From a bacterium (lineage in GTDB: Bacteria; Patescibacteriota; Saccharimonadia; UBA4664): a DNA stretch of 64,000 nucleotides. Of the stretch, positions 1-64,000 are shown in pieces (within the stretch, counting starts at the first letter, position 1; the number at the start of each line of letters is the position of its first letter). A program made the position numbers and the translations under genes. A model generated the notes under the pieces. That model made no database searches and was not told where the DNA came from. It saw only the letters and a list, made by a program, of their open reading frames with translations. The stretch spans positions 968,729-1,032,728 of the forward strand of contig CP064960.1 in NCBI GenBank assembly GCA_016699105.1, in the 5' to 3' direction.

Positions 1-68
1 AATCCTAATATGACGATGTTGATAATGGCAAGTAACAGCAGGAGATATAACATAAACGTCCTTTCTCT

Positions 69-1445
69 TTAATCGTGGCGTTGGGAGCGTCTGGCTGGAG
101 CTGTGGCACCGATACTGTCGATGGCGTCAATGACCGAGCTAACACCAGATATACCCTTGGGAGCATGATAGGCGGGTCCGATGACGTGTCGGTACCCCAG
201 CCTGACGGCTTCAGCTTGTCGTCGGGCAGCCTGGGCGACGGCCCGGACTTCACCACTGAGGCCCACTTCGCCAAAGATGGCGGTGTTCTCAGGTACCGGC
301 GTATCAGCTAAAGCTGAGGCGATGGCACATATAATTGCAAGATCGGCGGCTGGCTCGGCCACCCGTAGGCCACCCACGACGTTAACATAAATGTCATGTG
401 AACTCAAGTTTAGGCCACCGCGTCGCCCCAGTACGGCGACCAGTAAGTTGAGCCGGTTGAGGTCAAAGCCGGCAGCTGTGCGCTTCGGGTACCCAAATGG
501 CGTTGGTGCCACCAATGCTTGGACTTCTACCAGGATAGGACGGGTGCCTTCAAGCGTTGCCAAAACGACCGAACCGCTGGCAGGCGTGCGTTCAGCAAGT
601 AGCGCCGCCGACGGATTCGATACTCCGAGCAGTCCTTGTTCCCCCATTTCGAAGATGCCGGTTTCACTGGTAGAGCCAAAACGGTTTTTAATGCCGCGCA
701 AGGCTTTAAACGTGCCGTAACGCTCACCTTCTAGATACAAGACAACATCTACCAAGTGTTCCAGAATTTTGGGTCCGGCGATGGTGCCTTCTTTGGTGAC
801 ATGCCCGATTACCAACGTGGCAATACCGAACTTTTTAGCAGCCGTCTGGATGGTATGAGTGGCAGCTGTGATTTGGCCGACGGTACCGGAGGCACCCGTC
901 AAGACGGTAGTCGCCATGGTTTGAATTGAGTCAATGATGACAAGGTCATATTGACCGGCCGCCATCGTGGCTACCACAATATCAACGTCAGTTTCAGCTA
1001 AGAGTTCAAGGGGAGCTTGTCCAAACCCGAGCCGGTCAGCCCGTAGTTTGATTTGAGCGGCCGATTCTTCTCCTGATACATACAACACCGCCCGGTCAGC
1101 TAGTGCTAAGTGAGCTGCAATTTGTAATACGAGTGTGCTTTTGCCAATACCGGGGTCGCCCGATAGCAACATAATAGAACCAGTGACGATGCCACCACCT
1201 AGTACCTGATCCACCTCTGTGAGCCCGGTACTCAAGCGCGGCTGTTTCGACACATCGATGGTTGATAATGATTGGGGTCTAGCGGCGGCAGCTGAGCGCG
1301 ACCGACTGCCAGCAGTCGTCGTGGGCGCCGAGACCGCTTGTTCGACAAGGCTATTCCATTCGCCACACTGCTCACACTTACCCATCCAACGGCTGTAGCT
1401 GGCTCCACATTGAGCACAGGTGTACGCAGTCGTGGGTTTAGCCAT
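69..1445 (-). CDS. radA: DNA repair protein RadA (Sms)
   Basis: 458-aa intact ORF. N-terminal C4 zinc ribbon (CAQCG...CEQCG), Walker A GDPGIGKST, KNRFG motif and a Lon-like C-terminal domain. Confidence 0.95.
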   Translation of the reverse strand: MAKPTTAYTCAQCGASYSRWMGKCEQCGEWNSLVEQAVSAPTTTAGSRSRSAAAARPQSLSTIDVSKQPRLSTGLTEVDQVLGGGIVTGSIMLLSGDPGIGKSTLVLQIAAHLALADRAVLYVSGEESAAQIKLRADRLGFGQAPLELLAETDVDIVVATMAAGQYDLVIIDSIQTMATTVLTGASGTVGQITAATHTIQTAAKKFGIATLVIGHVTKEGTIAGPKILEHLVDVVLYLEGERYGTFKALRGIKNRFGSTSETGIFEMGEQGLLGVSNPSAALLAERTPASGSVVLATLEGTRPILVEVQALVAPTPFGYPKRTAAGFDLNRLNLLVAVLGRRGGLNLSSHDIYVNVVGGLRVAEPAADLAIICAIASALADTPVPENTAIFGEVGLSGEVRAVAQAARRQAEAVRLGYRHVIGPAYHAPKGISGVSSVIDAIDSIGATAPARRSQRHD

Positions 1446-1448
1446 AGC

Positions 1449-4007
1449 TTAGCGGCTGTTGGCCGTTGAATTGGTGGCGTTGGATGGCGATTGATTGGTG
1501 CGTTTGGCTGGTCGATTGTATGGCCGAAGTACCAATTCATCCTGGCGACGACTAACCGAGATAGTATCACCTTCCCGGAACGTCCCGTCGAGCAAACCAG
1601 CAGCTAGAGGGTCTTCGACTAATCGTTGGATGGTGCGCCGTAACGGCCGAGCACCTTGTTTGGCATCGTAGCCCTTTTCAATCAAGAGGGCGCGAGCGGC
1701 GGGTAAGAACCGTAAACTCAAATGCTGTTTGGCTAAACGGCGGCCGAGTTCAGCCAATTGCAGACTCAATATTTCACGAAGAGAGATTGGCGATAGGGCG
1801 TGAAAGACAACGGTCGAATCGACCCGGTTCAAAAATTCGGGTTTGAAATGTTGGCGAAGGGCTTCGAGTACATTGGTTTTGACCCGCTCGTGCTCGACTT
1901 CGAGGGCCCGTTCACCGGCTGCGGTCGTCGTCCGGAAGCCGAGGGCGGCTTCGTGGAACATATCGGCGGCACCAACATTGGAAGTCATAATGATGACAGT
2001 ATTACGAAAATCGATTTTGCGACCTTTGGCATCACTAACGTAACCGTCTTCGAGAATTTGCAATAACATATTGAAAACATCGGGGTGGGCTTTTTCGATC
2101 TCATCAAACAAGATCAAGCTGTATGGACGGCGACGTACCATTTCGGTCAACTGGCCACCATCTTCATAGCCAACATAGCCAGCCGGAGCTCCAACTAACC
2201 GCGACACGTTGTGTTTTTCCATGAACTCACTCATATCGACCTTGATAAGGGCGTCGCGGTCATGGAACATTTCTTCACTCAAGACCCGGGCTAGTTCAGT
2301 TTTGCCGACACCAGTTGGTCCCAAGAACATGAAGGAACCGATTGGCCGGCGACTATCACCAACTCCGGACCGTGACCGGCGGATTGCGGCAGCCACAGCT
2401 GCGACGGCTTCATCTTGGCCAATTATGCGTCGGCGCAAATTGGCGTCGAGATTCGACAGGTTTTGGGCTTCAGCTTGAGCTAAGCGGGTGGCTGGTATTC
2501 CAGTCATAAGGGCAACCACTTGTGCGATGTCCTCGATTTCGAGTTGTAATTTCGGTAAGTCACCTTCGCGACGGTCAAGCGTTGATAGTCTACCTTGAAT
2601 AACCGATTCGCGCGTTTTGAGGCGGGCGGCCAATTCGAAGTCTTGGTCAAAAACGGCGTTTTCGATGTCATCGCGAATTTCAATTAAGGTTTGGTTGAGC
2701 GTGCGGCGCGACTTACTGGTGCCACCCCGTTGAATACGAACCAAACTGGCTGCTTCATCGACTAAATCGATGGCTTTGTCGGGCATAAATCGGTCAGCCA
2801 CATAGCGCTTAGCCATTTCGGCAGCGGCCGTCAGGGCTGCATCGGTGAGCTTGAGTTTGTGATGAGCTTCGTAGTGAGGCCGCAAGCCCCGTAATACGGC
2901 GATGGTTTCGTCGACTGTAGCTTCGGGCACGATAATGGGCTGGAAACGGCGTTCGAGCGCCGAATCTTTTTCGATGTGTTTGCGGTATTCGTCGAGTGTG
3001 GTGGCGCCAATGACTTGGATTTGGCCCCGGCTCAAAGCTGGCTTGAGAATATTTGCCGCATCAATAGCACCTTCGGCAGCTCCGGCTCCGACCACGGTAT
3101 GGAGCTCGTCGATAAACAAGATAATGTTGGGAGTAGCAGTGGCTTCGTCGAGCAGTTTCTTGAGTCGCTCTTCAAATTCGCCCCGATATTTAGTGCCGGC
3201 AACCACGGCCGCAAGGTCTAACGCCACCAGGCGTTTACCGAGCAAATGCTCTGGCACATCGCCGGTGGAGATTGATTGAGCCAGACCTTCGGCAATAGCC
3301 GTTTTACCCACACCTGGTTCGCCAATGAGGACAGGATTGTTTTTGGTTCGACGACCCAAGACTGACACTACCCGGCTCATCTGGGGTTGCCGGCCTACCA
3401 TGGGATCGAGTTCACTTTTGGCGGCTTTGGCGGTCAAATCATGACCAAAATGATCGAGGGCTGGTGTACTAGACTTGCCATTATGTTTGGGTGCCCGGGC
3501 TGACATGGCTTGAGAATCTTCGGGAAAAGCTGGCTGTTGATTACCTAGATAGTTCTCAACTTGTGTGCGGATATTAGCCGGGTCCACTTGTAGATCATTG
3601 CGCAACAAGCTAATTGCCCGCGCACTTTTTTCGCTCAGAATTGCATAGAGGATATGTTCAGTACCACAGTACGGTTGGCCAAATTCTTTGGCGATCCGCA
3701 GACTATAGGTGAGTGTTCGTTTAGCAGTCTCGGAGGCACCTTTGTAGCCGGTACCAACCATTTGCTGACTAAAACTCAAAACGAGTTGAGCTTTCTCGAA
3801 GGTTACTCCGGCAGAACCCAAGATTTTGGCACCAATTGAGGTGTCTTGTTGGAGGACTCCCAACAAAATATGCTCGGTGCCAACGTAGCTACTGCCCATC
3901 TGGGTGGCTATGGTTTCGGCATTGTGTAAACTGCGTTTGGCGTTGTCGGTAAAACGGTCAAAGTGGGCGCTCATGTCGGCCATGGCGGGCTCCTTTCGAA
4001 CAAACAA
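1449..4007 (-). CDS. clpC: Clp-family AAA+ chaperone, ClpC-like
   Basis: 852-aa ORF. Two Clp_N repeats, two AAA+ modules (GEPGVGKTAIAEGLA and GPTGVGKTELARVL) and a UVR-like linker (DQDFELAARLKTRE). Its stop lies 4 nt before the radA start. Confidence 0.9.
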   Translation of the reverse strand: MFVRKEPAMADMSAHFDRFTDNAKRSLHNAETIATQMGSSYVGTEHILLGVLQQDTSIGAKILGSAGVTFEKAQLVLSFSQQMVGTGYKGASETAKRTLTYSLRIAKEFGQPYCGTEHILYAILSEKSARAISLLRNDLQVDPANIRTQVENYLGNQQPAFPEDSQAMSARAPKHNGKSSTPALDHFGHDLTAKAAKSELDPMVGRQPQMSRVVSVLGRRTKNNPVLIGEPGVGKTAIAEGLAQSISTGDVPEHLLGKRLVALDLAAVVAGTKYRGEFEERLKKLLDEATATPNIILFIDELHTVVGAGAAEGAIDAANILKPALSRGQIQVIGATTLDEYRKHIEKDSALERRFQPIIVPEATVDETIAVLRGLRPHYEAHHKLKLTDAALTAAAEMAKRYVADRFMPDKAIDLVDEAASLVRIQRGGTSKSRRTLNQTLIEIRDDIENAVFDQDFELAARLKTRESVIQGRLSTLDRREGDLPKLQLEIEDIAQVVALMTGIPATRLAQAEAQNLSNLDANLRRRIIGQDEAVAAVAAAIRRSRSGVGDSRRPIGSFMFLGPTGVGKTELARVLSEEMFHDRDALIKVDMSEFMEKHNVSRLVGAPAGYVGYEDGGQLTEMVRRRPYSLILFDEIEKAHPDVFNMLLQILEDGYVSDAKGRKIDFRNTVIIMTSNVGAADMFHEAALGFRTTTAAGERALEVEHERVKTNVLEALRQHFKPEFLNRVDSTVVFHALSPISLREILSLQLAELGRRLAKQHLSLRFLPAARALLIEKGYDAKQGARPLRRTIQRLVEDPLAAGLLDGTFREGDTISVSRRQDELVLRPYNRPAKRTNQSPSNATNSTANSR

Positions 4008-4035
4008 TATGGACGTATTTTTAGTATATCATCAC

Positions 4036-4062
4036 TAGCACTCAATGCAAGTGAGTGCTAGT
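4036..4062 (-). terminator. Hairpin downstream of nusA, ahead of the clpC promoter region
   Basis: 9-bp perfect inverted repeat tagcactca...tgagtgcta in the nusA-clpC gap. A 12-nt palindrome ctgactagtcag lies nearby. Confidence 0.35.
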
Positions 4063-4106
4063 TCATGACTGTGAAGTTTTTATATTAGCGGCTTCTGAAC
4101 GTCTGA

Positions 4107-5301
4107 CTAGTCAGTCTGAGTACCTGAATTGATGGCGTCAAGGAGTGAGTTTTCCAGATCGCGGGGGCTAGCAGGTTTGGCTCGAGGTTGGTCGTCGGTA
4201 ATGCTAGCGGCAGCATCGGCGGTAGCTTCGACTCGTGACTCGTCAGCTGAAATGATATCGATATTCCAGCCGGTTAGTTTGGCGGCCAGCCGGACGTTTT
4301 GACCCTGCTTACCGATGGCCAATGATAGCTGGTCTTCGGGCACACGGACGACGGCTTTCTTCTCCGTTTCATTGAGCGTAACACTCGCAACTTTGGTCGG
4401 AGAGAGAGCGTTGGCGATAAATACCGACGGATCGTCAGAAAACGGAATGATGTCAATTTTTTCTTCACCGAGATCGCTCATGACCGCTTGGACGCGTGAT
4501 CCCCGACCACCCACAAAGGTACCGACTGCATCAACACCTTGTGCATGTGAGAGCACTGCAACCTTGGAACGGACGCCAGCCTCGCGGGCAATCGCGCGAA
4601 TTTCCACGTTGCCACCTTCTATCTCGGGTACTTCGAGTTCAAATAGATGACGGACCATGTTGGCATGCGCCCGGCTCAAGACGATCTGCGGTCCGCGCAA
4701 GGTTTGTTCAACCCGAACGACATAGACTTTCAACCGTTGACCGGTGTAGTAGCGTTCACCGGGGATTTGCTCGCCACCAAACATAACCCCTACCGCTTTA
4801 CCGAGGTCGACGAATACTTGATTGCCTTCGACGCGCTGGACACTGCCGTTGAGGACGATGCCTTCTTTGTCTTTATATTCGGTAAAGATGATTTCTCGTT
4901 CGGCTTCACGCAAGCGCTGGATAATCACTTGTTTGGCAGTTTGGGCGGCCACGCGGCCGAAATCTTCAGGATGGGCTTCAAGCGTAACGGTATAGGCTTC
5001 AATTTCCTGCTCGGGATCGGCAGCGCGCACAATGGCTTTTTGTCGATTTTCTTGGCAGCTGTGAGACCGATTTGCAAAAATTCGTTTTCGACAGCATCAT
5101 CTTCCACAACGGTCTTGGTTTCAAAATGTGAGCTTCACCAGTGGTCTCATCGAGTTTGACCTGAACGTCTTGGTCACGGTCGGTATAGTCTTTTTTGTAG
5201 GCGGCGGCTAAGGCGGCTTCGACAGTATCGATAATGATATCGCGAGGGAGATTCTTCTCTTCAGCAATAGTATTGATGGCGGTCATGAAATTGGCTTGCA
5301 T
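4107..5301 (-). CDS. nusA: Transcription termination/antitermination factor NusA (two apparent frameshifts)
   Basis: Canonical N-terminus MQANFMTAINTIAEEKNLPRD. An S1-domain region (EDFGRVAAQTAKQVI) and KH domains follow in two other frames. The frame changes are at about 5105 (T run) and about 5035 (A run). AGGA lies 8 nt upstream of the ATG at 5301. Confidence 0.85.
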
Positions 5302-5383
5302 ATTCAGTTGTCCTTGAAATATTAAAATGTGGCTTAATCGAAAAACGGCCGACCTGGTGGCCGGTGTTACGTCTAATATTATA

Positions 5384-5833
5384 TCACGACTTTTTGGCGG
5401 GAGATAGCTTAGTGACCCCAATACGGACGACTAACAGTGTCACGATAATGATAGCCAAACTGGCCGTATCAGCCAAACTGGGATGTTTAAACCAGAGACT
5501 TATGACTTCATTGAGCATAATGATGAGTATAGTATCGACGATATAGCGCACCTGCACATAGCCGTCTTTGAGATAACCGAGAATGGTGATTGACACTTCA
5601 GTTAGAGCCAGTATGAAAACTGCATCGAGCAATACTAGTTGCAAAATATACTCGAGTGGTTGGTGAATATTGCGGTACAGATCAAAGCCGGCTTTGCCGA
5701 TGCCAATAAAGAGGGCGGCGCAGGTAATCGCCAAGAGTAAATTAAGCCCCAATCGAATCAAGGTGGCATACCACAAACTGACGCGATCAAAATATTTTTC
5801 GTGCTCGGGTTCGAGCTCCATGGTTTGCTTCAT
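5384..5833 (-). CDS. PsiE-like membrane protein
   Basis: 149-aa ORF with 4 predicted TM helices and a PsiE-like pattern (LIRLGLNLLLAITCAALFIG ... YVQVRYIVDTILIIMLNEVI). Confidence 0.45.
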   Translation of the reverse strand: MKQTMELEPEHEKYFDRVSLWYATLIRLGLNLLLAITCAALFIGIGKAGFDLYRNIHQPLEYILQLVLLDAVFILALTEVSITILGYLKDGYVQVRYIVDTILIIMLNEVISLWFKHPSLADTASLAIIIVTLLVVRIGVTKLSPAKKS

Positions 5834-5863
5834 AACTTTGGGTAGTATACGCTAAATTTAACC

Positions 5864-8472
5864 ATGAAAGGAGGAGGTAGTTTGGCTGTTGTACATTTAC
5901 TCGACACTATTCGACCGGAACGCTACCAATTAACACTCAATGTAACTGCGGATTGGGATTCATTTTCGGCAACCGAAATATGTGAGTTTCGATTGGATAT
6001 GCCCGCAACGACGGTAACGTTACACGCCGTTGGGCTCGATATAACAGATGCTGAGATTGAAGGCAATCGGGCGCAGGCTATAACGTATAACGTCCAAGCA
6101 CAAACGGTCAGTTTTGAATTTGGGAAAGAATTGGCAGCCGGTCAACAGCGCTTAAAACTGGCTTTTACCGGTTCTATTCAAGATTCTTTGCATGGTTTTT
6201 ACCGAGCCGCTTATGACCATCAAGGTAGCCAAGCCTGGTTTTTGATGACGCAATTTGAAGCCATTCATGCTCGGGAAGCTATGGTCTGTGTGGATGAGCC
6301 AGCGGCCAAGGCGGTGTTTGAGATTAGTCTGGAGTTCCCGGATCAACCAGGATTGACTGCGTTGAGCAATACACCTGTCGCCAGTGATGAAGTAATTGAT
6401 GGGTTGCGCCGGGTAAATTTTGAACCAACACCCAAGATGAGTACCTACTTACTAGCTTGGGTAGTGAGCCAACTGGCCGAAACTCATACTACTACCAACC
6501 AAGGCGTGCTTGTCGGAATATATGCCACTCCCGGACATGCTGGTAGTTTAGACTATGCTCGCGATAGCGCCGTTCGGATTTTGGAACACTATGAAGCCTA
6601 CTTCGGTATACCGTATCCGCTGCCTAAACTCGATTTAGTAGCTTGTCCAAATTTTGCTGCGGCCGCTATGGAAAACTGGGGTTGGTCACGTATCGGGAAA
6701 CCGATTTACTGGTTGACGCAGTGCACACATCGCTGGCTAACAAGCAGCGAGTCATTGAAGTGATCGCCCATGAGTTGGCTCACCAATGGTTCGGTGATCT
6801 CGTGACCATGGTCTGGTGGGAAGACTTATGGCTCAATGAAAGTTTTGCGTCGTGGGCTGAAACTATGACGGTTAATATTTTGGAGCCGGAATGGCAATGG
6901 TGGACCGAATATACCGTGGGGCTGGGTAGCTATGCGCGAGAACTAGACAGTTTGATCAATACCCACCCTATTTTGGTAGAAGTACCCGATCCAAAGGGCC
7001 TCGATGAGATATTCGACGCAATTTCTTACTTCAAGGGTCAAGGCTTGATTCGAATGTTGGAAGCGTATCTAGGGCCGAAGACGTTTCAAAAAGGCTTACA
7101 AGGCTACATTCAAGCACATGCCTATAGCAATGCCACTACGGCCGATTTATGGGCTGCATTGAGTCAGGCAGCCGGTCTAGATGTGGTTGCCCTGATGGAA
7201 ACATGGACCACAGCTCCAGGTTTCCCTATGGTGAGCTATAGCAAAGACCAGATGACTGTCGAACGCTTTGTGGCCAGTCCCCGCGAAGCCCGAAAACTTG
7301 CCTCGTCATCTGTTCTACCGACTTGGCATATACCGTGGTCTGCGGTATACGGCGATACCCATGGCCGACCCAAGACTTTGCCACCAGTGCTCGTTGACAA
7401 TATTAACGCCGATTTGCCAGTAGAAATTGCCCAAGCTGATTGGTTTAAACCCAATCCAGGCGAGCAGGGTTTCTGGCGTTCACGCTACAACGAGCAGCAA
7501 TTAAGCAGTTTACGCATTCCATTACAGGAGCGCCTGCTGTCGGTGGCTGATCGCTACGGCGTTATCGCCGATGTCTGGGCGAGCGTCAGTGCCGGACATA
7601 TGAGCACTGGTTCAGCCTTGGAGTTGGTAGCAGCGTTACGTGATGAACCGGATTACTACGCGCTGGTGGCTTTGCTCAACGGTTTTGGTGATGTCTTGGC
7701 CATTGTCGAAGATCAAGCGGTTCGTGATCAGCTCAAGAGTTTTGGCAAATGGTTGGTCAGCGCCCACTATGAACGACTCGGTTGGCAGCCCCATGATACA
7801 GACACTCACTTCGATACCCTGCTGCGTCCGGTCGTGTTGGCGGCCGGTGTACGATTTGATGTGCCTGGAGCAGGAGACCGCGCGCTCGAGCTATTTGGTC
7901 AGTATGTGAGTGGTCAAGATCTGGATGCCAACATCCGCTCAGCCGTTCTGTATGGCGCAGCTCGAAGTGGTGGAGAACCCGAATACGAGCAGATGTTGGC
8001 ACTGTATAAAAACGAAACGGCACCGCAAGCGCGACAGGCTCAACTTGTAAATTTGGGTAGGTTCCGCGATGCTGGTTTAGCGCAGCGGTCCCTCGATATG
8101 GCGATGAGCAATAAGGTCAAGTCGCAAGACCTGGTCTATGGATTAGCTGGAGTGTGGCGCACGCGCGAGCATCGCGAACTCGCCTGGAACCACTTACAGG
8201 TAAATTGGCCAGAGCTCGTGAAACGTTATGGCGAGGGCGGCCATATGCTTGATCGGTTCCCCGATTTTGCAGGCGACGCTTTTGCTACTTCTACTCAAGC
8301 CGATATGGTGGCGGCATTTTTTGCCAAACATCCGCACGTTTTGATTGACCGGCCAGTGGCCCAAGCAGTCGAGACGATCCGACTCAAAGCTGATTGGTAC
8401 GATCGTGATCGCCAAGCTATTGCCAACTTCATTACCAGTTGGATTCAAGAAAACAAGGCATTGGGCACATAG
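5864..8472 (+). CDS. pepN: Aminopeptidase N (M1 family), one apparent frameshift
   Basis: GAMEN-like AAMENWG, HELAHQWFG zinc motif and WLNESFASW. The two ORF-track pieces (5864-6763 and 6643-8472) join at about 6680 inside a GGGG/TT run (expected ...MENWGLVTYRE...). RBS aaaggaggagg precedes the start. Confidence 0.9.
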
Positions 8473-8816
8473 GTAATTTCCGTCTGACCGACTGGTCCGT
8501 CGACGGCGACAATATCGATTTGCCAGGCGCCGGAATACCGCTTCGCCTGACACCAAGCTGCTGCGGCGCGTTGTAAACGGGCAATTTTAGCTGGCACTAC
8601 ATATTCGACGGCCGTTCCCCACTGACGGCTCTCTCGATATTTGACCTCAACAATATGAACGACGCCCTGATGTATCGTCACGATATCAAGTTCACAAAAG
8701 CGGGTGCGCCAATTTTGATCAAGCAATTGGTGACCGAGTCCAACGAGATAGCGGGCGGCCTCAGCTTCAGCTTGCCGGCCGATGGTAGTTGGAGAGAGCT
8801 TCTTAGGAGTAGGCAT
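8445..8816 (-). CDS. yraN: YraN (UPF0102) family endonuclease
   Basis: 123-aa ORF with a UPF0102 pattern (ELDIVTIHQGVVHIVEVKYRESRQWG). Confidence 0.7.
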   Translation of the reverse strand: MPTPKKLSPTTIGRQAEAEAARYLVGLGHQLLDQNWRTRFCELDIVTIHQGVVHIVEVKYRESRQWGTAVEYVVPAKIARLQRAAAAWCQAKRYSGAWQIDIVAVDGPVGQTEITYVPNALFS

Positions 8817-8817
8817 G

Positions 8818-9399
8818 TTATAGCGCCCTCAAGACTGGAGCTACACTTCGGCGGTGAACAACCGTAGGCCCACAGGCGGCCAGGACTTGTTGGTGTATAG
8901 CTGTGCCGTAGCCTTTGTGACGGGCGAAGCCGTAATTTTGATATGTATGGTCAAGTTTTATCATCAGATTGTCACGAGCGACTTTGGCTACAATAGATGC
9001 TGCTGAAACTGCCGGGATGGTGGCGTCGGCTTTGACCGTCGCCTGTGCTAGTAAACCGAGGCTTTGGAGATAATTATAATTACCATCAAGGGCAATAATT
9101 CCCGGCCAATCTAGTTCCAATTGTAAGGCTTGATATGCCCGAAATCCTGATTGCTGGATGGCCCACGATAGTCCATGACTATCAACTTCAGCTGGAGCTA
9201 CCCAGCCGATACCAATACCAAGGGCAAGTTGGCGGATCAGACGGTTCGCCTGTACTCTTCTAATTGATGATAAGGACTTGGAATCGCGAACGAGAGGTAG
9301 TTGCAATGCATCCGGCCAAATGACGGCGGCGGCTACCACCGGACCAGCCCAAGCTCCCCGGCCGACTTCATCGATGCCGAGGGTGGCTGGTTCGTACAT
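8818..9399 (-). CDS. rnhB: Ribonuclease HII
   Basis: 193-aa ORF with GIDEVGRGAWAGPVVAAAV and DSKSLS motifs. Confidence 0.9.
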   Translation of the reverse strand: MYEPATLGIDEVGRGAWAGPVVAAAVIWPDALQLPLVRDSKSLSSIRRVQANRLIRQLALGIGIGWVAPAEVDSHGLSWAIQQSGFRAYQALQLELDWPGIIALDGNYNYLQSLGLLAQATVKADATIPAVSAASIVAKVARDNLMIKLDHTYQNYGFARHKGYGTAIHQQVLAACGPTVVHRRSVAPVLRAL

Positions 9400-9441
9400 A
9401 CGTATTGTTACTGACTTAGCTGGTTTTGCTGTCGGCTTTGG

Positions 9442-9992
9442 CTACGCCTTTGGTAGCTTCTTCGGCCATGGCAGTGGCTTCGCTGCCGGCGGCCTCATCA
9501 GTTGAGGGGCTTCGTCATCGGCGGCAACCGCCTTGTTTTCGGCTTTGACAACGTCGTCGAGAGATACTGCTTCATCAAGGACATCAGGATCGGCACTTAC
9601 TTCAGGCATTACTTCTGGGACAGAAACGTCGTTGGCGGCGGCTCGGTCGAAGCTTACTTCCTGCAAACGGGCAGATTTACCACGGCGATCACGTAAGAAC
9701 GACAAGAAATTGCGACGAACTTTGGCGCGACGGAGAATATCAACTTTGGCAACATTGGGCGAGTGCATGAGGAAGGTTTTTTCGACACCTACTCCTGAGG
9801 CAATGCGTCGGACGGTGATAGTAGCACCAAGCTCGTTCATGCGGTGGCGTCGGATGACGACACCCTCAAAACCTGAATACGTTGCTTGCTGCCTTCTTTG
9901 ATGAGCTGATGTACTTTGACCGTGTCACCAGTCTGAACCTGCGGTAATGCTGGTTTGCGGTACGTGCGCTCGAGTTGGGTGATGAGTTCCAT
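9442..9992 (-). CDS. rplS: 50S ribosomal protein L19 (one apparent frameshift; unusual C-terminal tail of about 65 aa)
   Basis: The N-terminus MELITQLERTYRKPALPQVQTGDTVKV is in one frame and TITVRRIASGVGVEKTFLMHSPNVAKVDILRRAKVRR...RDRRGKSARLQE in the next. The shift is at about 9868 in a TTTT run. An acidic, Pro-rich C-terminal extension follows the conserved core. Confidence 0.8.
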
Positions 9993-10144
9993 AACCTGGT
10001 TAGATTAGCATATCTTGAAAGCTTAGGCAATAGCGTTGGTATACTTATTGTTCATTCGTCGAAACAAGCCCGCCAATTGCTGTCAATATATCACTTAAAT
10101 TCTGGTGACAAGTCCACCAGTGGCAATATTTTCGAGTGCTTTAC

Positions 10145-13100
10145 TCAAATCATCACTGGCATCCACTCGAAATGGTAAACGCAGTTTTTGCCCGCAGGTC
10201 CGCCAACCTGCAAATACATATCAACATCTCCAGGATGAGCGCCAATGATTTCTTTGAGGGCATGCAGCATGTCGTTTGAAGTCTGCTCAATGGCAAAGAT
10301 CACCTGGTGTGACTGTCTAACTGGCTTCGGTGCCAGGGCAGTAGCTTTGAGCGGAACGTGCTTTGAGGCTAAGTCATAATTGATAATCTTGGCGTTTTCG
10401 ACCATGATTTTGGGTTCGCCATTGAGGCTGCCGTCACGATCACGCGCAGAAATTTTACCGCTGACCATAATGATATTATCCGGTTCGTAGACTTCGGGTG
10501 ATGCGGCATAGGCTTTCGGGAAGACAACCAGCTCAGTTGATCCAGTTTTATCTTCGATGGCCACAAAAGCCATGGCATCGCCTTTTTGGTAAATATTTTG
10601 CGTACACCGGTGATGAGGCCACCGATACGAGCTAGTTTACCGTCAGCTTCGGGCGTGAGCCGGCCAATAGGTTGTGTAGTATCGGCGAGATAGGCGGCGT
10701 AATCATCGAGCGGATGGTGTGATAAGTACAAGCCCATGAGTTCTTTTTCCCAAGCCAATTGTTCACGCGTCGTTACGGGTGTGGGAGCTGGCTCGAGACG
10801 CAGGTCGGGAGCTGAGTGGCCATCACCGAGTGAACCAAAGATATCAATTTGACCAGACAGGGCATTTTTTTTGCGATTTGGCGGCATAGCTAGTTATGAG
10901 CTCGAGGTTATGTAGTAATGTCGCACGGTCAACGCCGCCAATTGAGTCGAAAGCACCGCATTTAGCCAATGACTCCCAGACTTTACGGTTCACTTCCCGC
11001 GCACTGACTCGGGTAGCGAAATCTTGAATATCTTTGAATGGTCCACCTTCAGCCCGGGCTCGCAAAATGGCTTCAATGGGCGCTGTACCAATGTTTTGAT
11101 GGCCGACAGACCAAACCGGATGTCGCCGGTGTCGGGCACCACTGCAAATTCCAAAAACGACTGATTGACGTCGGGTGGCAAGACGGTTATACCCATATGC
11201 TGGCACTCTGCCACTTCAATGGCGATGCGATCAATGTTGCCAAAATCGCTCGTGAGGAGTGCAGCCATATAAGCGCTGGGATAGTTAGCCTTCAGGTACG
11301 CAGTTTGATAAGCAATTAACCCGTAACAGGCCGAATGCGATTTGTTGAAACAATAATCAGCGAAGGCCTCGAGCTGGTGCCAAAAATTTTCGGCAAAAGC
11401 CTGTTTGACCCCGATTGGGACACCATACCCTCGATGAATAAGCCTTGCATCTTGGCCATGGTTTCACGCTGTTTTTACCGATGGCTTTGCGCAAGGTGTC
11501 GGCTTGGCCGCCCGTAAAGCCGCACATATCTTTACTGATCTGCATGAATTGCTCTTGGTAGACCAAGATACCATACGTGTTTCCTAGGGCAGCTTCCATA
11601 CCCGAGTGTTCATAGGTAACTTCTTTGCGGCCATGTTTGCGATCAATGAAGTCATCGATAAATTGCATTGGACCAGGCCGGTATAGTGCAACCATGGCTA
11701 TGATGTCATCAAACTGACTGGGTTTGAGTTCACGTAAATACCGCTTCATGCCAGCTGACTCCAGCTGGAAGACACCAGTCGTATCGCCAGCGGCCAGTAA
11801 ATTATAGGTTTTGGTGTCGTCGAGCGGCAGCGTGCCAATATCAATCGATTGTTTATAGACTTTTTTAATGATGCGCAGGGCATTGTTAATAATCGTGAGA
11901 TTTGATAGACCCAGGAAATCCATCTTGAGCAAACCGAGTTCTTCGACGGCCCCCATAGCGTATTGGGTACAGGGAATGCCTTTTTGAGCGCGTTGTAATG
12001 GCAGATAATTTACGATTGGCGCCGGGGCGATGACGACACCAGCAGCGTGCACCCCGTTATTGCGAATCGTGCCTTCAAGTTGGATTGCCAGGTTAATAAG
12101 GGTTTTGGCACGAGAGTTGGTTTGATATTCTTTGGATAAATCGGGGTCGGCTGGCACTTTTCCTTCTTTGATGCCAACCGATACCGCCAGTGGTGTATGG
12201 CGACCTTGAATGGGTTGTGGGATAAGTTTAGCTATCCGGTCGACCTCATCGTAGGAATAACCTAAGACACGACCAGTGTCACGTACCGCGTTGCGGGCGG
12301 CCATCGTACCAAAGGTAATGATCTGAGCGACTCGGTCTTGACCATATTTCTCGGTCACATAATCAATCACTTCACCCCGGCGGGTGTCTTGAATATCAAT
12401 GTCAATATCAGGCATGCTGATGCGGTCGGGATTGAGAAATCGTTCAAAGAGTAAGTCGTATTTGATGGGATCCAAATCGGTGATATTGAGCACAAAAGCC
12501 ACGATTGAACCGGCCGCACTCCCCCGTCCGGGACCGAAGATGATACCTTGATTTTTACCCCAGTTAATGAAGTCGGCCACGATGAGGAAATAGCCGTCAT
12601 ATCCCATATTGGCAATGACGCCGAGTTCGTATTCGAGCCGCTGAGCAATCGTCGTTTCAACTAATTTACGGGCACGATCTTGGGAGATTGTGCCGACATC
12701 TTCTTTGGGAATACCGCCGTAGCGATAAGCTAAACCCTGCCAACATAGTTTGTGCAAGTAATCTCGTTCACTCAAATCTTTGTCAGGCACTGGAAATGTC
12801 GGTATCAATATCTTGCCAAGATCTAGCTCAACTTGACAGCGCTCGGCAATATTGACCGTGTTTGCCAAAGCCTCAGGAATATGATTAAACCTATCGGCAA
12901 TTTCATCTGGGCTGGCAATGTATAAGTGCATACTCATCGACATACGGCTTTTGTCTTCGAGCATTTTTCCGGTTTGGACACAAAGTAAGGTTTCGTGGGC
13001 GTCACGGTTTTCAGGTCGCGAATAGTGAGAATCGGCCGTTATGACAGTGGGTATACCGGTCTGGCGTGACAGTTGGATGAGACCGTCGTTAATTGTTTTT

Positions 13101-13654
13101 TGAGTTGCCCGTTCATGCTCGTGCGCTTGGAGTTCTAAATAATAGTTGCCGCGCCCAAATGTGGTGTCGTACCAGGTAGCGATGCGTTCGGCTTCAGGCA
13201 AATTGCCATCAACTATGTGGGTAGCCACTTCGCCGCCAGCACAGGCTGACAAGGCAATAAGCCCCTCGTGATATTGCTCGAGGAGTTGATGGTCAATCCG
13301 CGGTTTGCCGTAAAATCCTTCCAGCTGACTGATACTGATGAGTTTGACTAAATTGTGATAGCCCGCAGTCGTTTCGGCGAGTAATACGAGGTGAAATGGG
13401 TTGAGATCTTGGCGGCCTGCTTTATCTAAATGACTTCGGGGAGCGACATAGGTTTCTACGCCAATAATTGGTTTGACGCCCATTTTGTGAGCGGTTTTAT
13501 AAAATTCGACGACGCCTGAAAGTGTTCCATGGTCAGTAAGGGCCACTGCACCCATACCCAATTCTTGGACACGTTCCAGCATGCCGGGTACTTTTTGCAA
13601 GCCGTCGAGCAACGAATAATGACTATGGTTATGTAAATGGACAAAACCACTCAT
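10145..13654 (-). CDS. dnaE: DNA polymerase III alpha subunit DnaE (at least five apparent frameshifts)
   Basis: PHP domain start MSGFVHLHNHSHYSLLDGL and polymerase core (11357-13654). The rest of the C-terminal half (fingers subdomain) is spread over pieces at 10990-11268, 10844-11206, 10369-10887 and 10145-10573. Junctions are at about 11474 (A run), 11429 (G run), 11095 (A run), 10868 (8-nt A run) and 10586 (A run). Confidence 0.9.
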
Positions 13655-13882
13655 GGGCGCACCTCAACTTCCCCCTTGTTACCACTCAAGCTTACCAAAT
13701 GACATCGTTTGGCGGCAGTCTGGTTTTTGCGGTTAACTGTGGTGTGGTGTGAATAGCCGAGTGACAGTTTAAAACAAATATGGTCGCAAATTGAGACACA
13801 TGTTGTTGTATTGCAAGGATGCTTTCATTTGTGGCTTTAATAAGCCTTGTACAATCCTTTTGCTTGCATAGTTCTAACACAG

Positions 13883-13897
13883 GTCGCATAGTGCGAC
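13883..13897. promoter_or_regulatory. Palindromic candidate operator upstream of the PadR-like gene
   Basis: gtcgca-tag-tgcgac perfect 6+6 palindrome, about 25 nt upstream of the 13920 start. PadR-type regulators bind inverted repeats. Confidence 0.3.
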
Positions 13898-13919
13898 GCA
13901 TATTAAATCAGAGATAGTC

Positions 13920-14237
13920 GTGTCGAAAATGCCACGCCCCATGGAAATGAAGCGTTTTTATACTCTGCTTGCATTGGCAATCGGTCCGCAGCACGCCTAT
14001 GGTATACGACAACAAATAATCGCGGACAGTCAACAAAACTTCGTGCCGGATCTCACAACGCAAAAACGCATCATTGATCATTTCATCAAGTTGGGATTTG
14101 CCGAAATTGAAGGCGTGATTGAAGCTGGTAGTTCTGATGTAATGTTGTATTCAATAACCGAAAAAGGTCGCCAACGGTTGCGCCAGCAATCCATGCTATT
14201 CCGCGATATCCTCAAAATTGCGATATCTCGAATCTAG
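13920..14237 (+). CDS. PadR-like winged-helix transcriptional regulator
   Basis: 105-aa ORF with a PadR-like core (LALAIGPQHAYGIRQQI...). Confidence 0.45.
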   Translation: MSKMPRPMEMKRFYTLLALAIGPQHAYGIRQQIIADSQQNFVPDLTTQKRIIDHFIKLGFAEIEGVIEAGSSDVMLYSITEKGRQRLRQQSMLFRDILKIAISRI

Positions 14238-14246
14238 CGGACTTTT

Positions 14247-14540
14247 CTAATGTGTACCTTGAATAATCCGTCCGAGACCTTCGATAAACCGGCCGATAAC
14301 GGGTGCATCTACAAACAATTGTAAGATGGCGACAAACATGGCAGCGCCAACCGTTGCTCCTAGTACGCCACCAAAACCAGCAAAAACACCGCGGACAAAG
14401 GCGCTCCAGACTTGGCGTCGTGTGCTGTGCAGAACGTAAATGTAGTCTAAGATGAGGGCGTCTTCGACCGCCTTACCGAGTTTTTCGTAGTTAACTTTGG
14501 CGTCTTTGTGGACGGCCGGCCGGTGGTTATCAAAAACCAT
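14247..14540 (-). CDS. Hypothetical small membrane protein
   Basis: 97-aa ORF with a Gly-rich TM segment (GVFAGFGGVLGATVGAAMFVAILQLF). Confidence 0.4.
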   Translation of the reverse strand: MVFDNHRPAVHKDAKVNYEKLGKAVEDALILDYIYVLHSTRRQVWSAFVRGVFAGFGGVLGATVGAAMFVAILQLFVDAPVIGRFIEGLGRIIQGTH

Positions 14541-14545
14541 GTCAG

Positions 14546-15004
14546 TTATTTCTCAGAGCTAAAGCTATCGCGCGCGCGGTCCTTCGCTGAAGCCGCCAGT
14601 TTCTTGGTAAGTCGTTCTAATTCACTCATAACATCGGCACCTTCGCCGAGGAGCGTTTTGACTTGTTTGACGGCGCCATCCTTGGTGTCATTACCCGATT
14701 TGGCGAGACTGCTTGCAGAAGCACGTAAGTCTTGTTTGAGTACTTCGGCTCGCCGGATGAGCTCCTGGCTTTCTTCTTTGGCTTCACCCTTGAGGTCTTT
14801 GGCTACTTCTTTGAGTGAGTTCACTTTGCCGCTTACTTCATCGCTCATGACTTCAAGCTTGGCTACGAATTCTTGATAGGTACCCTTAACTTTCTTCTTG
14901 ATGTCTTTGCGCGTATCTTTGCCGCTTTGAGGGGCAAAAAGTAATCCAGCTAAGGCGCCTAGCATTACTCCGATAAATGTACCTTTCCAAAACTTGTTTG
15001 ACAT
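14546..15004 (-). CDS. YtxH-like general stress protein
   Basis: 152-aa ORF. N-terminal TM (GVMLGALAGLLFAPQSGKDTRKD) followed by a Lys/Glu-rich coiled coil typical of the YtxH family. Confidence 0.6.
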   Translation of the reverse strand: MSNKFWKGTFIGVMLGALAGLLFAPQSGKDTRKDIKKKVKGTYQEFVAKLEVMSDEVSGKVNSLKEVAKDLKGEAKEESQELIRRAEVLKQDLRASASSLAKSGNDTKDGAVKQVKTLLGEGADVMSELERLTKKLAASAKDRARDSFSSEK

Positions 15005-15026
15005 ATATATTCTCCTCCGATAACGA

Positions 15027-15275
15027 TTATTTACGTGACTTCATTTTTTTAGCAACTAGTCCAAGTAGCGTTGAGATAGCCACTGGTGCCAATTTGGTGC
15101 CGACCATAGCGGCCGCGCTCGAGATATTTTCAGTGGCAGTTTCGGCTTTGACAGACAGTCGGTTGATTCGACGAACGATCACCACAACTAAGCTGGCGAT
15201 TACAATGCTCAATACGAGCAAAATGAAAAATCCAACGCCGAGCATGATGACAAGAATTGTTTCGATCGTGGTCAC
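15027..15275 (-). CDS. DUF948-like small membrane protein
   Basis: 82-aa ORF with an N-terminal TM then a short helical tail. It is paired with the YtxH-like gene, as is common for DUF948. Confidence 0.45.
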   Translation of the reverse strand: MTTIETILVIMLGVGFFILLVLSIVIASLVVVIVRRINRLSVKAETATENISSAAAMVGTKLAPVAISTLLGLVAKKMKSRK

Positions 15276-15321
15276 AATAATTAAACCTGCTTCCTAAGGT
15301 TACGCATATACCGTAGCGCTT

Positions 15322-15942
15322 TCAGACTTTTGATGCAACTGGTTTGGAAATCTTAGCAGATAATTTAGCGGCTTTTGATCGTGCATCGGCTGATACCTGT
15401 GACCGGCGGCGTAATACTGTCCAGGCCTTGCGTTCTACAACTGAATTGGGAAGCACATGCAAGATGCCTTTTGAGTCGCGAATGCGTACTCGGCGGGCGT
15501 CGAGTCGCTCTATGATTCCTTGGATGGCCGGTTCTTCGCCGGCTTTAATTTCATCACCGACGTTAAAGTCACCATCACGAGCCAAGAATATCCCAGCGAC
15601 GATGTCAGATATAAGTGTTGAACCGCCCGCTGCCATCGCCAAGCCAATGGCCGCAATTGAACCCGAGAAAAAGTAAATTATACCGCTAAACCCAAGTGTT
15701 TGCAGGAGATTGATAATGAGGAGCAACCATAGAAATGTTTCGACAATGGAGCCTATGACACCACGCAAGGCTGCTGGTACCCGAATCAATTTGAAAAATT
15801 TACGCACTATCCAAACTGTAATACGGATCGCTATCCAGCCGATAATGGCGTTGAATGCCGTTTGTGGCAAATTGTTGGCCACCGTTTTGACCCCATCAAA
15901 AGTGTGGGCAAATGGTGAATTGGCAAAACTAAAATCTATCAT
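15322..15942 (-). CDS. MscS-family mechanosensitive channel (short form)
   Basis: Gly/Ala-rich pore helix GSIAAIGLAMAAGGSTLISDIVAGIFL, followed by a beta-domain motif GDFNVGDEI...RVRIRDSKGILHVLPNS. Confidence 0.7.
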   Translation of the reverse strand: MIDFSFANSPFAHTFDGVKTVANNLPQTAFNAIIGWIAIRITVWIVRKFFKLIRVPAALRGVIGSIVETFLWLLLIINLLQTLGFSGIIYFFSGSIAAIGLAMAAGGSTLISDIVAGIFLARDGDFNVGDEIKAGEEPAIQGIIERLDARRVRIRDSKGILHVLPNSVVERKAWTVLRRRSQVSADARSKAAKLSAKISKPVASKV

Positions 15943-15950
15943 GCTTACGG

Positions 15951-16610
15951 TTATTGTATCACGACCGAGCTATCCTCGAGTATGCGGCTCAGCTGGGCAA
16001 CTGAACTGCGGTGATCAGTCGAATCATAATGAAACACCTGCCAACCTAATGTTTGCGGTGCGATGAGATTGTCTGCCATATTGTCGACAAAGAGAATTTC
16101 CGATGGTGAGTATGAAACAGTGGCGGCAGCATATTCAAATATATCAATATTGGGTTTCTGCAGTCCTAATTCGCTGGAGTCTAGAATATTGAACCACTTG
16201 GCGATGGCTGGCGGTAATAACGTTTGCTCTTGAATCAAATTCCGCATGCGCGGATACATGTTACTGATGATGCCGCACCTGTGTGGTTGAAGACCATCAA
16301 CTAGGGGCCAAATGCTATGATTGGGCCGAAAGCGTTTAACAAGTCCGTGGTCGAGCAATGAATACGTGGGGTGGGGTGGATTAAAACCAGTGGCCGTAAG
16401 TATCGGTAACAAATCATCAACATCAGCGTTTAAGCAGGCCCAGGGTTCCCAAACCGACCATATATTTTCGAACTTATGCCGGGTGGAAGGTGTTGCTCCC
16501 AATTCTTCCAGTAATTCATCGTGTCCACCATTGCCTGAAAAATCATTAATCAACACTCCACCAATATCGAAGAAGACATATTTAATTTGGAGTGGCCTAG
16601 ACGGCGTCAC
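15951..16610 (-). CDS. HAD-superfamily hydrolase
   Basis: 219-aa ORF with HAD motif I FFDIGGVL and a C-terminal FVDNMADN motif. Confidence 0.6.
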   Translation of the reverse strand: MTPSRPLQIKYVFFDIGGVLINDFSGNGGHDELLEELGATPSTRHKFENIWSVWEPWACLNADVDDLLPILTATGFNPPHPTYSLLDHGLVKRFRPNHSIWPLVDGLQPHRCGIISNMYPRMRNLIQEQTLLPPAIAKWFNILDSSELGLQKPNIDIFEYAAATVSYSPSEILFVDNMADNLIAPQTLGWQVFHYDSTDHRSSVAQLSRILEDSSVVIQ

Positions 16611-18084
16611 GGTCCAATTGGGTTTTGAGCAATTTACTAATTAAAGCAGGATTGCCTTTGCCTTGCGTGGCTTTCATGGCGGCACCGACGAGTGCACCAA
16701 ATGCGCGCTGGTTGCCTGCACGGTAGTCTGCGGAAGCCTGACTATTGGCAGCAATGACTTGGGCTACTACCGACGCTAATTCGCCTTCATCTGATTCTTG
16801 TAATAATCCTCGTTTTTTAGCAGCAGCAGCCGGTGTTTCGCGCTGATCAGGTTGGTAGAAATATTCGAGTAATGCTTTGGCGTTAGTGGAGCTCAGCTGT
16901 CCGTCTGACACCATCTGGCCGACTTGCGTCAGGACGGTTGGAGTTACTGATGTATTTAAAAGATCAAGGCCGATACTTTGGGTTAACCTAACTCTATCCC
17001 CCACCAGCCAGGCGAGGGCAAAACGCGCTTGAGCTGGATCTTGAGTCACCACTTCGTGCCACAGTAAGGCGGCGTCCGGATCGGACACCAGAACTTCGGC
17101 TTCATTGAAAGGTAATTTGGCAGCGGCCATTTCGGTGCGCAAATCCGTGGGAAGCAATCCGAGTTCGGCTTTGGCTTGTGCCACCATCTCCGAGGTAATT
17201 ACTAATGGCGGTAAATCAGGCTCGGGAAAGTAGCGGTACTCGTCGGCGTCTTCTTTGCTGCGCATGGAATAGGTCTGACCCTTGGCCTCGTTCCAGCCGC
17301 GGGTTTCTTGCTTGATTTTGTCGCCGTGCTCCACGAGGACGATCTGACGGCGGATCTCATACTCGGCGGACTTTTCGACAGCTTTGAAGCTATTGAGGTT
17401 TTTGGTTTCGGTGCGGGTACCAAACTCGGCTTGCCCGATGGGACGCACACTGACATTGACGTCAAACCGCATATTGCCATAGTACAAATTGGCATCACTG
17501 GCGCCACTATAGCGGGCAAGATTGTGTAATTCCTGAGCGTAGGCCTTAGCTTCGGCGGGACTGCGCATATCAGGCTCGGATACGATCTCAAGTAGCGGAG
17601 TTTCGGCACGATTAAGGTCGACAAGCGAGTAATCCTTGCCGTCGGGATGGGTTAGCTTGCCAGCATCACCTTCGAGATGCGCTCGCGTAATGCCGACTCG
17701 CTTGATACCACCTTCAAACGGAAACTCGACTGCTCCGCCAGGTACAATTGGCTCATCAAATTGGGTAATCTGATAGCCTTTGGGTAAATCGGGATAAAAG
17801 TAATTTTTGCGATCAAATTTGGTGTGGAGTCCACCGGTTTTGGCATACTTGTTATAATCGACGCCCAAGGCTAAGCCAAGTTGTAGCGCTAGTTCAACGG
17901 CACGTTTATTGAGCACCGGGAGCGTACCGGGGTGACCCAGACACACTGGACACACATTCGTATTAGGCTCGGCTGTGCGCGAATCGTTGTCGCACGAGCA
18001 AAACAATTTGCTCTTGGTAGCCAGCTGCACATGGCACTCGATGCCAATAACGGCTTCATATTTGGCTCGTAAGTCGGGGTTCAT
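16597..18084 (-). CDS. gatB: Asp/Glu-tRNA(Asn/Gln) amidotransferase subunit B
   Basis: 495-aa ORF. Starts YEAVIGIECHVQLATKSKLFCSC; GatB/YqeY C-terminal domain present. Confidence 0.95.
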   Translation of the reverse strand: MNPDLRAKYEAVIGIECHVQLATKSKLFCSCDNDSRTAEPNTNVCPVCLGHPGTLPVLNKRAVELALQLGLALGVDYNKYAKTGGLHTKFDRKNYFYPDLPKGYQITQFDEPIVPGGAVEFPFEGGIKRVGITRAHLEGDAGKLTHPDGKDYSLVDLNRAETPLLEIVSEPDMRSPAEAKAYAQELHNLARYSGASDANLYYGNMRFDVNVSVRPIGQAEFGTRTETKNLNSFKAVEKSAEYEIRRQIVLVEHGDKIKQETRGWNEAKGQTYSMRSKEDADEYRYFPEPDLPPLVITSEMVAQAKAELGLLPTDLRTEMAAAKLPFNEAEVLVSDPDAALLWHEVVTQDPAQARFALAWLVGDRVRLTQSIGLDLLNTSVTPTVLTQVGQMVSDGQLSSTNAKALLEYFYQPDQRETPAAAAKKRGLLQESDEGELASVVAQVIAANSQASADYRAGNQRAFGALVGAAMKATQGKGNPALISKLLKTQLDRDAV

Positions 18085-18303
18085 ATTGCGACAATTATAT
18101 CTGATGATCGGATTTTATTAAAGTATAATGGACTCGATTTTGCATAAATTCTTGTGACGAGTTCTTGCTTATATAACTCATTGTTACTGTAAATATCATT
18201 TCATGTTTTGGTTTAAACTATATGATTTACAGATTTCAATATTAGTGTTATAAACTTTTATGCACATTCCAGAAGTTCTCACTACTGAGGAGGAATTTCG
18301 CAA

Positions 18304-18516
18304 ATGGGCAGATCAAGTTCGAAGGGCCCGACAGACGGTCAAGGCAGAGCCGCAAAACTGGCTCGAAAAGGCCTCACCAATGACCAGATTGGCGAGGAGA
18401 TGGGCATGGAGGGTCGCCGTCGAGGTCGAACCGTAGAACGCCTTCTCGAAGCTGCGCGAAGGAGCGGAGTATCGACGGATCCCACAGATGGATCCGATCG
18501 CCGCCGGAGAAGGTAA
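18304..18516 (+). CDS. Small basic ORF with HTH-like segment, locally GC-rich
   Basis: 70-aa ORF. RBS gaggagg lies 7 nt upstream. The segment LARKGLTNDQIGEEMGM resembles a sigma-70 region 4 or LuxR-type HTH. A strong terminator follows the gene. Confidence 0.4.
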   Translation: MGRSSSKGPTDGQGRAAKLARKGLTNDQIGEEMGMEGRRRGRTVERLLEAARRSGVSTDPTDGSDRRRRR

Positions 18517-18536
18517 TTTCTTGGCTGCATAACAAT

Positions 18537-18580
18537 GGGGCCGGAGGCAACTACGCTTCCGGCCCCATCAAATTTTATTC
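18537..18580 (+). terminator. Rho-independent terminator
   Basis: GC-rich stem ggggccgga(g)g...c(t)tccggcccc (9 bp with one mismatch), followed by atcaaattttatt. Confidence 0.6.
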
Positions 18581-18741
18581 CTACTACAATATGTTTCATT
18601 CCGTATAACAGACCAACAGAATGGTCGACTAATTCTCGTAATATTTTGGTTTGGGCAGGGTGGATTTGGGCTTCGTGACTCATACGATGATCGTGAGGGC
18701 ACCATGAAGTAAGCGTCTCGGGAAATGGACTTCCGTACTTG

Positions 18742-19100
18742 TTATTTCAACAATTGCATCAGAATCGGTTGGAGATCTGCAATCACATCGATTGTGTCTA
18801 ATTGCTCTTTAGTAAACCACCGGATGTCGTGCGCCGCGCCAGCTTCGAGCGTGACTTTCATCTCGGGTAGATAGACAACGTAATTTTGATCGAGATGATA
18901 ATGCTCTGGCTGGTCGTCATAGGCAGGGATAACTTGTTGGTGGATATACGTCGGCAGGGGTACTTCGGTGACGATGTCGTCGAGACGCTGGGGTTTCGGC
19001 AAATATTCGGATAGCGAAATGCCGGTTTCCTCAAATACTTCGCGTAGCGCTGCCTCATAGCTGTTTCGTGTTTGTCGCCTAGTTGAACTTTATTATTCAT
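18742..19100 (-). CDS. NUDIX hydrolase (one apparent frameshift)
   Basis: The Nudix box GDKHETAM(E)AALREVFEETGI is split between two frames at about 19052 (a C is missing from a CC pair). Confidence 0.65.
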
Positions 19101-19103
19101 AGA

Positions 19104-19562
19104 TCACATGCCTCCCAAATCTTGAATGGCTTTTTTGAAATCTGCGAGGGCGTCTTTGGCTTGACTCGGTACGAGATCGAAGCCCATTTCATGCACGAGG
19201 GCGTTGCGCAGTTTGTGAGCTCGCCAGGTGGCGTCGTAAACTTCATAATCGGTGAAGCGCGATTTGGCATGTTTGAGTCGCTCGCCCATGGTGTCTCCGC
19301 CAAATCCTTGGGTGCGCAAGACGTTATCCAGCAATTTATCGGCGTCGGTGATGGCTTGACGCAACCCATTGCCTCCACCGGCACTCATAGCTTCAATGAT
19401 GGCCCATTTTTCGGCTGTTTCGGTGCGCGATAGATGGATACCGCCGTTCGAGCGACGAGTTGGTTTGGATTTAGATTTATTCTTTGGGGCGCTGATAAAT
19501 GCCAGCATCATGATACCGCCCACGAGTGCCAAGATTAAGAATATAAGTACGCTATTTGTCAT
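19104..19562 (-). CDS. Hypothetical membrane-anchored protein
   Basis: 152-aa ORF with N-terminal [21 protein letters not shown]. Its ATG overlaps the gatA stop in an ATGA motif. Confidence 0.5.
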
Positions 19563-20996
19563 CGTTGGAGTTGTTCAAAGCTTTGGGCAATCTCTAGGGT
19601 ACGGACTTCACCGCCCTGGGGACCAATTATCTGCAGGCCAACCGGCAGTCCATCGACGTCGCCCGCTGGTACACTTATGCCACAAGAACCAGATAGATTG
19701 ACAGCCACGGTACAGATGTCGGCTAGGTACATCTGGATTGGATCGTCATTTTTTCACCGATTTTGAAGGCAGGCATGGGGCGACAGGCCCAAGCAAGGCG
19801 TCGTATTCTTGAAAAGCTTTTTTGAATTCGTTGATGATGAGGGTGCGAACTTTTTGCGCTCGTTTGTAATAGGCGTCGTAATATCCACTCGAAAGCACAT
19901 AGGTACCAATCATGATGCGGCGTTTGGCTTCGGCACCAAAGCCGTGCTGACGGCTCAATAGATAGGTTTCTTCGAGATTGGTGGCATCGGGCGAACTATA
20001 ACCATATCGGATGCCGTCGTGCCGCGCTAGATTGCTGGAGACTTCGGCAGGTACCAAGATGTAGTAGGCACCTAACGCTTTTTGGAGGAGCGGAATACTG
20101 ATTTCACTGATGCGGGCACCGGCACTTTTGAGCTCGTCAATGGAGTGTTCAATGACTGATTTCACACCAGAATCGATACCATCGGCCATATACTCTTTGA
20201 TAACTGCCATTTTGGTGCCTTTGAGCGGTTGTGGCTGGCTGGGCAACAGATAGGAAGGGGTCCGATCGACGGTGGTAGCATCAAGCGGATCTTTGCCGGC
20301 AATGATGTCGAGGATAAGGCCCATATCTGTTACGTGATTGACTAAAGCGCCGATGGTATCGAAAGAGCTACCCATGGCCACCACACCACTGCGACTGACC
20401 AACCCATATGAGGGCATCATACCGACAACACCACAGAAACTTGCCGGTAACCGGACGGAACTGCCAGTGTCTGAGCCGGTAGCGAAGCACGCTTGACCGA
20501 GAGCCACCGCAGCCGCCGAACCTCCCGAGCTACCACCAGGTACCCGAGTGGGATCAACCGGGTTTTTGGTCGGACCGAAATCGGAATTTTCGGTGCTCGA
20601 ACCATGGGCAAAGGCATCTAAATTGGCTTTGGCAACCAACACGGCTCCGGCCGCCTTGAGCCGCTGGATAACTGCACCCTCATAGATGGCTTCATAGGGT
20701 CTGAGGATGTTGCTAGCGGCCGTGGTGTGGGTGTCGAAGGTGAGAAAGTTATCTTTGGCAATAAAGGGTATGCCTGCCAGTGGCAGTTTTTCGCCGGCAG
20801 CAATTCGCTGGTCGACTGCCTGGGCGAGCTCGAGAGCGCGAGGATTGACTTCAAGCACGGCGTTGTAATCGGAGGTGGCAGCGATCCGGTCAAGGCTAGC
20901 TTGGGCTAATTGCACAGCTGTGACCCGCCCCGCCATGACGTCGGCGACAATATCGGCGATTGGTTGGCGCAAATCTATAACTGAAGTTTTTTTCAT
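19559..20996 (-). CDS. gatA: Glutamyl-tRNA(Gln) amidotransferase subunit A (two apparent frameshifts near the 3' end)
   Basis: Amidase signature with [12 protein letters not shown]. The ORF-track copy stops at 19746, but the conserved C-terminus ([28 protein letters not shown]...LPVGLQIIG) continues in other frames down to a TGA at 19559. Shifts are at about 19778 and 19744. Confidence 0.9.
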
Positions 20997-21289
20997 TGCA
21001 TCACCCGTTTGACTTTGATGTATCCGTCCTGAGTAGCGGGTGCGTTTTTCAGAAGTGCGTCACGATCTCCAAATGCTTTGACCGTGTCTTCGCGCCAGAC
21101 ATCGACCAAGCCGGTAACTTGGTCAGTGGGTGGTATACCGTCAACGTCGATACTGGACAATTGCTCCACGAATTCGACGATAGCGCCGAGTTCTACGGAC
21201 ATTTGAGCAACTTCGTCGTCGGTTAAATTGATGCGGGCAAGTTTGGCAATCCGCCGGACTTGCGTGGTTCCGATTTTTGACATGACCAT
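20993..21289 (-). CDS. gatC: Asp/Glu-tRNA amidotransferase subunit C
   Basis: 98-aa ORF with a GatC pattern (LARINLTDDEVAQMSVELGAIVEFVEQL). ATGA overlap with gatA. Confidence 0.85.
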   Translation of the reverse strand: MVMSKIGTTQVRRIAKLARINLTDDEVAQMSVELGAIVEFVEQLSSIDVDGIPPTDQVTGLVDVWREDTVKAFGDRDALLKNAPATQDGYIKVKRVMQ

Positions 21290-21316
21290 ATTATATGATA
21301 CGTCGATCGGGTATGG

Positions 21317-21709
21317 CTAGGTTTGACTACTTAACAGTGTCAGGTCGAGATGGCGAATGCGGGGTCCAGACAGCTCAACAAGGACGAATCGTTGCCATTG
21401 CCCCAATACTAATTTGCCGGCCACTACCGGTAAGGTGACGCTGGGACCAATGATTGAAGCTAGAAAATGATCTGGCGCGTGCTCAGGGTCATGCGGATGG
21501 CGCCAAGGTCGGTTGGGAGTTATGAGGTCAAGGAAATCGAGAAAATCTAGATCGGTGCCCGGATCAAGATCAGCCGTCGTAAGGGCGACAGTCGTATGTA
21601 AAACCGTTAGAAGGGCAGCACCATTACTTCTATCAGGCAACAGGCTATTAACATGGTCAGTCAGGTCAATGATTTGACGGGGTTTTTGAGTGCGTACAGA
21701 TAACTTCAT
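21317..21709 (-). CDS. YjbQ/UPF0047 family protein
   Basis: 130-aa ORF with a UPF0047 pattern (LTVLHTTVALTTADLDPG...HFLASIIGPSVTLPVVAGKLVLGQWQ). Confidence 0.6.
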   Translation of the reverse strand: MKLSVRTQKPRQIIDLTDHVNSLLPDRSNGAALLTVLHTTVALTTADLDPGTDLDFLDFLDLITPNRPWRHPHDPEHAPDHFLASIIGPSVTLPVVAGKLVLGQWQRFVLVELSGPRIRHLDLTLLSSQT

Positions 21710-21753
21710 GCACCACTCATTTTAGCATATTTCATAACCGTATTATTGACATA

Positions 21754-22913
21754 ATGCTAATGTTGTGCTATTATGTAGCTCTTATGTTGAGGTTACCTGT
21801 GTTTCCCCTAAAACGTATCAATTTTCGCATGATTATGCCGGTTGCGTTTGCCGCGGTCTTTGCGCTGTATATTGGTGCCCAGTCGGGCATGTTGAGTTGG
21901 AGTCAAGCAGGTTCAGATGCATCACAAACTGCTACTGCAGGCTCGAGTGCCAATGGATATGGAATTGCCGCTAGTTTCGATATGCTCTCCCCGGCTGAAC
22001 TCGAAACCCGTATGGGTGAAATCTCCGCGACTGGTGCCACCTGGGTGCGCTACGATTTAAGCTGGAACCGAGCCGTCGAACAAGGATTCGGCGGTGCTTA
22101 TGATTGGACTGCCCCCGATCGCGTGACGGCCTCAGCCAAGCGACACGGACTCCAGATATTGATGGTGCCCGGTTTGACCCCGCCGCCTATCGCATGCCAG
22201 GATGTTCCAGCGGCGAGCGCTGTGCTCCGACCGATGTTGCTGCCTATGTAAAATTCGTGAAAGCTGCCGCCGAACGATATGGCACCGACATTCAAGCCTG
22301 GGAAATCTGGAACGAGCCCAACATTAGTTATCGATTCGGCCCGTCGGTCGATGTGACCAAATATGTGAATATGCTCAAAGGTGCTTATAAAGAAATAAAG
22401 CTGGCCAACCCCGAAGCTATTGTTTTGGGTGGCAGTATTGCACCGACTGCGACGACTTACCGCGATTTGCGGCCGTTGGATTTTGTGAATGCTATGTACG
22501 AAAAAGGCGCGGCCGGGTACTTTGATGCCCTGGCTATGCATCCGTATACTTACCCGATTATGCCCAATGATAGTACGCCGGCTGACGCCTGGGGCCAAAT
22601 GAAATTGGCTCACGAAGTTATGGCCGAGCATGGAGATGGTGATAAAAAATCTGGATAACCGAGTTTAGTGCGCCCACCAATGGACCTGATCTGCCAGGTG
22701 AATATGTCGACGAGGACACTCAGGCCGATATTTTGGCTCAAGCCGCCACCATTTACCGCGGTTTTGATTGGAGCGGACCATTTATGTGGTATGAGCTCAA
22801 AGATTCCGGTACATCGACAGTATCGAGTGAGTATTTCTACGGTTTTAAAACGGGCTGATGGCACGACAAAACCGGCATATAACGTCTGGCTACGTCTGAC
22901 AAGTATGGATTAA
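21754..22913 (+). CDS. Secreted GH5-like (clan GH-A) glycoside hydrolase (three apparent frameshifts)
   Basis: N-terminal signal/TM segment. Acid/base motif EIWNEPN and nucleophile motif WITEF, as in GH5 enzymes. Frame junctions at about 22170, about 22646 (A run in gataaaaaatctgg) and about 22846 (ggttttaaaacggg). Confidence 0.7.
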
Positions 22914-23001
22914 AGATTGAAAACGAGCAGATAATTGAACGAGGGCCACTTATATGTTGCTGTACAAGTGGCCCCCGAAGGTTTCATACGAGCATGGCGA
23001 T

Positions 23002-23511
23002 CTAGATTTTGAACGTTGTGTCTCGTATCATTACTTCACTTCTGTCTTCGATTGATTGTGCAATTACCAGATGGACTTTGAGCGGAAGATCACGCCATGC
23101 AGCCGGTTGTAGTGCCAGCATCGTCACATACTTTTTCGAATCACCTGTGAGCGTCACCGCGGCTAAACCCTGCGCATTAACTGATACAGTGGCTGTGGTT
23201 TCACCTCGTCCCAGCTGACGTCGAATAGTAAATACTTCGAATTTTACTTGGGTTACGAGTTGCTTACCTCGCATGATCGTGCGTACATGGTAAGAAGTCC
23301 GAACATCCCCGATGAAAAATGGTTGAAGCCGACTGGGTCTCACGTTTCCAGCCTTGCAGCCCAATATTGGACATAAGCTGACAATCGTACTATCTGAAGT
23401 CTCGCCATATGACATTGCTTGAGCAGGAATGGATAATCCACTGCTCATTACCAACAACAAAACTGTCATGAATAGCGTCGATAAACAGCGACGAAAGTTG
23501 CCACGACACAT
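23002..23511 (-). CDS. Secreted hypothetical protein
   Basis: 169-aa ORF with a signal peptide (LSTLFMTVLLLVMSSGLSIPAQA). Confidence 0.45.
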   Translation of the reverse strand: MCRGNFRRCLSTLFMTVLLLVMSSGLSIPAQAMSYGETSDSTIVSLCPILGCKAGNVRPSRLQPFFIGDVRTSYHVRTIMRGKQLVTQVKFEVFTIRRQLGRGETTATVSVNAQGLAAVTLTGDSKKYVTMLALQPAAWRDLPLKVHLVIAQSIEDRSEVMIRDTTFKI

Positions 23512-23539
23512 AACCGATGTGCTCCTTTTGGATATCGAA

Positions 23540-23569
23540 GGGCACCACTAATGTCTATTAGTGGTGCCC
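23540..23569 (-). terminator. Hairpin downstream of the DUF4332 gene
   Basis: 13-bp perfect inverted repeat gggcaccactaat-gtct-attagtggtgccc. No clear U tract. Confidence 0.35.
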
Positions 23570-23605
23570 ACGAGTATAGCTCTTGAATTTGTACTAAATC
23601 AAGAC

Positions 23606-24010
23606 CTAATGAGTGACAACTCGACCAAGTGTTTTGGCCTCGGTCACAAACTTTTCAACTTGAGATTCGCTTGGAACTTGGCGGACCAGCTGCTTGGCTT
23701 CATTTACTTCTACCAACTTGGCATGGAGGTTGGCTGGCACACGGGTGGCCAGCTCGGGCACACTGTCGACACCGGCGGCTTCGAGTAAGTCGGAAATTTC
23801 TTCACCGACACCATGGATGCGGAAGAGATCGGCTCGGTTTACCCACTCCAGAATTTTGGCTTCAGAGACACCAGTGGTTTCGGCTAGTTTGACGCGACCG
23901 GCTTTGGAACCGGCTACTTCAAGCAACTTTTCGGTCGTTTTGACACCAGCTTCGGCTAGTTTGGCGGCAGCGGCTGGTCCGACGCCTTCGATATCGATAA
24001 TATTGGTCAT
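23606..24010 (-). CDS. DUF4332-like tandem helix-hairpin-helix protein
   Basis: 134-aa ORF with two HhH motifs (IEGVGPAAAAKL and IHGVGEEISDLL). Confidence 0.55.
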   Translation of the reverse strand: MTNIIDIEGVGPAAAAKLAEAGVKTTEKLLEVAGSKAGRVKLAETTGVSEAKILEWVNRADLFRIHGVGEEISDLLEAAGVDSVPELATRVPANLHAKLVEVNEAKQLVRQVPSESQVEKFVTEAKTLGRVVTH

Positions 24011-24062
24011 TTATATATTCCTTTGTTAGCTAACAGTATTATACGCGGACACTATACTACGA

Positions 24063-24677
24063 TTATTTCTCGCAAGCTACTCCGTCATTGTCGCCATCGA
24101 GGGCAGCCCGGTACGACAGGTCGGTTTTGGGGATGTTTTTAACACCGGCTTTGAAAGCTTCATCACAGTTGTCGAAGACCCGGCCACCAGTGGGTTCACC
24201 CTGGATATTGGTGCCTGTAGCTTCATTGACGGCATCCTTGACGGGATTGTCGGGCATAGCTGGCTGGACGGCGACGAGACCAAACAAGGCCAGCTGGGCG
24301 GCAATAATGGCACCCAATATTTTGCTAGCGTTACCCTTCTTGAAGCCTTCGGGGTTGCGGACATACATGACGATACCAACGACAGTCGGGATGACTGGCA
24401 AGATAATGATGTACATCAACAGACCGACGACGATGCGACGGGTCTTGGTCCAATTTTGATAGCGGGTGTTAAACCATGGCAAACGGGCTAATAACCAGAC
24501 GGCGGCATTTTCAAAGAATCCGTAGCGTTTGGCGGGAGTTGTTGATTTGGTGGAAGCGGGTTGGTTGGGAACGGGACGAGGATTGACTGGCGGAGCGGCT
24601 TTTGACGCCATAATATTTATAGTCCTTATGCTTATATATCTGTTCGTATTATAAGACTTTTGGGTCTGCGTTGACAA
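24063..24677 (-). CDS. Membrane protein with C-terminal Excalibur calcium-binding domain
   Basis: TM segments plus a DGDNDGVACE motif (Excalibur DxDxDGxxCE). The true start may be the internal Met (MASKAAPP). Confidence 0.55.
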   Translation of the reverse strand: MSTQTQKSYNTNRYISIRTINIMASKAAPPVNPRPVPNQPASTKSTTPAKRYGFFENAAVWLLARLPWFNTRYQNWTKTRRIVVGLLMYIIILPVIPTVVGIVMYVRNPEGFKKGNASKILGAIIAAQLALFGLVAVQPAMPDNPVKDAVNEATGTNIQGEPTGGRVFDNCDEAFKAGVKNIPKTDLSYRAALDGDNDGVACEK

Positions 24678-24729
24678 GATGTGTCCGTGATGCTAGAAAT
24701 GGTTAATTATTGTTAACTAGCCCTACTGA

Positions 24730-25824
24730 TTAATCAAGTGCGTAATCGAGCCACCATACCCCGGCAGGTGGGCCACCGTTACACGTGCCGTCGGATTCAC
24801 CGGGGCGCTTCACCCACAAATAGGCGTCGACTAAACTCGATCCCGGTGACACCCTCGGGGTAGGCCCAAGTCCGCGTCAGGTGGGTTACACCACTGATTG
24901 GCACCTGCATCACCTTGCCCACTACGGCTGGTATCGATGATGAAGTGTTGTCCGCCGATGGCAGCTGACACTTTTTGACCATAGGCAGTATTTTTGGGCG
25001 GCGGTAGAAAAATGCGATACGCCGAGGCTGAATCCGGTGCCAGCTGCAACTCCAGCCGCCTTCAGTCGTTCGGCCGCCGTGTTGATGCTGAGCCAATTGG
25101 AGTGACCGGCGTCGAGGTAGACGGCAATATTGGGTTTAGCGGCCAGCTTTTGGACGGCATAGCTTAAGTCAGCTAAGCGTTCGGTTTGACGAGTTGCTGA
25201 TAGACAATCAAGTCGGGCTAAGGCGTCGGGCTCGATTATGATAGCCGCCGCTTTGGTGCCTAGGGCAGCGCTTATACTGTTAATCCATTGGCGATAAGCC
25301 GCCGAAGTCGGTGCACCCTGCTGATTGGTAGCGCCACAATCACGCACCGGTATGTAATAGGCTACGAGCACTGGGTATTTATTGCCAGTGGCGTTGAGGT
25401 AGGAAATCAAATTGGCGCCGGTATCGGTGGGACCGTTGAGCCATTTGGCTTGGGGTTGTCTAGCAATTTTATTGATTTGGAGCGCTTGAGCAGGATTGGT
25501 GGAACGCAAAGTAGCCTCGGCTAAAGCAGCTTGAGACCGGGGGTCAACATATAATTGGCGATTAGCCATGGGATTCGGCCGTGGGACTGGTGTCGATGTG
25601 GCTGCCGCCGCATTTTCGGCCGTACTGCTATTTGACGGTGCGGCGGGCGTGACAGTCGGGCTGATCTCGGCGTTCAATACACTCGGCGTGGTCGTGACGT
25701 GCGGTACTACTTGATCCTGGGTGGCTACTTTGCGCAATTGTACAGAGCTGGCTGTCAGCAGCCCGGCAGTTACAGCTATAAATACGCCGGCAACCATACC
25801 TGGCACCAGTTTGGTACGGGTCAT
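24730..25824 (-). CDS. Secreted GH6-family cellulase (two compensating apparent frameshifts)
   Basis: N-terminal TM/signal and a Thr/Pro-rich linker. GH6 catalytic motifs YYIPVRDCGA and AIIIEPDALARL. The C-terminal part (YGQKVSAAIGGQHFIIDTSRSGQG...NQWCNPP...LVDAYLWVKRPGESDGTC) runs through a second frame between about 24993 (A run) and about 24858, then returns to frame. Confidence 0.8.
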
Positions 25825-27072
25825 ACTGCATCCTCCGCCAGACCATCAGACAACAGTTCGAGTCCTTTGATGCGGGGCATGGCGGCGCCACCGATATACC
25901 CCTGCATGCTGCCGATAATATTGGCTGTACCGGTTAACAGCGCCGACGCTTGTTTTTCACGTTGGGACCACAGTTTCTCGTATGCTACCCGCTCTTTGAG
26001 TACTTGCTCGTTCATTTGGCGATAGGTTTCGACCATGAGCTCGATTTGCTGACTAAATTCGTGACTGGTGACGTACGAGTACAGACTCTCGGCATGGGTA
26101 CTACGCCGTTCGGCGAGGGCATTGGTACGGGCGACATCGAGTAATCCTTGGCGCAAAAGTTGGCCCAGAGCTAAAGCTAAAGCCGGTTTACACAGCCAGA
26201 CGCCTTCGTGAAGTGTGAGGTCACTTTGGATGTCTTTGGGCATAGCTTCGGTAACGATAACGGCCAGGTTAGCCCGTGCTGAGCGCATATCAGCTTTCAG
26301 TTTGGGAACCCAGTCATTTGACCAGTTTTTAGTCCGCTTGAGCTCCCAAATTATCAATCCACAGACATGGCCTTGGGGGGTATGAACCGTGTGGGCTACA
26401 TCGCCACCCCGGGTACCTTTGGCGACTGGCTCGATAGCGTCTCCCGGAAAAGCATTAGCTAAGCCTTGCTCGAAATCAAGTTCCAAGACCTCGCCTTGCA
26501 ATTGTTGCGAGCCTTGGGCGGCTTTGCGTTGCGCGGAGTCGAGGGCTTTTGCAAGTCTTCGATGGTTTTATTTTTGGCTGACAATTCGAGGCGTTGGCGT
26601 TCGTCGGCTGCGCGGGTGGCTTCTTCGCGAATGCGGCTTTCATCTTGCGCTAATTGTTTTTGGGCCGCCAGCTTGGCATCGTCACGGGCGAGATTAGCTT
26701 CACGTAATTGGGTCATAAGCTCAGACAATTGAGTTCTCATTTTGGCAGCATCAGCTTTGGCGGCAGCCGCGTCGTCGGTGAGCGACTTAAAAGCCAATTC
26801 CTGATCTTGAGCTAAGCGCTTGGCGGTATTCTCGGCCTCAGCAGCCAGGCGGCGGCGTTCAATTTCAGATCGGTTGCCGATTGTTGGCGGATGATTTCGC
26901 GCTCGGCTGACAGTTGCCGCTCCAGCGTTGAGGTCGCCTCAGCCCGGACCTTGGCGAGCTCGGCGGCATGATTTTGCCGGGCAGCCGTCAAGACCTGCTC
27001 TTGGATCTGTCCTTCCAAGGCTTTGGTAATCTCAATGGCTGCTTGGCAGCTGGGACAGGCGATAGTGGTCAT
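25821..27072 (-). CDS. DUF2130-like protein (zinc ribbon, coiled coil, PD-(D/E)xK-like C-domain; two apparent frameshifts)
   Basis: Begins MTTIACPSCQAAIEITKALEGQ. A long coiled coil follows, then GGDVAHTVHTPQGHVCGLIIWELKRTKNW. The three ORF-track pieces join at about 26868 and about 26548 (A/T run). Confidence 0.55.
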
Positions 27073-27136
27073 ACAGATAAGTATACCGCATGAGGCGAAA
27101 GCGAACAAATACCGTATTATTGCTACTAATTAGAAT

Positions 27137-27322
27137 TTAAGAAAGTCGAGCAAATGATACACCATAAAAGGCAGGCCACAGTATGGCTTTGAAGAAGCCG
27201 GTTACGCCCATCCAAAACGAGTCGGCATTTTGCAAAAAGTACACCAGCGCACCGATGAACCCGAGTCCGTAGACAGCGCCGCCTGATCCGTGATGAGCAG
27301 CGTGATGTTTGGCATCAGACAT
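27137..27322 (-). CDS. Small hydrophobic protein
   Basis: 61-aa ORF with two predicted TM segments. Confidence 0.35.
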   Translation of the reverse strand: MSDAKHHAAHHGSGGAVYGLGFIGALVYFLQNADSFWMGVTGFFKAILWPAFYGVSFARLS

Positions 27323-27420
27323 AATTGTATGTCCTTATTTATAAGACAATTGTACACCTTGCCAGCGCGTCGAGTATATTGATAAGCATAAGCGGGAACA
27401 TAAACATCGTGTGCAGGAAT

Positions 27421-28319
27421 GATAATGCTCGATCAAGCCAGTCTGGGTTTGCACTACTGCCAATTATTGGGTTGGTAGCCGTCGTAGCAGTTGTTGGACT
27501 GGCAGTCTGGCAAGCGCGCCAACATTCAACGAGTAGCTTGGTGTCTTCCAAAACTACACCTACCAGTACTCCCCTGCCGACCGTGACACCTTCGCCAACG
27601 CCACGCCCAGCCGATTCGGCCGATACTCTTTCAGCCCGACGAAAATCACCAGTGCTGATGGCAAAACGTACTTCATATATGGTGCGCCAGCTGGTCAAAA
27701 TAACGCCTCACCTAAGAAGGTAATTGTGTCATTACCCGGTCACGGTACGACGGCTGATGATGGTTATTCGGCCTGGAAAACCCATTTGAGTGGCACCGGC
27801 TATGCGTTGATTGAATTTAATTGGTGGAAGGGTACCGGCGAGAATAAAACGGATTATTATTCGCCGGGTGAAGTCGTGCGGGAAGTGCGGGCCTTTTGAA
27901 CCAACAGGGGTATACATCATCTGACCGGGTAGTATTACATGGTTTTTCGCGCGGTAGCGCCAACACCTATGCCGTCATCGCCCAGGATCGATCCTCAGCC
28001 GGGACAGTTTTGATGCAGTGATTTCCAATGCCGGTAAGTACCAAAGTGATTTCCCGCTCGGCATTGCCGATTCGTCGAACGCTAATATCACAAGGCTCTA
28101 CCAAAATATTCCCTGGGTGTTGGCCTGCGGAGGCCTTGACCCCAATCAACTCGAGACGGTTGCATCGGTATGGCTGAAACCTCGACGTGGCTCAAAGCCC
28201 ACGGCGCCAATGTCTTAGCGACATTAACCGACAGCACCATGGGTCACGGCGCCTTTCATATGTCGAGCAAAGGCTTGCCCAAACAAGCGTTAACTCTTAT
28301 CGACACTACCCTGAAATAA
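27421..28319 (+). pseudogene. Secreted alpha/beta-hydrolase esterase (PHB-depolymerase/LpqC-like), disrupted by at least four frame changes
   Basis: N-terminal TM and Thr/Pro linker. Fragments in three frames: YFIYGAPAGQNNASPKKVIVSLPGHGTTADDGYSAWKTHL, then LHGFSRGSANTYAV (GxSxG nucleophile elbow), then ETSTWLKAHGANVLATLTDSTMGHGAF. Confidence 0.55.
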
Positions 28320-28372
28320 CGATGGCAGTGGATCGCCAAATTTGACTTCGGGCAAGACACTGATTTGTTGAT

Positions 28373-28907
28373 TCAAATCGAGATGAGGGTACTGGTCACG
28401 ATAAGCCACCATAATATCGCCAAACGCAGCGTCAGCCCAGGCCAGACCAAATGCTCGGCCACAGATTGAACTTGAGCCGGTTCATCGGCTTCGATCTCGA
28501 TATATGGTACGAGCCATGGCCATTCATCAATCATGATGTCGACGTCGCCAAGCCGCCAATTTTCGCGTCGCGATTCCTGATAGGCAGTGCCGGTGATTCC
28601 AATAGCTGCCAATAAATCAACGGTTGTCTGAAAATCGCTAACTACTACTTCAAGCTCTTTGGCACCATCAAGCGCCAGGGCGTCAAATTGCTTTGTAGGT
28701 AAGCGTGACACGATGACCTTCGTCACGCACTCTGATATAGGCATTTTTGGCATTGAGCTGCGGCGATTCATAGACGATGCGCCGGAGCAGACGCAACGGT
28801 TGCTCCAGCGTTGCGTCGGCCGCACGAAGCCGCGACCGGATAGCATCAATGTCGATCTGGAGAAATTTGGCTTCATATTCGGTTTTCATAATGAGGTCAT
28901 TATACAA
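28373..28907 (-). CDS. CYTH-domain protein (class IV adenylate cyclase/triphosphatase-like; one apparent frameshift)
   Basis: MKTEYEAKFLQIDIDAIRSRL...RVRDEGHRVTLTYK, then (shift at about 28690) ...ELEVVVSDFQTTVDLLAAIGI...RRENWRLGDVDIMIDEWPWLVPYIEIEA. The 3' end is uncertain; an alternative frame would end at about 28290. Confidence 0.6.
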
Positions 28908-28960
28908 GAGATGCCCAGGTTAACTCTCGAATGAACGAGAATCAACCTGGGCGCTTACAG

Positions 28961-29560
28961 TCACTTAGATGCCATTGAGACGGTACCGAAATGCCAATGA
29001 GCGACAACCATCGGATTGACGCCGCGCAGTGTCAAAACCAAGAATGGGTCGATTTGCGCGCACACGACTGAAACTGCATCTGGGCCAAATTCGTTCGACA
29101 GCTGGTTAGCAAGTGCAATTACAGTCAACGGACATGGCCGACGATACTGTTGCCAGGGAACCTGGCGCCATCGTATTCGTTGTTGATTGTTCAGTAAGCC
29201 GAGCATTAACAAAATTGCCAATGCGACAATAATTACACCGCTGATAGCTAAAATAGCGCCGATCATAAGCGGGACTTGAGGGTGAAACACTAAGCACCAA
29301 AACATAAATCCCACAAATGCAGCTACCGATGCAATTATGGATCCAAAGTATACTGTTCGCCACTGACGGCCAGCTCGGGCTGCAAATACATCGACGTTTT
29401 GACGAGATAATGGAACAATATGCTGACCATTTGCCAGCACAATATTCGGATGAGAATCATGCATCGTCAACTGAGCCAAAATGTCTGACTCTGTTGATTG
29501 GCGGCAGCTTTGTGTACGCACAACCGGCAGAAGACTCGACATCATGTACTCCTTGATCAA
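28961..29560 (-). CDS. Hypothetical membrane protein
   Basis: 199-aa ORF with two central TM helices. Confidence 0.4.
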   Translation of the reverse strand: MIKEYMMSSLLPVVRTQSCRQSTESDILAQLTMHDSHPNIVLANGQHIVPLSRQNVDVFAARAGRQWRTVYFGSIIASVAAFVGFMFWCLVFHPQVPLMIGAILAISGVIIVALAILLMLGLLNNQQRIRWRQVPWQQYRRPCPLTVIALANQLSNEFGPDAVSVVCAQIDPFLVLTLRGVNPMVVAHWHFGTVSMASK

Positions 29561-29664
29561 TCGATGGATGATGTTGTCACCACAAAGGCTCTAAGGCATA
29601 TATTGGCAAAGGTCGGTAGCGCAACTATTGCACTAAATGTGTAATTAGTCAATTTGACGTAATG

Positions 29665-30594
29665 GTTCAATAGCTTTGCATCAAAGTAACGCTACAATGA
29701 ACCATGGCCTACACATCTAACGAAAAGCTCCTAAACTCCGCATGGAAGCGGTCAAACTTGTAAGAAAAGGGTGGACTACTCGTGCAGTCGCCCTTCATTT
29801 TCGGGTACAACCAGTCCACCATTGTGCGCTGGGTCGCTAAAGCTCCGGCCGACGGCCGGATGAATATTCCAACCGAGTCCTCGCGGCCTCAGTCTCATCG
29901 AAAGCGCTCTCCAAGGCAATCGTCAAGCCATCATCGCCGAGCGTCTCAAGCACAACAGATGCGCTGAGGTTGTCCACGCAGAGCTGCTCGAACATGGTGT
30001 CCATGTGAGCCTCTCAAGCGTAAAACGGACTCCTAGACCGTCATGAGCTGCTCAGAAGAAATCAAGTGGGCCCGGATTCGGGAATCACTGCCGAGACCCG
30101 AAAATCACCGGTCCAGGTTCACTTGTCCAGATGGACACGGTCCATTTGTGGATTGGAGCATTGGTGAACGCTTTTATATCTACACGATTATTGACCTGCA
30201 TTCTCGTTGGGCGTATGCCGAAGTCCATGACAAACTCAGCCAAGCTATATCGCTCAAAGTAGCTCTACGGGCCCAGGTAAAAGCTGGCTTCTCATTCGTC
30301 ATGATGCAGACCGACAACGGTCCCGAGTTCCAGAAATACTTCCATGACATGCTAGCGGCCAGACACATTACTCTGCGACACTCTCGGGTTCGGCACAGCA
30401 ACGACAATGCTCATGTGGAGCGATTCAACCGCACCTTACAAGACGAATGTGAGTTCGTACCCGCTCAGGCGGAACGTGACGCAAGCAAGGCTAGAAGAGT
30501 ACTTGGATTATTACAATAACGGCCGGCGGCACATGGGAATAGCCATGCGCAGGCCCCGAGAATTAACACATGCATGATGCAAAGGTATTGAATC
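29665..30594 (+). mobile_element. IS481-family insertion sequence (degraded)
   Basis: 18-bp terminal inverted repeats ttcaatagctttgcatca (29667-29684) and tgatgcaaaggtattgaa (30575-30592) match at 17 of 18 positions. They enclose an IS481-type transposase gene. Confidence 0.65.
29700..30577 (+). pseudogene. IS481-family transposase (HTH plus rve/DDE integrase core; at least five frame changes)
   Basis: HTH pieces (WTTRAVA and FGYNQSTIVRWVAKAPADGR) sit in different frames. The DDE core YIYTIIDLHSRWAYAEVHD...MMQTDNGPEF...NDNAHVERFNRTLQDE follows, then the C-terminus ...LEEYLDYYNNGRRHMGI. Confidence 0.7.
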
Positions 30595-30670
30595 CTAAAC
30601 GTTTGACCTTCTTGATCGAGCATAACCAGTACTATGATATAATTGGGGGCAAGCTAATGGGCGACATCTC

Positions 30671-32002
30671 GTGAATACTTGGTACCGACTTACAAAATAT
30701 GCAGGCTGGCCGCTTTTATTGGTCATTTGCACGTTGCCCGTGATGCGGTGGTTTATGCTCGAACCGATGGTTGACCGGTTCGGTAGTCCGGTGTCCACAT
30801 TACTCAGTCTTGGTCAAATCAGTGGTATTGTAGGCTTAACTCTCTTCGCCTTTAATTTACTTCTGACAACACGCATTAAGCTCTTCGAAGATTTGTTTGG
30901 CGGCTTAAATCGGGTGTTTATTGCTCACCATATCATCGGCACATTTGCCTTTGTGGCGTTGCTCATGCATCCGCTGATGTTGGCTCTGCGGCTGGCACCA
31001 TCATCATTACATGATGCTGGTTTACTGTTCGTACCCCGGACCGACAATTTGCCGGTTGCGCTAGGCATTGTGGCCTTGGCGGGGCTCACTGGCCTGATGG
31101 TGTCGACTTTTTTTGTCAAGCTCACCTACCGGACCTGGCTGTTAAGCCACAAATTCTTAGGCGGCGTCTTTTTTTTGGCCGGGCTGCATGCCCTCTTGAC
31201 GCCCAATGATCTGTCGGCTGACCCCTGGCTGCGGTTTTATTTGGTCGGATTTTCAGCCTTGGGGCTGGTGTCATATGTGTATCGCACGATGTTCCCGGGC
31301 ATCTTTGTAAAGCGCTATGCCTACACCGTATCGATCGCCAAACAGCTCAACGACAGTACGGTTGAAGTATCACTGATACCGAAACAACGAGCCATTCGCT
31401 ATGATGCGGGTCAATTTGTATTTGTGAGCTTCCGAGCGGAGGGTTTATCCAAAGAATGGCATCCGTTTACCGTGTCGTCGGCGCCGAGTGAAACAGGGCT
31501 GGCCGTAACGGTGAAATCGCTGGGCTCATACACCAATATGTTGTCTCGTTTTTTGCCTTCAATGAAAGGCATTGAAGTGCTGGTCGAAGGCGCATACGGG
31601 CGATTTACCTTCAATCGGATGAATCGACAAACACAAGTCTGGATTGCCGGTGGTATTGGCATTACCCCATTTTTGGCCATGGCAAAAAATCTGTCAGCTA
31701 TGCCGGAGTATGACGTTGATTTGTATTATGCTGTCGCCAAAGAGTCTGAACTCGTTGATGTCGATGCACTCAAGCTGGTGGAATCTCGGGTACCCGGTAA
31801 ATCATTCCGGTTAATCCCCTACGTTGCCGATAAACAGGGCTTATTGACGGCCCAAAAGATTGCTGAGACCAGTGGCAATTTGGATCAAAAAGACATTTTG
31901 TTGTGTGGACCACCGCCGATGATGACTGCCATCAAGAAGCAGCTCAGTCAATTGGGCGTGCACCCGCGAAATATTCATTCAGAGGAGTTTCGGATGTCAT
32001 GA
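30671..32002 (+). CDS. NOX/ferric-reductase family transmembrane flavocytochrome
   Basis: 443-aa intact ORF. Ferric-reductase-like TM domain with His-containing helices, FAD-binding motif HPFTVSS and NAD(P)-binding motif GGIGITPF. Confidence 0.8.
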   Translation: MNTWYRLTKYAGWPLLLVICTLPVMRWFMLEPMVDRFGSPVSTLLSLGQISGIVGLTLFAFNLLLTTRIKLFEDLFGGLNRVFIAHHIIGTFAFVALLMHPLMLALRLAPSSLHDAGLLFVPRTDNLPVALGIVALAGLTGLMVSTFFVKLTYRTWLLSHKFLGGVFFLAGLHALLTPNDLSADPWLRFYLVGFSALGLVSYVYRTMFPGIFVKRYAYTVSIAKQLNDSTVEVSLIPKQRAIRYDAGQFVFVSFRAEGLSKEWHPFTVSSAPSETGLAVTVKSLGSYTNMLSRFLPSMKGIEVLVEGAYGRFTFNRMNRQTQVWIAGGIGITPFLAMAKNLSAMPEYDVDLYYAVAKESELVDVDALKLVESRVPGKSFRLIPYVADKQGLLTAQKIAETSGNLDQKDILLCGPPPMMTAIKKQLSQLGVHPRNIHSEEFRMS

Positions 32003-32646
32003 AATACCAAGGGTTAGTGCGCGCGTCTTTACTCGTTTTTACCAGTAGTGTCAGTACGATAATGTTTGTCGGTTTAGTATTGCAGCCTTCACCAGTACAG
32101 CTGGGATTGGGACTGGCTCCCGAAACGTTGGTTGAAGCCGGGTCGACTGGCATCACGCCGGCAAACTCGGAAACTGTACCGGCGGGGCAGACACCGATTA
32201 CTGCTACACCCACGCCAGTCGTTACATTGAAGCCAGGCCAAACAGCTACACCAGTCAGTAAATCAACAGCTACTACTGCCACCGCTACCCCTAAGCCAGC
32301 TGGCGGGACGACTACCACAACACCGAAGCCGGCTACACCGACACCAACGCCGGTTCCGGCCGGTCCAGCGTGCGGTAGTGCCAACGGTACCTGTACTGCA
32401 GCGCAGGTAGCTGCCCACAATAGCCGGACGAACTGTTGGATGATTTATAACGGTTACTACTACATTGTGACATCGTATGTGAACAGCCATCCGGGTGGAA
32501 CCTCGGTCTTCAACAGTAGTACCTGCGGCATCAATGCCACCGGCTATCTCAATGGCTCAACTTCGACAGGTGGCAAAAAGCACAACCATGGTGGCTCGAC
32601 GTACACCATTCTCAATTCGTACAAAGTCGGTCCTGTTCAGGGATGA
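31999..32646 (+). CDS. Membrane-anchored cytochrome b5-like heme-binding domain protein
   Basis: ATGA overlap with the upstream gene. N-terminal TM, Thr/Pro-rich linker, then a cyt b5 domain (VAAHNSRTNCWMIYNGYYYIVTSYVNSHPGG with the HPGG signature). Confidence 0.7.
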   Translation: MKYQGLVRASLLVFTSSVSTIMFVGLVLQPSPVQLGLGLAPETLVEAGSTGITPANSETVPAGQTPITATPTPVVTLKPGQTATPVSKSTATTATATPKPAGGTTTTTPKPATPTPTPVPAGPACGSANGTCTAAQVAAHNSRTNCWMIYNGYYYIVTSYVNSHPGGTSVFNSSTCGINATGYLNGSTSTGGKKHNHGGSTYTILNSYKVGPVQG

Positions 32647-33131
32647 AGCTCATTAAACGCAGGCAGGTAACTGCAATATTGGTATTGGTAGCATTGTTGG
32701 GTACGGCGACCGGTTGGCTGATCTATAGTCAGTGGTTGTATCGCCCCATTGTTACCCCCCAAACAACAGTTTCACCGCAGCCAAAATATGTGGCTAAAAT
32801 AATTTCGAGTCGCATCGACAATACTGGCACTGAAGTTTTTCGGCCCGGAGCCGGTTATCACTACGTCATTGTCGATGTTGAGATTACCAATTCTGATACG
32901 GCGGATTTAGCGCTGGCACCCGTCATTCAAACACATATTCAGTCGGCTACGGGCGAGCGTTTTGAGATGGCACCCGCACCTTTGGACAACCCGTTTGATG
33001 CTGGCGTACTGGCGCTTGGCCAAAGCCGACGGGGCGAGCTCAGCTACATCGTACCCGATGGGGTGACAGACACGCAATGGGTGTTTGAGCTAGGCGCTGG
33101 ATATGCGACGACTCGCGTCAAGCTGCCATAA
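32643..33131 (+). CDS. DUF4352-like membrane-anchored protein
   Basis: ATGA overlap with the upstream gene. N-terminal TM followed by a beta-rich domain (YHYVIVDVEITNSDTADLALAP). Confidence 0.55.
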   Translation: MKLIKRRQVTAILVLVALLGTATGWLIYSQWLYRPIVTPQTTVSPQPKYVAKIISSRIDNTGTEVFRPGAGYHYVIVDVEITNSDTADLALAPVIQTHIQSATGERFEMAPAPLDNPFDAGVLALGQSRRGELSYIVPDGVTDTQWVFELGAGYATTRVKLP

Positions 33132-33513
33132 TTACTCCTGAATAATCGACAATATATTACCGGCGGGGTCAGTAAACCAGGCTATTTTCATACCACTGTC
33201 GAGATCGGAGCTAATGCCCCGCTCATCGGTGCGAAATAGCTCGTTGTCGTAGTGCTCAAATGCCACGCCATGCTCAGTGAGATTATCGACGGCTTTGTCG
33301 ATGTCTTTGACCCGGAAATTTTGAAGTGTGAAAACTGCCGGGGTATGGTCGAGCTTAGGATAAATGACAAAACCGGTGCCTTCGCCGGCTGTCACTTGAG
33401 TAGACCCATGTGATTTGTGCTCGTTTTGAGACCAAGCGTCTGGCCATAAAATTGCTCGGCCGCGTCCAGATCGTCGACGGCAAGGTACTAAATACGGGAG
33501 TATCTTTAAACAT
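33132..33513 (-). CDS. VOC/glyoxalase-family protein (two apparent frameshifts)
   Basis: The N-terminus MFKDTPVFS(Y)LAVDDLDAAEQFYGQTLGLK and the body TAGEGTGFVIYPKLDH...KIAWFTDPAGNILSIIQE lie in different frames. Junctions at about 33455 and about 33395. Confidence 0.6.
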
Positions 33514-33592
33514 AATAAATGCCCTCATTTAATGATTATTAGTTTACACTAGTTTACTGCTGCTCGTATGAAATATTAATTATGCATTTTCT

Positions 33593-33620
33593 TTGACAAT
33601 ATACAATTTTTACTTAAAAT
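33593..33620 (+). promoter_or_regulatory. Near-consensus sigma-70-type promoter
   Basis: TTGACA, 16-nt spacer, TAAAAT. The gene start at 33661 follows, with RBS tggag. Confidence 0.5.
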
Positions 33621-33660
33621 ATTGTTGTTCGATCGAACCTTCAACCCTTGGAGTCACACC

Positions 33661-34434
33661 ATGAGTACTGATTCTTCGGCCATCGATGGTCGTTTCGCGG
33701 TCGTACCGTCACCCGACGGAGTGTTGTTTACGGTGTCAATCGATCCCGAGATCGTCGATCGAGCGACGCTCAAGACCGATCTCGAGAGTCGGCCGTGGGT
33801 GACCTCGGCCAGTAATGTGAAGGGCGAGAAGATCAAGGTTGTCGTCAATCCTGCGAGCCACGGTTCACCGGAGTCCTGGCTCAAGCAGGTCTTGGCCGGA
33901 TACGTCGTGCGCCACTATGCAGCCCAGCTGGACCAGGCTCCCGAAGCACCGTCCGAAGATGTGACAATCGAAGAAGCCACACAGGACACAGCGCCCGATC
34001 ACGAAGGTGAACGCTTCTTTGTGTCAAAGTCATTTGGGCGGGGGTATCGGTACATTTACCTGTCGGTGCCGCTGACCGTTGCAGCTTGGGAGAGCATCGA
34101 ACAAGCCATGTTGAAGTCCAAGTATGTGTCAATTTTCCGCTACGAGTACATGGTATCCAGCGATGATGATATTCTGCGTTACACCGAAATCATGCTCAAG
34201 TGCACTGCCCCGGCGCAGGACATCATGGATGAAGTTCTGGCGCTAATGTGCCAGGCATTCGGTCGCGAGAATTATTACTTTGGCGGTTACGTGCAGTCTC
34301 GTAGCGATGCACCGATGACCGAACGCACCGCTCGTGATCTGCATCTGCTGGCCGGAGTCGCTGAACATTTCAGCGGCGCTAAGCATGTCGAGTTCGTCAT
34401 GCCTGATGGCACACGGATCGAGATTTCGCAGTAA
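33661..34434 (+). CDS. Hypothetical protein (GC-rich, no recognisable family)
   Basis: 257-aa ORF from MSTDSSAIDGRF. Strong promoter upstream and terminator downstream. GC is clearly above the window average. Confidence 0.55.
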   Translation: MSTDSSAIDGRFAVVPSPDGVLFTVSIDPEIVDRATLKTDLESRPWVTSASNVKGEKIKVVVNPASHGSPESWLKQVLAGYVVRHYAAQLDQAPEAPSEDVTIEEATQDTAPDHEGERFFVSKSFGRGYRYIYLSVPLTVAAWESIEQAMLKSKYVSIFRYEYMVSSDDDILRYTEIMLKCTAPAQDIMDEVLALMCQAFGRENYYFGGYVQSRSDAPMTERTARDLHLLAGVAEHFSGAKHVEFVMPDGTRIEISQ

Positions 34435-34453
34435 GATTGCAGCCTGCGGTCAA

Positions 34454-34486
34454 AATGGCCCATCTCTTTTACAGAGATGGGCCATT
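34454..34486. terminator. Bidirectional rho-independent terminator
   Basis: 13-bp perfect stem aatggcccatctc-ttttaca-gagatgggccatt, followed by a T-rich tract. It serves the convergent genes at 33661-34434 (+) and 34509-34610 (-). Confidence 0.65.
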
Positions 34487-34508
34487 ATCATTTGTATTCG
34501 TATTTTTG

Positions 34509-34610
34509 CTAGAACTTGGCTTCGCGGGCGGCTTTTTTAGCCTTCTTTTCTTTGGTAGTCAATTTGACTGCCTTGGGTTCTTTCTTCTTTTCTTTGCCTT
34601 TAGCCATAGT
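34509..34610 (-). CDS. Small lysine-rich protein (33 aa)
   Basis: MAKGKEKKKEPKAVKLTTKEKKAKKAAREAKF. RBS aagagg lies 8 nt upstream and a terminator lies immediately downstream. It is below the ORF-track length cutoff. Confidence 0.4.
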   Translation of the reverse strand, partial: TMAKGKEKKKEPKAVKLTTKEKKAKKAAREAKF

Positions 34611-34779
34611 GTACCTCTTGCGATTGCATTATATGGGTATCATACCTTGTTTTTAGGACATTTCGCGAATATCTCATCGATGAATAATGGTATGAACGAA
34701 CTACCGCCCAGTACCGTGATGTACTGGGCGGCTGGAGTGAGGAGGACTGGTGCCTCCCCGACTCGATCGTCTTGGTGAC

Positions 34780-35182
34780 TTAGTTGCTGGATTGCAGGCC
34801 GTTATATAGCACCTTGTCACCCTGCCAGCAGGCGAAGTAGTGGTTTCGACCACTCTCTTCCACATATAGAAACGACATGTAGATTGAGTGCAGGATTTTG
34901 ATCTGTCGGTCCGTGTAGTTCGACAGGAGAATGCTTGTGAGTGTAACCACATCAGCCGGAACCGGACATGATCGCAACCACGGCATGCAGGAATGACAAA
35001 TCTGCGCGGTGGCTGTCGTAAGGACGGAAAATCCATGCCAGCCCCAGCGACGCTTCCAAAAACCAAAGTCCGATGGTAATCAACTTTAATCCGCTGGTCG
35101 AATCACGTAGAGCTTTTCCACGTAGGACATTCTCGTTTTCGGTATCGAGTTCCTTAACCAAGTACTGGCCGATTTCAAGCAT
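34780..35182 (-). CDS. DoxX-like small membrane protein (one apparent frameshift)
   Basis: Two ORF-track pieces (34952-35182 and 34780-34986) give about 138 aa with three hydrophobic segments. Family assignment is weak. Confidence 0.3.
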
Positions 35183-35249
35183 GACGACTCCTCGTCACGA
35201 GAAGTTTGGACTTGGTTATTATATAAGATTATTTGCTGTTATGCAATAG

Positions 35250-36668
35250 TTATATTTCTGCCGGGTAAATACTTTCAGCCCATAATTGCAAATCAGTTAG
35301 CAGCGATTTGCCAGCGTCATCGGCATCGTCGTAAGCAGCAGCTAAAGCGGTAGACCAGGGCTCGATGTCGGCCATAATGCGGGACGCGCGATAGGTTTCC
35401 CATTGTGAGCGATCTTCGTCTGATAGGCTTTGTGGAAAATTGCGGCCTTTGTAACGCAAGAATAATTCTGGTAAGCGTTCATCGGTGAATGGTGGCGCCA
35501 ACGTAGCAATTGTTTGACTGGTGGCCGTCCTGACTTGGTTACAAGCAGCATCGTCATTAAGGAATCCATTATAGAGTGCGCCATCGACATCGTCAGTGGC
35601 CGGAAATGGCGTTTGGAGCTGAAAGGCGGCGGCAATATTGGCCGGCAATTGGCTCCCTCGGAGGGTCTGCCAATGAGTTTGAATGGTTTGTTTATCCAGC
35701 TCCAACCGTGAGGCAGCCTCGTCCGTCAGCGTAGCTAGTGGTGCCACCGCCGGACACCGGTTGGTACTGAGGGTTTTGACTGGTACCCGCGACACGCCGG
35801 TGGCCGCTAATTCCTGGCTTTTACTGAACAAGCGCACCTGCAAATCCTCGGGCGATAAATCCATAAATGGCTTTGGATCGACGCGTAAATCATAGATGAA
35901 GTACGTACCAGGTCGATCCTGCCCGATAATAACGGCGGCCGTAGTGGAGTCATGCTCATGCCCGTACATGCCATTGGTATAGATGAAGGGTTCCGGTGAT
36001 AGGGGTTTGATCATGTCTTCAACGGTGGCTTTGTGGCGCAACTTGAGGGCATACTGCCAAAATTTGGGTTGTGCTTGCTGAATGAGACGCGCTAAGCCAA
36101 TGAGAGCCTGGACATCGCTGAGGGCGTCGTGGGCTTTGAGATGGTCGAGACCATTGGCTTGGGCCAGGTTCTCGAGTCTGTTGGTTGGTTTGCCGGTATC
36201 ATCAGTTGGCCAGGTGAGCCCTTGGGGGCGCAATGCTCGCATCATCCGCACGACATCGAGGAGATCCCAGCGGCTACGGCCATCTTTGTAGGCCCAGGCA
36301 TAGGCATCAGCGAAATTGCGATAGAGCGTAAAGCGGATAAATTCATCGTCAAAGCGAATATTGTTGTATCCCGTGACAATAGTGTCGGGCGTAAGAACCT
36401 GCTCCTGCAAGCGCTTGACCAGCTCGGCTTCGGTGATGCCGTCTTGGGTCGACTGGGGGGTAATGCCAGTAATGAGGGTAGCTTCTATCTCGGGTAAGAC
36501 GTCGTCAGCTAGGCGCACCAGCCAATTGACGGGCTCCCCAATTGGTTCGAGATCAAGGGTCGTGCGCTGACCGGCAAATTGCATGATGCGCTGCCGCCGG
36601 CAATCGGTGCCTGAGGTTTCCAGATCATAAAAGAAGAATGATGGTTGGTGGGGCATAGTTGTTAGCAT
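35250..36668 (-). CDS. sbcB: Exodeoxyribonuclease I
   Basis: 472-aa intact ORF with DEDDh exonuclease motifs (FFFYDLETSG, GYNNIRFDDEF, HDALSDV) and an SbcB C-terminal domain. Confidence 0.85.
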   Translation of the reverse strand: MLTTMPHQPSFFFYDLETSGTDCRRQRIMQFAGQRTTLDLEPIGEPVNWLVRLADDVLPEIEATLITGITPQSTQDGITEAELVKRLQEQVLTPDTIVTGYNNIRFDDEFIRFTLYRNFADAYAWAYKDGRSRWDLLDVVRMMRALRPQGLTWPTDDTGKPTNRLENLAQANGLDHLKAHDALSDVQALIGLARLIQQAQPKFWQYALKLRHKATVEDMIKPLSPEPFIYTNGMYGHEHDSTTAAVIIGQDRPGTYFIYDLRVDPKPFMDLSPEDLQVRLFSKSQELAATGVSRVPVKTLSTNRCPAVAPLATLTDEAASRLELDKQTIQTHWQTLRGSQLPANIAAAFQLQTPFPATDDVDGALYNGFLNDDAACNQVRTATSQTIATLAPPFTDERLPELFLRYKGRNFPQSLSDEDRSQWETYRASRIMADIEPWSTALAAAYDDADDAGKSLLTDLQLWAESIYPAEI

Positions 36669-36794
36669 AGCAGATGTGAGTGGTAATGAATATTGACTAT
36701 TTTATATTTTTGTAGTATTATATATCGGACCTTGGTGCAACCTTCAGATATGCAGCCATGTAGTCACCCTACAACTTGGGACAGGAGTATCCCC

Positions 36795-37418
36795 GTGACT
36801 CGTCGGATATTCAGAACGATCGCCATGGCGATCGGAGCAGTAGTACTGGCCGTTACGTTGGCTGGTTGCCCGTTCGTTGACAGCAAGGTCGCCAACCTCA
36901 AAGGCTTGATGCAGGGCCGGTCAGCCACCGTCACCACGTACAACGTGTTCGGACAAAAGCTCGACCGGATCCACGGTGTTTCGGTGGACATCCAGCGTGA
37001 AAAGGCCTTCGACTCGAAGAACGAAGACGGATCCACCAACAAGGATTCGTCGGTTGTGTCAGTCAGTGTGGGTGCGAACGTGATGACGCACGTCGGCTCG
37101 ACGCTACTCATGGCCGAGGACGGACTTGTCGACGTCAGCGCAGCACTGCCCAAAACCGTCGACCTGAACAACTTTGACCATGGAACTCCCTTCCTCAACT
37201 ACCTGCGCCAGACATACTCGAATTACTGGCAGGGCAAGGCGAGGACAATCGTGGTGCGGTCGCAGAACGGCTCTCCCATTGCCATCTACGCGGGCAACAA
37301 GGTGGAGTACTTTGCCACCAACGTGCCCAAGAGCACGCTCTTGTTGATCGACGATAAGTACCTGCTGATCTATCGCAGCGAGTACACCATCTACGATAAC
37401 GCGCTCTTGCGATCGTAG
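36795..37418 (+). CDS. Hypothetical lipoprotein
   Basis: GTG start with RBS ggacaggag. The n-region RRIFR, an h-region and lipobox LAGC point to a lipoprotein. Mature part about 185 aa. GC-rich. Confidence 0.5.
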   Translation: MTRRIFRTIAMAIGAVVLAVTLAGCPFVDSKVANLKGLMQGRSATVTTYNVFGQKLDRIHGVSVDIQREKAFDSKNEDGSTNKDSSVVSVSVGANVMTHVGSTLLMAEDGLVDVSAALPKTVDLNNFDHGTPFLNYLRQTYSNYWQGKARTIVVRSQNGSPIAIYAGNKVEYFATNVPKSTLLLIDDKYLLIYRSEYTIYDNALLRS

Positions 37419-37431
37419 ACCGCAATTTCAC

Positions 37432-37524
37432 CACCCGGTGAACACCCGGTCTCGGCTTCATTGTCGAGACCGGACCCGGCCCGGACGTTCAACTATGTTG
37501 TTGAGCTGCCAGGTCGGGTTTTTA
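37432..37524 (+). repeat. 90-bp structured repeat, copy 1
   Basis: cacccggtgaacacccggtctcgg...cgagaccggacccggcccggacgttcaac...gttgagctgccaggtcgggttttt. It lies 13 nt after a stop codon. Contains a 9-bp GC-rich hairpin and ends in a G-rich segment plus T tract. Confidence 0.8.
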
Positions 37525-37621
37525 GATAGTAATAGATTGACTAATTACATTTATTGTAGTATACTTATACCGTTCACCCTAGACTCCGAGCAAATTGCTC
37601 ACCGACCGAAGGGCTATCGTG

Positions 37622-38089
37622 ATGACCACTGACACCCCCGACCAGACCCCGCAGACCGCTCGTCCGCGGCGATCCGCTCTCTACCGCCTCGTACGGTTCA
37701 TGCTGATCGCAGCGGTCCTTGAGATGGCGATCTACCTGCAGGCCAAGCATGGCGCTGACCAGCAGGCCATCATCGATCGTGGCCTCAAGGGGCTGCAGCA
37801 GTACTCCGAGGAGGCAGTCCAGGCCAAGCGGAACCAGAACCTCTGGTCCAGCTTCGTCTTCACGTCCTTCTTCATCTGGTTCGCCGTGGGCATGGTGCGC
37901 ATCGCCTGGGCGACCATCTCGAGCATCAGCTCGTCTCGCAAGTCGGCGGCTCAGCCCGGTGCCCCAGTCGCAGCGGCGCCGAACACCACGAGCGAGCCGT
38001 TCGCTTCGAGCATTCCGCCCCTCTTCGGTACCCGGCCGTCGGATGGCGGCACCGGCGCATTGTACCGGAGCGGTATGGAAGACATCTAG
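37622..38089 (+). CDS. Hypothetical membrane protein (about 65% GC), bracketed by the 90-bp repeat pair
   Basis: 155 aa from MTTDTPDQ, with two TM helices and a Pro/Ala/Ser-rich tail. Confidence 0.5.
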   Translation: MTTDTPDQTPQTARPRRSALYRLVRFMLIAAVLEMAIYLQAKHGADQQAIIDRGLKGLQQYSEEAVQAKRNQNLWSSFVFTSFFIWFAVGMVRIAWATISSISSSRKSAAQPGAPVAAAPNTTSEPFASSIPPLFGTRPSDGGTGALYRSGMEDI

Positions 38090-38092
38090 TTC

Positions 38093-38183
38093 TACCCGGT
38101 GAACACCCGGTCTCGGCATCTTTGTCGAGACCGGACCCGGCCCGGACGTTCAACTTAATTGTTGAGCTGCCAGGTCGGGTTTT
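38093..38183 (+). repeat. 90-bp structured repeat, copy 2
   Basis: About 90% identical to copy 1. All differences fall in the two loop regions (gcttcattgt versus gcatctttgt; ctatgtt versus cttaatt); the stems are conserved. It lies 3 nt after a stop codon. Confidence 0.8.
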
Positions 38184-38266
38184 GGTATAAACAGAAAACC
38201 CGCCGACCATGAGGCCGGGGCCTTCTGGTAGACGGGTGATGCACGTGCAGTGCTTGGTTTGTGCGC

Positions 38267-38611
38267 TTAGTGAAGCAGCGCGTAGAGCTGGACGGATCCG
38301 ATCACGACCACGAGTGGCGTCATCATTACGAGCCAGATGGCGCCGAAAGTTACAGTGCCTTCGTGGGGCGGGTAGCGCTTTACCACAATCATGTTACAGA
38401 CGATCGTGATCAAATATCCGATTCCGATGAACTTAATCAGGCGCCCGAAAGCGTCAGCAAGCTCCTGATATGGCGAGTCGCTTGACATGCCGAGATACAA
38501 CAAACTGAACAGCTTCAACCCACTGGGGTGAACCTGCAATACAGTGCCAATAGCGGCAAACTGATCAGCGTCACGATGTAGATCGTGTAACGCACGTGCA
38601 ACCAGCTCCAA
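38267..38611 (-). CDS. Hypothetical small membrane protein
   Basis: ORF of 114 aa, but the internal Met giving about 72 aa is more likely. Two TM helices. Confidence 0.3.
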   Translation of the reverse strand: MELVARALHDLHRDADQFAAIGTVLQVHPSGLKLFSLLYLGMSSDSPYQELADAFGRLIKFIGIGYLITIVCNMIVVKRYPPHEGTVTFGAIWLVMMTPLVVVIGSVQLYALLH

Positions 38612-38931
38612 CGACGCTGAGTGCGGGTTGGCCTTGCTGTGGGCGGGACGGTGAAGTCGGGCACGGAGCCTCCGGGACGTGGGATTGGGTTTATGCAGGT
38701 GCGATGGAGATCAATGAGATCAAGCTACATTATATCATAATTATAATGCTTTGTCCATCTAAATTACGTGGCAGCGAGAAATGATTATCGACGTTATCGT
38801 TCGCAACCTGAATACTCAAATTACTTTAAGTGCTCGGGTGGAGATCTAGTTCTTGGCATGGAACTAGCAAGCATGGCGGGAGCCTTTGGGTCCCGGCGGA
38901 GGAGTGGGCACTCTCGGTGCCTAATAGACAG

Positions 38932-39594
38932 TTACTGCGAGACCACAGCCGACTTCATCGCCGCGGCGAAGGCCCGGTTGGCAGCCAGCAGGTTGGGTGC
39001 ATCCACGGTGAGGCGGGTGAACGGACTCTCATCAACGAAGATGTGATCGGTGGCAATGACAGCATCATCCGTTACCCGTACTTCGGCGGGAAAGCCATGG
39101 CCAGGGATATCGTGGAAGATGCGCACCCGATCGACGAGGCCGGCGAGTGCAGTAGGCTCCGTATTCAGACAGCCGTCCACAGGCTCGGTGGTAATGCCGA
39201 TCCCCGAAGCGTGTAAGCGGAAGCCTCCACGACTAATCTGCGGACGAGCACCAGGCGGGCCGATGAAACCCTTAAATCCATCCCCGATAGATACAGCCAT
39301 CGGATTCTCTTTATTGTCGATATTGAGAACCAGCACAGTGTACATAGGGTGTACCGTCCTTTCAGGACGAGAGGAGTTTTCGGATCATTACTGGTAGAAA
39401 ATGGTGAAATTTTCGACCGCATAAACCGGGATTTGGTAACTTCCCCCGCCCGTAATCGAAACGAGGTAGTACAGTTTGAATCGCTGAATCGAGAGAATGG
39501 GCACTTTGTAGAGGTAGTCGGGTTTACCGACCTCATACCGACGACCATAGCGGCTATCGGTGATGCTGACATAATGCGGCACGCCGATCATCAT
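38932..39594 (-). CDS. Hypothetical protein (one apparent frameshift)
   Basis: Two overlapping ORF-track pieces (39388-39594 and 38932-39345) point to one gene of about 220 aa. No family recognised. Confidence 0.3.
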
Positions 39595-39746
39595 GCCTCC
39601 AGAGGCGTATGGTGCTGAGTGTGTGGGGTGCTCCAGGCATCAAAAAGATTATGGATAATATTATTATACTATGTAATTGTGTAATTTGCAATTATCATGT
39701 AGTAATGAATGACAACAGCCGGCTTGCATCGCTGCAAACCGGCTGT

Positions 39747-40520
39747 TTACGAGGCCGTGGATTGGCCCGCAAGGGTTGATTCTCGCTCGAGTAGCAGATA
39801 TACCCAACGCGGGTAGTGCTCGCGAATGTTGCCACTGTCATCGAGCCTGGGCCGGGCAACCAGCTGAATAGTAGAGCGACTGACGCGCGGAAGTATCCAA
39901 TCATACGACCGTCCAATGAGATTGGCGATCGTCGTACCGGTAAGCATCTCACCGCCGGGCGGGATATACCGAGGGCGGACACCTAGTTTCTGCACGGCCT
40001 CCTCTCGAAGGTAATGATTGATGACATGGCCGTTGGCAATAGCGCGGAACTCGTGCGGCTGGATTCGGGCTTTACGTAGCCGCGACACGATAGTGCTACA
40101 GGCCCAACCCGTTTCACGCCGCAGATCCAATACAGTGACATATTCCGGTGGTGCCAGCGGCGGCATGAGCTGCTTGAGCTTGGTCACCGTTGTCCGCGGT
40201 ACCCCTATTACTTGCCGGTTTTGGGGCTGCGATAGGTTGTCACGCCGACCAAGTGATAGTGGTCGATGAGGATAATCAGATACTGCCGAGTACAGTTGAG
40301 CGCCGCCGCAGCTTGCGGAAGCGTGAAATTGCGTCCGAGCACTGGCAGGCGCATAAAAGCCTTTTTCAGCCCGTAGATGGGCGAGGGCTTCTGGCGAATA
40401 GATACCGTCGTCATCTGGAGCATACGCAACCAGACGGGCAGCTGCCCACTCGCGGCCACAACTAACTTCTCGAGCGAGCCCTTCTAGCGAAAAAGGTCGA
40501 GGTGCTACCACAATGATACC
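39747..40520 (-). CDS. Protein with three tandem excisionase/MerR-like HTH_17 repeats (one apparent frameshift)
   Basis: Repeats LPQAAAALNCTRQYLIILIDHYHLV, YVTVLDLRRETGWACSTIVSRLRKARIQP and LTGTTIANLIGRSYDWILPRVSRSTIQLV. The N-terminal piece is in another frame (40208-40459). Confidence 0.4.
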   Translation of the reverse strand, partial: GIIVVAPRPFSLEGLAREVSCGREWAAARLVAYAPDDDGIYSPEALAHLRAEKGFYAPASARTQFHASASCGGAQLYSAVSDYPHRPLSLGRRDNLSQPQNRQVIGVPRTTVTKLKQLMPPLAPPEYVTVLDLRRETGWACSTIVSRLRKARIQPHEFRAIANGHVINHYLREEAVQKLGVRPRYIPPGGEMLTGTTIANLIGRSYDWILPRVSRSTIQLVARPRLDDSGNIREHYPRWVYLLLERESTLAGQSTAS

Positions 40521-40575
40521 TCCAGGTCGAGTAGAGAGTGGATGAGCCGGTTATAGCATGTCTGATAGAAATAAG

Positions 40576-41022
40576 CTACTCGCCTGGCTCATTGAGTTTG
40601 TGCCGATACTCAGCGCGCGTGGCCCAGGCTACTAATTCCTCAATCTCTTGGGGCGACTCCGGATAGAACAATGGCAAGCCCTTAGCCAATGCCCAGGCCC
40701 GCTCGCGCTTGGCGCCGCTGGAGGTATGCCAGCGGGGCGTGAAGAGCACGGCGTCGGCTGCGTTGAGAAAATGAAAATCTAGGGCGTGATAAAAAGTCTC
40801 GTCGGCTTGGGCTTTGGTGCCAAAGTGGTGGGTGTGCAGATGCGGGCAAAAGAAGCCGATGCCGGCGTTGGCAAGGGCTATGGCGTAAGCCTCGGCGTCG
40901 CGGATGTTGGCCTCGATGGTCTCGATTTTGCCATCGCCAATGTAGGGCCCGGCGATGAAGACGATTTTCATCGGGCGAGAGCCGAGGGGTGCCCAGGGGG
41001 TGGTATCTGGAGGGGTGGTCAT
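40576..41022 (-). CDS. DUF4406-family protein (nucleoside 2-deoxyribosyltransferase-like fold)
   Basis: 149 aa from MTTPPDTT. MKIVFIAGPYIGDG is the DUF4406 N-terminal signature. Confidence 0.6.
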   Translation of the reverse strand: MTTPPDTTPWAPLGSRPMKIVFIAGPYIGDGKIETIEANIRDAEAYAIALANAGIGFFCPHLHTHHFGTKAQADETFYHALDFHFLNAADAVLFTPRWHTSSGAKRERAWALAKGLPLFYPESPQEIEELVAWATRAEYRHKLNEPGE

Positions 41023-41040
41023 GGGCAGATTGTAGCAGAT
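40905..41040. repeat. 137-bp direct repeat, copy A (DUF4406 5' end and upstream)
   Basis: Identical to 42130-42268 apart from G-run length differences. Confidence 0.8.
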
Positions 41041-41056
41041 AGCGCCATATTCAGAA

Positions 41057-42087
41057 CTACCCCCGCGGCTTTTTGGACTTGCTTTGTTGGCTAATTGCCT
41101 GCTCAAAGTCACCAACATACTCCAGGTCTTGCTGCGTGCGGAACTCGCTGTATTCCTGAATGGCCTTAGCGTCTGCCTGGGCCTTCGAGATTTTGCCGGC
41201 ATGTTTGAGCTTGGGATAATCATTCAACTCCAGGTAGCCGTCCATGATGCTGAGCCATTGAGCCATGGTTATGGGTAACCGACGGCTAGCACGGAGTTCA
41301 GCAGTATCCAGAAATGCCGACACCGCCAGCCGCAGGTGGTGGAGTTCAGCCTCGGTGAGGTAGTTTTTAGCGACGGTTACATCGGTACGCAGTACTTTGC
41401 CATCCGGTGCGAACTTCCAATTGGTTAGGCCCATGTGCGGTTTGGCGCTGCTGGACCGGTCATGTACGATTTCGGCTGCCGTGCCGCCGGCGACGGCGTA
41501 GTGAAGCTTGTTTTGGATGAAGGCAAAAAACTCTTTGGTCAGCTCGTTGGTTTTGTCATAGTCACTTGCAAGGGCAAAAATATCAGCGAGTTTGAGATAG
41601 ATACGGCGTTCACTGAGCCGGATCTCACGGACGCGCTCCAGGAGCTCGTCAAAGTAGTCTTTGCCAAAATGGGTGCCGTTTTTCAGGCGCTCATCGTCCA
41701 TAGCGAAGCCCTTAATGAGAAAATCGCGCAGAGTGACGGTGGCCCATTTACGGAACTGGGTACCTTCGAGAGATTTTACCCGATAGCCAACGGATATTAT
41801 TACGTCCAAATTGTAATAATTGGTGTCATACTGCTTGCCGTCGGCGGCAGTTGTCCGGAAATTCGGATTACTGCCGACTTATCGAGCTCACCTTCATCAA
41901 AAAGATTTCCGATATGCTCGCTGATGGTTTTCTTAGAGCGATTAAACAGCGCAGCCATTTTGTCTTGCGTGAGCCAGACAGTTTCGTCAGCGAAGAAGAC
42001 CTCGAGCTGAAGCTTGCCATCCGGGGCGGTATAAAACAGAAATTCGCCTTCGTGCGGGGCTAGCTGATTGTTGGTAGGCTTTCGCAT
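41057..42087 (-). CDS. RhuM-family virulence/defence-island protein (one apparent frameshift)
   Basis: N-terminal part ...ETVWLTQDKMAALFNRSKKTISEHIGNLFDEGEL, then (shift at about 41860, A run) DVIISVGYRVKSLEGTQFRKWATVTLRDFLIKGFAMDDERL. Confidence 0.8.
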
Positions 42088-42129
42088 ATTTCAATTATGC
42101 CGAACGGTTACCGTACATGCAAGACAATC

Positions 42130-42268
42130 TGTTGGCCTCGATGGTCTCGATTTTGCCATCGCCAATGTAGGGCCCGGCGATGAAGACGATTTTCATCGGG
42201 CGAGAGCCGAGGGGTGCCCAGGGGGGTGGTATCTGGAGGAGGGTGGTCATGGGCAGATTGTAGCAGAT
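42130..42268. repeat. 137-bp direct repeat, copy B (includes a truncated second copy of the DUF4406 start)
   Basis: Encodes MTTLLQIPPPWAPLGSRPMKIVFIAGPYIGDGKIETIEAN, then diverges. Confidence 0.8.
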
Positions 42269-42287
42269 TGGCTTATCTGGGGCTAAG

Positions 42288-42989
42288 TTAGCCGTGCCGC
42301 AACTCAAGCCGATCTTTGATTTCACGCCAACCCGGCAACTTTTGGTCGAGCAATGCTTTAAACTCGGACCCGTGGTTCTTAATAGTGAGATGACACAGCT
42401 CATGCACCATAACGTACTCGATCGCAGACTTATCTGACTCAATTAGTCGCGGGTTGACCACCACGTTTCCGGCGTTTGTGAAGCTACCCCATCGTTTCTG
42501 CATCTCTTTTACGATCAAACGAGGAGGCTCCACGCCATCGAAGTATCTTAGTGCTTTTGCGTAAACTTCACGAAATACGAAGTTGCGGCGATTTCTGTAC
42601 CAGCCTTCGATCAGCATTTTCGTATACTCGGGCATTTGTGCGCCCATTGATGTCGATACCCTAATCTTTCCTTTGAGTAGGCCGACGGAGTCCGTTTTGC
42701 CAGCTTCAACAATCAGTTCGTATTGCCGCCCGAGATACATGAGGCTTTCGCCTGAAACATACGATCTCTCGTAGCGCTTTTTGTGATACCGATCAAACAT
42801 CCGAAGCTGTTTATCGAGCCACCGCCACTTACTCTCAAGAAATTTTGTAATGCGCTCCTCGCCAGCATCATGAGGAGCCCTTAGTGTGATGGCTTGATCT
42901 GGCTCCACCGTAAGCCGGAGACTCTTCCGCGGCTCGTAAATGAGCTCGTACGAATATTCATACTGCCCATAACGAAAGACCCGTTTCAT
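42288..42989 (-). CDS. YgjP/DUF45 (SprT-like) metal-dependent hydrolase
   Basis: 233-aa ORF with HExxH (MVHELCHL). It is coupled to the 3' end of hsdR by a 4-nt overlap, its usual genomic context. Confidence 0.75.
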   Translation of the reverse strand: MKRVFRYGQYEYSYELIYEPRKSLRLTVEPDQAITLRAPHDAGEERITKFLESKWRWLDKQLRMFDRYHKKRYERSYVSGESLMYLGRQYELIVEAGKTDSVGLLKGKIRVSTSMGAQMPEYTKMLIEGWYRNRRNFVFREVYAKALRYFDGVEPPRLIVKEMQKRWGSFTNAGNVVVNPRLIESDKSAIEYVMVHELCHLTIKNHGSEFKALLDQKLPGWREIKDRLELRHG

Positions 42990-45900
42990 AGTTGGATGAA
43001 CACGTCGTGGTTGTTCTCTGCAAGTATCATGACATCGGTAATGATTGTTTCAATTTGGTCGTAGCTCAGGTCAATGCCCATCTTGCCCTTTACCTCGTCG
43101 TACAGATAGTCATCGAGAAGGCTGCGCATTTGGCGTTTGGTTTCATGGCTGTGCCACCAGTCAACTGTCGCGCTTTGCTGAACCATTTCGTTCATGCCTA
43201 GCACGGCCTGCTGATAAATTGCAGGACTAGATGCCCAGACCCCGAGAGTTGTTTCCAGGTTGCGGTAGAGAATGTCGGCACCCGGTTTGGCGGTAACTTC
43301 TGCTGGCAGCGAGTCGTCGCGCTTGCTCAGTACCGTATCACTTATGAGTCGCAGCTGTTTGAGCGCCTCGATGTCGGCGAGCTTTTTCTGGCGCATCTCT
43401 TCAATAATCTTTGAGATCTTTTTCGAGAATCTAGCATAGAACTCAGGATCGGTAGATAGCCGCTCGGTAATTGTCTTTTGGGTTTGGGCCGCAATAGCTT
43501 CAGCTTTCGACTTGTCAGACCCAAGCTCTGCAATAGCCTTCTCGAAGAGTTCTTTGTCCGTAATATCGATTTGTTCAGTGAGGAGCTCGGCTTCATCGGC
43601 CTTGATATTGTCATCCATAATCTTGATGAGCGCCAATTTGTAAGGCCGGAGATCGGTTTGGTCGGCGTAACGCAGATTAGCCGATTTACGTAGCTCGAGA
43701 AACTTTTTGCATTCGTCACGATACATATGCAGATGCGGGAATTTGGTCGCAAAATCCTGGAGCGTCATCGACTCGCCAAATAGCCGGATGAACTCGTTGA
43801 GAGCAAAAACGAATTGCTTACGCGTTGGCTCATCAGCCAAGAATTGTAGGTATGCCTCGTCGTCGTGAGCCACACCGTTAAATAGGTCGTGGAGCGCGGC
43901 GTAGGCTGACTCGAGTTCAATAATCTTGTCGCCGACATCGACCAATGCACCCTTTACGTCATTTTCATCGTAATTGCCAAACAACTGCATGGCCGTATGA
44001 ATGTTTTGGGCGTTCTCTGAGTAGTCGATGATAAACCCTGCCGTCTTGGGCAAGGTAGGGTTGTCATAGAGGCGGTTCACGCGAGCGATGGCTTGAAGCA
44101 AGTTATGATCGGTTAGCTCACGAGCCAGATACAGCACCGTATTACGCGGAGCGTCAAAACCGGTGAGGAGCTTATCAACCACGATCAGGATTTCGATACC
44201 GTCATCGTTATACTTGAAGCTATCCACGACATCCTTCTCATACGAAAGCAGGCTCTGATATTTCTCTTTAACGTCCTTGAGATAGTCGTCGACTTCTTTC
44301 TTGTGGTCGTCGCCTTCGTTGATGATGCCATTTTCATCCGAGATGACGAGCGCCGTATTGATGAGGCCGCTATCAGTAAAGAACTTCTGCATCATGACGG
44401 CCGAGAACTTTGACGGTGCCACGATCTGAGCCTTGAGGCCGGAGCCCTGTAGCTTATCAATGTAATGGCGTTGGATATCAAAGGCGATCTCGACGATGCG
44501 CTTCGGGTTATCTTTGATGACCCCCTGAGCTACTTGCTTCTGAAGCTGCCTCTTCTTTTCTTCAGATAACCCGGCGGTTAGGCGGTCAACGAGCCGGTCA
44601 ATTTCTTCTTTATCCTGCTTCAAATCAACATACCTGCCCTCATAGATAAGCGGCAAGATGATCTTGTCTTCCAGGGCATCGTCGATAGTGTACTTATCGA
44701 TGAAGTCACCGAACTTGCCACGTGAGCGCTCATTTTTGAGGAGCGGCGTTCCGGTAAAGGCGATGTAGCAGGCATTCGGTATCACGAGGTTCATTTCGCT
44801 GTTGGCGTCGCCGCCCTGGGAACGGTGAGCCTCATCAATGAGTACAAAGATGTTCTCGTCTGGGTCCTTAAACCCGGCGCGCTTGCGAGCGGCGGTCTGA
44901 AATTTATGCACGAGCGTCGTAACTATGCGTTTGTCTTTGAATTGAATGAGATCGAGCAGGTGTTCACCGCTCGTTGCCTGAATCACATCTTTCTTGAGGC
45001 CGGCATTATTGAACGTGCCCTTGATCTGACGGTCGAGATCTTTCCGATCGGTCACGATGATGATGCGGGGGTTCGTGATAGTACTGTCTTCAATGAGTGC
45101 CCGCACAAACATCACCATGGTCAGTGATTTGCCCGAACCTTGAGTATGCCAGACAATACCGCCCTGGCGGCGCTCCCTATTTCCAGCTGCTCAGTTTGCT
45201 TGATGCGCCGCAGAATTTTATGGATCGCAAAGTACTGCTGGTAGCGCATCACTTTCTTGGTGCCAGCATCATAAAGGATGTAGTTCTTGGCGATATCGAG
45301 CAGGCGGGCCTTGTCGAACATCGCGACAACGCTGCGGTCCTGGGCGGTTACTTCCCGCTCAAGTTTTTGGGTATAACCGAGTACCGATCCGTTGAGATCG
45401 GCCAGGAGATCAGAGTATGTGCTGGCCGGGATTGGTTGCGACATAAGCGCCCGCACGCGTCCATCCAGAACGCTATTCGGTGTATCCTTCTCGCGCCAGG
45501 TGGCGTAGAACTTGGCCGGGGTTCCGGTGGTGCCGTAGCGCATGTCTTTCCCGTTGGTGGCGATGAGCAATTGCGTGTAGATAAATAACCGCGGGCAGCG
45601 GTCGACGCTTTGGTTCCGAACCTGCTGATTCATAGCTTCATCAACTTCGACACTGGATTTTTTGTTCTCGATGATCACAAATGGTATGCCGTTCACAAAG
45701 CACACGATGTCGGGCCGAATGTTGCCCTTGCCGCTGGCAGGGTACTCAACGGTGACATGGAATTCGTTATTTTCTGGCATGTCAAAATCGATGAACCGGA
45801 AACTTTTGGATTCATACTTGCCGTCGAGCAACATCTTAATGGTGCGTCCGCCGCGAGTTGGCATGACGGTGTGATAGACGGTTTTTGAAGTGTCGACCAG

Positions 45901-46164
45901 GCCTTCAAACTGAAGATTTTCCAGCTCGTCGATGGCGTCATTGATATCTTTGTCGCTAAACTGGTGGAGCGCATCGGCGTGTTCGTAGCGATTGATCTTC
46001 ATGAGCGCGCGGGCGGCGATGTCTTTGAGAATGAAGTTTGAGGTATCATCGCCACGCTGACGGAGGGCCTCGCCGACCGGGATGTAGTTATAACCGAGGT
46101 TGATGAGCAGCTCGACGAATGGCAGCTGGGATTGCTTGGCCTCGTCGAAATTGATGTCATGCAT
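42986..46164 (-). CDS. hsdR: Type I restriction enzyme R subunit (one apparent frameshift)
   Basis: N-terminal nuclease-like domain (45121-46164, true start MHDINFDEAKQ) and SF2 helicase body (42986-45118, TGTPLL, VLIDEAHRSQ). They are separated by a missing A at about 45180 (expected ...EQLENRERRQGGIVWHTQGSGKSLTMVMF). Confidence 0.9.
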
Positions 46165-47387
46165 GGGTGGGTTCCTTTGCGAGAGGCTTGAGGGTTTCGG
46201 GCACGCGGATTTTGCCAGTGACGAGGTTGTTGAGGAGGTATTTACGCTGAGTTTTGATGATGGCGAGCTTGCGCTCGAGGGTGGTAATTTCGTCATCAAC
46301 GGCAGTCAGAATTTGGGCGATTGCAATTTGCTCTTCGGGTTCGAGGGGAACATAAACATCTGCATCAAAGAAATCAACCGCACTTATATTCAGCAAGCCG
46401 TGGTTTCGCGCCCCTTCCTGTGTAACCGTGGATAAAACCTTGTTGAACAGACCCTGCTCAAAGTAGTGCTGAAGGTAGTCTGATTCAATTCGGGTCGGTG
46501 TAAACGCTAAATAGAGTGTTGATACCGCTCCTTTTTTGTACGCGTTTAGTCTTTTTATAGCACCCATCGGGTAGCCTTTTGAATAACTCTTATTGTAAGC
46601 GAACTCGCCATTGTGCAAGAGCAAATAGCCTGACAGGTCAATGGCGGCTATGCGTTTAGAAAAATATTCCCCTTGTGCAACCAATCCATCTTGTGCCGAT
46701 ATAGTGAGCGCATTCTGGTTTAACTCGCTGTTTTTTCTATTGATTCTCGTACAAACCTCACCCAGTTTCAGGCTCCCCCAGTTTGACCGAAACCCTGGTA
46801 GCCTTATTGCCCCCGTAAGCAGCCCTTCCGCTAGACCATCTTTTAACCGCCTTTTTACTCTGATCGTCACCTGCGACACATTAATTAACTTGTCGCAAGT
46901 CTCTAGCATTGCGACTATACGCTGTTGTACGGGTATAGGTGGAGTCAGAATTTGTAAATCCTTGATCGATTGCAAAAGAGATTTTTATTGTTGAACCAGT
47001 GAGTTCATCAAGCAATCTGGCCCTAGTCTGATCGCATAAAAGAAAATAGTATAAGTATTTTCTTTCTAGGTCGTCTGCACAGTTGATATATGCAGCGCTT
47101 TTCCCGAGTACAATTTGTTCGCCATTGTAAAGCGCAAGACTACCAATCGTGCCATTGATTGACATCAGAATGGTAGAGCCATCAAGGAGCTTCTTATGTT
47201 TTTCGTATTCATTGAGATCAACCTCCTTTGTGCTCCGGCTAATTCGTATCTCTCCGTCAACCAAATTATTGCCGTTGATGAAGAAAATGCCCGTACCGGT
47301 GCTATATTTTGGCGTGCCATGAATACCATCACTAATCTTAGTCGTGATGTCCTTAAGCTTCCACAACCGGTTGGTGTCATTTGCCAT
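46157..47387 (-). CDS. hsdS: Type I R-M specificity subunit (one apparent frameshift)
   Basis: TRD1 (46881-47387) and conserved repeat/TRD2 (46157-46975; ...LQILTPPIPVQQRIVAMLE..., C-terminal ...PLEPEEQIAIAQIL...). The junction is at about 46975 (T run). It overlaps the hsdR start by 8 nt. Confidence 0.85.
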
Positions 47388-47829
47388 CTTTGTCTCGTTT
47401 TTCTACGGCAGTTTTGGCATCATCGGGCAAAGCGTCATATAACGCCTCGATTTCTTTAGGCTCGGTAATTAGTTTTTGAGCGATAAAATTTATCAGGCTG
47501 AATAACGCTACTACCTTAGCTGGATCCTCATCTAAATTGATCTCGCCCGGGTGAACGGCGTTATTGCCCGTAATACGCAGCGCGTCCAATGCCTTCTGAA
47601 TAGTCGGGCTTAGTCCGGCATTCACAAGTTCTGCAATATCATCATTGATGTTCTTGCCTTTCTGTCCAAGTTGAACACAGAGCTTTTGGAGCCCTAGACG
47701 CAATAATGCGGCGGCTGCACGAGGCGAGTCGGCCAGTACCTGAGCGGCTTCATTGTAATCAGCCTGAATATCGGGGTTCAGGTCTCCATTCGGCTGGTCA
47801 ACCGTAATGCTTCGAGGCAAAACTAACAC
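47377..47829 (-). CDS. DUF4145 domain protein (RM-associated)
   Basis: 150-aa ORF with a DUF4145 pattern (RAAAALLRLGLQKLCVQLG). It overlaps the hsdS start. Confidence 0.65.
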   Translation of the reverse strand: MLVLPRSITVDQPNGDLNPDIQADYNEAAQVLADSPRAAAALLRLGLQKLCVQLGQKGKNINDDIAELVNAGLSPTIQKALDALRITGNNAVHPGEINLDEDPAKVVALFSLINFIAQKLITEPKEIEALYDALPDDAKTAVEKRDKDGK

Positions 47830-48075
47830 CTCATTTAGCCAAATACAGTAACCACTACAGTGCTCACACTTTGAAAACTACATATTGTTCAGGAAGTAAT
47901 TCGCTAAACTCGCTTGACCCATAAATATTTGATCGGGTGCCCCTGTGAGGTCTTGAGTAGCCATCAGATGAAGCCGTAAGGTGGGACCAAAATTGCTTTG
48001 CAAAGACCCCGCATACGCCACAGTGGAACGCAGCGACGCTAAAGCCGGGGGCTATATATTCATTTCTCGCCATGG

Positions 48076-48879
48076 CTACTCCCCCAACGATTCTTCTTGA
48101 TTTTGCTTCTTAATACGAGTCTTCGCCTTATTTATGCCATCGGCAACAGGCAAATTCTCGGGCATAGTGCCGCCCAGTTGGTCGATGGTTTGGCGAACTT
48201 TTTGGCCGACTTCGTAGTGGGCAAGGTTTGCCTCGGCTTCGCCCTGAATGCCCTCGCGCTTGAGCTTGGCGTCGGCCTGAGTGGCGCGAAAGAGGTTGGC
48301 AGCCAGTTCTTCGCTACCCATATGGTCGAGAATTCCTTGGGATTTTTTGAGCTGCTTCTTCTTATGGATTTGTTGGGCGGTCATCTTATATAGGCCTTTA
48401 TAACCAGCATTCTGGAAAGTGCCAAAGTTTGATACTCCAGCCTTTTTGGCAGAACTCGCAAGTGAGGCGTTGTGTACCGAAATTTCATCTCGAAGCACTA
48501 CTCGCTTGCCGTCTTCGACGAGAGTATCACTGTCTTCTTGACGCTTGGTTTGGATAGCGAAGTAGGTTTGACCGAGCGCTACCACCTCTTTAGTCGGGTC
48601 GGAGTTCTGTATTATCAAATAGCAGGCGTAGCGACTAAGTTTTACGTCATCGATCTCGCGCTGTGCGCCCGAGCCAAGGACTACCATTTCGAGAATATCC
48701 TCGAAATGGTCGTGGACAACTTGACCACTGTTTTTGGCGGACTCTTTGGCTTTCGTGATTACTGGCAAGAAGTGACGGTATTCGGAGTAGCCAAGAACCT
48801 TACATAAATCTCGCGCCATCCAGTATTCGGCTTGGCTATAATCGACCAGCTTAATTTCTTCAAATACCGTGATGTTCAC
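48076..48879 (-). CDS. dinD: DNA damage-inducible protein D-like
   Basis: 267-aa ORF with strong similarity to the DinD N-terminal region (FEEIK...YWMARDLCKVLGYSEYRHFLPVITKAKESAKNSGQVVHDHFEDILEMVVLGSGAQREIDDVKLSRYACYLIIQN). Confidence 0.75.
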   Translation of the reverse strand: MNITVFEEIKLVDYSQAEYWMARDLCKVLGYSEYRHFLPVITKAKESAKNSGQVVHDHFEDILEMVVLGSGAQREIDDVKLSRYACYLIIQNSDPTKEVVALGQTYFAIQTKRQEDSDTLVEDGKRVVLRDEISVHNASLASSAKKAGVSNFGTFQNAGYKGLYKMTAQQIHKKKQLKKSQGILDHMGSEELAANLFRATQADAKLKREGIQGEAEANLAHYEVGQKVRQTIDQLGGTMPENLPVADGINKAKTRIKKQNQEESLGE

Positions 48880-49073
48880 TGCCTACCCCCTAACTGTATG
48901 CTTAATGTACCGATTGTGGCTCTGTATAGCGCTGATACCATTTCGAGGAGATGCTCGAAATGGTTGTGGAAAACTATCTTAACCGCATCGAAATCGATGC
49001 GGTTACTAGATACTAATTTCATGAGTATAGCAACGTGCAATTCTTGCATGTTACTCGTCTCGTACGGATTCAT
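48876..49073 (-). CDS. Small ORF containing a diverged partial duplicate of a dinD internal segment
   Basis: 65 aa, overlapping hsdM and dinD by 4 nt each. HFEHLLEMV matches dinD HFEDILEMV, and the DNA segments are about 80% identical over about 45 nt. Confidence 0.35.
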   Translation of the reverse strand: MNPYETSNMQELHVAILMKLVSSNRIDFDAVKIVFHNHFEHLLEMVSALYRATIGTLSIQLGGRQ

Positions 49074-50584
49074 GATTTAATCCCCAACTGCTTCAAATAA
49101 TCGTCCATCTGGGCTTCCAGACGGGCTAGCTCGGGCTTGAGGGCTTCGAGCTCTTTGATGGTGGCCTGGATGTCGATTTCGGCTTCTTCCACAAAGGTGT
49201 CAACGTAGCGGGTGATGTTGAGGTTGAAGTCGTTTTCCTGGATTTCGTCGAAGGTGGCGACATGGGCGAATTTGTCGACGTCCTTGCGCTCTTTGAAGGT
49301 ATTGAAGATAGTGTCGATGTGCTCAGGCTCGAGGGTGTTGCGGGCTTTGCCGGGTTTGAAGAGCTTGGAGGCTTCAATGAATAGCACATCCTTTTTGTCG
49401 TGGTTGGCACCACCAACTTCGCGGGAGCGGTCGATTACCAAAATAGCGACAGGGATGCCAGTGGTCTGGAATAGGCCGGCCGGTAGCCCAATGACAGCAT
49501 CGATGATGTTTTCGCGCAAGAAGGCTTCACGGATTTTACCTTCCACGCCGCCCCGGAAGAGCACACCGTGTGGAACAATGACTGCAATGCGGCCGGTCTT
49601 GGGCTTGGCGGTTTCCACCATGTGCGTCACGAAAGCGTAGTCACCTTTGTCCTTGGGCGGGATGCCACGCCAGAAGCGCTTGTACCGGTCGTCTTCGGCA
49701 TTTTCGGCACCCCATTTCTTGAGCGAGAAGGGCGGATTGGCCACACAGATATCAAACTTCATGAGGCGATCATTTTCGACGAAGAGCGGATTGTTGAGAG
49801 TGTCGCCCCATTCCAGGTGTGCGGAGTCTTTGCCGTGGAGGAACATGTTCATGCGAGCCAGCTGGTAGGTGCTGCCGGTTGATTCCTGGCCATAGAGGGC
49901 ATAGTTATTGGAGCCCTGCTTTTCGACTTCGGCGCCAGCGAGCAGCAAGAGGCCGCCACTACCGACGGCCGGATCGCAAATGCGGTCGCCAGGTTTGGGC
50001 TGAGCCAACCGTGCCACCAATGACGCCACGCTTTTGATCGTGAAGAACTCACCAGCCTTCTTGCCGGCGTCGGCGCCGAACTTATCAATGAGGTACATGT
50101 ACGAGTTGCCAATGACGTCTTCATTGATGTGGGCGAGATCAATGGAGTTGAAGTCGTCGAGCAAATGGCGGAGCATCTTGTTTCGCTGCTCGAGCCTGCC
50201 GAGCGTGGACTCAGAGTTGAAGTCGACGCTGAAGACGCCTTCAAGCTTGGCTTTGTTAATATCCTCGATGCGGTGCAGGGCCTTGTTGATTTCTTCGCCG
50301 ATGTTGTCTTCATCTTTCTTGGCGTAGACGTAGTCAAAGGTGGCTTCTTCTGGCAAGTAAAACCGCTCGGTTTTCATCTTGTTGGCAATGCGCTCGGTGT
50401 CGCCGCCGAAGCGATCTTTGTAAACCTCATACTGCTTTTTTGACAGATCACTGAGGTATTTAAAGAACAACATCGTGAGCACGTAGTCTTTGTAGATACC
50501 GGCATCGAGGGAGGTGCGGGACGAGTCGGCCGCATTCCAGAGTATGTTATTGAGCTCTTCTTGGGTGTAGGTTCTGGCGGTCAT
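49070..50584 (-). CDS. hsdM: Type I R-M N6-adenine DNA methyltransferase subunit
   Basis: 504-aa intact ORF with an HsdM N-terminal domain, SAM motif and catalytic NPPF (ANPPFSLKKWG). Confidence 0.92.
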   Translation of the reverse strand: MTARTYTQEELNNILWNAADSSRTSLDAGIYKDYVLTMLFFKYLSDLSKKQYEVYKDRFGGDTERIANKMKTERFYLPEEATFDYVYAKKDEDNIGEEINKALHRIEDINKAKLEGVFSVDFNSESTLGRLEQRNKMLRHLLDDFNSIDLAHINEDVIGNSYMYLIDKFGADAGKKAGEFFTIKSVASLVARLAQPKPGDRICDPAVGSGGLLLLAGAEVEKQGSNNYALYGQESTGSTYQLARMNMFLHGKDSAHLEWGDTLNNPLFVENDRLMKFDICVANPPFSLKKWGAENAEDDRYKRFWRGIPPKDKGDYAFVTHMVETAKPKTGRIAVIVPHGVLFRGGVEGKIREAFLRENIIDAVIGLPAGLFQTTGIPVAILVIDRSREVGGANHDKKDVLFIEASKLFKPGKARNTLEPEHIDTIFNTFKERKDVDKFAHVATFDEIQENDFNLNITRYVDTFVEEAEIDIQATIKELEALKPELARLEAQMDDYLKQLGIKS

Positions 50585-51150
50585 TTGATGGCTCCTTCGA
50601 TTGCGGTGAGCGATTGGTTAAGTATTGATTGGCTGAGAGCGGTTTTTCGTTCAAGGATGGCTCGTTGGCGCATCAAGTTTTGGTGTAGCGCGACGTAGAG
50701 CGCTTGGCGGTCGAGCGGAATATCGGGAACCGGGAGCTGGCGGAGAGTATCAATGAGGAGGGTCTTGATGGATGAGCCGGTAGAGTTTTGGGCGAAGTAG
50801 GCTTGGGCGGCGGGACTATTAAGATGTATTGCCAAATACTCTGGTAAAAGACGGCTCTCATCGGGTTTCATTATGTAGAGCGATGAGCTGGCAATTATCG
50901 GCTCGTCGCAGTTTAACGCGGCGGCACGAAAGCTACCGCGAGCTGCGAGTAAGACAACCATGCCGGTTTCTGGTGCTGTGCGGTAGTCTGCGCCCGTTAC
51001 CCGCGGAAGGCTCTCTAGTTCGACGCCGACGGCCGTCACATCTTTTGATTGGGCTACGCGAACATCTCCAGCAGGGTCATGAAGCACCGGGCCACGGAAG
51101 GTGTAGCCGGATTGGAGCTTGAGTATGAGTTCGTGTAGCTGCGTGGTCAT
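50581..51150 (-). CDS. HsdS-like single-TRD half subunit
   Basis: 189-aa ORF: one target-recognition domain plus the conserved HsdS repeat (SSIKTLLIDTLRQLPVPDIPLDRQ). 4-nt overlap with the hsdM start. Confidence 0.6.
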   Translation of the reverse strand: MTTQLHELILKLQSGYTFRGPVLHDPAGDVRVAQSKDVTAVGVELESLPRVTGADYRTAPETGMVVLLAARGSFRAAALNCDEPIIASSSLYIMKPDESRLLPEYLAIHLNSPAAQAYFAQNSTGSSIKTLLIDTLRQLPVPDIPLDRQALYVALHQNLMRQRAILERKTALSQSILNQSLTAIEGAIK

Positions 51151-51224
51151 ACAAGGAATGTATCACACTATTTGTACATTTGCAACTGCGCACTGACTGC
51201 TACTGTAGCATATCTACTGGATAT

Positions 51225-51425
51225 CTATGACTTCCACTTACCAAACCGCTTCATCACCCATTGGATTGTCGGCAGGATGTAGTAAACGTCGTCTGAATTC
51301 CGAATGTCAAATCGACTTACCGGTGTATTGTAATGCTCGAAGCTATTAGGCATGTAGGTAATGCGGCCGTCGGGATCCATAATATCGACGTCCTCAGGGC
51401 GAATGCTCGGGATTTCAATTGTCAT
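51225..51425 (-). CDS. Small hypothetical protein (66 aa), translationally coupled to the upstream nuclease gene
   Basis: 4-nt overlap with the 51422-52179 gene. No family recognised. Confidence 0.4.
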   Translation of the reverse strand: MTIEIPSIRPEDVDIMDPDGRITYMPNSFEHYNTPVSRFDIRNSDDVYYILPTIQWVMKRFGKWKS

Positions 51426-52179
51426 TTTTGGTTATGCGGCTTGATATAGATGACCGTACTAGCGCCATTCTCGCCAAGAGCTAAACCGATGTGACCCGAG
51501 CGCGGGTTTTCCTTGATGCGCTCATCGATCATCATGAGGCGGTCGCACAGTTCTTCGTAGATTGGCAGCCATTCAGCTTTGGCGCCGGTGAAGTGATCGG
51601 CGACGGTGTACTTTTTGACCTCTTTACTAACCTCATTGATGGTCTGGCTTTTCTTGGAAATCGTGTTGATCGACTCGCTAGAATCCGGGGTTTTGAGGCG
51701 ATTAAACAGTACTGTGTCGTTGCTGTAATATTTGGCTTCCCAGAGCTCCATCGGCAGATCGCGGAAGTTGATGGCTTGCTGTTGGTAGGTGGTGAAGGAA
51801 TTAGCCACAAAGATTACCCGCGACTGCGACCAATCAACGTCGGTTTTGCCGAGGTGCTTGGACATGTGCTCGTTGTATTCAAGGATGAAATCGGCTTTAT
51901 GGTTGAGCATGAGCGAAAGGTAGGCGTAGCCCTGATCAACCACGCTAAAGCTGTGATCGCGCTTGTACTCAATGATTACAAAGGCTTTGGCCTCGGCATC
52001 GAAGGCCAGCGTGTCGACGCGTAGGCCGTTGAGCTGGAATTCGGTGGTCACAAATATAAGGCCAAAGACAGCTTCAAGATTGGCTTCGGCGAGGCGCTGG
52101 AGATCGCTTTCCTTGTACGATTTGGGATTGAGCTCGTTGATGGAGGTGAGCTTGTTCTGGTGGCGGAGAAGATTGGCAT
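51422..52179 (-). CDS. HsdR_N-like PD-(D/E)xK nuclease-domain protein (one apparent frameshift near the start)
   Basis: About 252 aa. ...SDLQRLAEANLEAVFGLIFVTTEFQLNGLRVDTLAFDAEAKAFVIIEYKRD matches the HSDR_N/Mrr-cat D...(D/E)xK pattern. The C-terminal domain is unrecognised. The start atgcca(a)atc lacks an A at about 52173. Confidence 0.55.
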
Positions 52180-52220
52180 GATACAGCGTATTTTACGCTC
52201 GACTTCAGGTCGAGGCTAGC

Positions 52221-52814
52221 TTATATTTTCTCGGCGAGCTTCCGAATTGGCTGCAGTTTGGCCTTACTCCCCTCATCAAGCATCGCAAACTCAATGTACC
52301 TGATCTTGTTCATTGTTGCTTCTTCACCCACTACACTATCAAGGATCAGGAAGCCTAGCCCAGCATATCGCTCCTTGGCCGCATCATCATAATCTGGAAT
52401 ATATATGACAATGTCTAAATGCTCATTGTCTCGCTCACTTGTGAAATACACATCCTCAACCAACATATTGTGGCCGTCATAGGTAAAAGAATCTGTTGAG
52501 ATGGGCGGCTTGAAGGCCGTGATTTTCCAGCCAGGAATGCTTGGAGCCGCCGCCACCATCTCGCGTACTCGGTCGGCATATGTCCGAACCCCGTCACACG
52601 ATACAAAGAACTCGCGCGCACCCTCTCCTAGCGGGCCGATAAGGAAGCACAGGTATTTGTCCGTTTTATCAAATTGCTTTGCGAGTAGCCCAATCAGCCG
52701 ATCCTGATCATTCTCTAGCTGGCTGTATTCATCCGCATGCTGCGCGAACCAAGTCCAAAATTCCGCATAAGTCATAGCGCGGCGTTTAAATATATTCATG
52801 AGAACATCATACAT
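52221..52814 (-). CDS. Hypothetical protein (possibly DUF695-like)
   Basis: 197-aa intact ORF immediately downstream of the Fic gene. Confidence 0.3.
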   Translation of the reverse strand: MYDVLMNIFKRRAMTYAEFWTWFAQHADEYSQLENDQDRLIGLLAKQFDKTDKYLCFLIGPLGEGAREFFVSCDGVRTYADRVREMVAAAPSIPGWKITAFKPPISTDSFTYDGHNMLVEDVYFTSERDNEHLDIVIYIPDYDDAAKERYAGLGFLILDSVVGEEATMNKIRYIEFAMLDEGSKAKLQPIRKLAEKI

Positions 52815-52961
52815 GAGACACTAGCCTCAACGGAGCCCCCACATACCAAACCCACCAACCACCAAATTACATCTCATCTCCGGCGACGGGTTGTGGGCAA
52901 AGAAGGCGCGGCAGGTGACGCCCGACGACACGCACATACAGGTGGACGCGCTCAGAATTCG

Positions 52962-53654
52962 CTAGCGCCCAATCTTCCAAACCCCCTTCTCCCGGAAGGC
53001 CGGGATGGTTTGGCGGCGGGCGGCGTTGAGCAGGGTGCTGGTTGACTGGTCAGTGGATTTTGCATAGTCGGCTAGGTCGATAATTTCGAGCCCTTTGAGA
53101 TATGCCAGGCGCTTGTGCAGAGACTCTATCAAGGCCAACGAGAGGGTGCGGTCAAGTAGTGTTGTTTTGCGGTCATCCTGGTAGGCCTGGAAGGCCGGGT
53201 AGTAGTGGTCGGCTTTGCCCTTATTGCGAATGATGAGCTGGGGATAGCCGAGCTTGGTGAGCTGGAGATTGATGAGCACGCGGCCAATCCGGCCGTTGCC
53301 ATCGCAGAAGGGGTGGATTCGCTCAAACTCAAGGTGAAAGATTGAAATGCGCTCAAGGAAGTATCGGGTATGCTCAGAGTCGTAGTCGGTGATGGCGCTT
53401 TCGATGAGCTGCTCGACGTGTTCGGGAGCCGGCGCGATGTGCGAACCTACCCGAACGTACTCGTGCTGTTTGCGGAAACGACCGGCAATTGCGTCGTCGA
53501 TGCCGCCAATCTGCATTTGGTGCAACAGGAGCATGTTCTCGGGGTTAAACTCGATGTCAGGTTTGCTGGCAAGGTATTCCGACACGCGAGCTAAGTTTTT
53601 AGCCTCGTATAGCTCCCGCGTAGACACGCTCCGCATAACTTGCTGCTCAAGCAA
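52962..53654 (-). CDS. Fic/Doc-family protein
   Basis: Fic motif HPFCDGNGRIGR. Confidence 0.85.
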   Translation of the reverse strand: MLEQQVMRSVSTRELYEAKNLARVSEYLASKPDIEFNPENMLLLHQMQIGGIDDAIAGRFRKQHEYVRVGSHIAPAPEHVEQLIESAITDYDSEHTRYFLERISIFHLEFERIHPFCDGNGRIGRVLINLQLTKLGYPQLIIRNKGKADHYYPAFQAYQDDRKTTLLDRTLSLALIESLHKRLAYLKGLEIIDLADYAKSTDQSTSTLLNAARRQTIPAFREKGVWKIGR

Positions 53655-53873
53655 AATGCGCTCGGTTTCCTTTTATATCAAGGATTATATGTCAATGTAC
53701 CCGTTAATATTGTGTGTTTTATGAACAAATTAACGGTCTTGAATCGAGTGGCCTATCTCGGTATATTGAGTGTACAAATGGGTTTCGACCTCGCCCCCGT
53801 ATCCAGCAATGGTGCGGGGGAGCAATTTTTATCGACCTTTCAGTTATCATATAACTCAACGGAGCCCATACAT

Positions 53874-54453
53874 GTCTAATAAACCCGATGACTTTCTAAC
53901 CCTTACCTTCGCCACCCCAGCAGTATGGGAGGCCTGGCTGGCCAAAAACCATGCCACGTCTACTGGGCTGTGGCTCAAGATTGCCAAGAAGGCCTCGGGT
54001 GTGGCGTCGGTGACCTATGATGAAGCGCTGGCTGTTGCGCTGTGTTATGGCTGGATTGACGGCCTCAAGCGCACGTATGATGCCACCTATTTTATCCAGC
54101 GGTTTACGCCGCGGCGGGCTCGGAGCATCTGGAGCAAACGCAATATCGGCAAAATTACTGAACTGACGGCGGCGGGGCGAATGCAACCGGCGGGACAGGC
54201 TGAGGTAGAACGGGCGCAGGCCGATGGCCGATGGGCGGCAGCCTATGATTCGCCGGCCAATATGGAAGTGCCAGCCGATTTTGTGGCGGCAGTCGAGCGC
54301 AGCCCGGTGGCAGCAGCCACCTTTGCGAAATTGAGCCGGTCTAATCTGTATGCCATTGCTTGGCGGTTGACTACGGTTAAGACGGCGGTGGGGCGGCAGA
54401 GGCGATTTGATGCATTATTAGCTATGCTCGAGCGGGGCGAGACGATTCATTAG
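53874..54453 (+). CDS. YdeI/OmpD-associated family protein
   Basis: 193 aa from MSNKPDDF. YdeI-like pattern (LWLKIAKKASGVASVTYDEALAVALCYGWIDG). GC-rich. Confidence 0.55.
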
Positions 54454-54509
54454 GTATAAAGGGGTGTACCGGCCGCCGAACCTCTGGTGAGGAACGACGG
54501 CCGGGTGGG

Positions 54510-54998
54510 TCAGGCGAGATCGCTCTGCTCGATGTAGCCGTTCACCGTGTCGACGATGTCGCTGACGAGAGACGGATGAGCGCCGTTGTAACCGGGGAGA
54601 TCAACTGTAAGTGTGTCAGGTAGACAGAGATCGTAAATCTCGTTATCTTTGCCGTGTCCAGTATGGCGACAGTTGAAACTGCCATCGAACTGGTACGAGA
54701 ACTGAAATGCACTCCAGGACACCAAGATTCCGGCACCGATTGAGTCATCCCAGCCTTCGTAGAGGAAGAAATACGCACCGGCGTCAGTGATCTGGCTGAC
54801 CCGGGCTACCAAGCGGAACCGATCCTGACACCCTACCCTGATGAACTCGAGTGTGAATTCGAGCTCGACGTCGCGGTTTGAAGCAATCCGCAATTCGGCA
54901 TGTCCGAGATGCGTGGCAACAGATCGCATCGTGCGATCGGCCAAATCGGTGTAGTCGGAGCTAGTGAGACGGGCGGGAGTCTGTCTGGTCGTGTTCAC
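54510..54998 (-). CDS. Hypothetical protein
   Basis: 162-aa ORF. No family recognised. Confidence 0.35.
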   Translation of the reverse strand: MNTTRQTPARLTSSDYTDLADRTMRSVATHLGHAELRIASNRDVELEFTLEFIRVGCQDRFRLVARVSQITDAGAYFFLYEGWDDSIGAGILVSWSAFQFSYQFDGSFNCRHTGHGKDNEIYDLCLPDTLTVDLPGYNGAHPSLVSDIVDTVNGYIEQSDLA

Positions 54999-55137
54999 GG
55001 GTTGTCGACCTCATCTCTGATTGTGGGGCCGGTATAACCGGCGGGAACGCTTTGTAAGCAGAATGAATCCTGCTGTAAAGTGATAAATATTTTATCATAT
55101 TTTGTGCTTTATGTCTATAGGCCATAGCTGATAATCA

Positions 55138-55166
55138 TTGACTTTGGTACTTAATCCTTGTATTAT
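55138..55166 (+). promoter_or_regulatory. Near-consensus sigma-70-type promoter
   Basis: TTGACT, 17-nt spacer, TATTAT, about 65 nt upstream of the 55232 start. Confidence 0.45.
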
Positions 55167-55231
55167 AGCGACGGGCTTTTCGGATAATACCCCTAGTTCG
55201 TTCCTACCCAACTTCGACAGATTGGACGGCC

Positions 55232-56221
55232 ATGTCCGACCAACAATCTTGGTTCGCGATAGCAGGTTTCGTCATCGTGGCAGTTCTCGTGATCGTATTG
55301 AAAATCCGGTCAGATCGATCTGAACAGTGGCTGATGCGGCGCGCAAACATTGAGTCAACGCTCAATACTGCCTGTAATAAAGATGCATTTGGCAGTAGTC
55401 AGACAGAAATCGAAACAGCCGCTCGTACCATCAAGGACATCATGTATAGCGGTAACGATACTGACCAGAATATTTTGGCGTCCCTCTACCGTCACAATGA
55501 TATCAATAGAGCGGTCGAGGTAGCATTTAATGCTGCCAATAGGGCAGCTATGAAAGCGGAAATCGCGGCTTGCTTGATCGAACTGAATGCTTTGACGGAT
55601 GATCTCAACACGCGCGATGTTGAAGCCTATGCCAGAGCCCGCACGCGCCAGGTGGATTTGTGTGAGCGAATTCTCGATGGCACGCGCAACCTCGACCGCA
55701 TTAGTCAAAATGTAGTGTTGAAAGAGTGGCCGCTGTTTCAGCGGTTTGACGATGGCGAAACGTGGGTCAAGACGGCGCACCGCGATCTCATCTGGACCCT
55801 GTTTGAGGCCGCCGATACGGCCCATTCACTCGAGAATGTGGCTGATTATCTGCGCGTTATCGTTGAGCTGACGATGCGTCGTGAGGGATTGATGACCGAG
55901 TCGTACTTTGAGCATTATCACCGTCTGCGTGGTCTCTTGGCCGACACCTCCGTCGATGATCTGTACGGCTACGGCCTGCCAGGTGATTACGCCATACAGA
56001 TGATCGTTCATGCTGGTGTGGACGAGCTCGATGCAGAGAATGCAAAGCCCGATCTGGGCAAGATCTACATGGCAATTCTGTATTTGAAGGCTAATCCGTT
56101 GCTGTTTGCGTCATTTGAAACCACAGATTGGCTGAGCCGGCTGGAAGAAGCCAGGCTCCGCTTGATTGCCGACTGGATGGCTAGCCACCGGTCTACTACC
56201 CCCACTGCCCCAGAAGAATAG
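55232..56221 (+). CDS. Hypothetical membrane-anchored protein
   Basis: 329-aa ORF with an N-terminal TM (WFAIAGFVIVAVLVIVL) then a helical soluble domain. Confidence 0.45.
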   Translation: MSDQQSWFAIAGFVIVAVLVIVLKIRSDRSEQWLMRRANIESTLNTACNKDAFGSSQTEIETAARTIKDIMYSGNDTDQNILASLYRHNDINRAVEVAFNAANRAAMKAEIAACLIELNALTDDLNTRDVEAYARARTRQVDLCERILDGTRNLDRISQNVVLKEWPLFQRFDDGETWVKTAHRDLIWTLFEAADTAHSLENVADYLRVIVELTMRREGLMTESYFEHYHRLRGLLADTSVDDLYGYGLPGDYAIQMIVHAGVDELDAENAKPDLGKIYMAILYLKANPLLFASFETTDWLSRLEEARLRLIADWMASHRSTTPTAPEE

Positions 56222-56264
56222 GAAGATTAGGCCCTGTTATTCTGGGGCCTTTGCTGTGGTGAAC

Positions 56265-57028
56265 TAATTCGGGCGCAGGGTGCCGGCAAACACCTGCCAA
56301 GCCAGCAATGATTTAGCTACTAAACTCAGGATAATGTAGGCACGCTCACCGTAGAGATAGTTTTCCAAGGGCCGATTTTACGGTATTGCAGCACCATATT
56401 GACGGCAAACGCATTGAAGAACACAAAGATGGAAACGTAGATCCAGTAAACGAAAGTCGGGGGTTTGGAGCCATAGGCGGCGGCCGCCAGAAAGTAGGCG
56501 CCGATGACGAGCCAGGGCACAATACCGAGCAAGCACCCAATCCAATAGCTGAGCCAATTGGTACGCTTAGTAGTTTGGTTATGGACTTCCATGACCAATC
56601 CCATGAGATTCATACCCGCGGTGAGGGCAAATATCATCGCTAATGACGAGGCGTCATACACACCCACCAGTAAAGCGATGGCTACCATCATAGTGCTAGC
56701 AGACAAAGAGTACTCGATCCAACGTGCGCGGTTGATGCCGTCCTTGAGATCAGCTTCGTAGCGGCGGCGGTAGACAGTCACAATGGTGAAATGAGCCAGT
56801 GCCGATAGCGCAAAAAGCCCGCGACTAAGGGCGCTAGGGGCATTCGCCCAGCTGGCGGGTGGCGGTATCGAGGCTTTGGGTGGCGGGATTAAAGACCAGA
56901 TATGGCATGTTGACTGGCAAGCGGAAGTCTTTTGCCAGGGCCAGTACGGCGGCGGCTTGGAATAAATGCAGGACATAGGCGAACCAGTTAAGGCGATTCA
57001 AACTCATGAGCGAAATTGATGATGTCAT
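56265..57028 (-). CDS. Heliorhodopsin (two apparent frameshifts)
   Basis: Seven-TM protein with the heliorhodopsin signature throughout. N-terminus NRLNWFAYVLHLFQAAAVLALAKDFRLP. Middle: SALSRGLFALSALAHFTIV...ARWIEYSLSASTMMVAIALL...WIGCLLGIVPWLVIGAYF. C-terminus YGERAYIILSLVAKSLLAWQVFAGTLRPN, where K in LVAKS is the retinal Schiff-base lysine position. Frame junctions at about 56848 (extra G) and about 56362 (A run). Confidence 0.8.
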
Positions 57029-57153
57029 ATGTAAAGTTTAGCATAAGCGGTATACGTTTTCGGAAATTATATTTACAAATAAGCCTTTATATATCATAAT
57101 TTCTCAATCTGTAACACGAGTTACAGATATTCCCGGCTGAAGGGACAACTCAA

Positions 57154-58356
57154 GTGAGATCTCTCCGTTGGTTGGTAACCTCGGTAATTGCAGCGATTGT
57201 GCTCTTGTTCGGCAGCAGCTCGGCCTATGCCGCACCGCATGCCAGCATCGACAGTGCAACTATCGAGAAGAGCGTCGTCTCTCTGACGATCAATTGGTCC
57301 GGCAAGGTTCGTTATCCCACTAATAACAATGGTGAAGACGTCACTGACGCCATCGACCTCAAGGGTCATTGTACAGGCTTCTTTGTCTCCAAAGACGGCG
57401 ATATTGTAACTGCTGGCCACTGTGTCGATCCTGAAGAGGTCAAGATCAGCTTCATCAATGCGGCTATCAAGCATCTACAGGAAGACGGACGACTGACCGG
57501 CACGATCGACAAGGACTATATTTACCAGAACTGGACACCGGAAGGTGCTAGCAAGGGTTCTCAGCCCCTCGTGCAGGTCCGAGTCAGCCAGGCTGATGAC
57601 GTAAATGCGCCTGTATCGATGAATGACCGGCCGGCTCAGATCATTGCGGTCGACCCGTCAAACCAGGGTGATGTCGCGCTACTCAAGCTGTCAGGCGTCA
57701 CCGGGACTGTTCCCCTGGCTGTGGCAGCCCAGGCCCCCGCCATCGGTACACCCGTGACATCGGTGGGTTTTCCGGCGATTCTCAACACGGAGCAGGATGT
57801 ACCGAATCAGCGGGCCAGCTTCAAGTCTGGTGAGGTGAGCTCTGTCCAGACGACGGATGACGGTATTCCGCGTATCGAGGTCAGTTCCGAACTGAGCCAT
57901 GGGATGTCTGGCGGGCCGACCGTAGATTTGGCCGGCAACGTTGTGGGTGTCAACTCGCGCGGGTTCACATCTACGGGACAAGGTGCATTCAACTTCATCA
58001 CCGATCCGGGACGACTCACTTCCTACCTGACGGCGCATGGCGTGACGGCGAACGCGCCGCGAGCGACTGTGGCACCATCAGCATCGGGCCAGGCGTCACC
58101 CGGTCCCGTAGTGTCAGTTGCACCTGTCTCGTCCGATAGCTCTCCGAGCGGGGCAATGATTGCACTCGGTGTCGTCGTCGTGCTCGCTGCAATTGGCGGC
58201 GGGTTGTTCTTTCGGAATCGACAGGCTCGACCGGCACCGGCAGCTGTTGTATCGACGCCAGTCGCCAGCGGTACCGCTCTGTGCTCCTATGGTCACTTCA
58301 ACCTAGTAGGCGCTCAATTCTGCAGCACCTGCGGCACGGCACTGAAGACAACGTAG
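57154..58356 (+). CDS. Secreted, membrane-anchored S1 (trypsin-like) serine protease with cytoplasmic zinc-ribbon tail
   Basis: Signal peptide. Catalytic His (TAGHCV) and Ser (GMSGGP). Ser/Pro linker, C-terminal TM (IALGVVVVLAAIGGGLFF), then a CxxGH...CxxCG motif (CSYGHFNLVGAQFCSTCG). Confidence 0.7.
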   Translation: MRSLRWLVTSVIAAIVLLFGSSSAYAAPHASIDSATIEKSVVSLTINWSGKVRYPTNNNGEDVTDAIDLKGHCTGFFVSKDGDIVTAGHCVDPEEVKISFINAAIKHLQEDGRLTGTIDKDYIYQNWTPEGASKGSQPLVQVRVSQADDVNAPVSMNDRPAQIIAVDPSNQGDVALLKLSGVTGTVPLAVAAQAPAIGTPVTSVGFPAILNTEQDVPNQRASFKSGEVSSVQTTDDGIPRIEVSSELSHGMSGGPTVDLAGNVVGVNSRGFTSTGQGAFNFITDPGRLTSYLTAHGVTANAPRATVAPSASGQASPGPVVSVAPVSSDSSPSGAMIALGVVVVLAAIGGGLFFRNRQARPAPAAVVSTPVASGTALCSYGHFNLVGAQFCSTCGTALKTT

Positions 58357-58366
58357 GGTTCCACCG

Positions 58367-58405
58367 TCGCTGGTGTCTCGCACGAGACACCAGCGACTTT
58401 TCATT
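58367..58405 (+). terminator. Rho-independent terminator of the protease gene
   Basis: 13-bp perfect stem tcgctggtgtctc-gcac-gagacaccagcga, followed by cttttcattt. Confidence 0.7.
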
Positions 58406-58696
58406 TGATCATCGTAAAATTATTATTCGCAGGCGTAACCATCTTTATCGCGGTCAAGCTGATACCTGTCACTACCGGTGGCGGTGTCAGACAATACGTC
58501 ACGGAACTAATTCCCGAATCTTTTAATGGACTTCAATTTGGCTTTGGCGGCTTCGGTGGCACGGTCACGGGCGTGGCGTGTTGTAACCCGACAGTTTGCG
58601 CACGTATTGTAGAGCTGCTTCCCGCACTTCGACATCGGTGGCAGGCGGATCGAAGTTGAATAAAATTTTAATATTTCTACACATAATTCAATTTGC

Positions 58697-59329
58697 CTAT
58701 TCTTCAAGTAACTTAATAAGCTGTGGCTTCACTAATCCGGCTACAAACTGGTGCCCATTATCATTTAAATGAATGCCGTCCTTGGCGAATAGATCTCCTT
58801 CAGTATTTGATTGCATGGCTGAATGGACATCCACGAGCTGAATACTCTCCTCTTCCGCAACTTTCGCTAACACCTGATTATATTCAGTAATATGTTGTTG
58901 ACTGATAATTGTGCTTTTAAAGGCGGTATCCGCGTCGCGTACCGTTGCTAGTCCGACAATGAGAATGCGCGAAGTGTAGGTGCGGGCAATTTCAATTAGA
59001 GCTTTTATATTTGTGCGATATTCGTCGATTGGTACGATTGGATCACTGCCTGATGAATGCCGGGTGTCATTCGATCCGGTAGCAATGACTATTACAGGTG
59101 GCCAATCGGGTCGATGCCGAAAATCTAATTCTGTCTTGAACCGACCGAGCAATCCCCGTGAATGTTCGCCGCCAATGCCCAGATTAAACATCTGATATTT
59201 GACGCCTGCGGATTCATCCAAAGTCAGTTGGTGCATTTCGAGTTTGATTCGATCGCACCACCCACCTTGACTGTCCCAAGCGCCATACGTCTGACTATCG
59301 CCAAAAACATAGATACGGGCGAGTTTCAT
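58697..59329 (-). CDS. SGNH/GDSL-family hydrolase
   Basis: About 210 aa from MKLARIYVFGDSQTYGAW (GDS(L) block I). Blocks GGEHSRG, ATGSNDT and DGIHLN are also present. Confidence 0.75.
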   Translation of the reverse strand: MKLARIYVFGDSQTYGAWDSQGGWCDRIKLEMHQLTLDESAGVKYQMFNLGIGGEHSRGLLGRFKTELDFRHRPDWPPVIVIATGSNDTRHSSGSDPIVPIDEYRTNIKALIEIARTYTSRILIVGLATVRDADTAFKSTIISQQHITEYNQVLAKVAEEESIQLVDVHSAMQSNTEGDLFAKDGIHLNDNGHQFVAGLVKPQLIKLLEE

Positions 59330-59672
59330 GATTGTGTACCGGTTACTGAATTGATAATTATAAATTGCCCTTCGGGTAGGTGCGTTATTTTGTCTTCGCC
59401 GAAATATTGCCGAAACCAATCGCCCTATATTCGGCCTTATTCCCCAGGTCGACTCGGGCCAAGCAAGAAAACTACTCAAAATCTTGGGATGTGCGATGCG
59501 CTTGGTTATTTCGGCCGCTAAATGTGGATCATAATCGGGGATGTTGCGGTCGTTGCCGCCGGCCAGTACATGGTTGTACTCATGGAGTCATTATAAATGA
59601 TAACCGCCCCTGAGCAGACCCGACACCGAAGTGTAGGTCCGCCCGAGGCGGTAGTGCTTTTCGTTGCTCGTA

Positions 59673-60248
59673 CTACTGGCTGATCAGACGCAGGAACTGC
59701 GCCAGACGCCGCGGCCAGCCCGGCTTCGGCTCACGCCAGATGGTGGGTCGGATCCGGCACTGGGTAATGCCGTCGTAGTACAGGCCGCAGGTGGCGACGG
59801 GGCCGAATACGGTGATCGACTGGAGGGATCCGGTCTTCTCACTTACCCAGCTGTCAACGGTACCCCTGCAGCCAACGAATCGATTGCCGCCGACGTATAC
59901 ACCACGGTAGGCACTCTTGCGGTCGACGGTCGCCGCCCCCTTGACGATCTCCACTTCGACGATGGTGATGTCGGTTCGCGACGCTATCAGTGTGACGAGA
60001 TCCGGCGTCGGCTCGGTCACGATGCCGTACACCTCGAAATACCAACGCTGCCGCGACTTACTCCACTTGAGGATGAAGTTGTCGACGGTCGGCATCGGGT
60101 TGACCGGTTCGCCTGCCTCATCCGTCCGAGAAAGTTCCGCTGCGAACTCGGATCTACCGTCGATTTCGATGAAAAACTTGGTGCCCATGACGTTTCCTCT
60201 GTCCTGCTGCTTGTAGTAGAAGTAGGAGGTGCTCGCCCGAAGCAGCAA
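59673..60248 (-). CDS. Hypothetical protein
   Basis: 191-aa ORF (or 171 aa from MGTKFF). No family recognised. Confidence 0.35.
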   Translation of the reverse strand: MLLRASTSYFYYKQQDRGNVMGTKFFIEIDGRSEFAAELSRTDEAGEPVNPMPTVDNFILKWSKSRQRWYFEVYGIVTEPTPDLVTLIASRTDITIVEVEIVKGAATVDRKSAYRGVYVGGNRFVGCRGTVDSWVSEKTGSLQSITVFGPVATCGLYYDGITQCRIRPTIWREPKPGWPRRLAQFLRLISQ

Positions 60249-60299
60249 CGGAGAGCTAACCGGGCACGACTCCGGTCATGCGCAATTAGCTCTCCGTTG
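60246..60299 (-). promoter_or_regulatory. Long hairpin in the 5' region of the 59673-60248 gene
   Basis: 14-bp perfect inverted repeat caacggagagctaa...ttagctctccgttg around a 26-nt loop that itself contains ccgg...ccgg. Confidence 0.3.
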
Positions 60300-60442
60300 G
60301 GTTGGAAGGTACTAGAATAGTAACATTATACTAATTAATGCTTTATTTGTCAATATTCTCGGGTACTGTCTTGATACAAATTGCTTTTATATGATTATAT
60401 GTTATAAATTATTATCCCATTCGCACATTGAGGTAGGTTCAC

Positions 60443-60730
60443 ATGGCAACGATCGTCCAGCGCGACCACCCGGCAACTCGGCCACCCCATGGTGGGTGTC
60501 CATTCGAGGTAATCACCGCAGAACTGATTCGACAGGTGGGTCACGCCTGGCTCGAACTCACGGGGCTCGATGGAGTCCGGACTTGCGTGATTGGTGTTTT
60601 CACCGTGATCTGTACCCTCCGGAATACGGATGGCACCGTACTGAGCTTCTACTGCCAAGACAGGGATGGTAACCACTACTTCGGATACGTGCACCGGGAA
60701 AGCTTTACTGTCATCAAATCACGGCGCTAG
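60443..60730 (+). CDS. Small hypothetical protein
   Basis: 95-aa ORF. RBS gaggtagg lies 6 nt upstream. Confidence 0.45.
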   Translation: MATIVQRDHPATRPPHGGCPFEVITAELIRQVGHAWLELTGLDGVRTCVIGVFTVICTLRNTDGTVLSFYCQDRDGNHYFGYVHRESFTVIKSRR

Positions 60731-60823
60731 TCTCCACCACGGGCCAGACTCGGTTCTGGCCCCGGGCCCATCTCGAATTCTCGAGGTGGGCTTTCTTTAT
60801 GTTGCGGCAGATACATGCAAAAA

Positions 60824-60849
60824 GCGCCTAGAGATATTACTCTAGGCGC
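60824..60849. terminator. Hairpin between convergent genes
   Basis: 10-bp perfect stem gcgcctagag-atatta-ctctaggcgc. Confidence 0.45.
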
Positions 60850-60914
60850 ACGGGCGTCGGGAACCGTTCGTCCCTCTTTGCCCTTTCTCCAGTACTGGAT
60901 CAGCGACACGATGG

Positions 60915-61325
60915 TCAGCCATGGAGACGGATGAGCCAGGCGTCGCCGTAGACGGCAGCGATTGGTACTACCGCCCAGAGCCAGATCCAGATGGCTCCCA
61001 ACGGCGGGTGCCGCTTGTAGTGGCCGAACACCCACAGCATCATGGCACCGAAGAGCATGTACCCGCCCATCACGATGATGAGCGCTCGCCCGTAGGCGGT
61101 ATCGGTCTCGGTGTAGCCACCAGTCAACGGCACGTTGAGCAGGAAGCGAAACATCAGCTCGAGTCCACCGCTGGTGAAGCGCAGGTACAACCCAACCACG
61201 CAGAGCGCGGTGAGTGTAACGCCGTAGAAGCCGGCTCGCAGCATCTGCCACGAGGTCTTGCGGGGCTGGAATTCAGAATCCGAAGTCGTTCCTATCGCTC
61301 GGCGGTACCGGAGAAGTGATGTCAA
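60915..61325 (-). CDS. Hypothetical membrane protein
   Basis: 136-aa ORF with three TM helices. I prefer it over the overlapping 60727-61251 ORF, which looks like low-complexity noise. Confidence 0.4.
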   Translation of the reverse strand: MTSLLRYRRAIGTTSDSEFQPRKTSWQMLRAGFYGVTLTALCVVGLYLRFTSGGLELMFRFLLNVPLTGGYTETDTAYGRALIIVMGGYMLFGAMMLWVFGHYKRHPPLGAIWIWLWAVVPIAAVYGDAWLIRLHG

Positions 61326-61394
61326 TCGAACTGAGTTATATTAACATAAGTAGTGGCAATTATATACTTGACGTTACCAAGGCCAAAAGAGGGC

Positions 61395-61566
61395 TTATTT
61401 GTCAGCTTTTTCTGGCGGCGGCGTTTGCCCCATCTTCTTTACTGCATCCTTGAAATTCAGATCAACTTTGACCCGCTTTTCGGCAGGGTTTGCCGTATCT
61501 TGATCATTCCTGATCTGAGTGGCTAGCTCGTCAAGTTGTTGTTTCGTAGGTTTAGCGTCTGGCATT
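61395..61566 (-). CDS. Small hydrophilic protein (57 aa)
   Basis: MPDAKPTKQQLDELATQIRNDQDTANPAEKRVKVDLNFKDAVKKMGQTPPPEKADK. RBS aggag lies 7 nt upstream. Below the ORF-track length cutoff. Confidence 0.3.
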
Positions 61567-62624
61567 ATCATCTCCTAAATTCAGTCGATAAATATCCTTA
61601 AGTCGACGAAATACTTCATTCCGGTTCAATACATCGACATTATCGGTGATCTGATCTACCCCACCCACCCCTAGCGGTAGCATTCGCAAGGCCCTGTCGG
61701 ATATCAGGGCTTGGATTGCTTCAGGAGATGGACCCTCTACGATCGTGTACGGTCGGTCATAGAAATGCTTCACCTCCAATGAAGCAGTCGCAACAAGCTT
61801 TAATTCGTTAAACGCCTCGACGAGAAGTTTATATGCCTCGTTGATATGGGACTCGCGGTCCTGCCAGGTGTTGGCGAGCATAGCGTGACGAAGATGAGGC
61901 TCAATTGCTGCACCCCATTTAGTTTTTTGAATCCTGTCCCTAGCCATTTTGCTGTATGGCGCGTATTGCTTTTCAATCAAGAACAAAAGATGAATAATGC
62001 GCTGGCACTGGCGTGCAGTAATGGTCTGCGACCCCACTTCGTCTCCAACATCCCCGCACCGACCAATAAATGGCATCTCCTGGGATAAAATGCGCCAGCC
62101 GCAGGCAAGCAGATAAAGCCATACGTCATGCGGATAGTGTTTTAGTTGCTGTCGGGTACTAGATAGGGTTCCTAGCCCATCATAGAACACTTTACCGCTT
62201 GTCAGACAAAGTAACATCTCTTCTGGAAACGTCAACCAATCGGTGGCCTCAATGCCTGCTACTGATGAAACGCCTAGATACTCATTGAGATATGCGCCTA
62301 CAGTATAAATATCTATGTGGTGTTCGACGGAGAACCACCCTTGCTAAAACGAACCGGATACCCAAGAAACTCATTCGGAAGTTGTTTATCGAGAACACTC
62401 CGAATCTCGCTCTTTCGCGGCTCACCCTCGTTGATAAACAGCTGCAATCGCAGTCCCCAATCGTGATCACGCGAAAGCTCAGTGTCGAAACCCAATACGC
62501 CCGAACCGTCGCCAATCAATGCAGCAGCGTATGAAAGGTCCGGGAAGCGCGTTTTGGTTATTGGCTCAACAAGCTCTTGATAAAACTTCTCGGATAGCTG
62601 TAGCTCTGGAATAAATTCGCTCAT
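61552..62624 (-). CDS. DUF4037-like protein (one apparent frameshift)
   Basis: N-terminal piece with SRDHDWGLRLQLF (62313-62624) joins the 61552-62235 ORF through a third frame (...FSVEHHIDIYTVGAYLNEYLGVSSVAGIEATDWLTFPEE) at about 62325. Confidence 0.45.
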
Positions 62625-62755
62625 ATGTAAAAGTGTAACATTTTGCGCTAACGAAACCTGTTTTCTGAAAGAAAACAGGCACTTCCGTTTGAGTACAAAC
62701 GAAAGTTACTGTATATTGCCCCGCCAACAGAACTTGGTTTGGTCGTGGTGCTAGT

Positions 62756-63665
62756 CTATATATGAGTTCTGTCATCTGAACGCGGGTCGCTTACCAGCGT
62801 CCCACTATGGAGAACTCCAGATATTACGTTGCCCCTCCATGCGACAGTTGAATCATAAAACTCATCGTCGGTATCGATGGTCGAAATTAGCACACCCTGT
62901 TCGTTGCGCGCAACCTGGCCCGTAAATATGCCATCAGGCTGTACAAAGAAGCTTCCCAGAGGCTTTCCTTGGCCGAAGAGTTTGGGCAACTAATGTACAT
63001 GTAGTTATTCGAGGACGAAGCGTGCATAGCAGCAATTTGAGTAATACCGGCAACGGTTGGATTTCCGTTAAGTTCAACGTCACCAATCTCAGTCCTTGAT
63101 GCTTCGAGTCGTTCCGCTGGCCAATGTGCTGCGTGGTATGAGTGGAACATGAGCTGAACGCCTAGGCGTTTGTATTCCCGGTACAGTTCCGGGTAACGAT
63201 AGTCGTGACAAATGAGCGTCCCGCACTGTACGCCCTTAATTCTAAATACACAAAATGATCACCCGATGTATAGTGAGCTAAATCACCTGTTTTTGAGTCT
63301 TTGTCACCGGCACAAAACCTCTTATCGTATCTATCTACGATTTGGCCGCTATCATCGATGATATACAGGCTATTGTGCGGCTTATTGGTCCCCGATAAAC
63401 GATGTGTTGAGCCAAGAATCACCCAAATCTCCAGCTCCTTGGCTAATTGCATGACCTGTACGGTGCTCTTTTCGAGTTGCCCCCAATCGAAGCCCTCGTA
63501 AGATTCCATATCCGCACCAGCATACCCAGACAGTCCACACTCAGGAAAATGAGCCACATCGGCGTTTTGCTGCTTGGCTTTCCGCAGTAAATCTGCAATA
63601 CACCGCTCGTTATTCGTGATATCCGAGCTAGTCGGGAATTGGCATGTGGCTATGGTGAGTTTCAT
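62756..63665 (-). CDS. Carbon-nitrogen hydrolase (nitrilase superfamily; two apparent frameshifts)
   Basis: Catalytic E (HFPECGLSGY), K (RYDKRF) and C (TLICHD). C-terminal motif FVQPDGIFTGQVARNEQGVLISTIDTD. Junctions at about 63235 and about 62950. Confidence 0.75.
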
Positions 63666-63672
63666 TGTGTAA

Positions 63673-63993
63673 TTATATCACCTGAGGGCTCATATGAACT
63701 GCGTCAACCCTCATCTTCGTCCTCCGGCGCCTGCACTTCCTCCCAAATCTTTCCGTCATCCCCTGTGCCTTGAACTTCTCAGCCGTCGTGAACCACATCG
63801 TGATGTCTTCGCCCCACTTTTCCTCAAGCAGCCGCTTAGTAGCTCGCTTGCAGTAGGTTAGATCAGTGAGTATAGGGCACACAACCATGACGATTGGGTT
63901 TGGTTCGTCCTCACTGGTTTCATCCTGCCAATACCCGTCTTCCAGATACTCAATGTAGTTCTTGAGGCGCTTCCGCACCCTGTGGCGGGGCAT
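63673..63993 (-). CDS. Hypothetical protein
   Basis: 106-aa ORF. Its stop lies 8 nt upstream of the CN-hydrolase start. Confidence 0.35.
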   Translation of the reverse strand: MPRHRVRKRLKNYIEYLEDGYWQDETSEDEPNPIVMVVCPILTDLTYCKRATKRLLEEKWGEDITMWFTTAEKFKAQGMTERFGRKCRRRRTKMRVDAVHMSPQVI

Positions 63994-64000
63994 GGTAGCT

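What the first reader, a model, noticed from the sequence alone, without database searches (positions are those of the whole stretch)
51225..52179. Candidate two-gene module: HsdR_N-like PD-(D/E)xK nuclease-domain protein plus overlapping 66-aa partner, next to the R-M operon
The 252-aa protein carries the N-terminal nuclease-type domain found at the start of HsdR (D...EYK pattern) but no helicase domain; its C-terminal domain is unrecognised. Its stop overlaps, in an ATGA motif, the start of a 66-aa protein of no known family. A stand-alone restriction-type nuclease with a tightly coupled small partner beside a type I system looks like a toxin/antitoxin-like or phage-sensing effector pair. 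I cannot place it in any named defence family.
Basis: inference. Interest (0 to 1): 0.6.

Follow-up and report, generated by a model that had tools for sequence, protein, structure and literature searches.

The report
One nuclease gene split by errors
The supposed nuclease-plus-small-partner pair is a single 318-aa gene of a catalogued but untested candidate phage-defence family (PADLOC PDC-S18), cut into pieces in this window by two one-base deletions in homopolymer runs, most likely assembly errors.

Summary
The two-gene module is not real. The ORFs and the ATGA overlap exist in the window as given. But the "252-aa" ORF is not one reading frame: the ATG at 52179 is out of frame with the nuclease body.

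Five independent short-read assemblies carry the same locus at 98.4-99.9% identity, with one intact 318-aa gene (P0001). Its sequence equals the window's three fragments joined. The window differs by two 1-nt deletions, CCC>CC at 52165-52166 and A6>A5 at 51425-51429. The second deletion creates the TGA stop and exposes internal Met253 as the "start" of the 66-aa ORF.

All 10 indel events across 16 kb lie at short runs of a repeated base. They also break hsdR, hsdS, a DUF4145 gene and heliorhodopsin. Elsewhere dnaE and a peptidase M1 gene are split, so assembly error is the likely cause.

The repaired protein matches PADLOC PDC-S18 end to end (E 7e-92). It has a NucS/RecB-like PD-(D/E)xK nuclease domain plus a DUF5655 domain with a MotA-CTD/YdhG-like fold, and the 66-aa "partner" is the C-terminal half of that domain. 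Homologues are single ~305-aa genes in at least 595 species, often beside or inside type I R-M operons.

The partner and toxin/antitoxin idea is not supported.

The parts
51225..52179 (-). One gene for a 318-aa PDC-S18 / DUF5655-family protein, broken in this window into three reading-frame pieces by two 1-nt deletions
   Evidence: P0001 (318 aa) is 100% identical over 97% of the query, which was the 52192..51425 reading frame joined to the 66-aa ORF. Five assemblies, L001-L005, encode it intact. The joined query matches PADLOC PDLC04945 over profile positions 7-298 of 302.
52165..52166 (-). Frameshift site 1: CC here, CCC in all five reference assemblies. It lies between codons 5 and 6 and puts the ATG at 52179 out of frame with the body.
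   Evidence: P0001 begins MPIFSRHQNKL
51425..51429 (-). Frameshift site 2: A5 here, A6 in all five reference assemblies. It creates the TGA stop (51424..51422) and makes internal Met253 (ATG 51425..51423) look like a start codon, giving the 'ATGA overlap'.
   Evidence: P0001 reads ...KPHNQKMTIEIPS... across the junction
51686..52179 (-). N-terminal NucS/RecB-like PD-(D/E)xK nuclease domain (about residues 1-165). Family-invariant E47 (52042..52040), D61 (52000..51998), E71 and K73 (51970..51962) and Q83/Y87 are all present.
51228..51598 (-). C-terminal DUF5655 domain (about residues 195-318), interrupted by frameshift site 2. The 66-aa ORF (51225..51425) is its C-terminal half.
42986..51150 (-). 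Adjacent type I R-M operon on the same strand, 74 nt downstream. Order: half-size HsdS-like 189 aa, HsdM, a 65-aa ORF, Bro-N, DUF4145, HsdS, HsdR. HsdS, HsdR and DUF4145 are each also broken here by homopolymer indels.
   Evidence: intact versions in L001 (HsdS 410 aa, HsdR 1059 aa, DUF4145 231 aa); indel sites 47877, 46982 and 45178

Best explanation
Window 51225..52179 (minus strand) holds one gene, not two. It encodes a 318-aa protein of the PDC-S18 / DUF5655 family.

Domains:
- The N-terminal ~165 residues form a NucS/RecB-like PD-(D/E)xK nuclease with a complete E-D-ExK-QxxxY motif set.
- After a ~30-residue low-confidence linker comes a ~125-residue DUF5655 domain. Its predicted fold resembles the T4 MotA C-terminal 'double-wing' DNA-binding domain and YdhG/YjbR-like proteins.

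Cause of the split: in this window the gene is cut by two single-base deletions in short homopolymers (C3>C2, A6>A5). These are most likely consensus errors of the assembly. The second one produces the apparent stop/start ATGA overlap and the spurious 66-aa 'partner'.

Inferred function (not shown): a stand-alone DNA endonuclease. The DUF5655 domain would bind DNA and position the PD-(D/E)xK site. It would act as an accessory or back-up restriction-type defence factor, encoded with R-M operons and probably co-transcribed with them.
For: Single gene:
- P0001 is 318 aa and 100% identical across both junctions.
- It is encoded intact in five independent assemblies from different samples with the same synteny.
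- Of the 120 best homologues, 119 are single proteins of 288-337 aa covering 89-98% of the query.
- In 74 of 79 species-level loci the ORF is 297-318 aa.
- Joining the pieces extends the PDC-S18 profile match from positions 7-236 to 7-298 of 302.

Artefact:
- There are 10 indel events in 16.2 kb at 99.8% identity. All lie at short runs of a repeated base; 9 are deletions in the window.
- 8 of the 10 lie in runs of at least 3 bases, which hold only 15% of bases.
- All five assemblies agree against the window at every site they cover. L003 and L004 differ from the window by only 2-3 substitutions but 4 indel events.
- hsdR, hsdS, DUF4145 and heliorhodopsin (three hits) are also broken.
- dnaE and a peptidase M1 gene are split, and the rplS (L19) piece begins only at Pfam profile position 38 of 111.

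Context:
- L006 has the gene 57 nt upstream of hsdM-hsdS-hsdR.
- 23 of 80 loci have Hsd-like genes within 10 kb.
- R-M families top the list of immediate neighbours.
- Homologues sit between hsdS and hsdR on Acinetobacter plasmids.
- PDC families were defined from genes embedded in BREX, DISARM and type I R-M systems (bioRxiv 10.1101/2024.01.29.577857).
Against: - I cannot see reads, so the deletions could be real mutations in this strain. The two ORFs would still be fragments of one gene.
- No member of the family has been tested for nuclease or anti-phage activity in anything I found.
- The Pfam hits to nuclease families are below their gathering thresholds. P0001 itself does not reach DUF5655 at E 0.01, so that domain assignment rests on homologues and on the predicted fold.
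- About 70% of the sampled loci show no type I-like R-M gene within 10 kb, so the association is frequent but not obligate.
- The DNA-binding role of DUF5655 is inferred from fold resemblance at moderate Z (7-9). The same fold class includes frataxin-like and chaperone-like proteins that do not bind DNA.
Confidence: 0.9

Rival explanations
1. The two deletions are real mutations. In this strain the PDC-S18 gene, and the neighbouring hsdR and hsdS, are true pseudogenes, a decaying defence island.
For: Defence genes are often lost or inactivated. The breaks cluster in R-M genes within 42-52 kb. I have no read-level data.
Against: The same kind of indel hits heliorhodopsin three times and two intergenic sites. 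dnaE and a peptidase M1 gene are also split, and the rplS piece lacks its N-terminal profile positions. All 10 events lie at short runs of a repeated base. Against L003 and L004, indel events outnumber substitutions. This pattern fits consensus error, not selection-free decay.
Confidence: 0.07
2. A real two-gene module: a truncated nuclease plus a separately translated 66-aa partner, acting as a toxin/antitoxin-like or sensor/effector pair.
For: The ORFs and the ATGA overlap exist in the window as given.
Against: The 66-aa ORF is colinear with, and 100% identical to, residues 253-318 of the intact protein. It completes a single folded DUF5655 domain in which β-strands from both pieces are predicted. 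No relative has the split. The upstream piece also lacks an in-frame ATG. Neither library tested on the 66-aa piece alone matches it (Pfam, PADLOC, NCBIfam).
Confidence: 0.01
3. Regulated expression by slippage. The short A-run (CAAAAATGA) allows -1 ribosomal or transcriptional slippage, so full-length protein is made at low level: phase-variable or frameshift-controlled defence.
For: A -1 slip of tRNA-Lys on the A-run would read ...QK-MTI..., exactly the intact sequence (my reading). Homopolymer phase variation is known for R-M genes (general knowledge).
Against: The tracts are short (2-5 nt here). A second frameshift at a CC site would need separate rescue. The same indels occur in unrelated and intergenic sequence. 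All other assemblies carry the in-frame version.
Confidence: 0.02

Closest known systems
PADLOC phage defence candidate PDC-S18 (HMMs PDLC04945 and PDLC04946); annotated in RefSeq as 'DUF5655 domain-containing protein' and in IMG as 'predicted transport protein'
   Same: Full-length profile match (E 7e-92, profile positions 7-298 of 302). Same length, same two-domain layout, single gene, and location beside or inside type I R-M operons.
   Different: Nothing substantive. In this window the copy is broken by two 1-nt deletions. Here it sits just upstream of the operon rather than between hsd genes.
Endonuclease NucS / EndoMS (archaeal and actinobacterial mismatch endonuclease)
   Different: In NucS the nuclease domain is C-terminal and follows an N-terminal dimerisation/DNA-binding domain. 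Here it is N-terminal and followed by DUF5655. The NCBIfam NucS equivalog scores are 12-14 bits against cut-offs of 216-252, so it is not a member. The genomic context is R-M, not repair.
Stand-alone PD-(D/E)xK defence nucleases: Shedu SduA, Hachiman HamA, type IV/IIS restriction enzymes (FokI cleavage domain, MspJI, AspBHI)
   Different: No sequence-level membership: PADLOC gives no hit to these systems. The recognition domain is different (DUF5655 rather than DUF4263, SRA or helicase partners).
PrrC, and other genes embedded in type I R-M operons
   Same: Homologues are embedded between hsdS and hsdR on the same strand, the architecture discussed for PrrC in bioRxiv 10.1101/2024.01.29.577857.
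   Different: PrrC is an ABC-ATPase-like anticodon nuclease acting on tRNA. This protein has no ATPase domain, and no guard relationship has been shown for it.

Membership tests
PADLOC PDC-S18 | Significant, near full-length match to the family HMM | tested here: met
   PDLC04945 at E 6.7e-92, query residues 14-311 on profile positions 7-298 of 302, for the joined sequence. The nuclease-frame piece alone reaches only profile position 236.
PADLOC PDC-S18 | Single-gene system found embedded in or next to BREX, DISARM or type I R-M loci | tested here: met
   Here the gene is 74 nt upstream of a type I R-M operon on the same strand. L006 has it 57 nt upstream of hsdM. Acinetobacter plasmids have it between hsdS and hsdR. 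PDC definition.
PADLOC PDC-S18 | Demonstrated anti-phage activity | not testable with these tools
   No paper held mentions PDC-S18. The only paper mentioning DUF5655 is a genome note. The PDC paper tested only HEC systems.
Pfam DUF5655 (PF18899) | Match to the domain model at the C-terminus | tested here: inconclusive
   The window fragment hits only profile positions 1-38 of 109 at E 0.12. Repaired P0001 has no hit at E 0.01. But 38 of 40 aligned homologues (48-67% identical) do hit, best E 1.4e-10, and the region aligns without gaps.
PD-(D/E)xK nuclease superfamily (RecB/NucS-like) | Core fold with catalytic D ... (D/E)xK on adjacent strands | tested here: met
Endonuclease NucS (NCBIfam NF002876 / NF003270) | Score above the equivalog cut-off; N-terminal NucS domain present | tested here: not met
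   14 and 11.7 bits against cut-offs of 252 and 216. The domain order is different.
HsdR (type I restriction subunit) | HSDR_N nuclease domain followed by an SF2 helicase/translocase | tested here: not met
   HSDR_N_2 scores only 16 bits against a cut-off of 25, and there is no ResIII or helicase domain. The real HsdR lies at 42986..46299.
Type II toxin-antitoxin pair | Two separately translated, co-conserved small genes | tested here: not met
   The 'second gene' is residues 253-318 of the first. No relative has it as a separate gene.

The most novel reading that the evidence does not exclude
The intact PDC-S18 protein is a real anti-phage nuclease that is functionally coupled to the type I R-M complex it is encoded with. 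For example, it could be held inactive by, or recruited through, Hsd subunits and released when phage anti-restriction proteins disable the R-M system (a PrrC-like guard). Alternatively it could use the DUF5655 double-wing-like domain to recognise modified or unusual phage DNA that type I enzymes miss. Nothing here excludes this, and nothing here shows it.
Probability: 0.15. Interest if true: 0.5.

Novelty: already known. Interest (0 to 1): 0.12.

Why it matters
As reported, the finding does not matter: the two-gene architecture comes from indel errors, and the same error pattern runs through the whole window. Every 'split', 'overlapping' or 'orphan small' ORF called from this window should be checked against frameshifts first.

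What remains is a clean, full-length example of a widespread gene family that is only computationally flagged as a defence candidate. It is present in at least 595 species, from candidate-phyla-radiation bacteria (CPR) to Acinetobacter plasmids and archaea. It repeatedly sits in or next to type I R-M operons. Testing one intact member would settle whether PDC-S18 is a defence gene.

Tried and rejected
- Pfam, NCBIfam and PADLOC on the 66-aa ORF alone gave no hit. This is explained by its being half a domain.
- Joining the pieces did not rescue a Pfam DUF5655 hit for this orthologue. The assignment had to come from homologues and from structure.
- A profile search of solved-structure sequences with alignment A1 gave no hit at E 1.
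- Literature: 'PDC-S18' gave 0 papers. 'DUF5655' gave 1 irrelevant genome note.
- I looked up the window's GatB protein to get independent contigs over the dnaE region. There was no exact match on record, so the evidence for frameshifts outside 42-58 kb rests on truncated or split Pfam domains, not on DNA comparison.
- The species representative of the window's own organism was not among the genome-contig hits (best 54% identity). I did not establish the organism. Its nearest relatives of this gene are Saccharimonadales.
- I considered the 197-aa ORF upstream (52221..52814) as a possible true partner. It has no family hit and is not the upstream neighbour in L006, L007 or L008, so I rejected it.
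- The programmed-frameshift and phase-variation reading is kept only as a low-probability rival.

Full report
**1. Observation**

On the minus strand the window holds a 66-aa ORF (51225..51425). Its ATG (51425..51423) overlaps the TGA (51424..51422) of an upstream ORF, so the ATGA motif is real. The upstream '252-aa protein' is not a single frame:
- The span 52179..51422 is 758 nt.
- The ATG at 52179 opens only a 43-aa, Ser/Pro-rich frame (52048..52179).
- The nuclease-like body lies in another frame. That frame is open from 52192, and its first canonical start is the GTG at 52051, giving 209 aa.
- The D...EYK pattern is present: D at 52000..51998 and E-Y-K at 51970..51962.

**2. The pieces are one gene**

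- PADLOC matched the body to phage defence candidate PDC-S18 (PDLC04945, E 8e-89), but only over profile positions 7-236 of 302. Pfam gave a faint hit to the first 38 of 109 positions of DUF5655 at the very end of the piece. Both results suggest a truncated protein.
- Joining the body to the 66-aa ORF extended the PDC-S18 match to positions 7-298 of 302 (E 7e-92).
- A database search with the joined sequence found P0001, 318 aa, 100% identical over 97% of the query. It reads MPIFSRHQNKL... at the N-terminus and ...KPHNQKMTIEIPS... across the supposed gene boundary.
- The other 118 best hits (all except the chimera-like P0002) are single proteins of 288-337 aa covering 89-98% of the query.
- In 80 species-level genome loci the ORF is 297-318 aa in 74 of the 79 where it could be measured.
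- In a 40-sequence alignment, the nearly invariant residues P262, D264, D269, P270, Y276, S280, D298, Y301 and Q308 all fall inside the 66-aa piece.

**3. Why it is split here**

P0001 is encoded intact on five contigs from five different samples (L001-L005), with the same neighbours as in the window. Alignment of L001 with window 42241..58486 (16.2 kb, 99.8% identity) shows 10 indel events:
- All lie at short runs of a repeated base: T2, T6, A5, T5, C4, C3, A6, T3, A6/(TC)n and G4.
- Nine are deletions in the window.
- Eight lie in runs of at least 3 bases, which hold 15% of the sequence.
- Every assembly that covers a site agrees with the others against the window. L003 and L004 differ from the window by only 2-3 substitutions in more than 5 kb, yet by 4 indel events.

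Two events lie in this gene:
- CCC>CC at 52165-52166, between codons 5 and 6. It throws the ATG out of frame.
- A6>A5 at 51425-51429. It turns CAA AAA ATG ACA into CAA AAA TGA, which makes the stop and exposes internal Met253 as a pseudo-start.

Adding the two bases gives 957 nt, which is 318 codons plus a stop and spans exactly 51225..52179.

The other events break heliorhodopsin (three times), DUF4145, hsdS and hsdR. All of these are intact in L001: 255, 231, 410 and 1059 aa.

Outside the compared region, dnaE is split (the finger domain is cut at 147 of 166 profile positions and HHH_6 at 35 of 90). A peptidase M1 domain is divided between two overlapping ORFs. The L19 (rplS) ORF piece starts at profile position 38.

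Frameshifts in essential genes, an indel-to-substitution ratio above 1, and strict homopolymer context point to consensus errors in the source assembly rather than biology. I cannot see reads, so a true pseudogene remains possible (about 7%). Either way the two ORFs are fragments of one gene.

**4. What the gene encodes**

The AlphaFold2 model of P0001, built with 40 homologues, has mean pLDDT 86. It shows two domains joined by a low-confidence linker at about residues 165-190.

- *Catalytic residues.* E47, D61, E71, K73, Q83 and Y87 are invariant. By established knowledge this is the RecB/NucS-type motif set.
- *Pfam.* DUF5655 is hit by 38 of 40 homologues. HSDR_N_2 (13 of 40) and NucS_C (11 of 40) are hit weakly.
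- *NCBIfam.* The NucS equivalogs fail by a wide margin.

**5. Context**

In the window, all on the minus strand, the order is: Fic (PADLOC PDC-S04/SoFic-like), a 197-aa unknown, this gene, a half-size HsdS-like 189-aa protein, HsdM, a 65-aa ORF, Bro-N, DUF4145, HsdS, HsdR, and a YgjP-like gene.

In relatives:
- In L006 the gene sits 57 nt upstream of hsdM-hsdS-hsdR.
- In L007 and L008 it lies about 1.6-2.7 kb upstream of a type IIG/ISP enzyme gene, with two to four small ORFs between.
- 23 of 80 loci have Hsd-like genes within 10 kb.
- Among 144 immediate neighbours the commonest Pfam families are ResIII (10), DEAD (9), N6_Mtase (7), SWI2_SNF2 (7), HSDR_N (6) and N6_N4_Mtase (5). EcoRI methylase, EcoRV, BrxL and serine recombinases also appear.
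- On Acinetobacter plasmids the homologue, annotated 'DUF5655 domain-containing protein', lies between hsdS and hsdR.

This is the 'embedding' signal from which PADLOC's PDC families were derived. That paper tested only its Hma-embedded candidates, not the PDCs (bioRxiv 10.1101/2024.01.29.577857). I found no paper on PDC-S18 and none on DUF5655 function.

**6. Mechanism**

*Shown:* one gene, two domains, an intact catalytic motif set, and recurrent R-M neighbourhood.

*Inferred:* the protein is a stand-alone DNA endonuclease. Its DUF5655 domain supplies DNA, or possibly partner, recognition. It serves as an accessory restriction-type defence factor co-expressed with R-M operons.

*Speculative (about 15%):* it may be coupled to the type I complex in a PrrC-like way.

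**7. Verdict**

The two-gene, toxin/antitoxin-like module is not real. What is there is a member of a catalogued, experimentally untested candidate defence family, broken in this window by probable assembly errors. Interest is low. The practical lesson is that ORF-structure findings from this window need a frameshift check.

Noticed in passing
window 42241-58486 (sites 56843, 56817, 56365, 54461, 52891, 52165-6, 51425-9, 47877, 46982, 45178): Ten homopolymer indel events relative to five independent assemblies. Nine are deletions in the window. They break heliorhodopsin (three times), DUF4145, hsdS and hsdR as well as the gene in question.
   Followed up: yes
window 5846-8469, 9445-9924, 10372-13663: Peptidase M1 and dnaE appear split into overlapping or adjacent ORFs in different frames, with Pfam domains cut at the breaks. 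The rplS (L19) piece lacks its N-terminal profile positions. This suggests the indel problem is window-wide.
   Followed up: partly
window 47377-49073: The type I R-M operon has genes embedded between hsdM and hsdS: a 65-aa ORF, a Bro-N domain protein (267 aa) and a DUF4145 protein (231 aa when intact). These are further 'embedded' genes of possible defence relevance.
   Followed up: no
window 50581-51150: A 189-aa half-size HsdS-like protein with one target-recognition domain (TaqI_C-like; PADLOC Specificity_I, E 2e-10), directly upstream of and overlapping hsdM. It is additional to the full-length hsdS further down.
   Followed up: no
window 52221-53654: A Fic-domain protein (PADLOC PDC-S04/SoFic-like, E 5e-22), followed by a conserved 197-aa ORF with no family hit. 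Both are on the same strand just upstream of the PDC-S18 gene, so this may be another candidate defence unit.
   Followed up: no
P0002 (454 aa, 1772-bp ENA contig): Identical to P0001 up to about residue 235, then continues into an unrelated ~220-aa C-terminus. It is either a chimeric contig or a recombinant with the DUF5655 domain replaced.
   Followed up: no
L089 4162-7042 (Acinetobacter towneri plasmid pNDM_SCLZS30): Three genes are embedded between hsdS and hsdR: an HNH endonuclease, the DUF5655 homologue and a further PD-(D/E)xK family protein.
   Followed up: no
window 42291-43049: A YgjP-like (SprT-like metallopeptidase fold) gene lies immediately downstream of hsdR on the same strand. 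L001 has the same arrangement.
   Followed up: no

Follow-up and report, generated by a model that had tools for sequence, protein, structure and literature searches.

The described systems closest to the gene studied here are TaHeR, a heliorhodopsin (HeR) of a Thermoplasmatales archaeon (PDB 6IS6/7U55), 48C12, the founding member of the family (PDB 6SU3/6UH3), the HeRs catalogued in Saccharimonadia (Chiriac et al., 2022; PMC9166423) and the SacR type-1 rhodopsins of Saccharibacteria (Jaffe et al., 2022; PMC9296517). Glutamine synthetase, photolyase and ABC transporters are known targets of regulation by characterised HeRs (PMC11109279), and a role in the oxidative-stress response has been proposed for HeR in freshwater CPR bacteria (PMC9166423). 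When 1326 CPR genomes were screened, HeRs were found predominantly in Saccharimonadia (80 occurrences), and SLVAK was among the commonest motifs in the HeRs of that class, the genomes of which are reduced (Chiriac et al., 2022; PMC9166423). The SacR proteins are outward proton pumps of normal topology; the rhodopsin-bearing Saccharibacteria lack blh, and host-derived retinal has been proposed for them (Jaffe et al., 2022; PMC9296517). The source organism of TaHeR is also without a retinal pathway, and TaHeR is described as binding external retinal rapidly (PMC9296517).

The window, that is, the whole 64,000-nucleotide stretch that was analysed, carries a HeR gene on the minus strand at 56264-57028. 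This is very probably a normal, functional gene of Saccharimonadia (Saccharibacteria/TM7, Patescibacteria), the breaks in which are under-called bases and the product of which would be a sensory HeR supplied with external retinal. Read directly, the gene starts with an ATG at 57028 and ends with a stop codon at 56266-56264; it has 255 codons once repaired and is split over three pieces of reading frame in the unrepaired sequence of the window. The initial annotation had placed it at 56265-57028, which locates the gene correctly and stops one base short of the last base of the stop codon.

Membership in the family was established with profiles and structures. The window HeR matched PF18761 (Pfam) over profile positions 1-242 of 242 at 307.8 bits (cut-off 26.7, E=6e-92) and the NCBIfam equivalog 'heliorhodopsin HeR' (NF038020) over positions 1-244 of 244 at 320.8 bits (cut-off 100). 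A sequence search of the PDB returned heliorhodopsins only, among them TaHeR (6IS6, E=3e-76) and 48C12 (6SU3, E=1e-57). A structure was modelled with AlphaFold (AF2) for P0001, a protein that differs from the repaired HeR at one residue; the model was built on 32 relatives (mean pLDDT 88, pTM 0.84) and has seven long helices and the AB-loop beta-hairpin typical of HeRs (strands 36-47 and 52-64). Seven hydrophobic segments were also counted in the HeR sequence itself, in keeping with the seven helices first reported for this gene. With the P0001 model as query, Foldseek placed TaHeR first (TM 0.92, rmsd 1.7 Å over 249 columns, 52% identity), followed by 48C12 (TM 0.87; 44% identity), and type-1 rhodopsins reached a TM of at most 0.66 at 7-17% identity. 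The original assignment to the heliorhodopsins thus holds, on the full-length profile matches, the TaHeR-like fold of the model and the key residues given below. Classification as a type-1 microbial rhodopsin was rejected: Bac_rhodopsin (PF01036) gave no match to the HeR at E<=0.01, the lysine stands in an SxxxK and not a DxxxK motif, and the fold is distant, as the TM values show. By the same measures the protein differs from the SacR rhodopsins. No second rhodopsin was found in the window (Pfam scan of 100 ORFs).

Residues H21, H80, E106, S236 and K240 are invariant among the 32 relatives. By alignment, H21, H80, E106 and K240 correspond to H23, H80, E107 (the counterion) and K241 of 48C12. 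The codon of the Schiff-base lysine, read directly at 56312-56314 on the minus strand, encodes K240 of the repaired protein within the motif S236-L-V-A-K240 and aligns with K238 of TaHeR; the lysine context ILSLVAKSLLAWQVF was found in the window HeR. The repaired protein keeps K240 and aligns within the heliorhodopsins, and neither loss of the lysine nor a position outside the family, both named beforehand as grounds for refutation, was observed. With TaHeR the protein shares the histidine pair, the glutamate counterion, the SxxxK lysine and the AB-loop beta-hairpin; it differs in having a Patescibacterial and not an archaeal host and in four extra residues in the E-F loop. 48C12 belongs to a more distant clade and has other loop lengths. 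Lysine and arginine residues of the repaired protein were counted by eye, giving about 13 in the N-terminus and the B-C, D-E and F-G loops and about 5 in the A-B, C-D and E-F loops and the C-terminus. By the positive-inside rule this distribution favours the inverted topology, with a predicted cytoplasmic N-terminus and the C-terminus outside.

The Saccharimonadia HeRs of Chiriac et al. (2022; PMC9166423) are of the same class and family and carry the same SLVAK motif. The repaired window HeR was absent as an exact sequence from the protein collection searched. The matching public protein record has no more of this allele than a 64-aa fragment, QQR52164.1. That NCBI entry ('hypothetical protein IPG36_06375 [bacterium]') is identical to the first fragment of the window gene, including the 'CP' tail produced by the frameshift, and the window very probably derives from its record, in which it is the sole HeR product. 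The gene is recorded there as a mere fragment, very probably because homopolymer errors split it.

The breaks were located by DNA alignment of the window to two independent contigs, L001 (ENA, 8 kb) and L002 (Logan, 4 kb), which encode HeR proteins 97-98% identical to the window HeR. Two homopolymer frameshifts had been reported in the initial annotation; the alignment instead revealed three 1-bp deletions, all in runs of one base. The first is at 56842, where the window has A and both contigs AA on the plus strand (GAATTG to GAATG on the gene strand); the second is at 56812-56816, with A5 in the window and A6 in both contigs (T6 to T5 on the gene strand); and the third is at 56361-56364, with T4 in place of the T5 of both contigs (A5 to A4 on the gene strand). 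The first piece of the gene, in frame A, ends in TRQLGECP and a stop codon, the short stretch PLAPLVAGF is readable in the third frame only, the long middle piece uses the second, and the last piece, NYLYGERAYIILSLVAKSLLAWQVFAGTLRPN followed by the stop codon, is back in frame A. Restoration of the three bases yields a 255-aa protein that is one residue off P0001 (K152Q).

These breaks are very probably homopolymer under-calls of an error-prone assembly, and not mutations or a feature of the gene, as judged from comparison of the aligned sequences. The window and L001 share 7686 bp at 98.4% identity, and all seven real indels between them (at 56842, 56812-16, 56361-64 and about 54457, 52887, 52164 and 51424) are deletions in homopolymers of the window. 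Real mutations would not all run in one direction, which argues that the deletions in the HeR gene are errors; several of the seven, moreover, sit where the two sequences are free of substitutions. With 3 indels in 765 bp, the gene is somewhat richer in indels than its surroundings, which average about 0.9 per kb, and comparable to dnaE, for which at least five frame changes are needed in 3.6 kb. Programmed frameshifting was considered and rejected, as the sites share no common slippery-site logic, the relatives have plain ORFs and unrelated genes are broken likewise.

It is very unlikely that the gene is a genuine pseudogene, with three true 1-bp deletions, in a strain that no longer senses light. 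Such a reading would fit the sequence as given, which is broken at three places within 765 bp, and the first frameshift, which affects a mere two-base run (TT to T) and is less typical of homopolymer error. Set against this are the one-directional indels described above, several amid otherwise 100% identity, and the state of the essential genes dnaE, rplS and gatA, which are broken alike in a manner that a living cell could not tolerate. Furthermore, between the repaired gene and that of L001 there are 26 synonymous nucleotide changes and 1 non-synonymous change, a ratio that indicates continuing purifying selection, and five near-identical HeR proteins are intact in ENA and Logan assemblies (P0001, P0122, P0123, P0124 and P0125).

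Damage of the same kind was seen elsewhere in the window. In a syntenic relative (L083), DnaE (1205 aa), GatA (481 aa), L19 and a DUF2130 protein are each encoded by a single ORF; in the window, this DnaE was matched by six pieces that partly overlap and occupy three frames, L19 by three pieces, the DUF2130 protein by three and GatA by two. NusA, PepN, HsdR, HsdS and a CN-hydrolase were likewise split across ORFs of the window (Pfam scan). Single-base frameshifts pervade the window, at 9400-27100 and also, for example, at 4110-5430, 5846-8469, 42989-47400 and 62890-63677, and the pattern of split genes fits about 0.7-1 homopolymer indel error per kb.

The HeR gene is divergent from a gene on the plus strand at 57154-58356 that encodes a 400-aa trypsin-like serine protease (Pfam Trypsin_2, E=4.6e-21; Trypsin, E=1.5e-11). 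Direct reading of the protein gave a signal peptide at the N-terminus, a transmembrane anchor at the C-terminus and a Cys-rich tail, and the description of this neighbour as a divergent, membrane-anchored serine protease is supported by the Trypsin_2 match and the anchor. The two start codons are separated by an intergenic region of 125 bp (57029-57153, sequence read directly), the length given at the outset.

It was considered whether the two genes form a functional unit, with a shared control region, a palindrome as operator and light sensing tied to a surface protease. Their divergent arrangement only 125 bp apart would suit this reading, as would a perfect 9-bp palindrome that lies just past a promoter-like site; chance would produce only about 1.4 such repeats in the whole 64 kb. 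Such a unit is nevertheless highly improbable. The protease adjoined HeR in none of 80 related Saccharibacteria-type loci examined by tblastn: it was absent from 79, and the remaining one gave only weak, trypsin-like similarity at 27% identity. The two closest strains have an intact HeR but a protease gene that is interrupted past about codon 64 by a piece of an IS481-family transposase. The ten groups of recurrent HeR neighbours that have been described also include no proteases (PMC11109279), and the palindrome faces the promoter of the protease and not HeR. The pairing of the two genes is without detectable meaning and is not conserved across the loci compared. The narrower proposal, that HeR and protease are co-regulated via the shared 125-bp region, with the palindrome at the transcription start of the protease as a putative operator, is extremely improbable; if true, co-regulation would put a surface protease that serves the interaction of episymbiont and host under the influence of light or retinal status, and it would constitute a new class of HeR output.

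The junction of the interrupted protease gene corresponds to window position 57346 and is identical in the two independent assemblies (L001 1-316 and L002 1-18). The interrupting transposase gene is itself truncated, covering positions 70-180 of 284 of the NCBIfam profile, and a transposase remnant 44-48% identical to it lies in the window at about 29950-30260.

Within the intergenic region, a sigma-70-like promoter match faces the protease on the plus strand at 57072-57100 (TTTACA, a 17-nt spacer and CATAAT; 10 of 12 positions, a consensus match only). A promoter scan of the same region returned no sigma-70-like site for HeR. The palindrome, at 57107-57128, reads ATCTGTAAC-ACGA-GTTACAGAT, with arms at 57107-57115 and 57120-57128; an inverted repeat upstream of the protease had been noted before, and the repeat is real, its arms being of 9 bp with a 4-nt spacer and not of 7 bp with a 5-nt spacer. 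It starts 7 nt past the -10 hexamer and ends 25 nt before the start codon of the protease; its association is with the protease, not with HeR. The idea of an operator with a regulon was checked by a search for further copies, and none besides 57107-57128 was found in the window with 2 mismatches allowed. As RNA the palindrome, a potential 5' hairpin, folds with z=-2.6. The promoter-like site is bracketed by another inverted repeat, GAAATTAT / ATAATTTC at 57063-57070 and 57096-57103, the 8-bp arms of which are separated by 25 nt.

At its other end the HeR gene converges on a gene for a 329-aa protein, and the 42-bp gap between the two stop codons contains a GC-rich hairpin (AGGCCC...GGGCCU, 56229-56250; fold -10.4 kcal/mol, z=-1.7), possibly a bidirectional terminator. 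A consensus terminator scan called no terminator downstream of HeR, this hairpin included.

The best named relatives of both HeR and the housekeeping protein GatB were from Candidatus Saccharimonadia, Saccharibacteria or Patescibacteria, and, among GTDB species representatives, the best 80 of 571 HeR-related stretches were almost all from Saccharibacteria. No rRNA or tRNA was found in the window (Rfam and tRNA scans). The housekeeping context first ascribed to the gene is present at 1-27 kb, with radA, clpC, nusA, pepN, rnhB, rplS, dnaE and gatCAB, and does not extend to the immediate surroundings of HeR. By Pfam scans, the region at about 39-54 kb is variable and includes type I restriction-modification, RhuM, a YgjP-like peptidase, Bro-N and Fic, and HeR lies between this variable region and a few strain-specific, hypothetical genes.

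Other features of the window were recorded as follows. A defence and mobile-gene island on the minus strand at 39750-49000 contains hsdR, hsdS, hsdM, RhuM, a YgjP-like metallopeptidase, DUF4145 and Bro-N, and is followed by a Fic protein at 52962-53654. The plus strand at 30638-33128 encodes, in this order, a membrane protein that resembles ferric reductases and carries FAD- and NAD-binding domains, a secreted Thr/Pro-rich protein with a C-terminal cytochrome b5-like haem-binding domain and a DUF4352 protein. Such a redox module is unexpected for a reduced genome. The divergence of the window from L001 is a mosaic, with stretches of zero substitutions (e.g., 50250-54000) and patches of 25-44 substitutions (49500-50250, 54000-54500 and 56250-56750); one of the patches is confined to the 3' half of HeR, where nearly all the substitutions are synonymous. 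Such a mosaic suggests homologous recombination between strains.

A search for a conserved partner of HeR was made by clustering the ORFs within +/-5 kb of the gene in 79 related loci, and none was found, the largest cluster being present in 12 of the 79. The neighbours in these loci included ABC transporters (12), response regulators (7) and histidine kinases (6), none of which adjoins HeR in the window.

For the supply of retinal, every stop-to-stop ORF of 60 aa or more (100 in total) in these 64 kb of a genome of roughly 1.3 Mb was scanned with Pfam for the families BCD/Blh, RPE65, Lycopene_cycl, Amino_oxidase, SQS_PSY and polyprenyl_synt. Blh/BCD, lycopene cyclase, phytoene desaturase, phytoene synthase, polyprenyl synthase and RPE65 were all absent from the window, in agreement with the earlier statement that it holds no retinal-biosynthesis genes. 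A self-sufficient rhodopsin photosystem (opsin with blh and crtEIBY) was rejected for this locus, as neither carotenoid nor retinal genes lie within the 64 kb. Both the window and, by the literature, Saccharibacteria generally are without a retinal pathway, so that the chromophore would come from outside, most plausibly by uptake from the host or the surrounding community. Scavenging by a host-dependent lineage, as proposed in the initial annotation, is a reasonable reading of the lack of retinal genes in the window and of the affiliation of the nearest HeR and GatB relatives with Saccharimonadia and Saccharibacteria. The SacR-bearing Saccharibacteria likewise depend on external retinal, which HeR reportedly binds rapidly (PMC9296517).

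By inference from the family, the HeR apoprotein would insert with its N-terminus inside, and all-trans retinal, taken up from outside, most plausibly from the host or the community, would bind covalently at K240 with E106 as the counterion. By analogy with characterised prokaryotic HeRs, green light would then drive a slow photocycle that alters the interaction with a partner protein and pumps no ions. Ion transport is said to have gone undetected for the prokaryotic HeR group in the work of Pushkarev in 2018 and Shihoya in 2019. That the protein is an energy-conserving ion pump and not a sensor or regulator is extremely improbable, since, although proton transport is known for some HeRs of viruses (cited in PMC11109279) and Saccharibacteria use type-1 rhodopsins as proton pumps (PMC9296517), the window HeR falls in the prokaryotic group, at 52% identity to TaHeR, lacks the type-1 DxxxK motif and is unmatched by Bac_rhodopsin.

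For annotation, the value of the locus lies in the fact that the errors that split HeR also hit essential genes across the window. With essential genes broken in this way, conclusions on gene content drawn from the assembly, including claims of a 'missing pathway', need polished sequence. The presence of HeR in Saccharimonadia and the scavenging of retinal have already been published (PMC9166423; PMC9296517), and nothing substantially new is added to either. The weight for the biology of the lineage is small, as the commonness of HeR in Saccharimonadia was already known and the dependence of rhodopsin-bearing Saccharibacteria on external retinal already proposed; the gene has been identified correctly, and it is an ordinary one in an assembly rich in errors.
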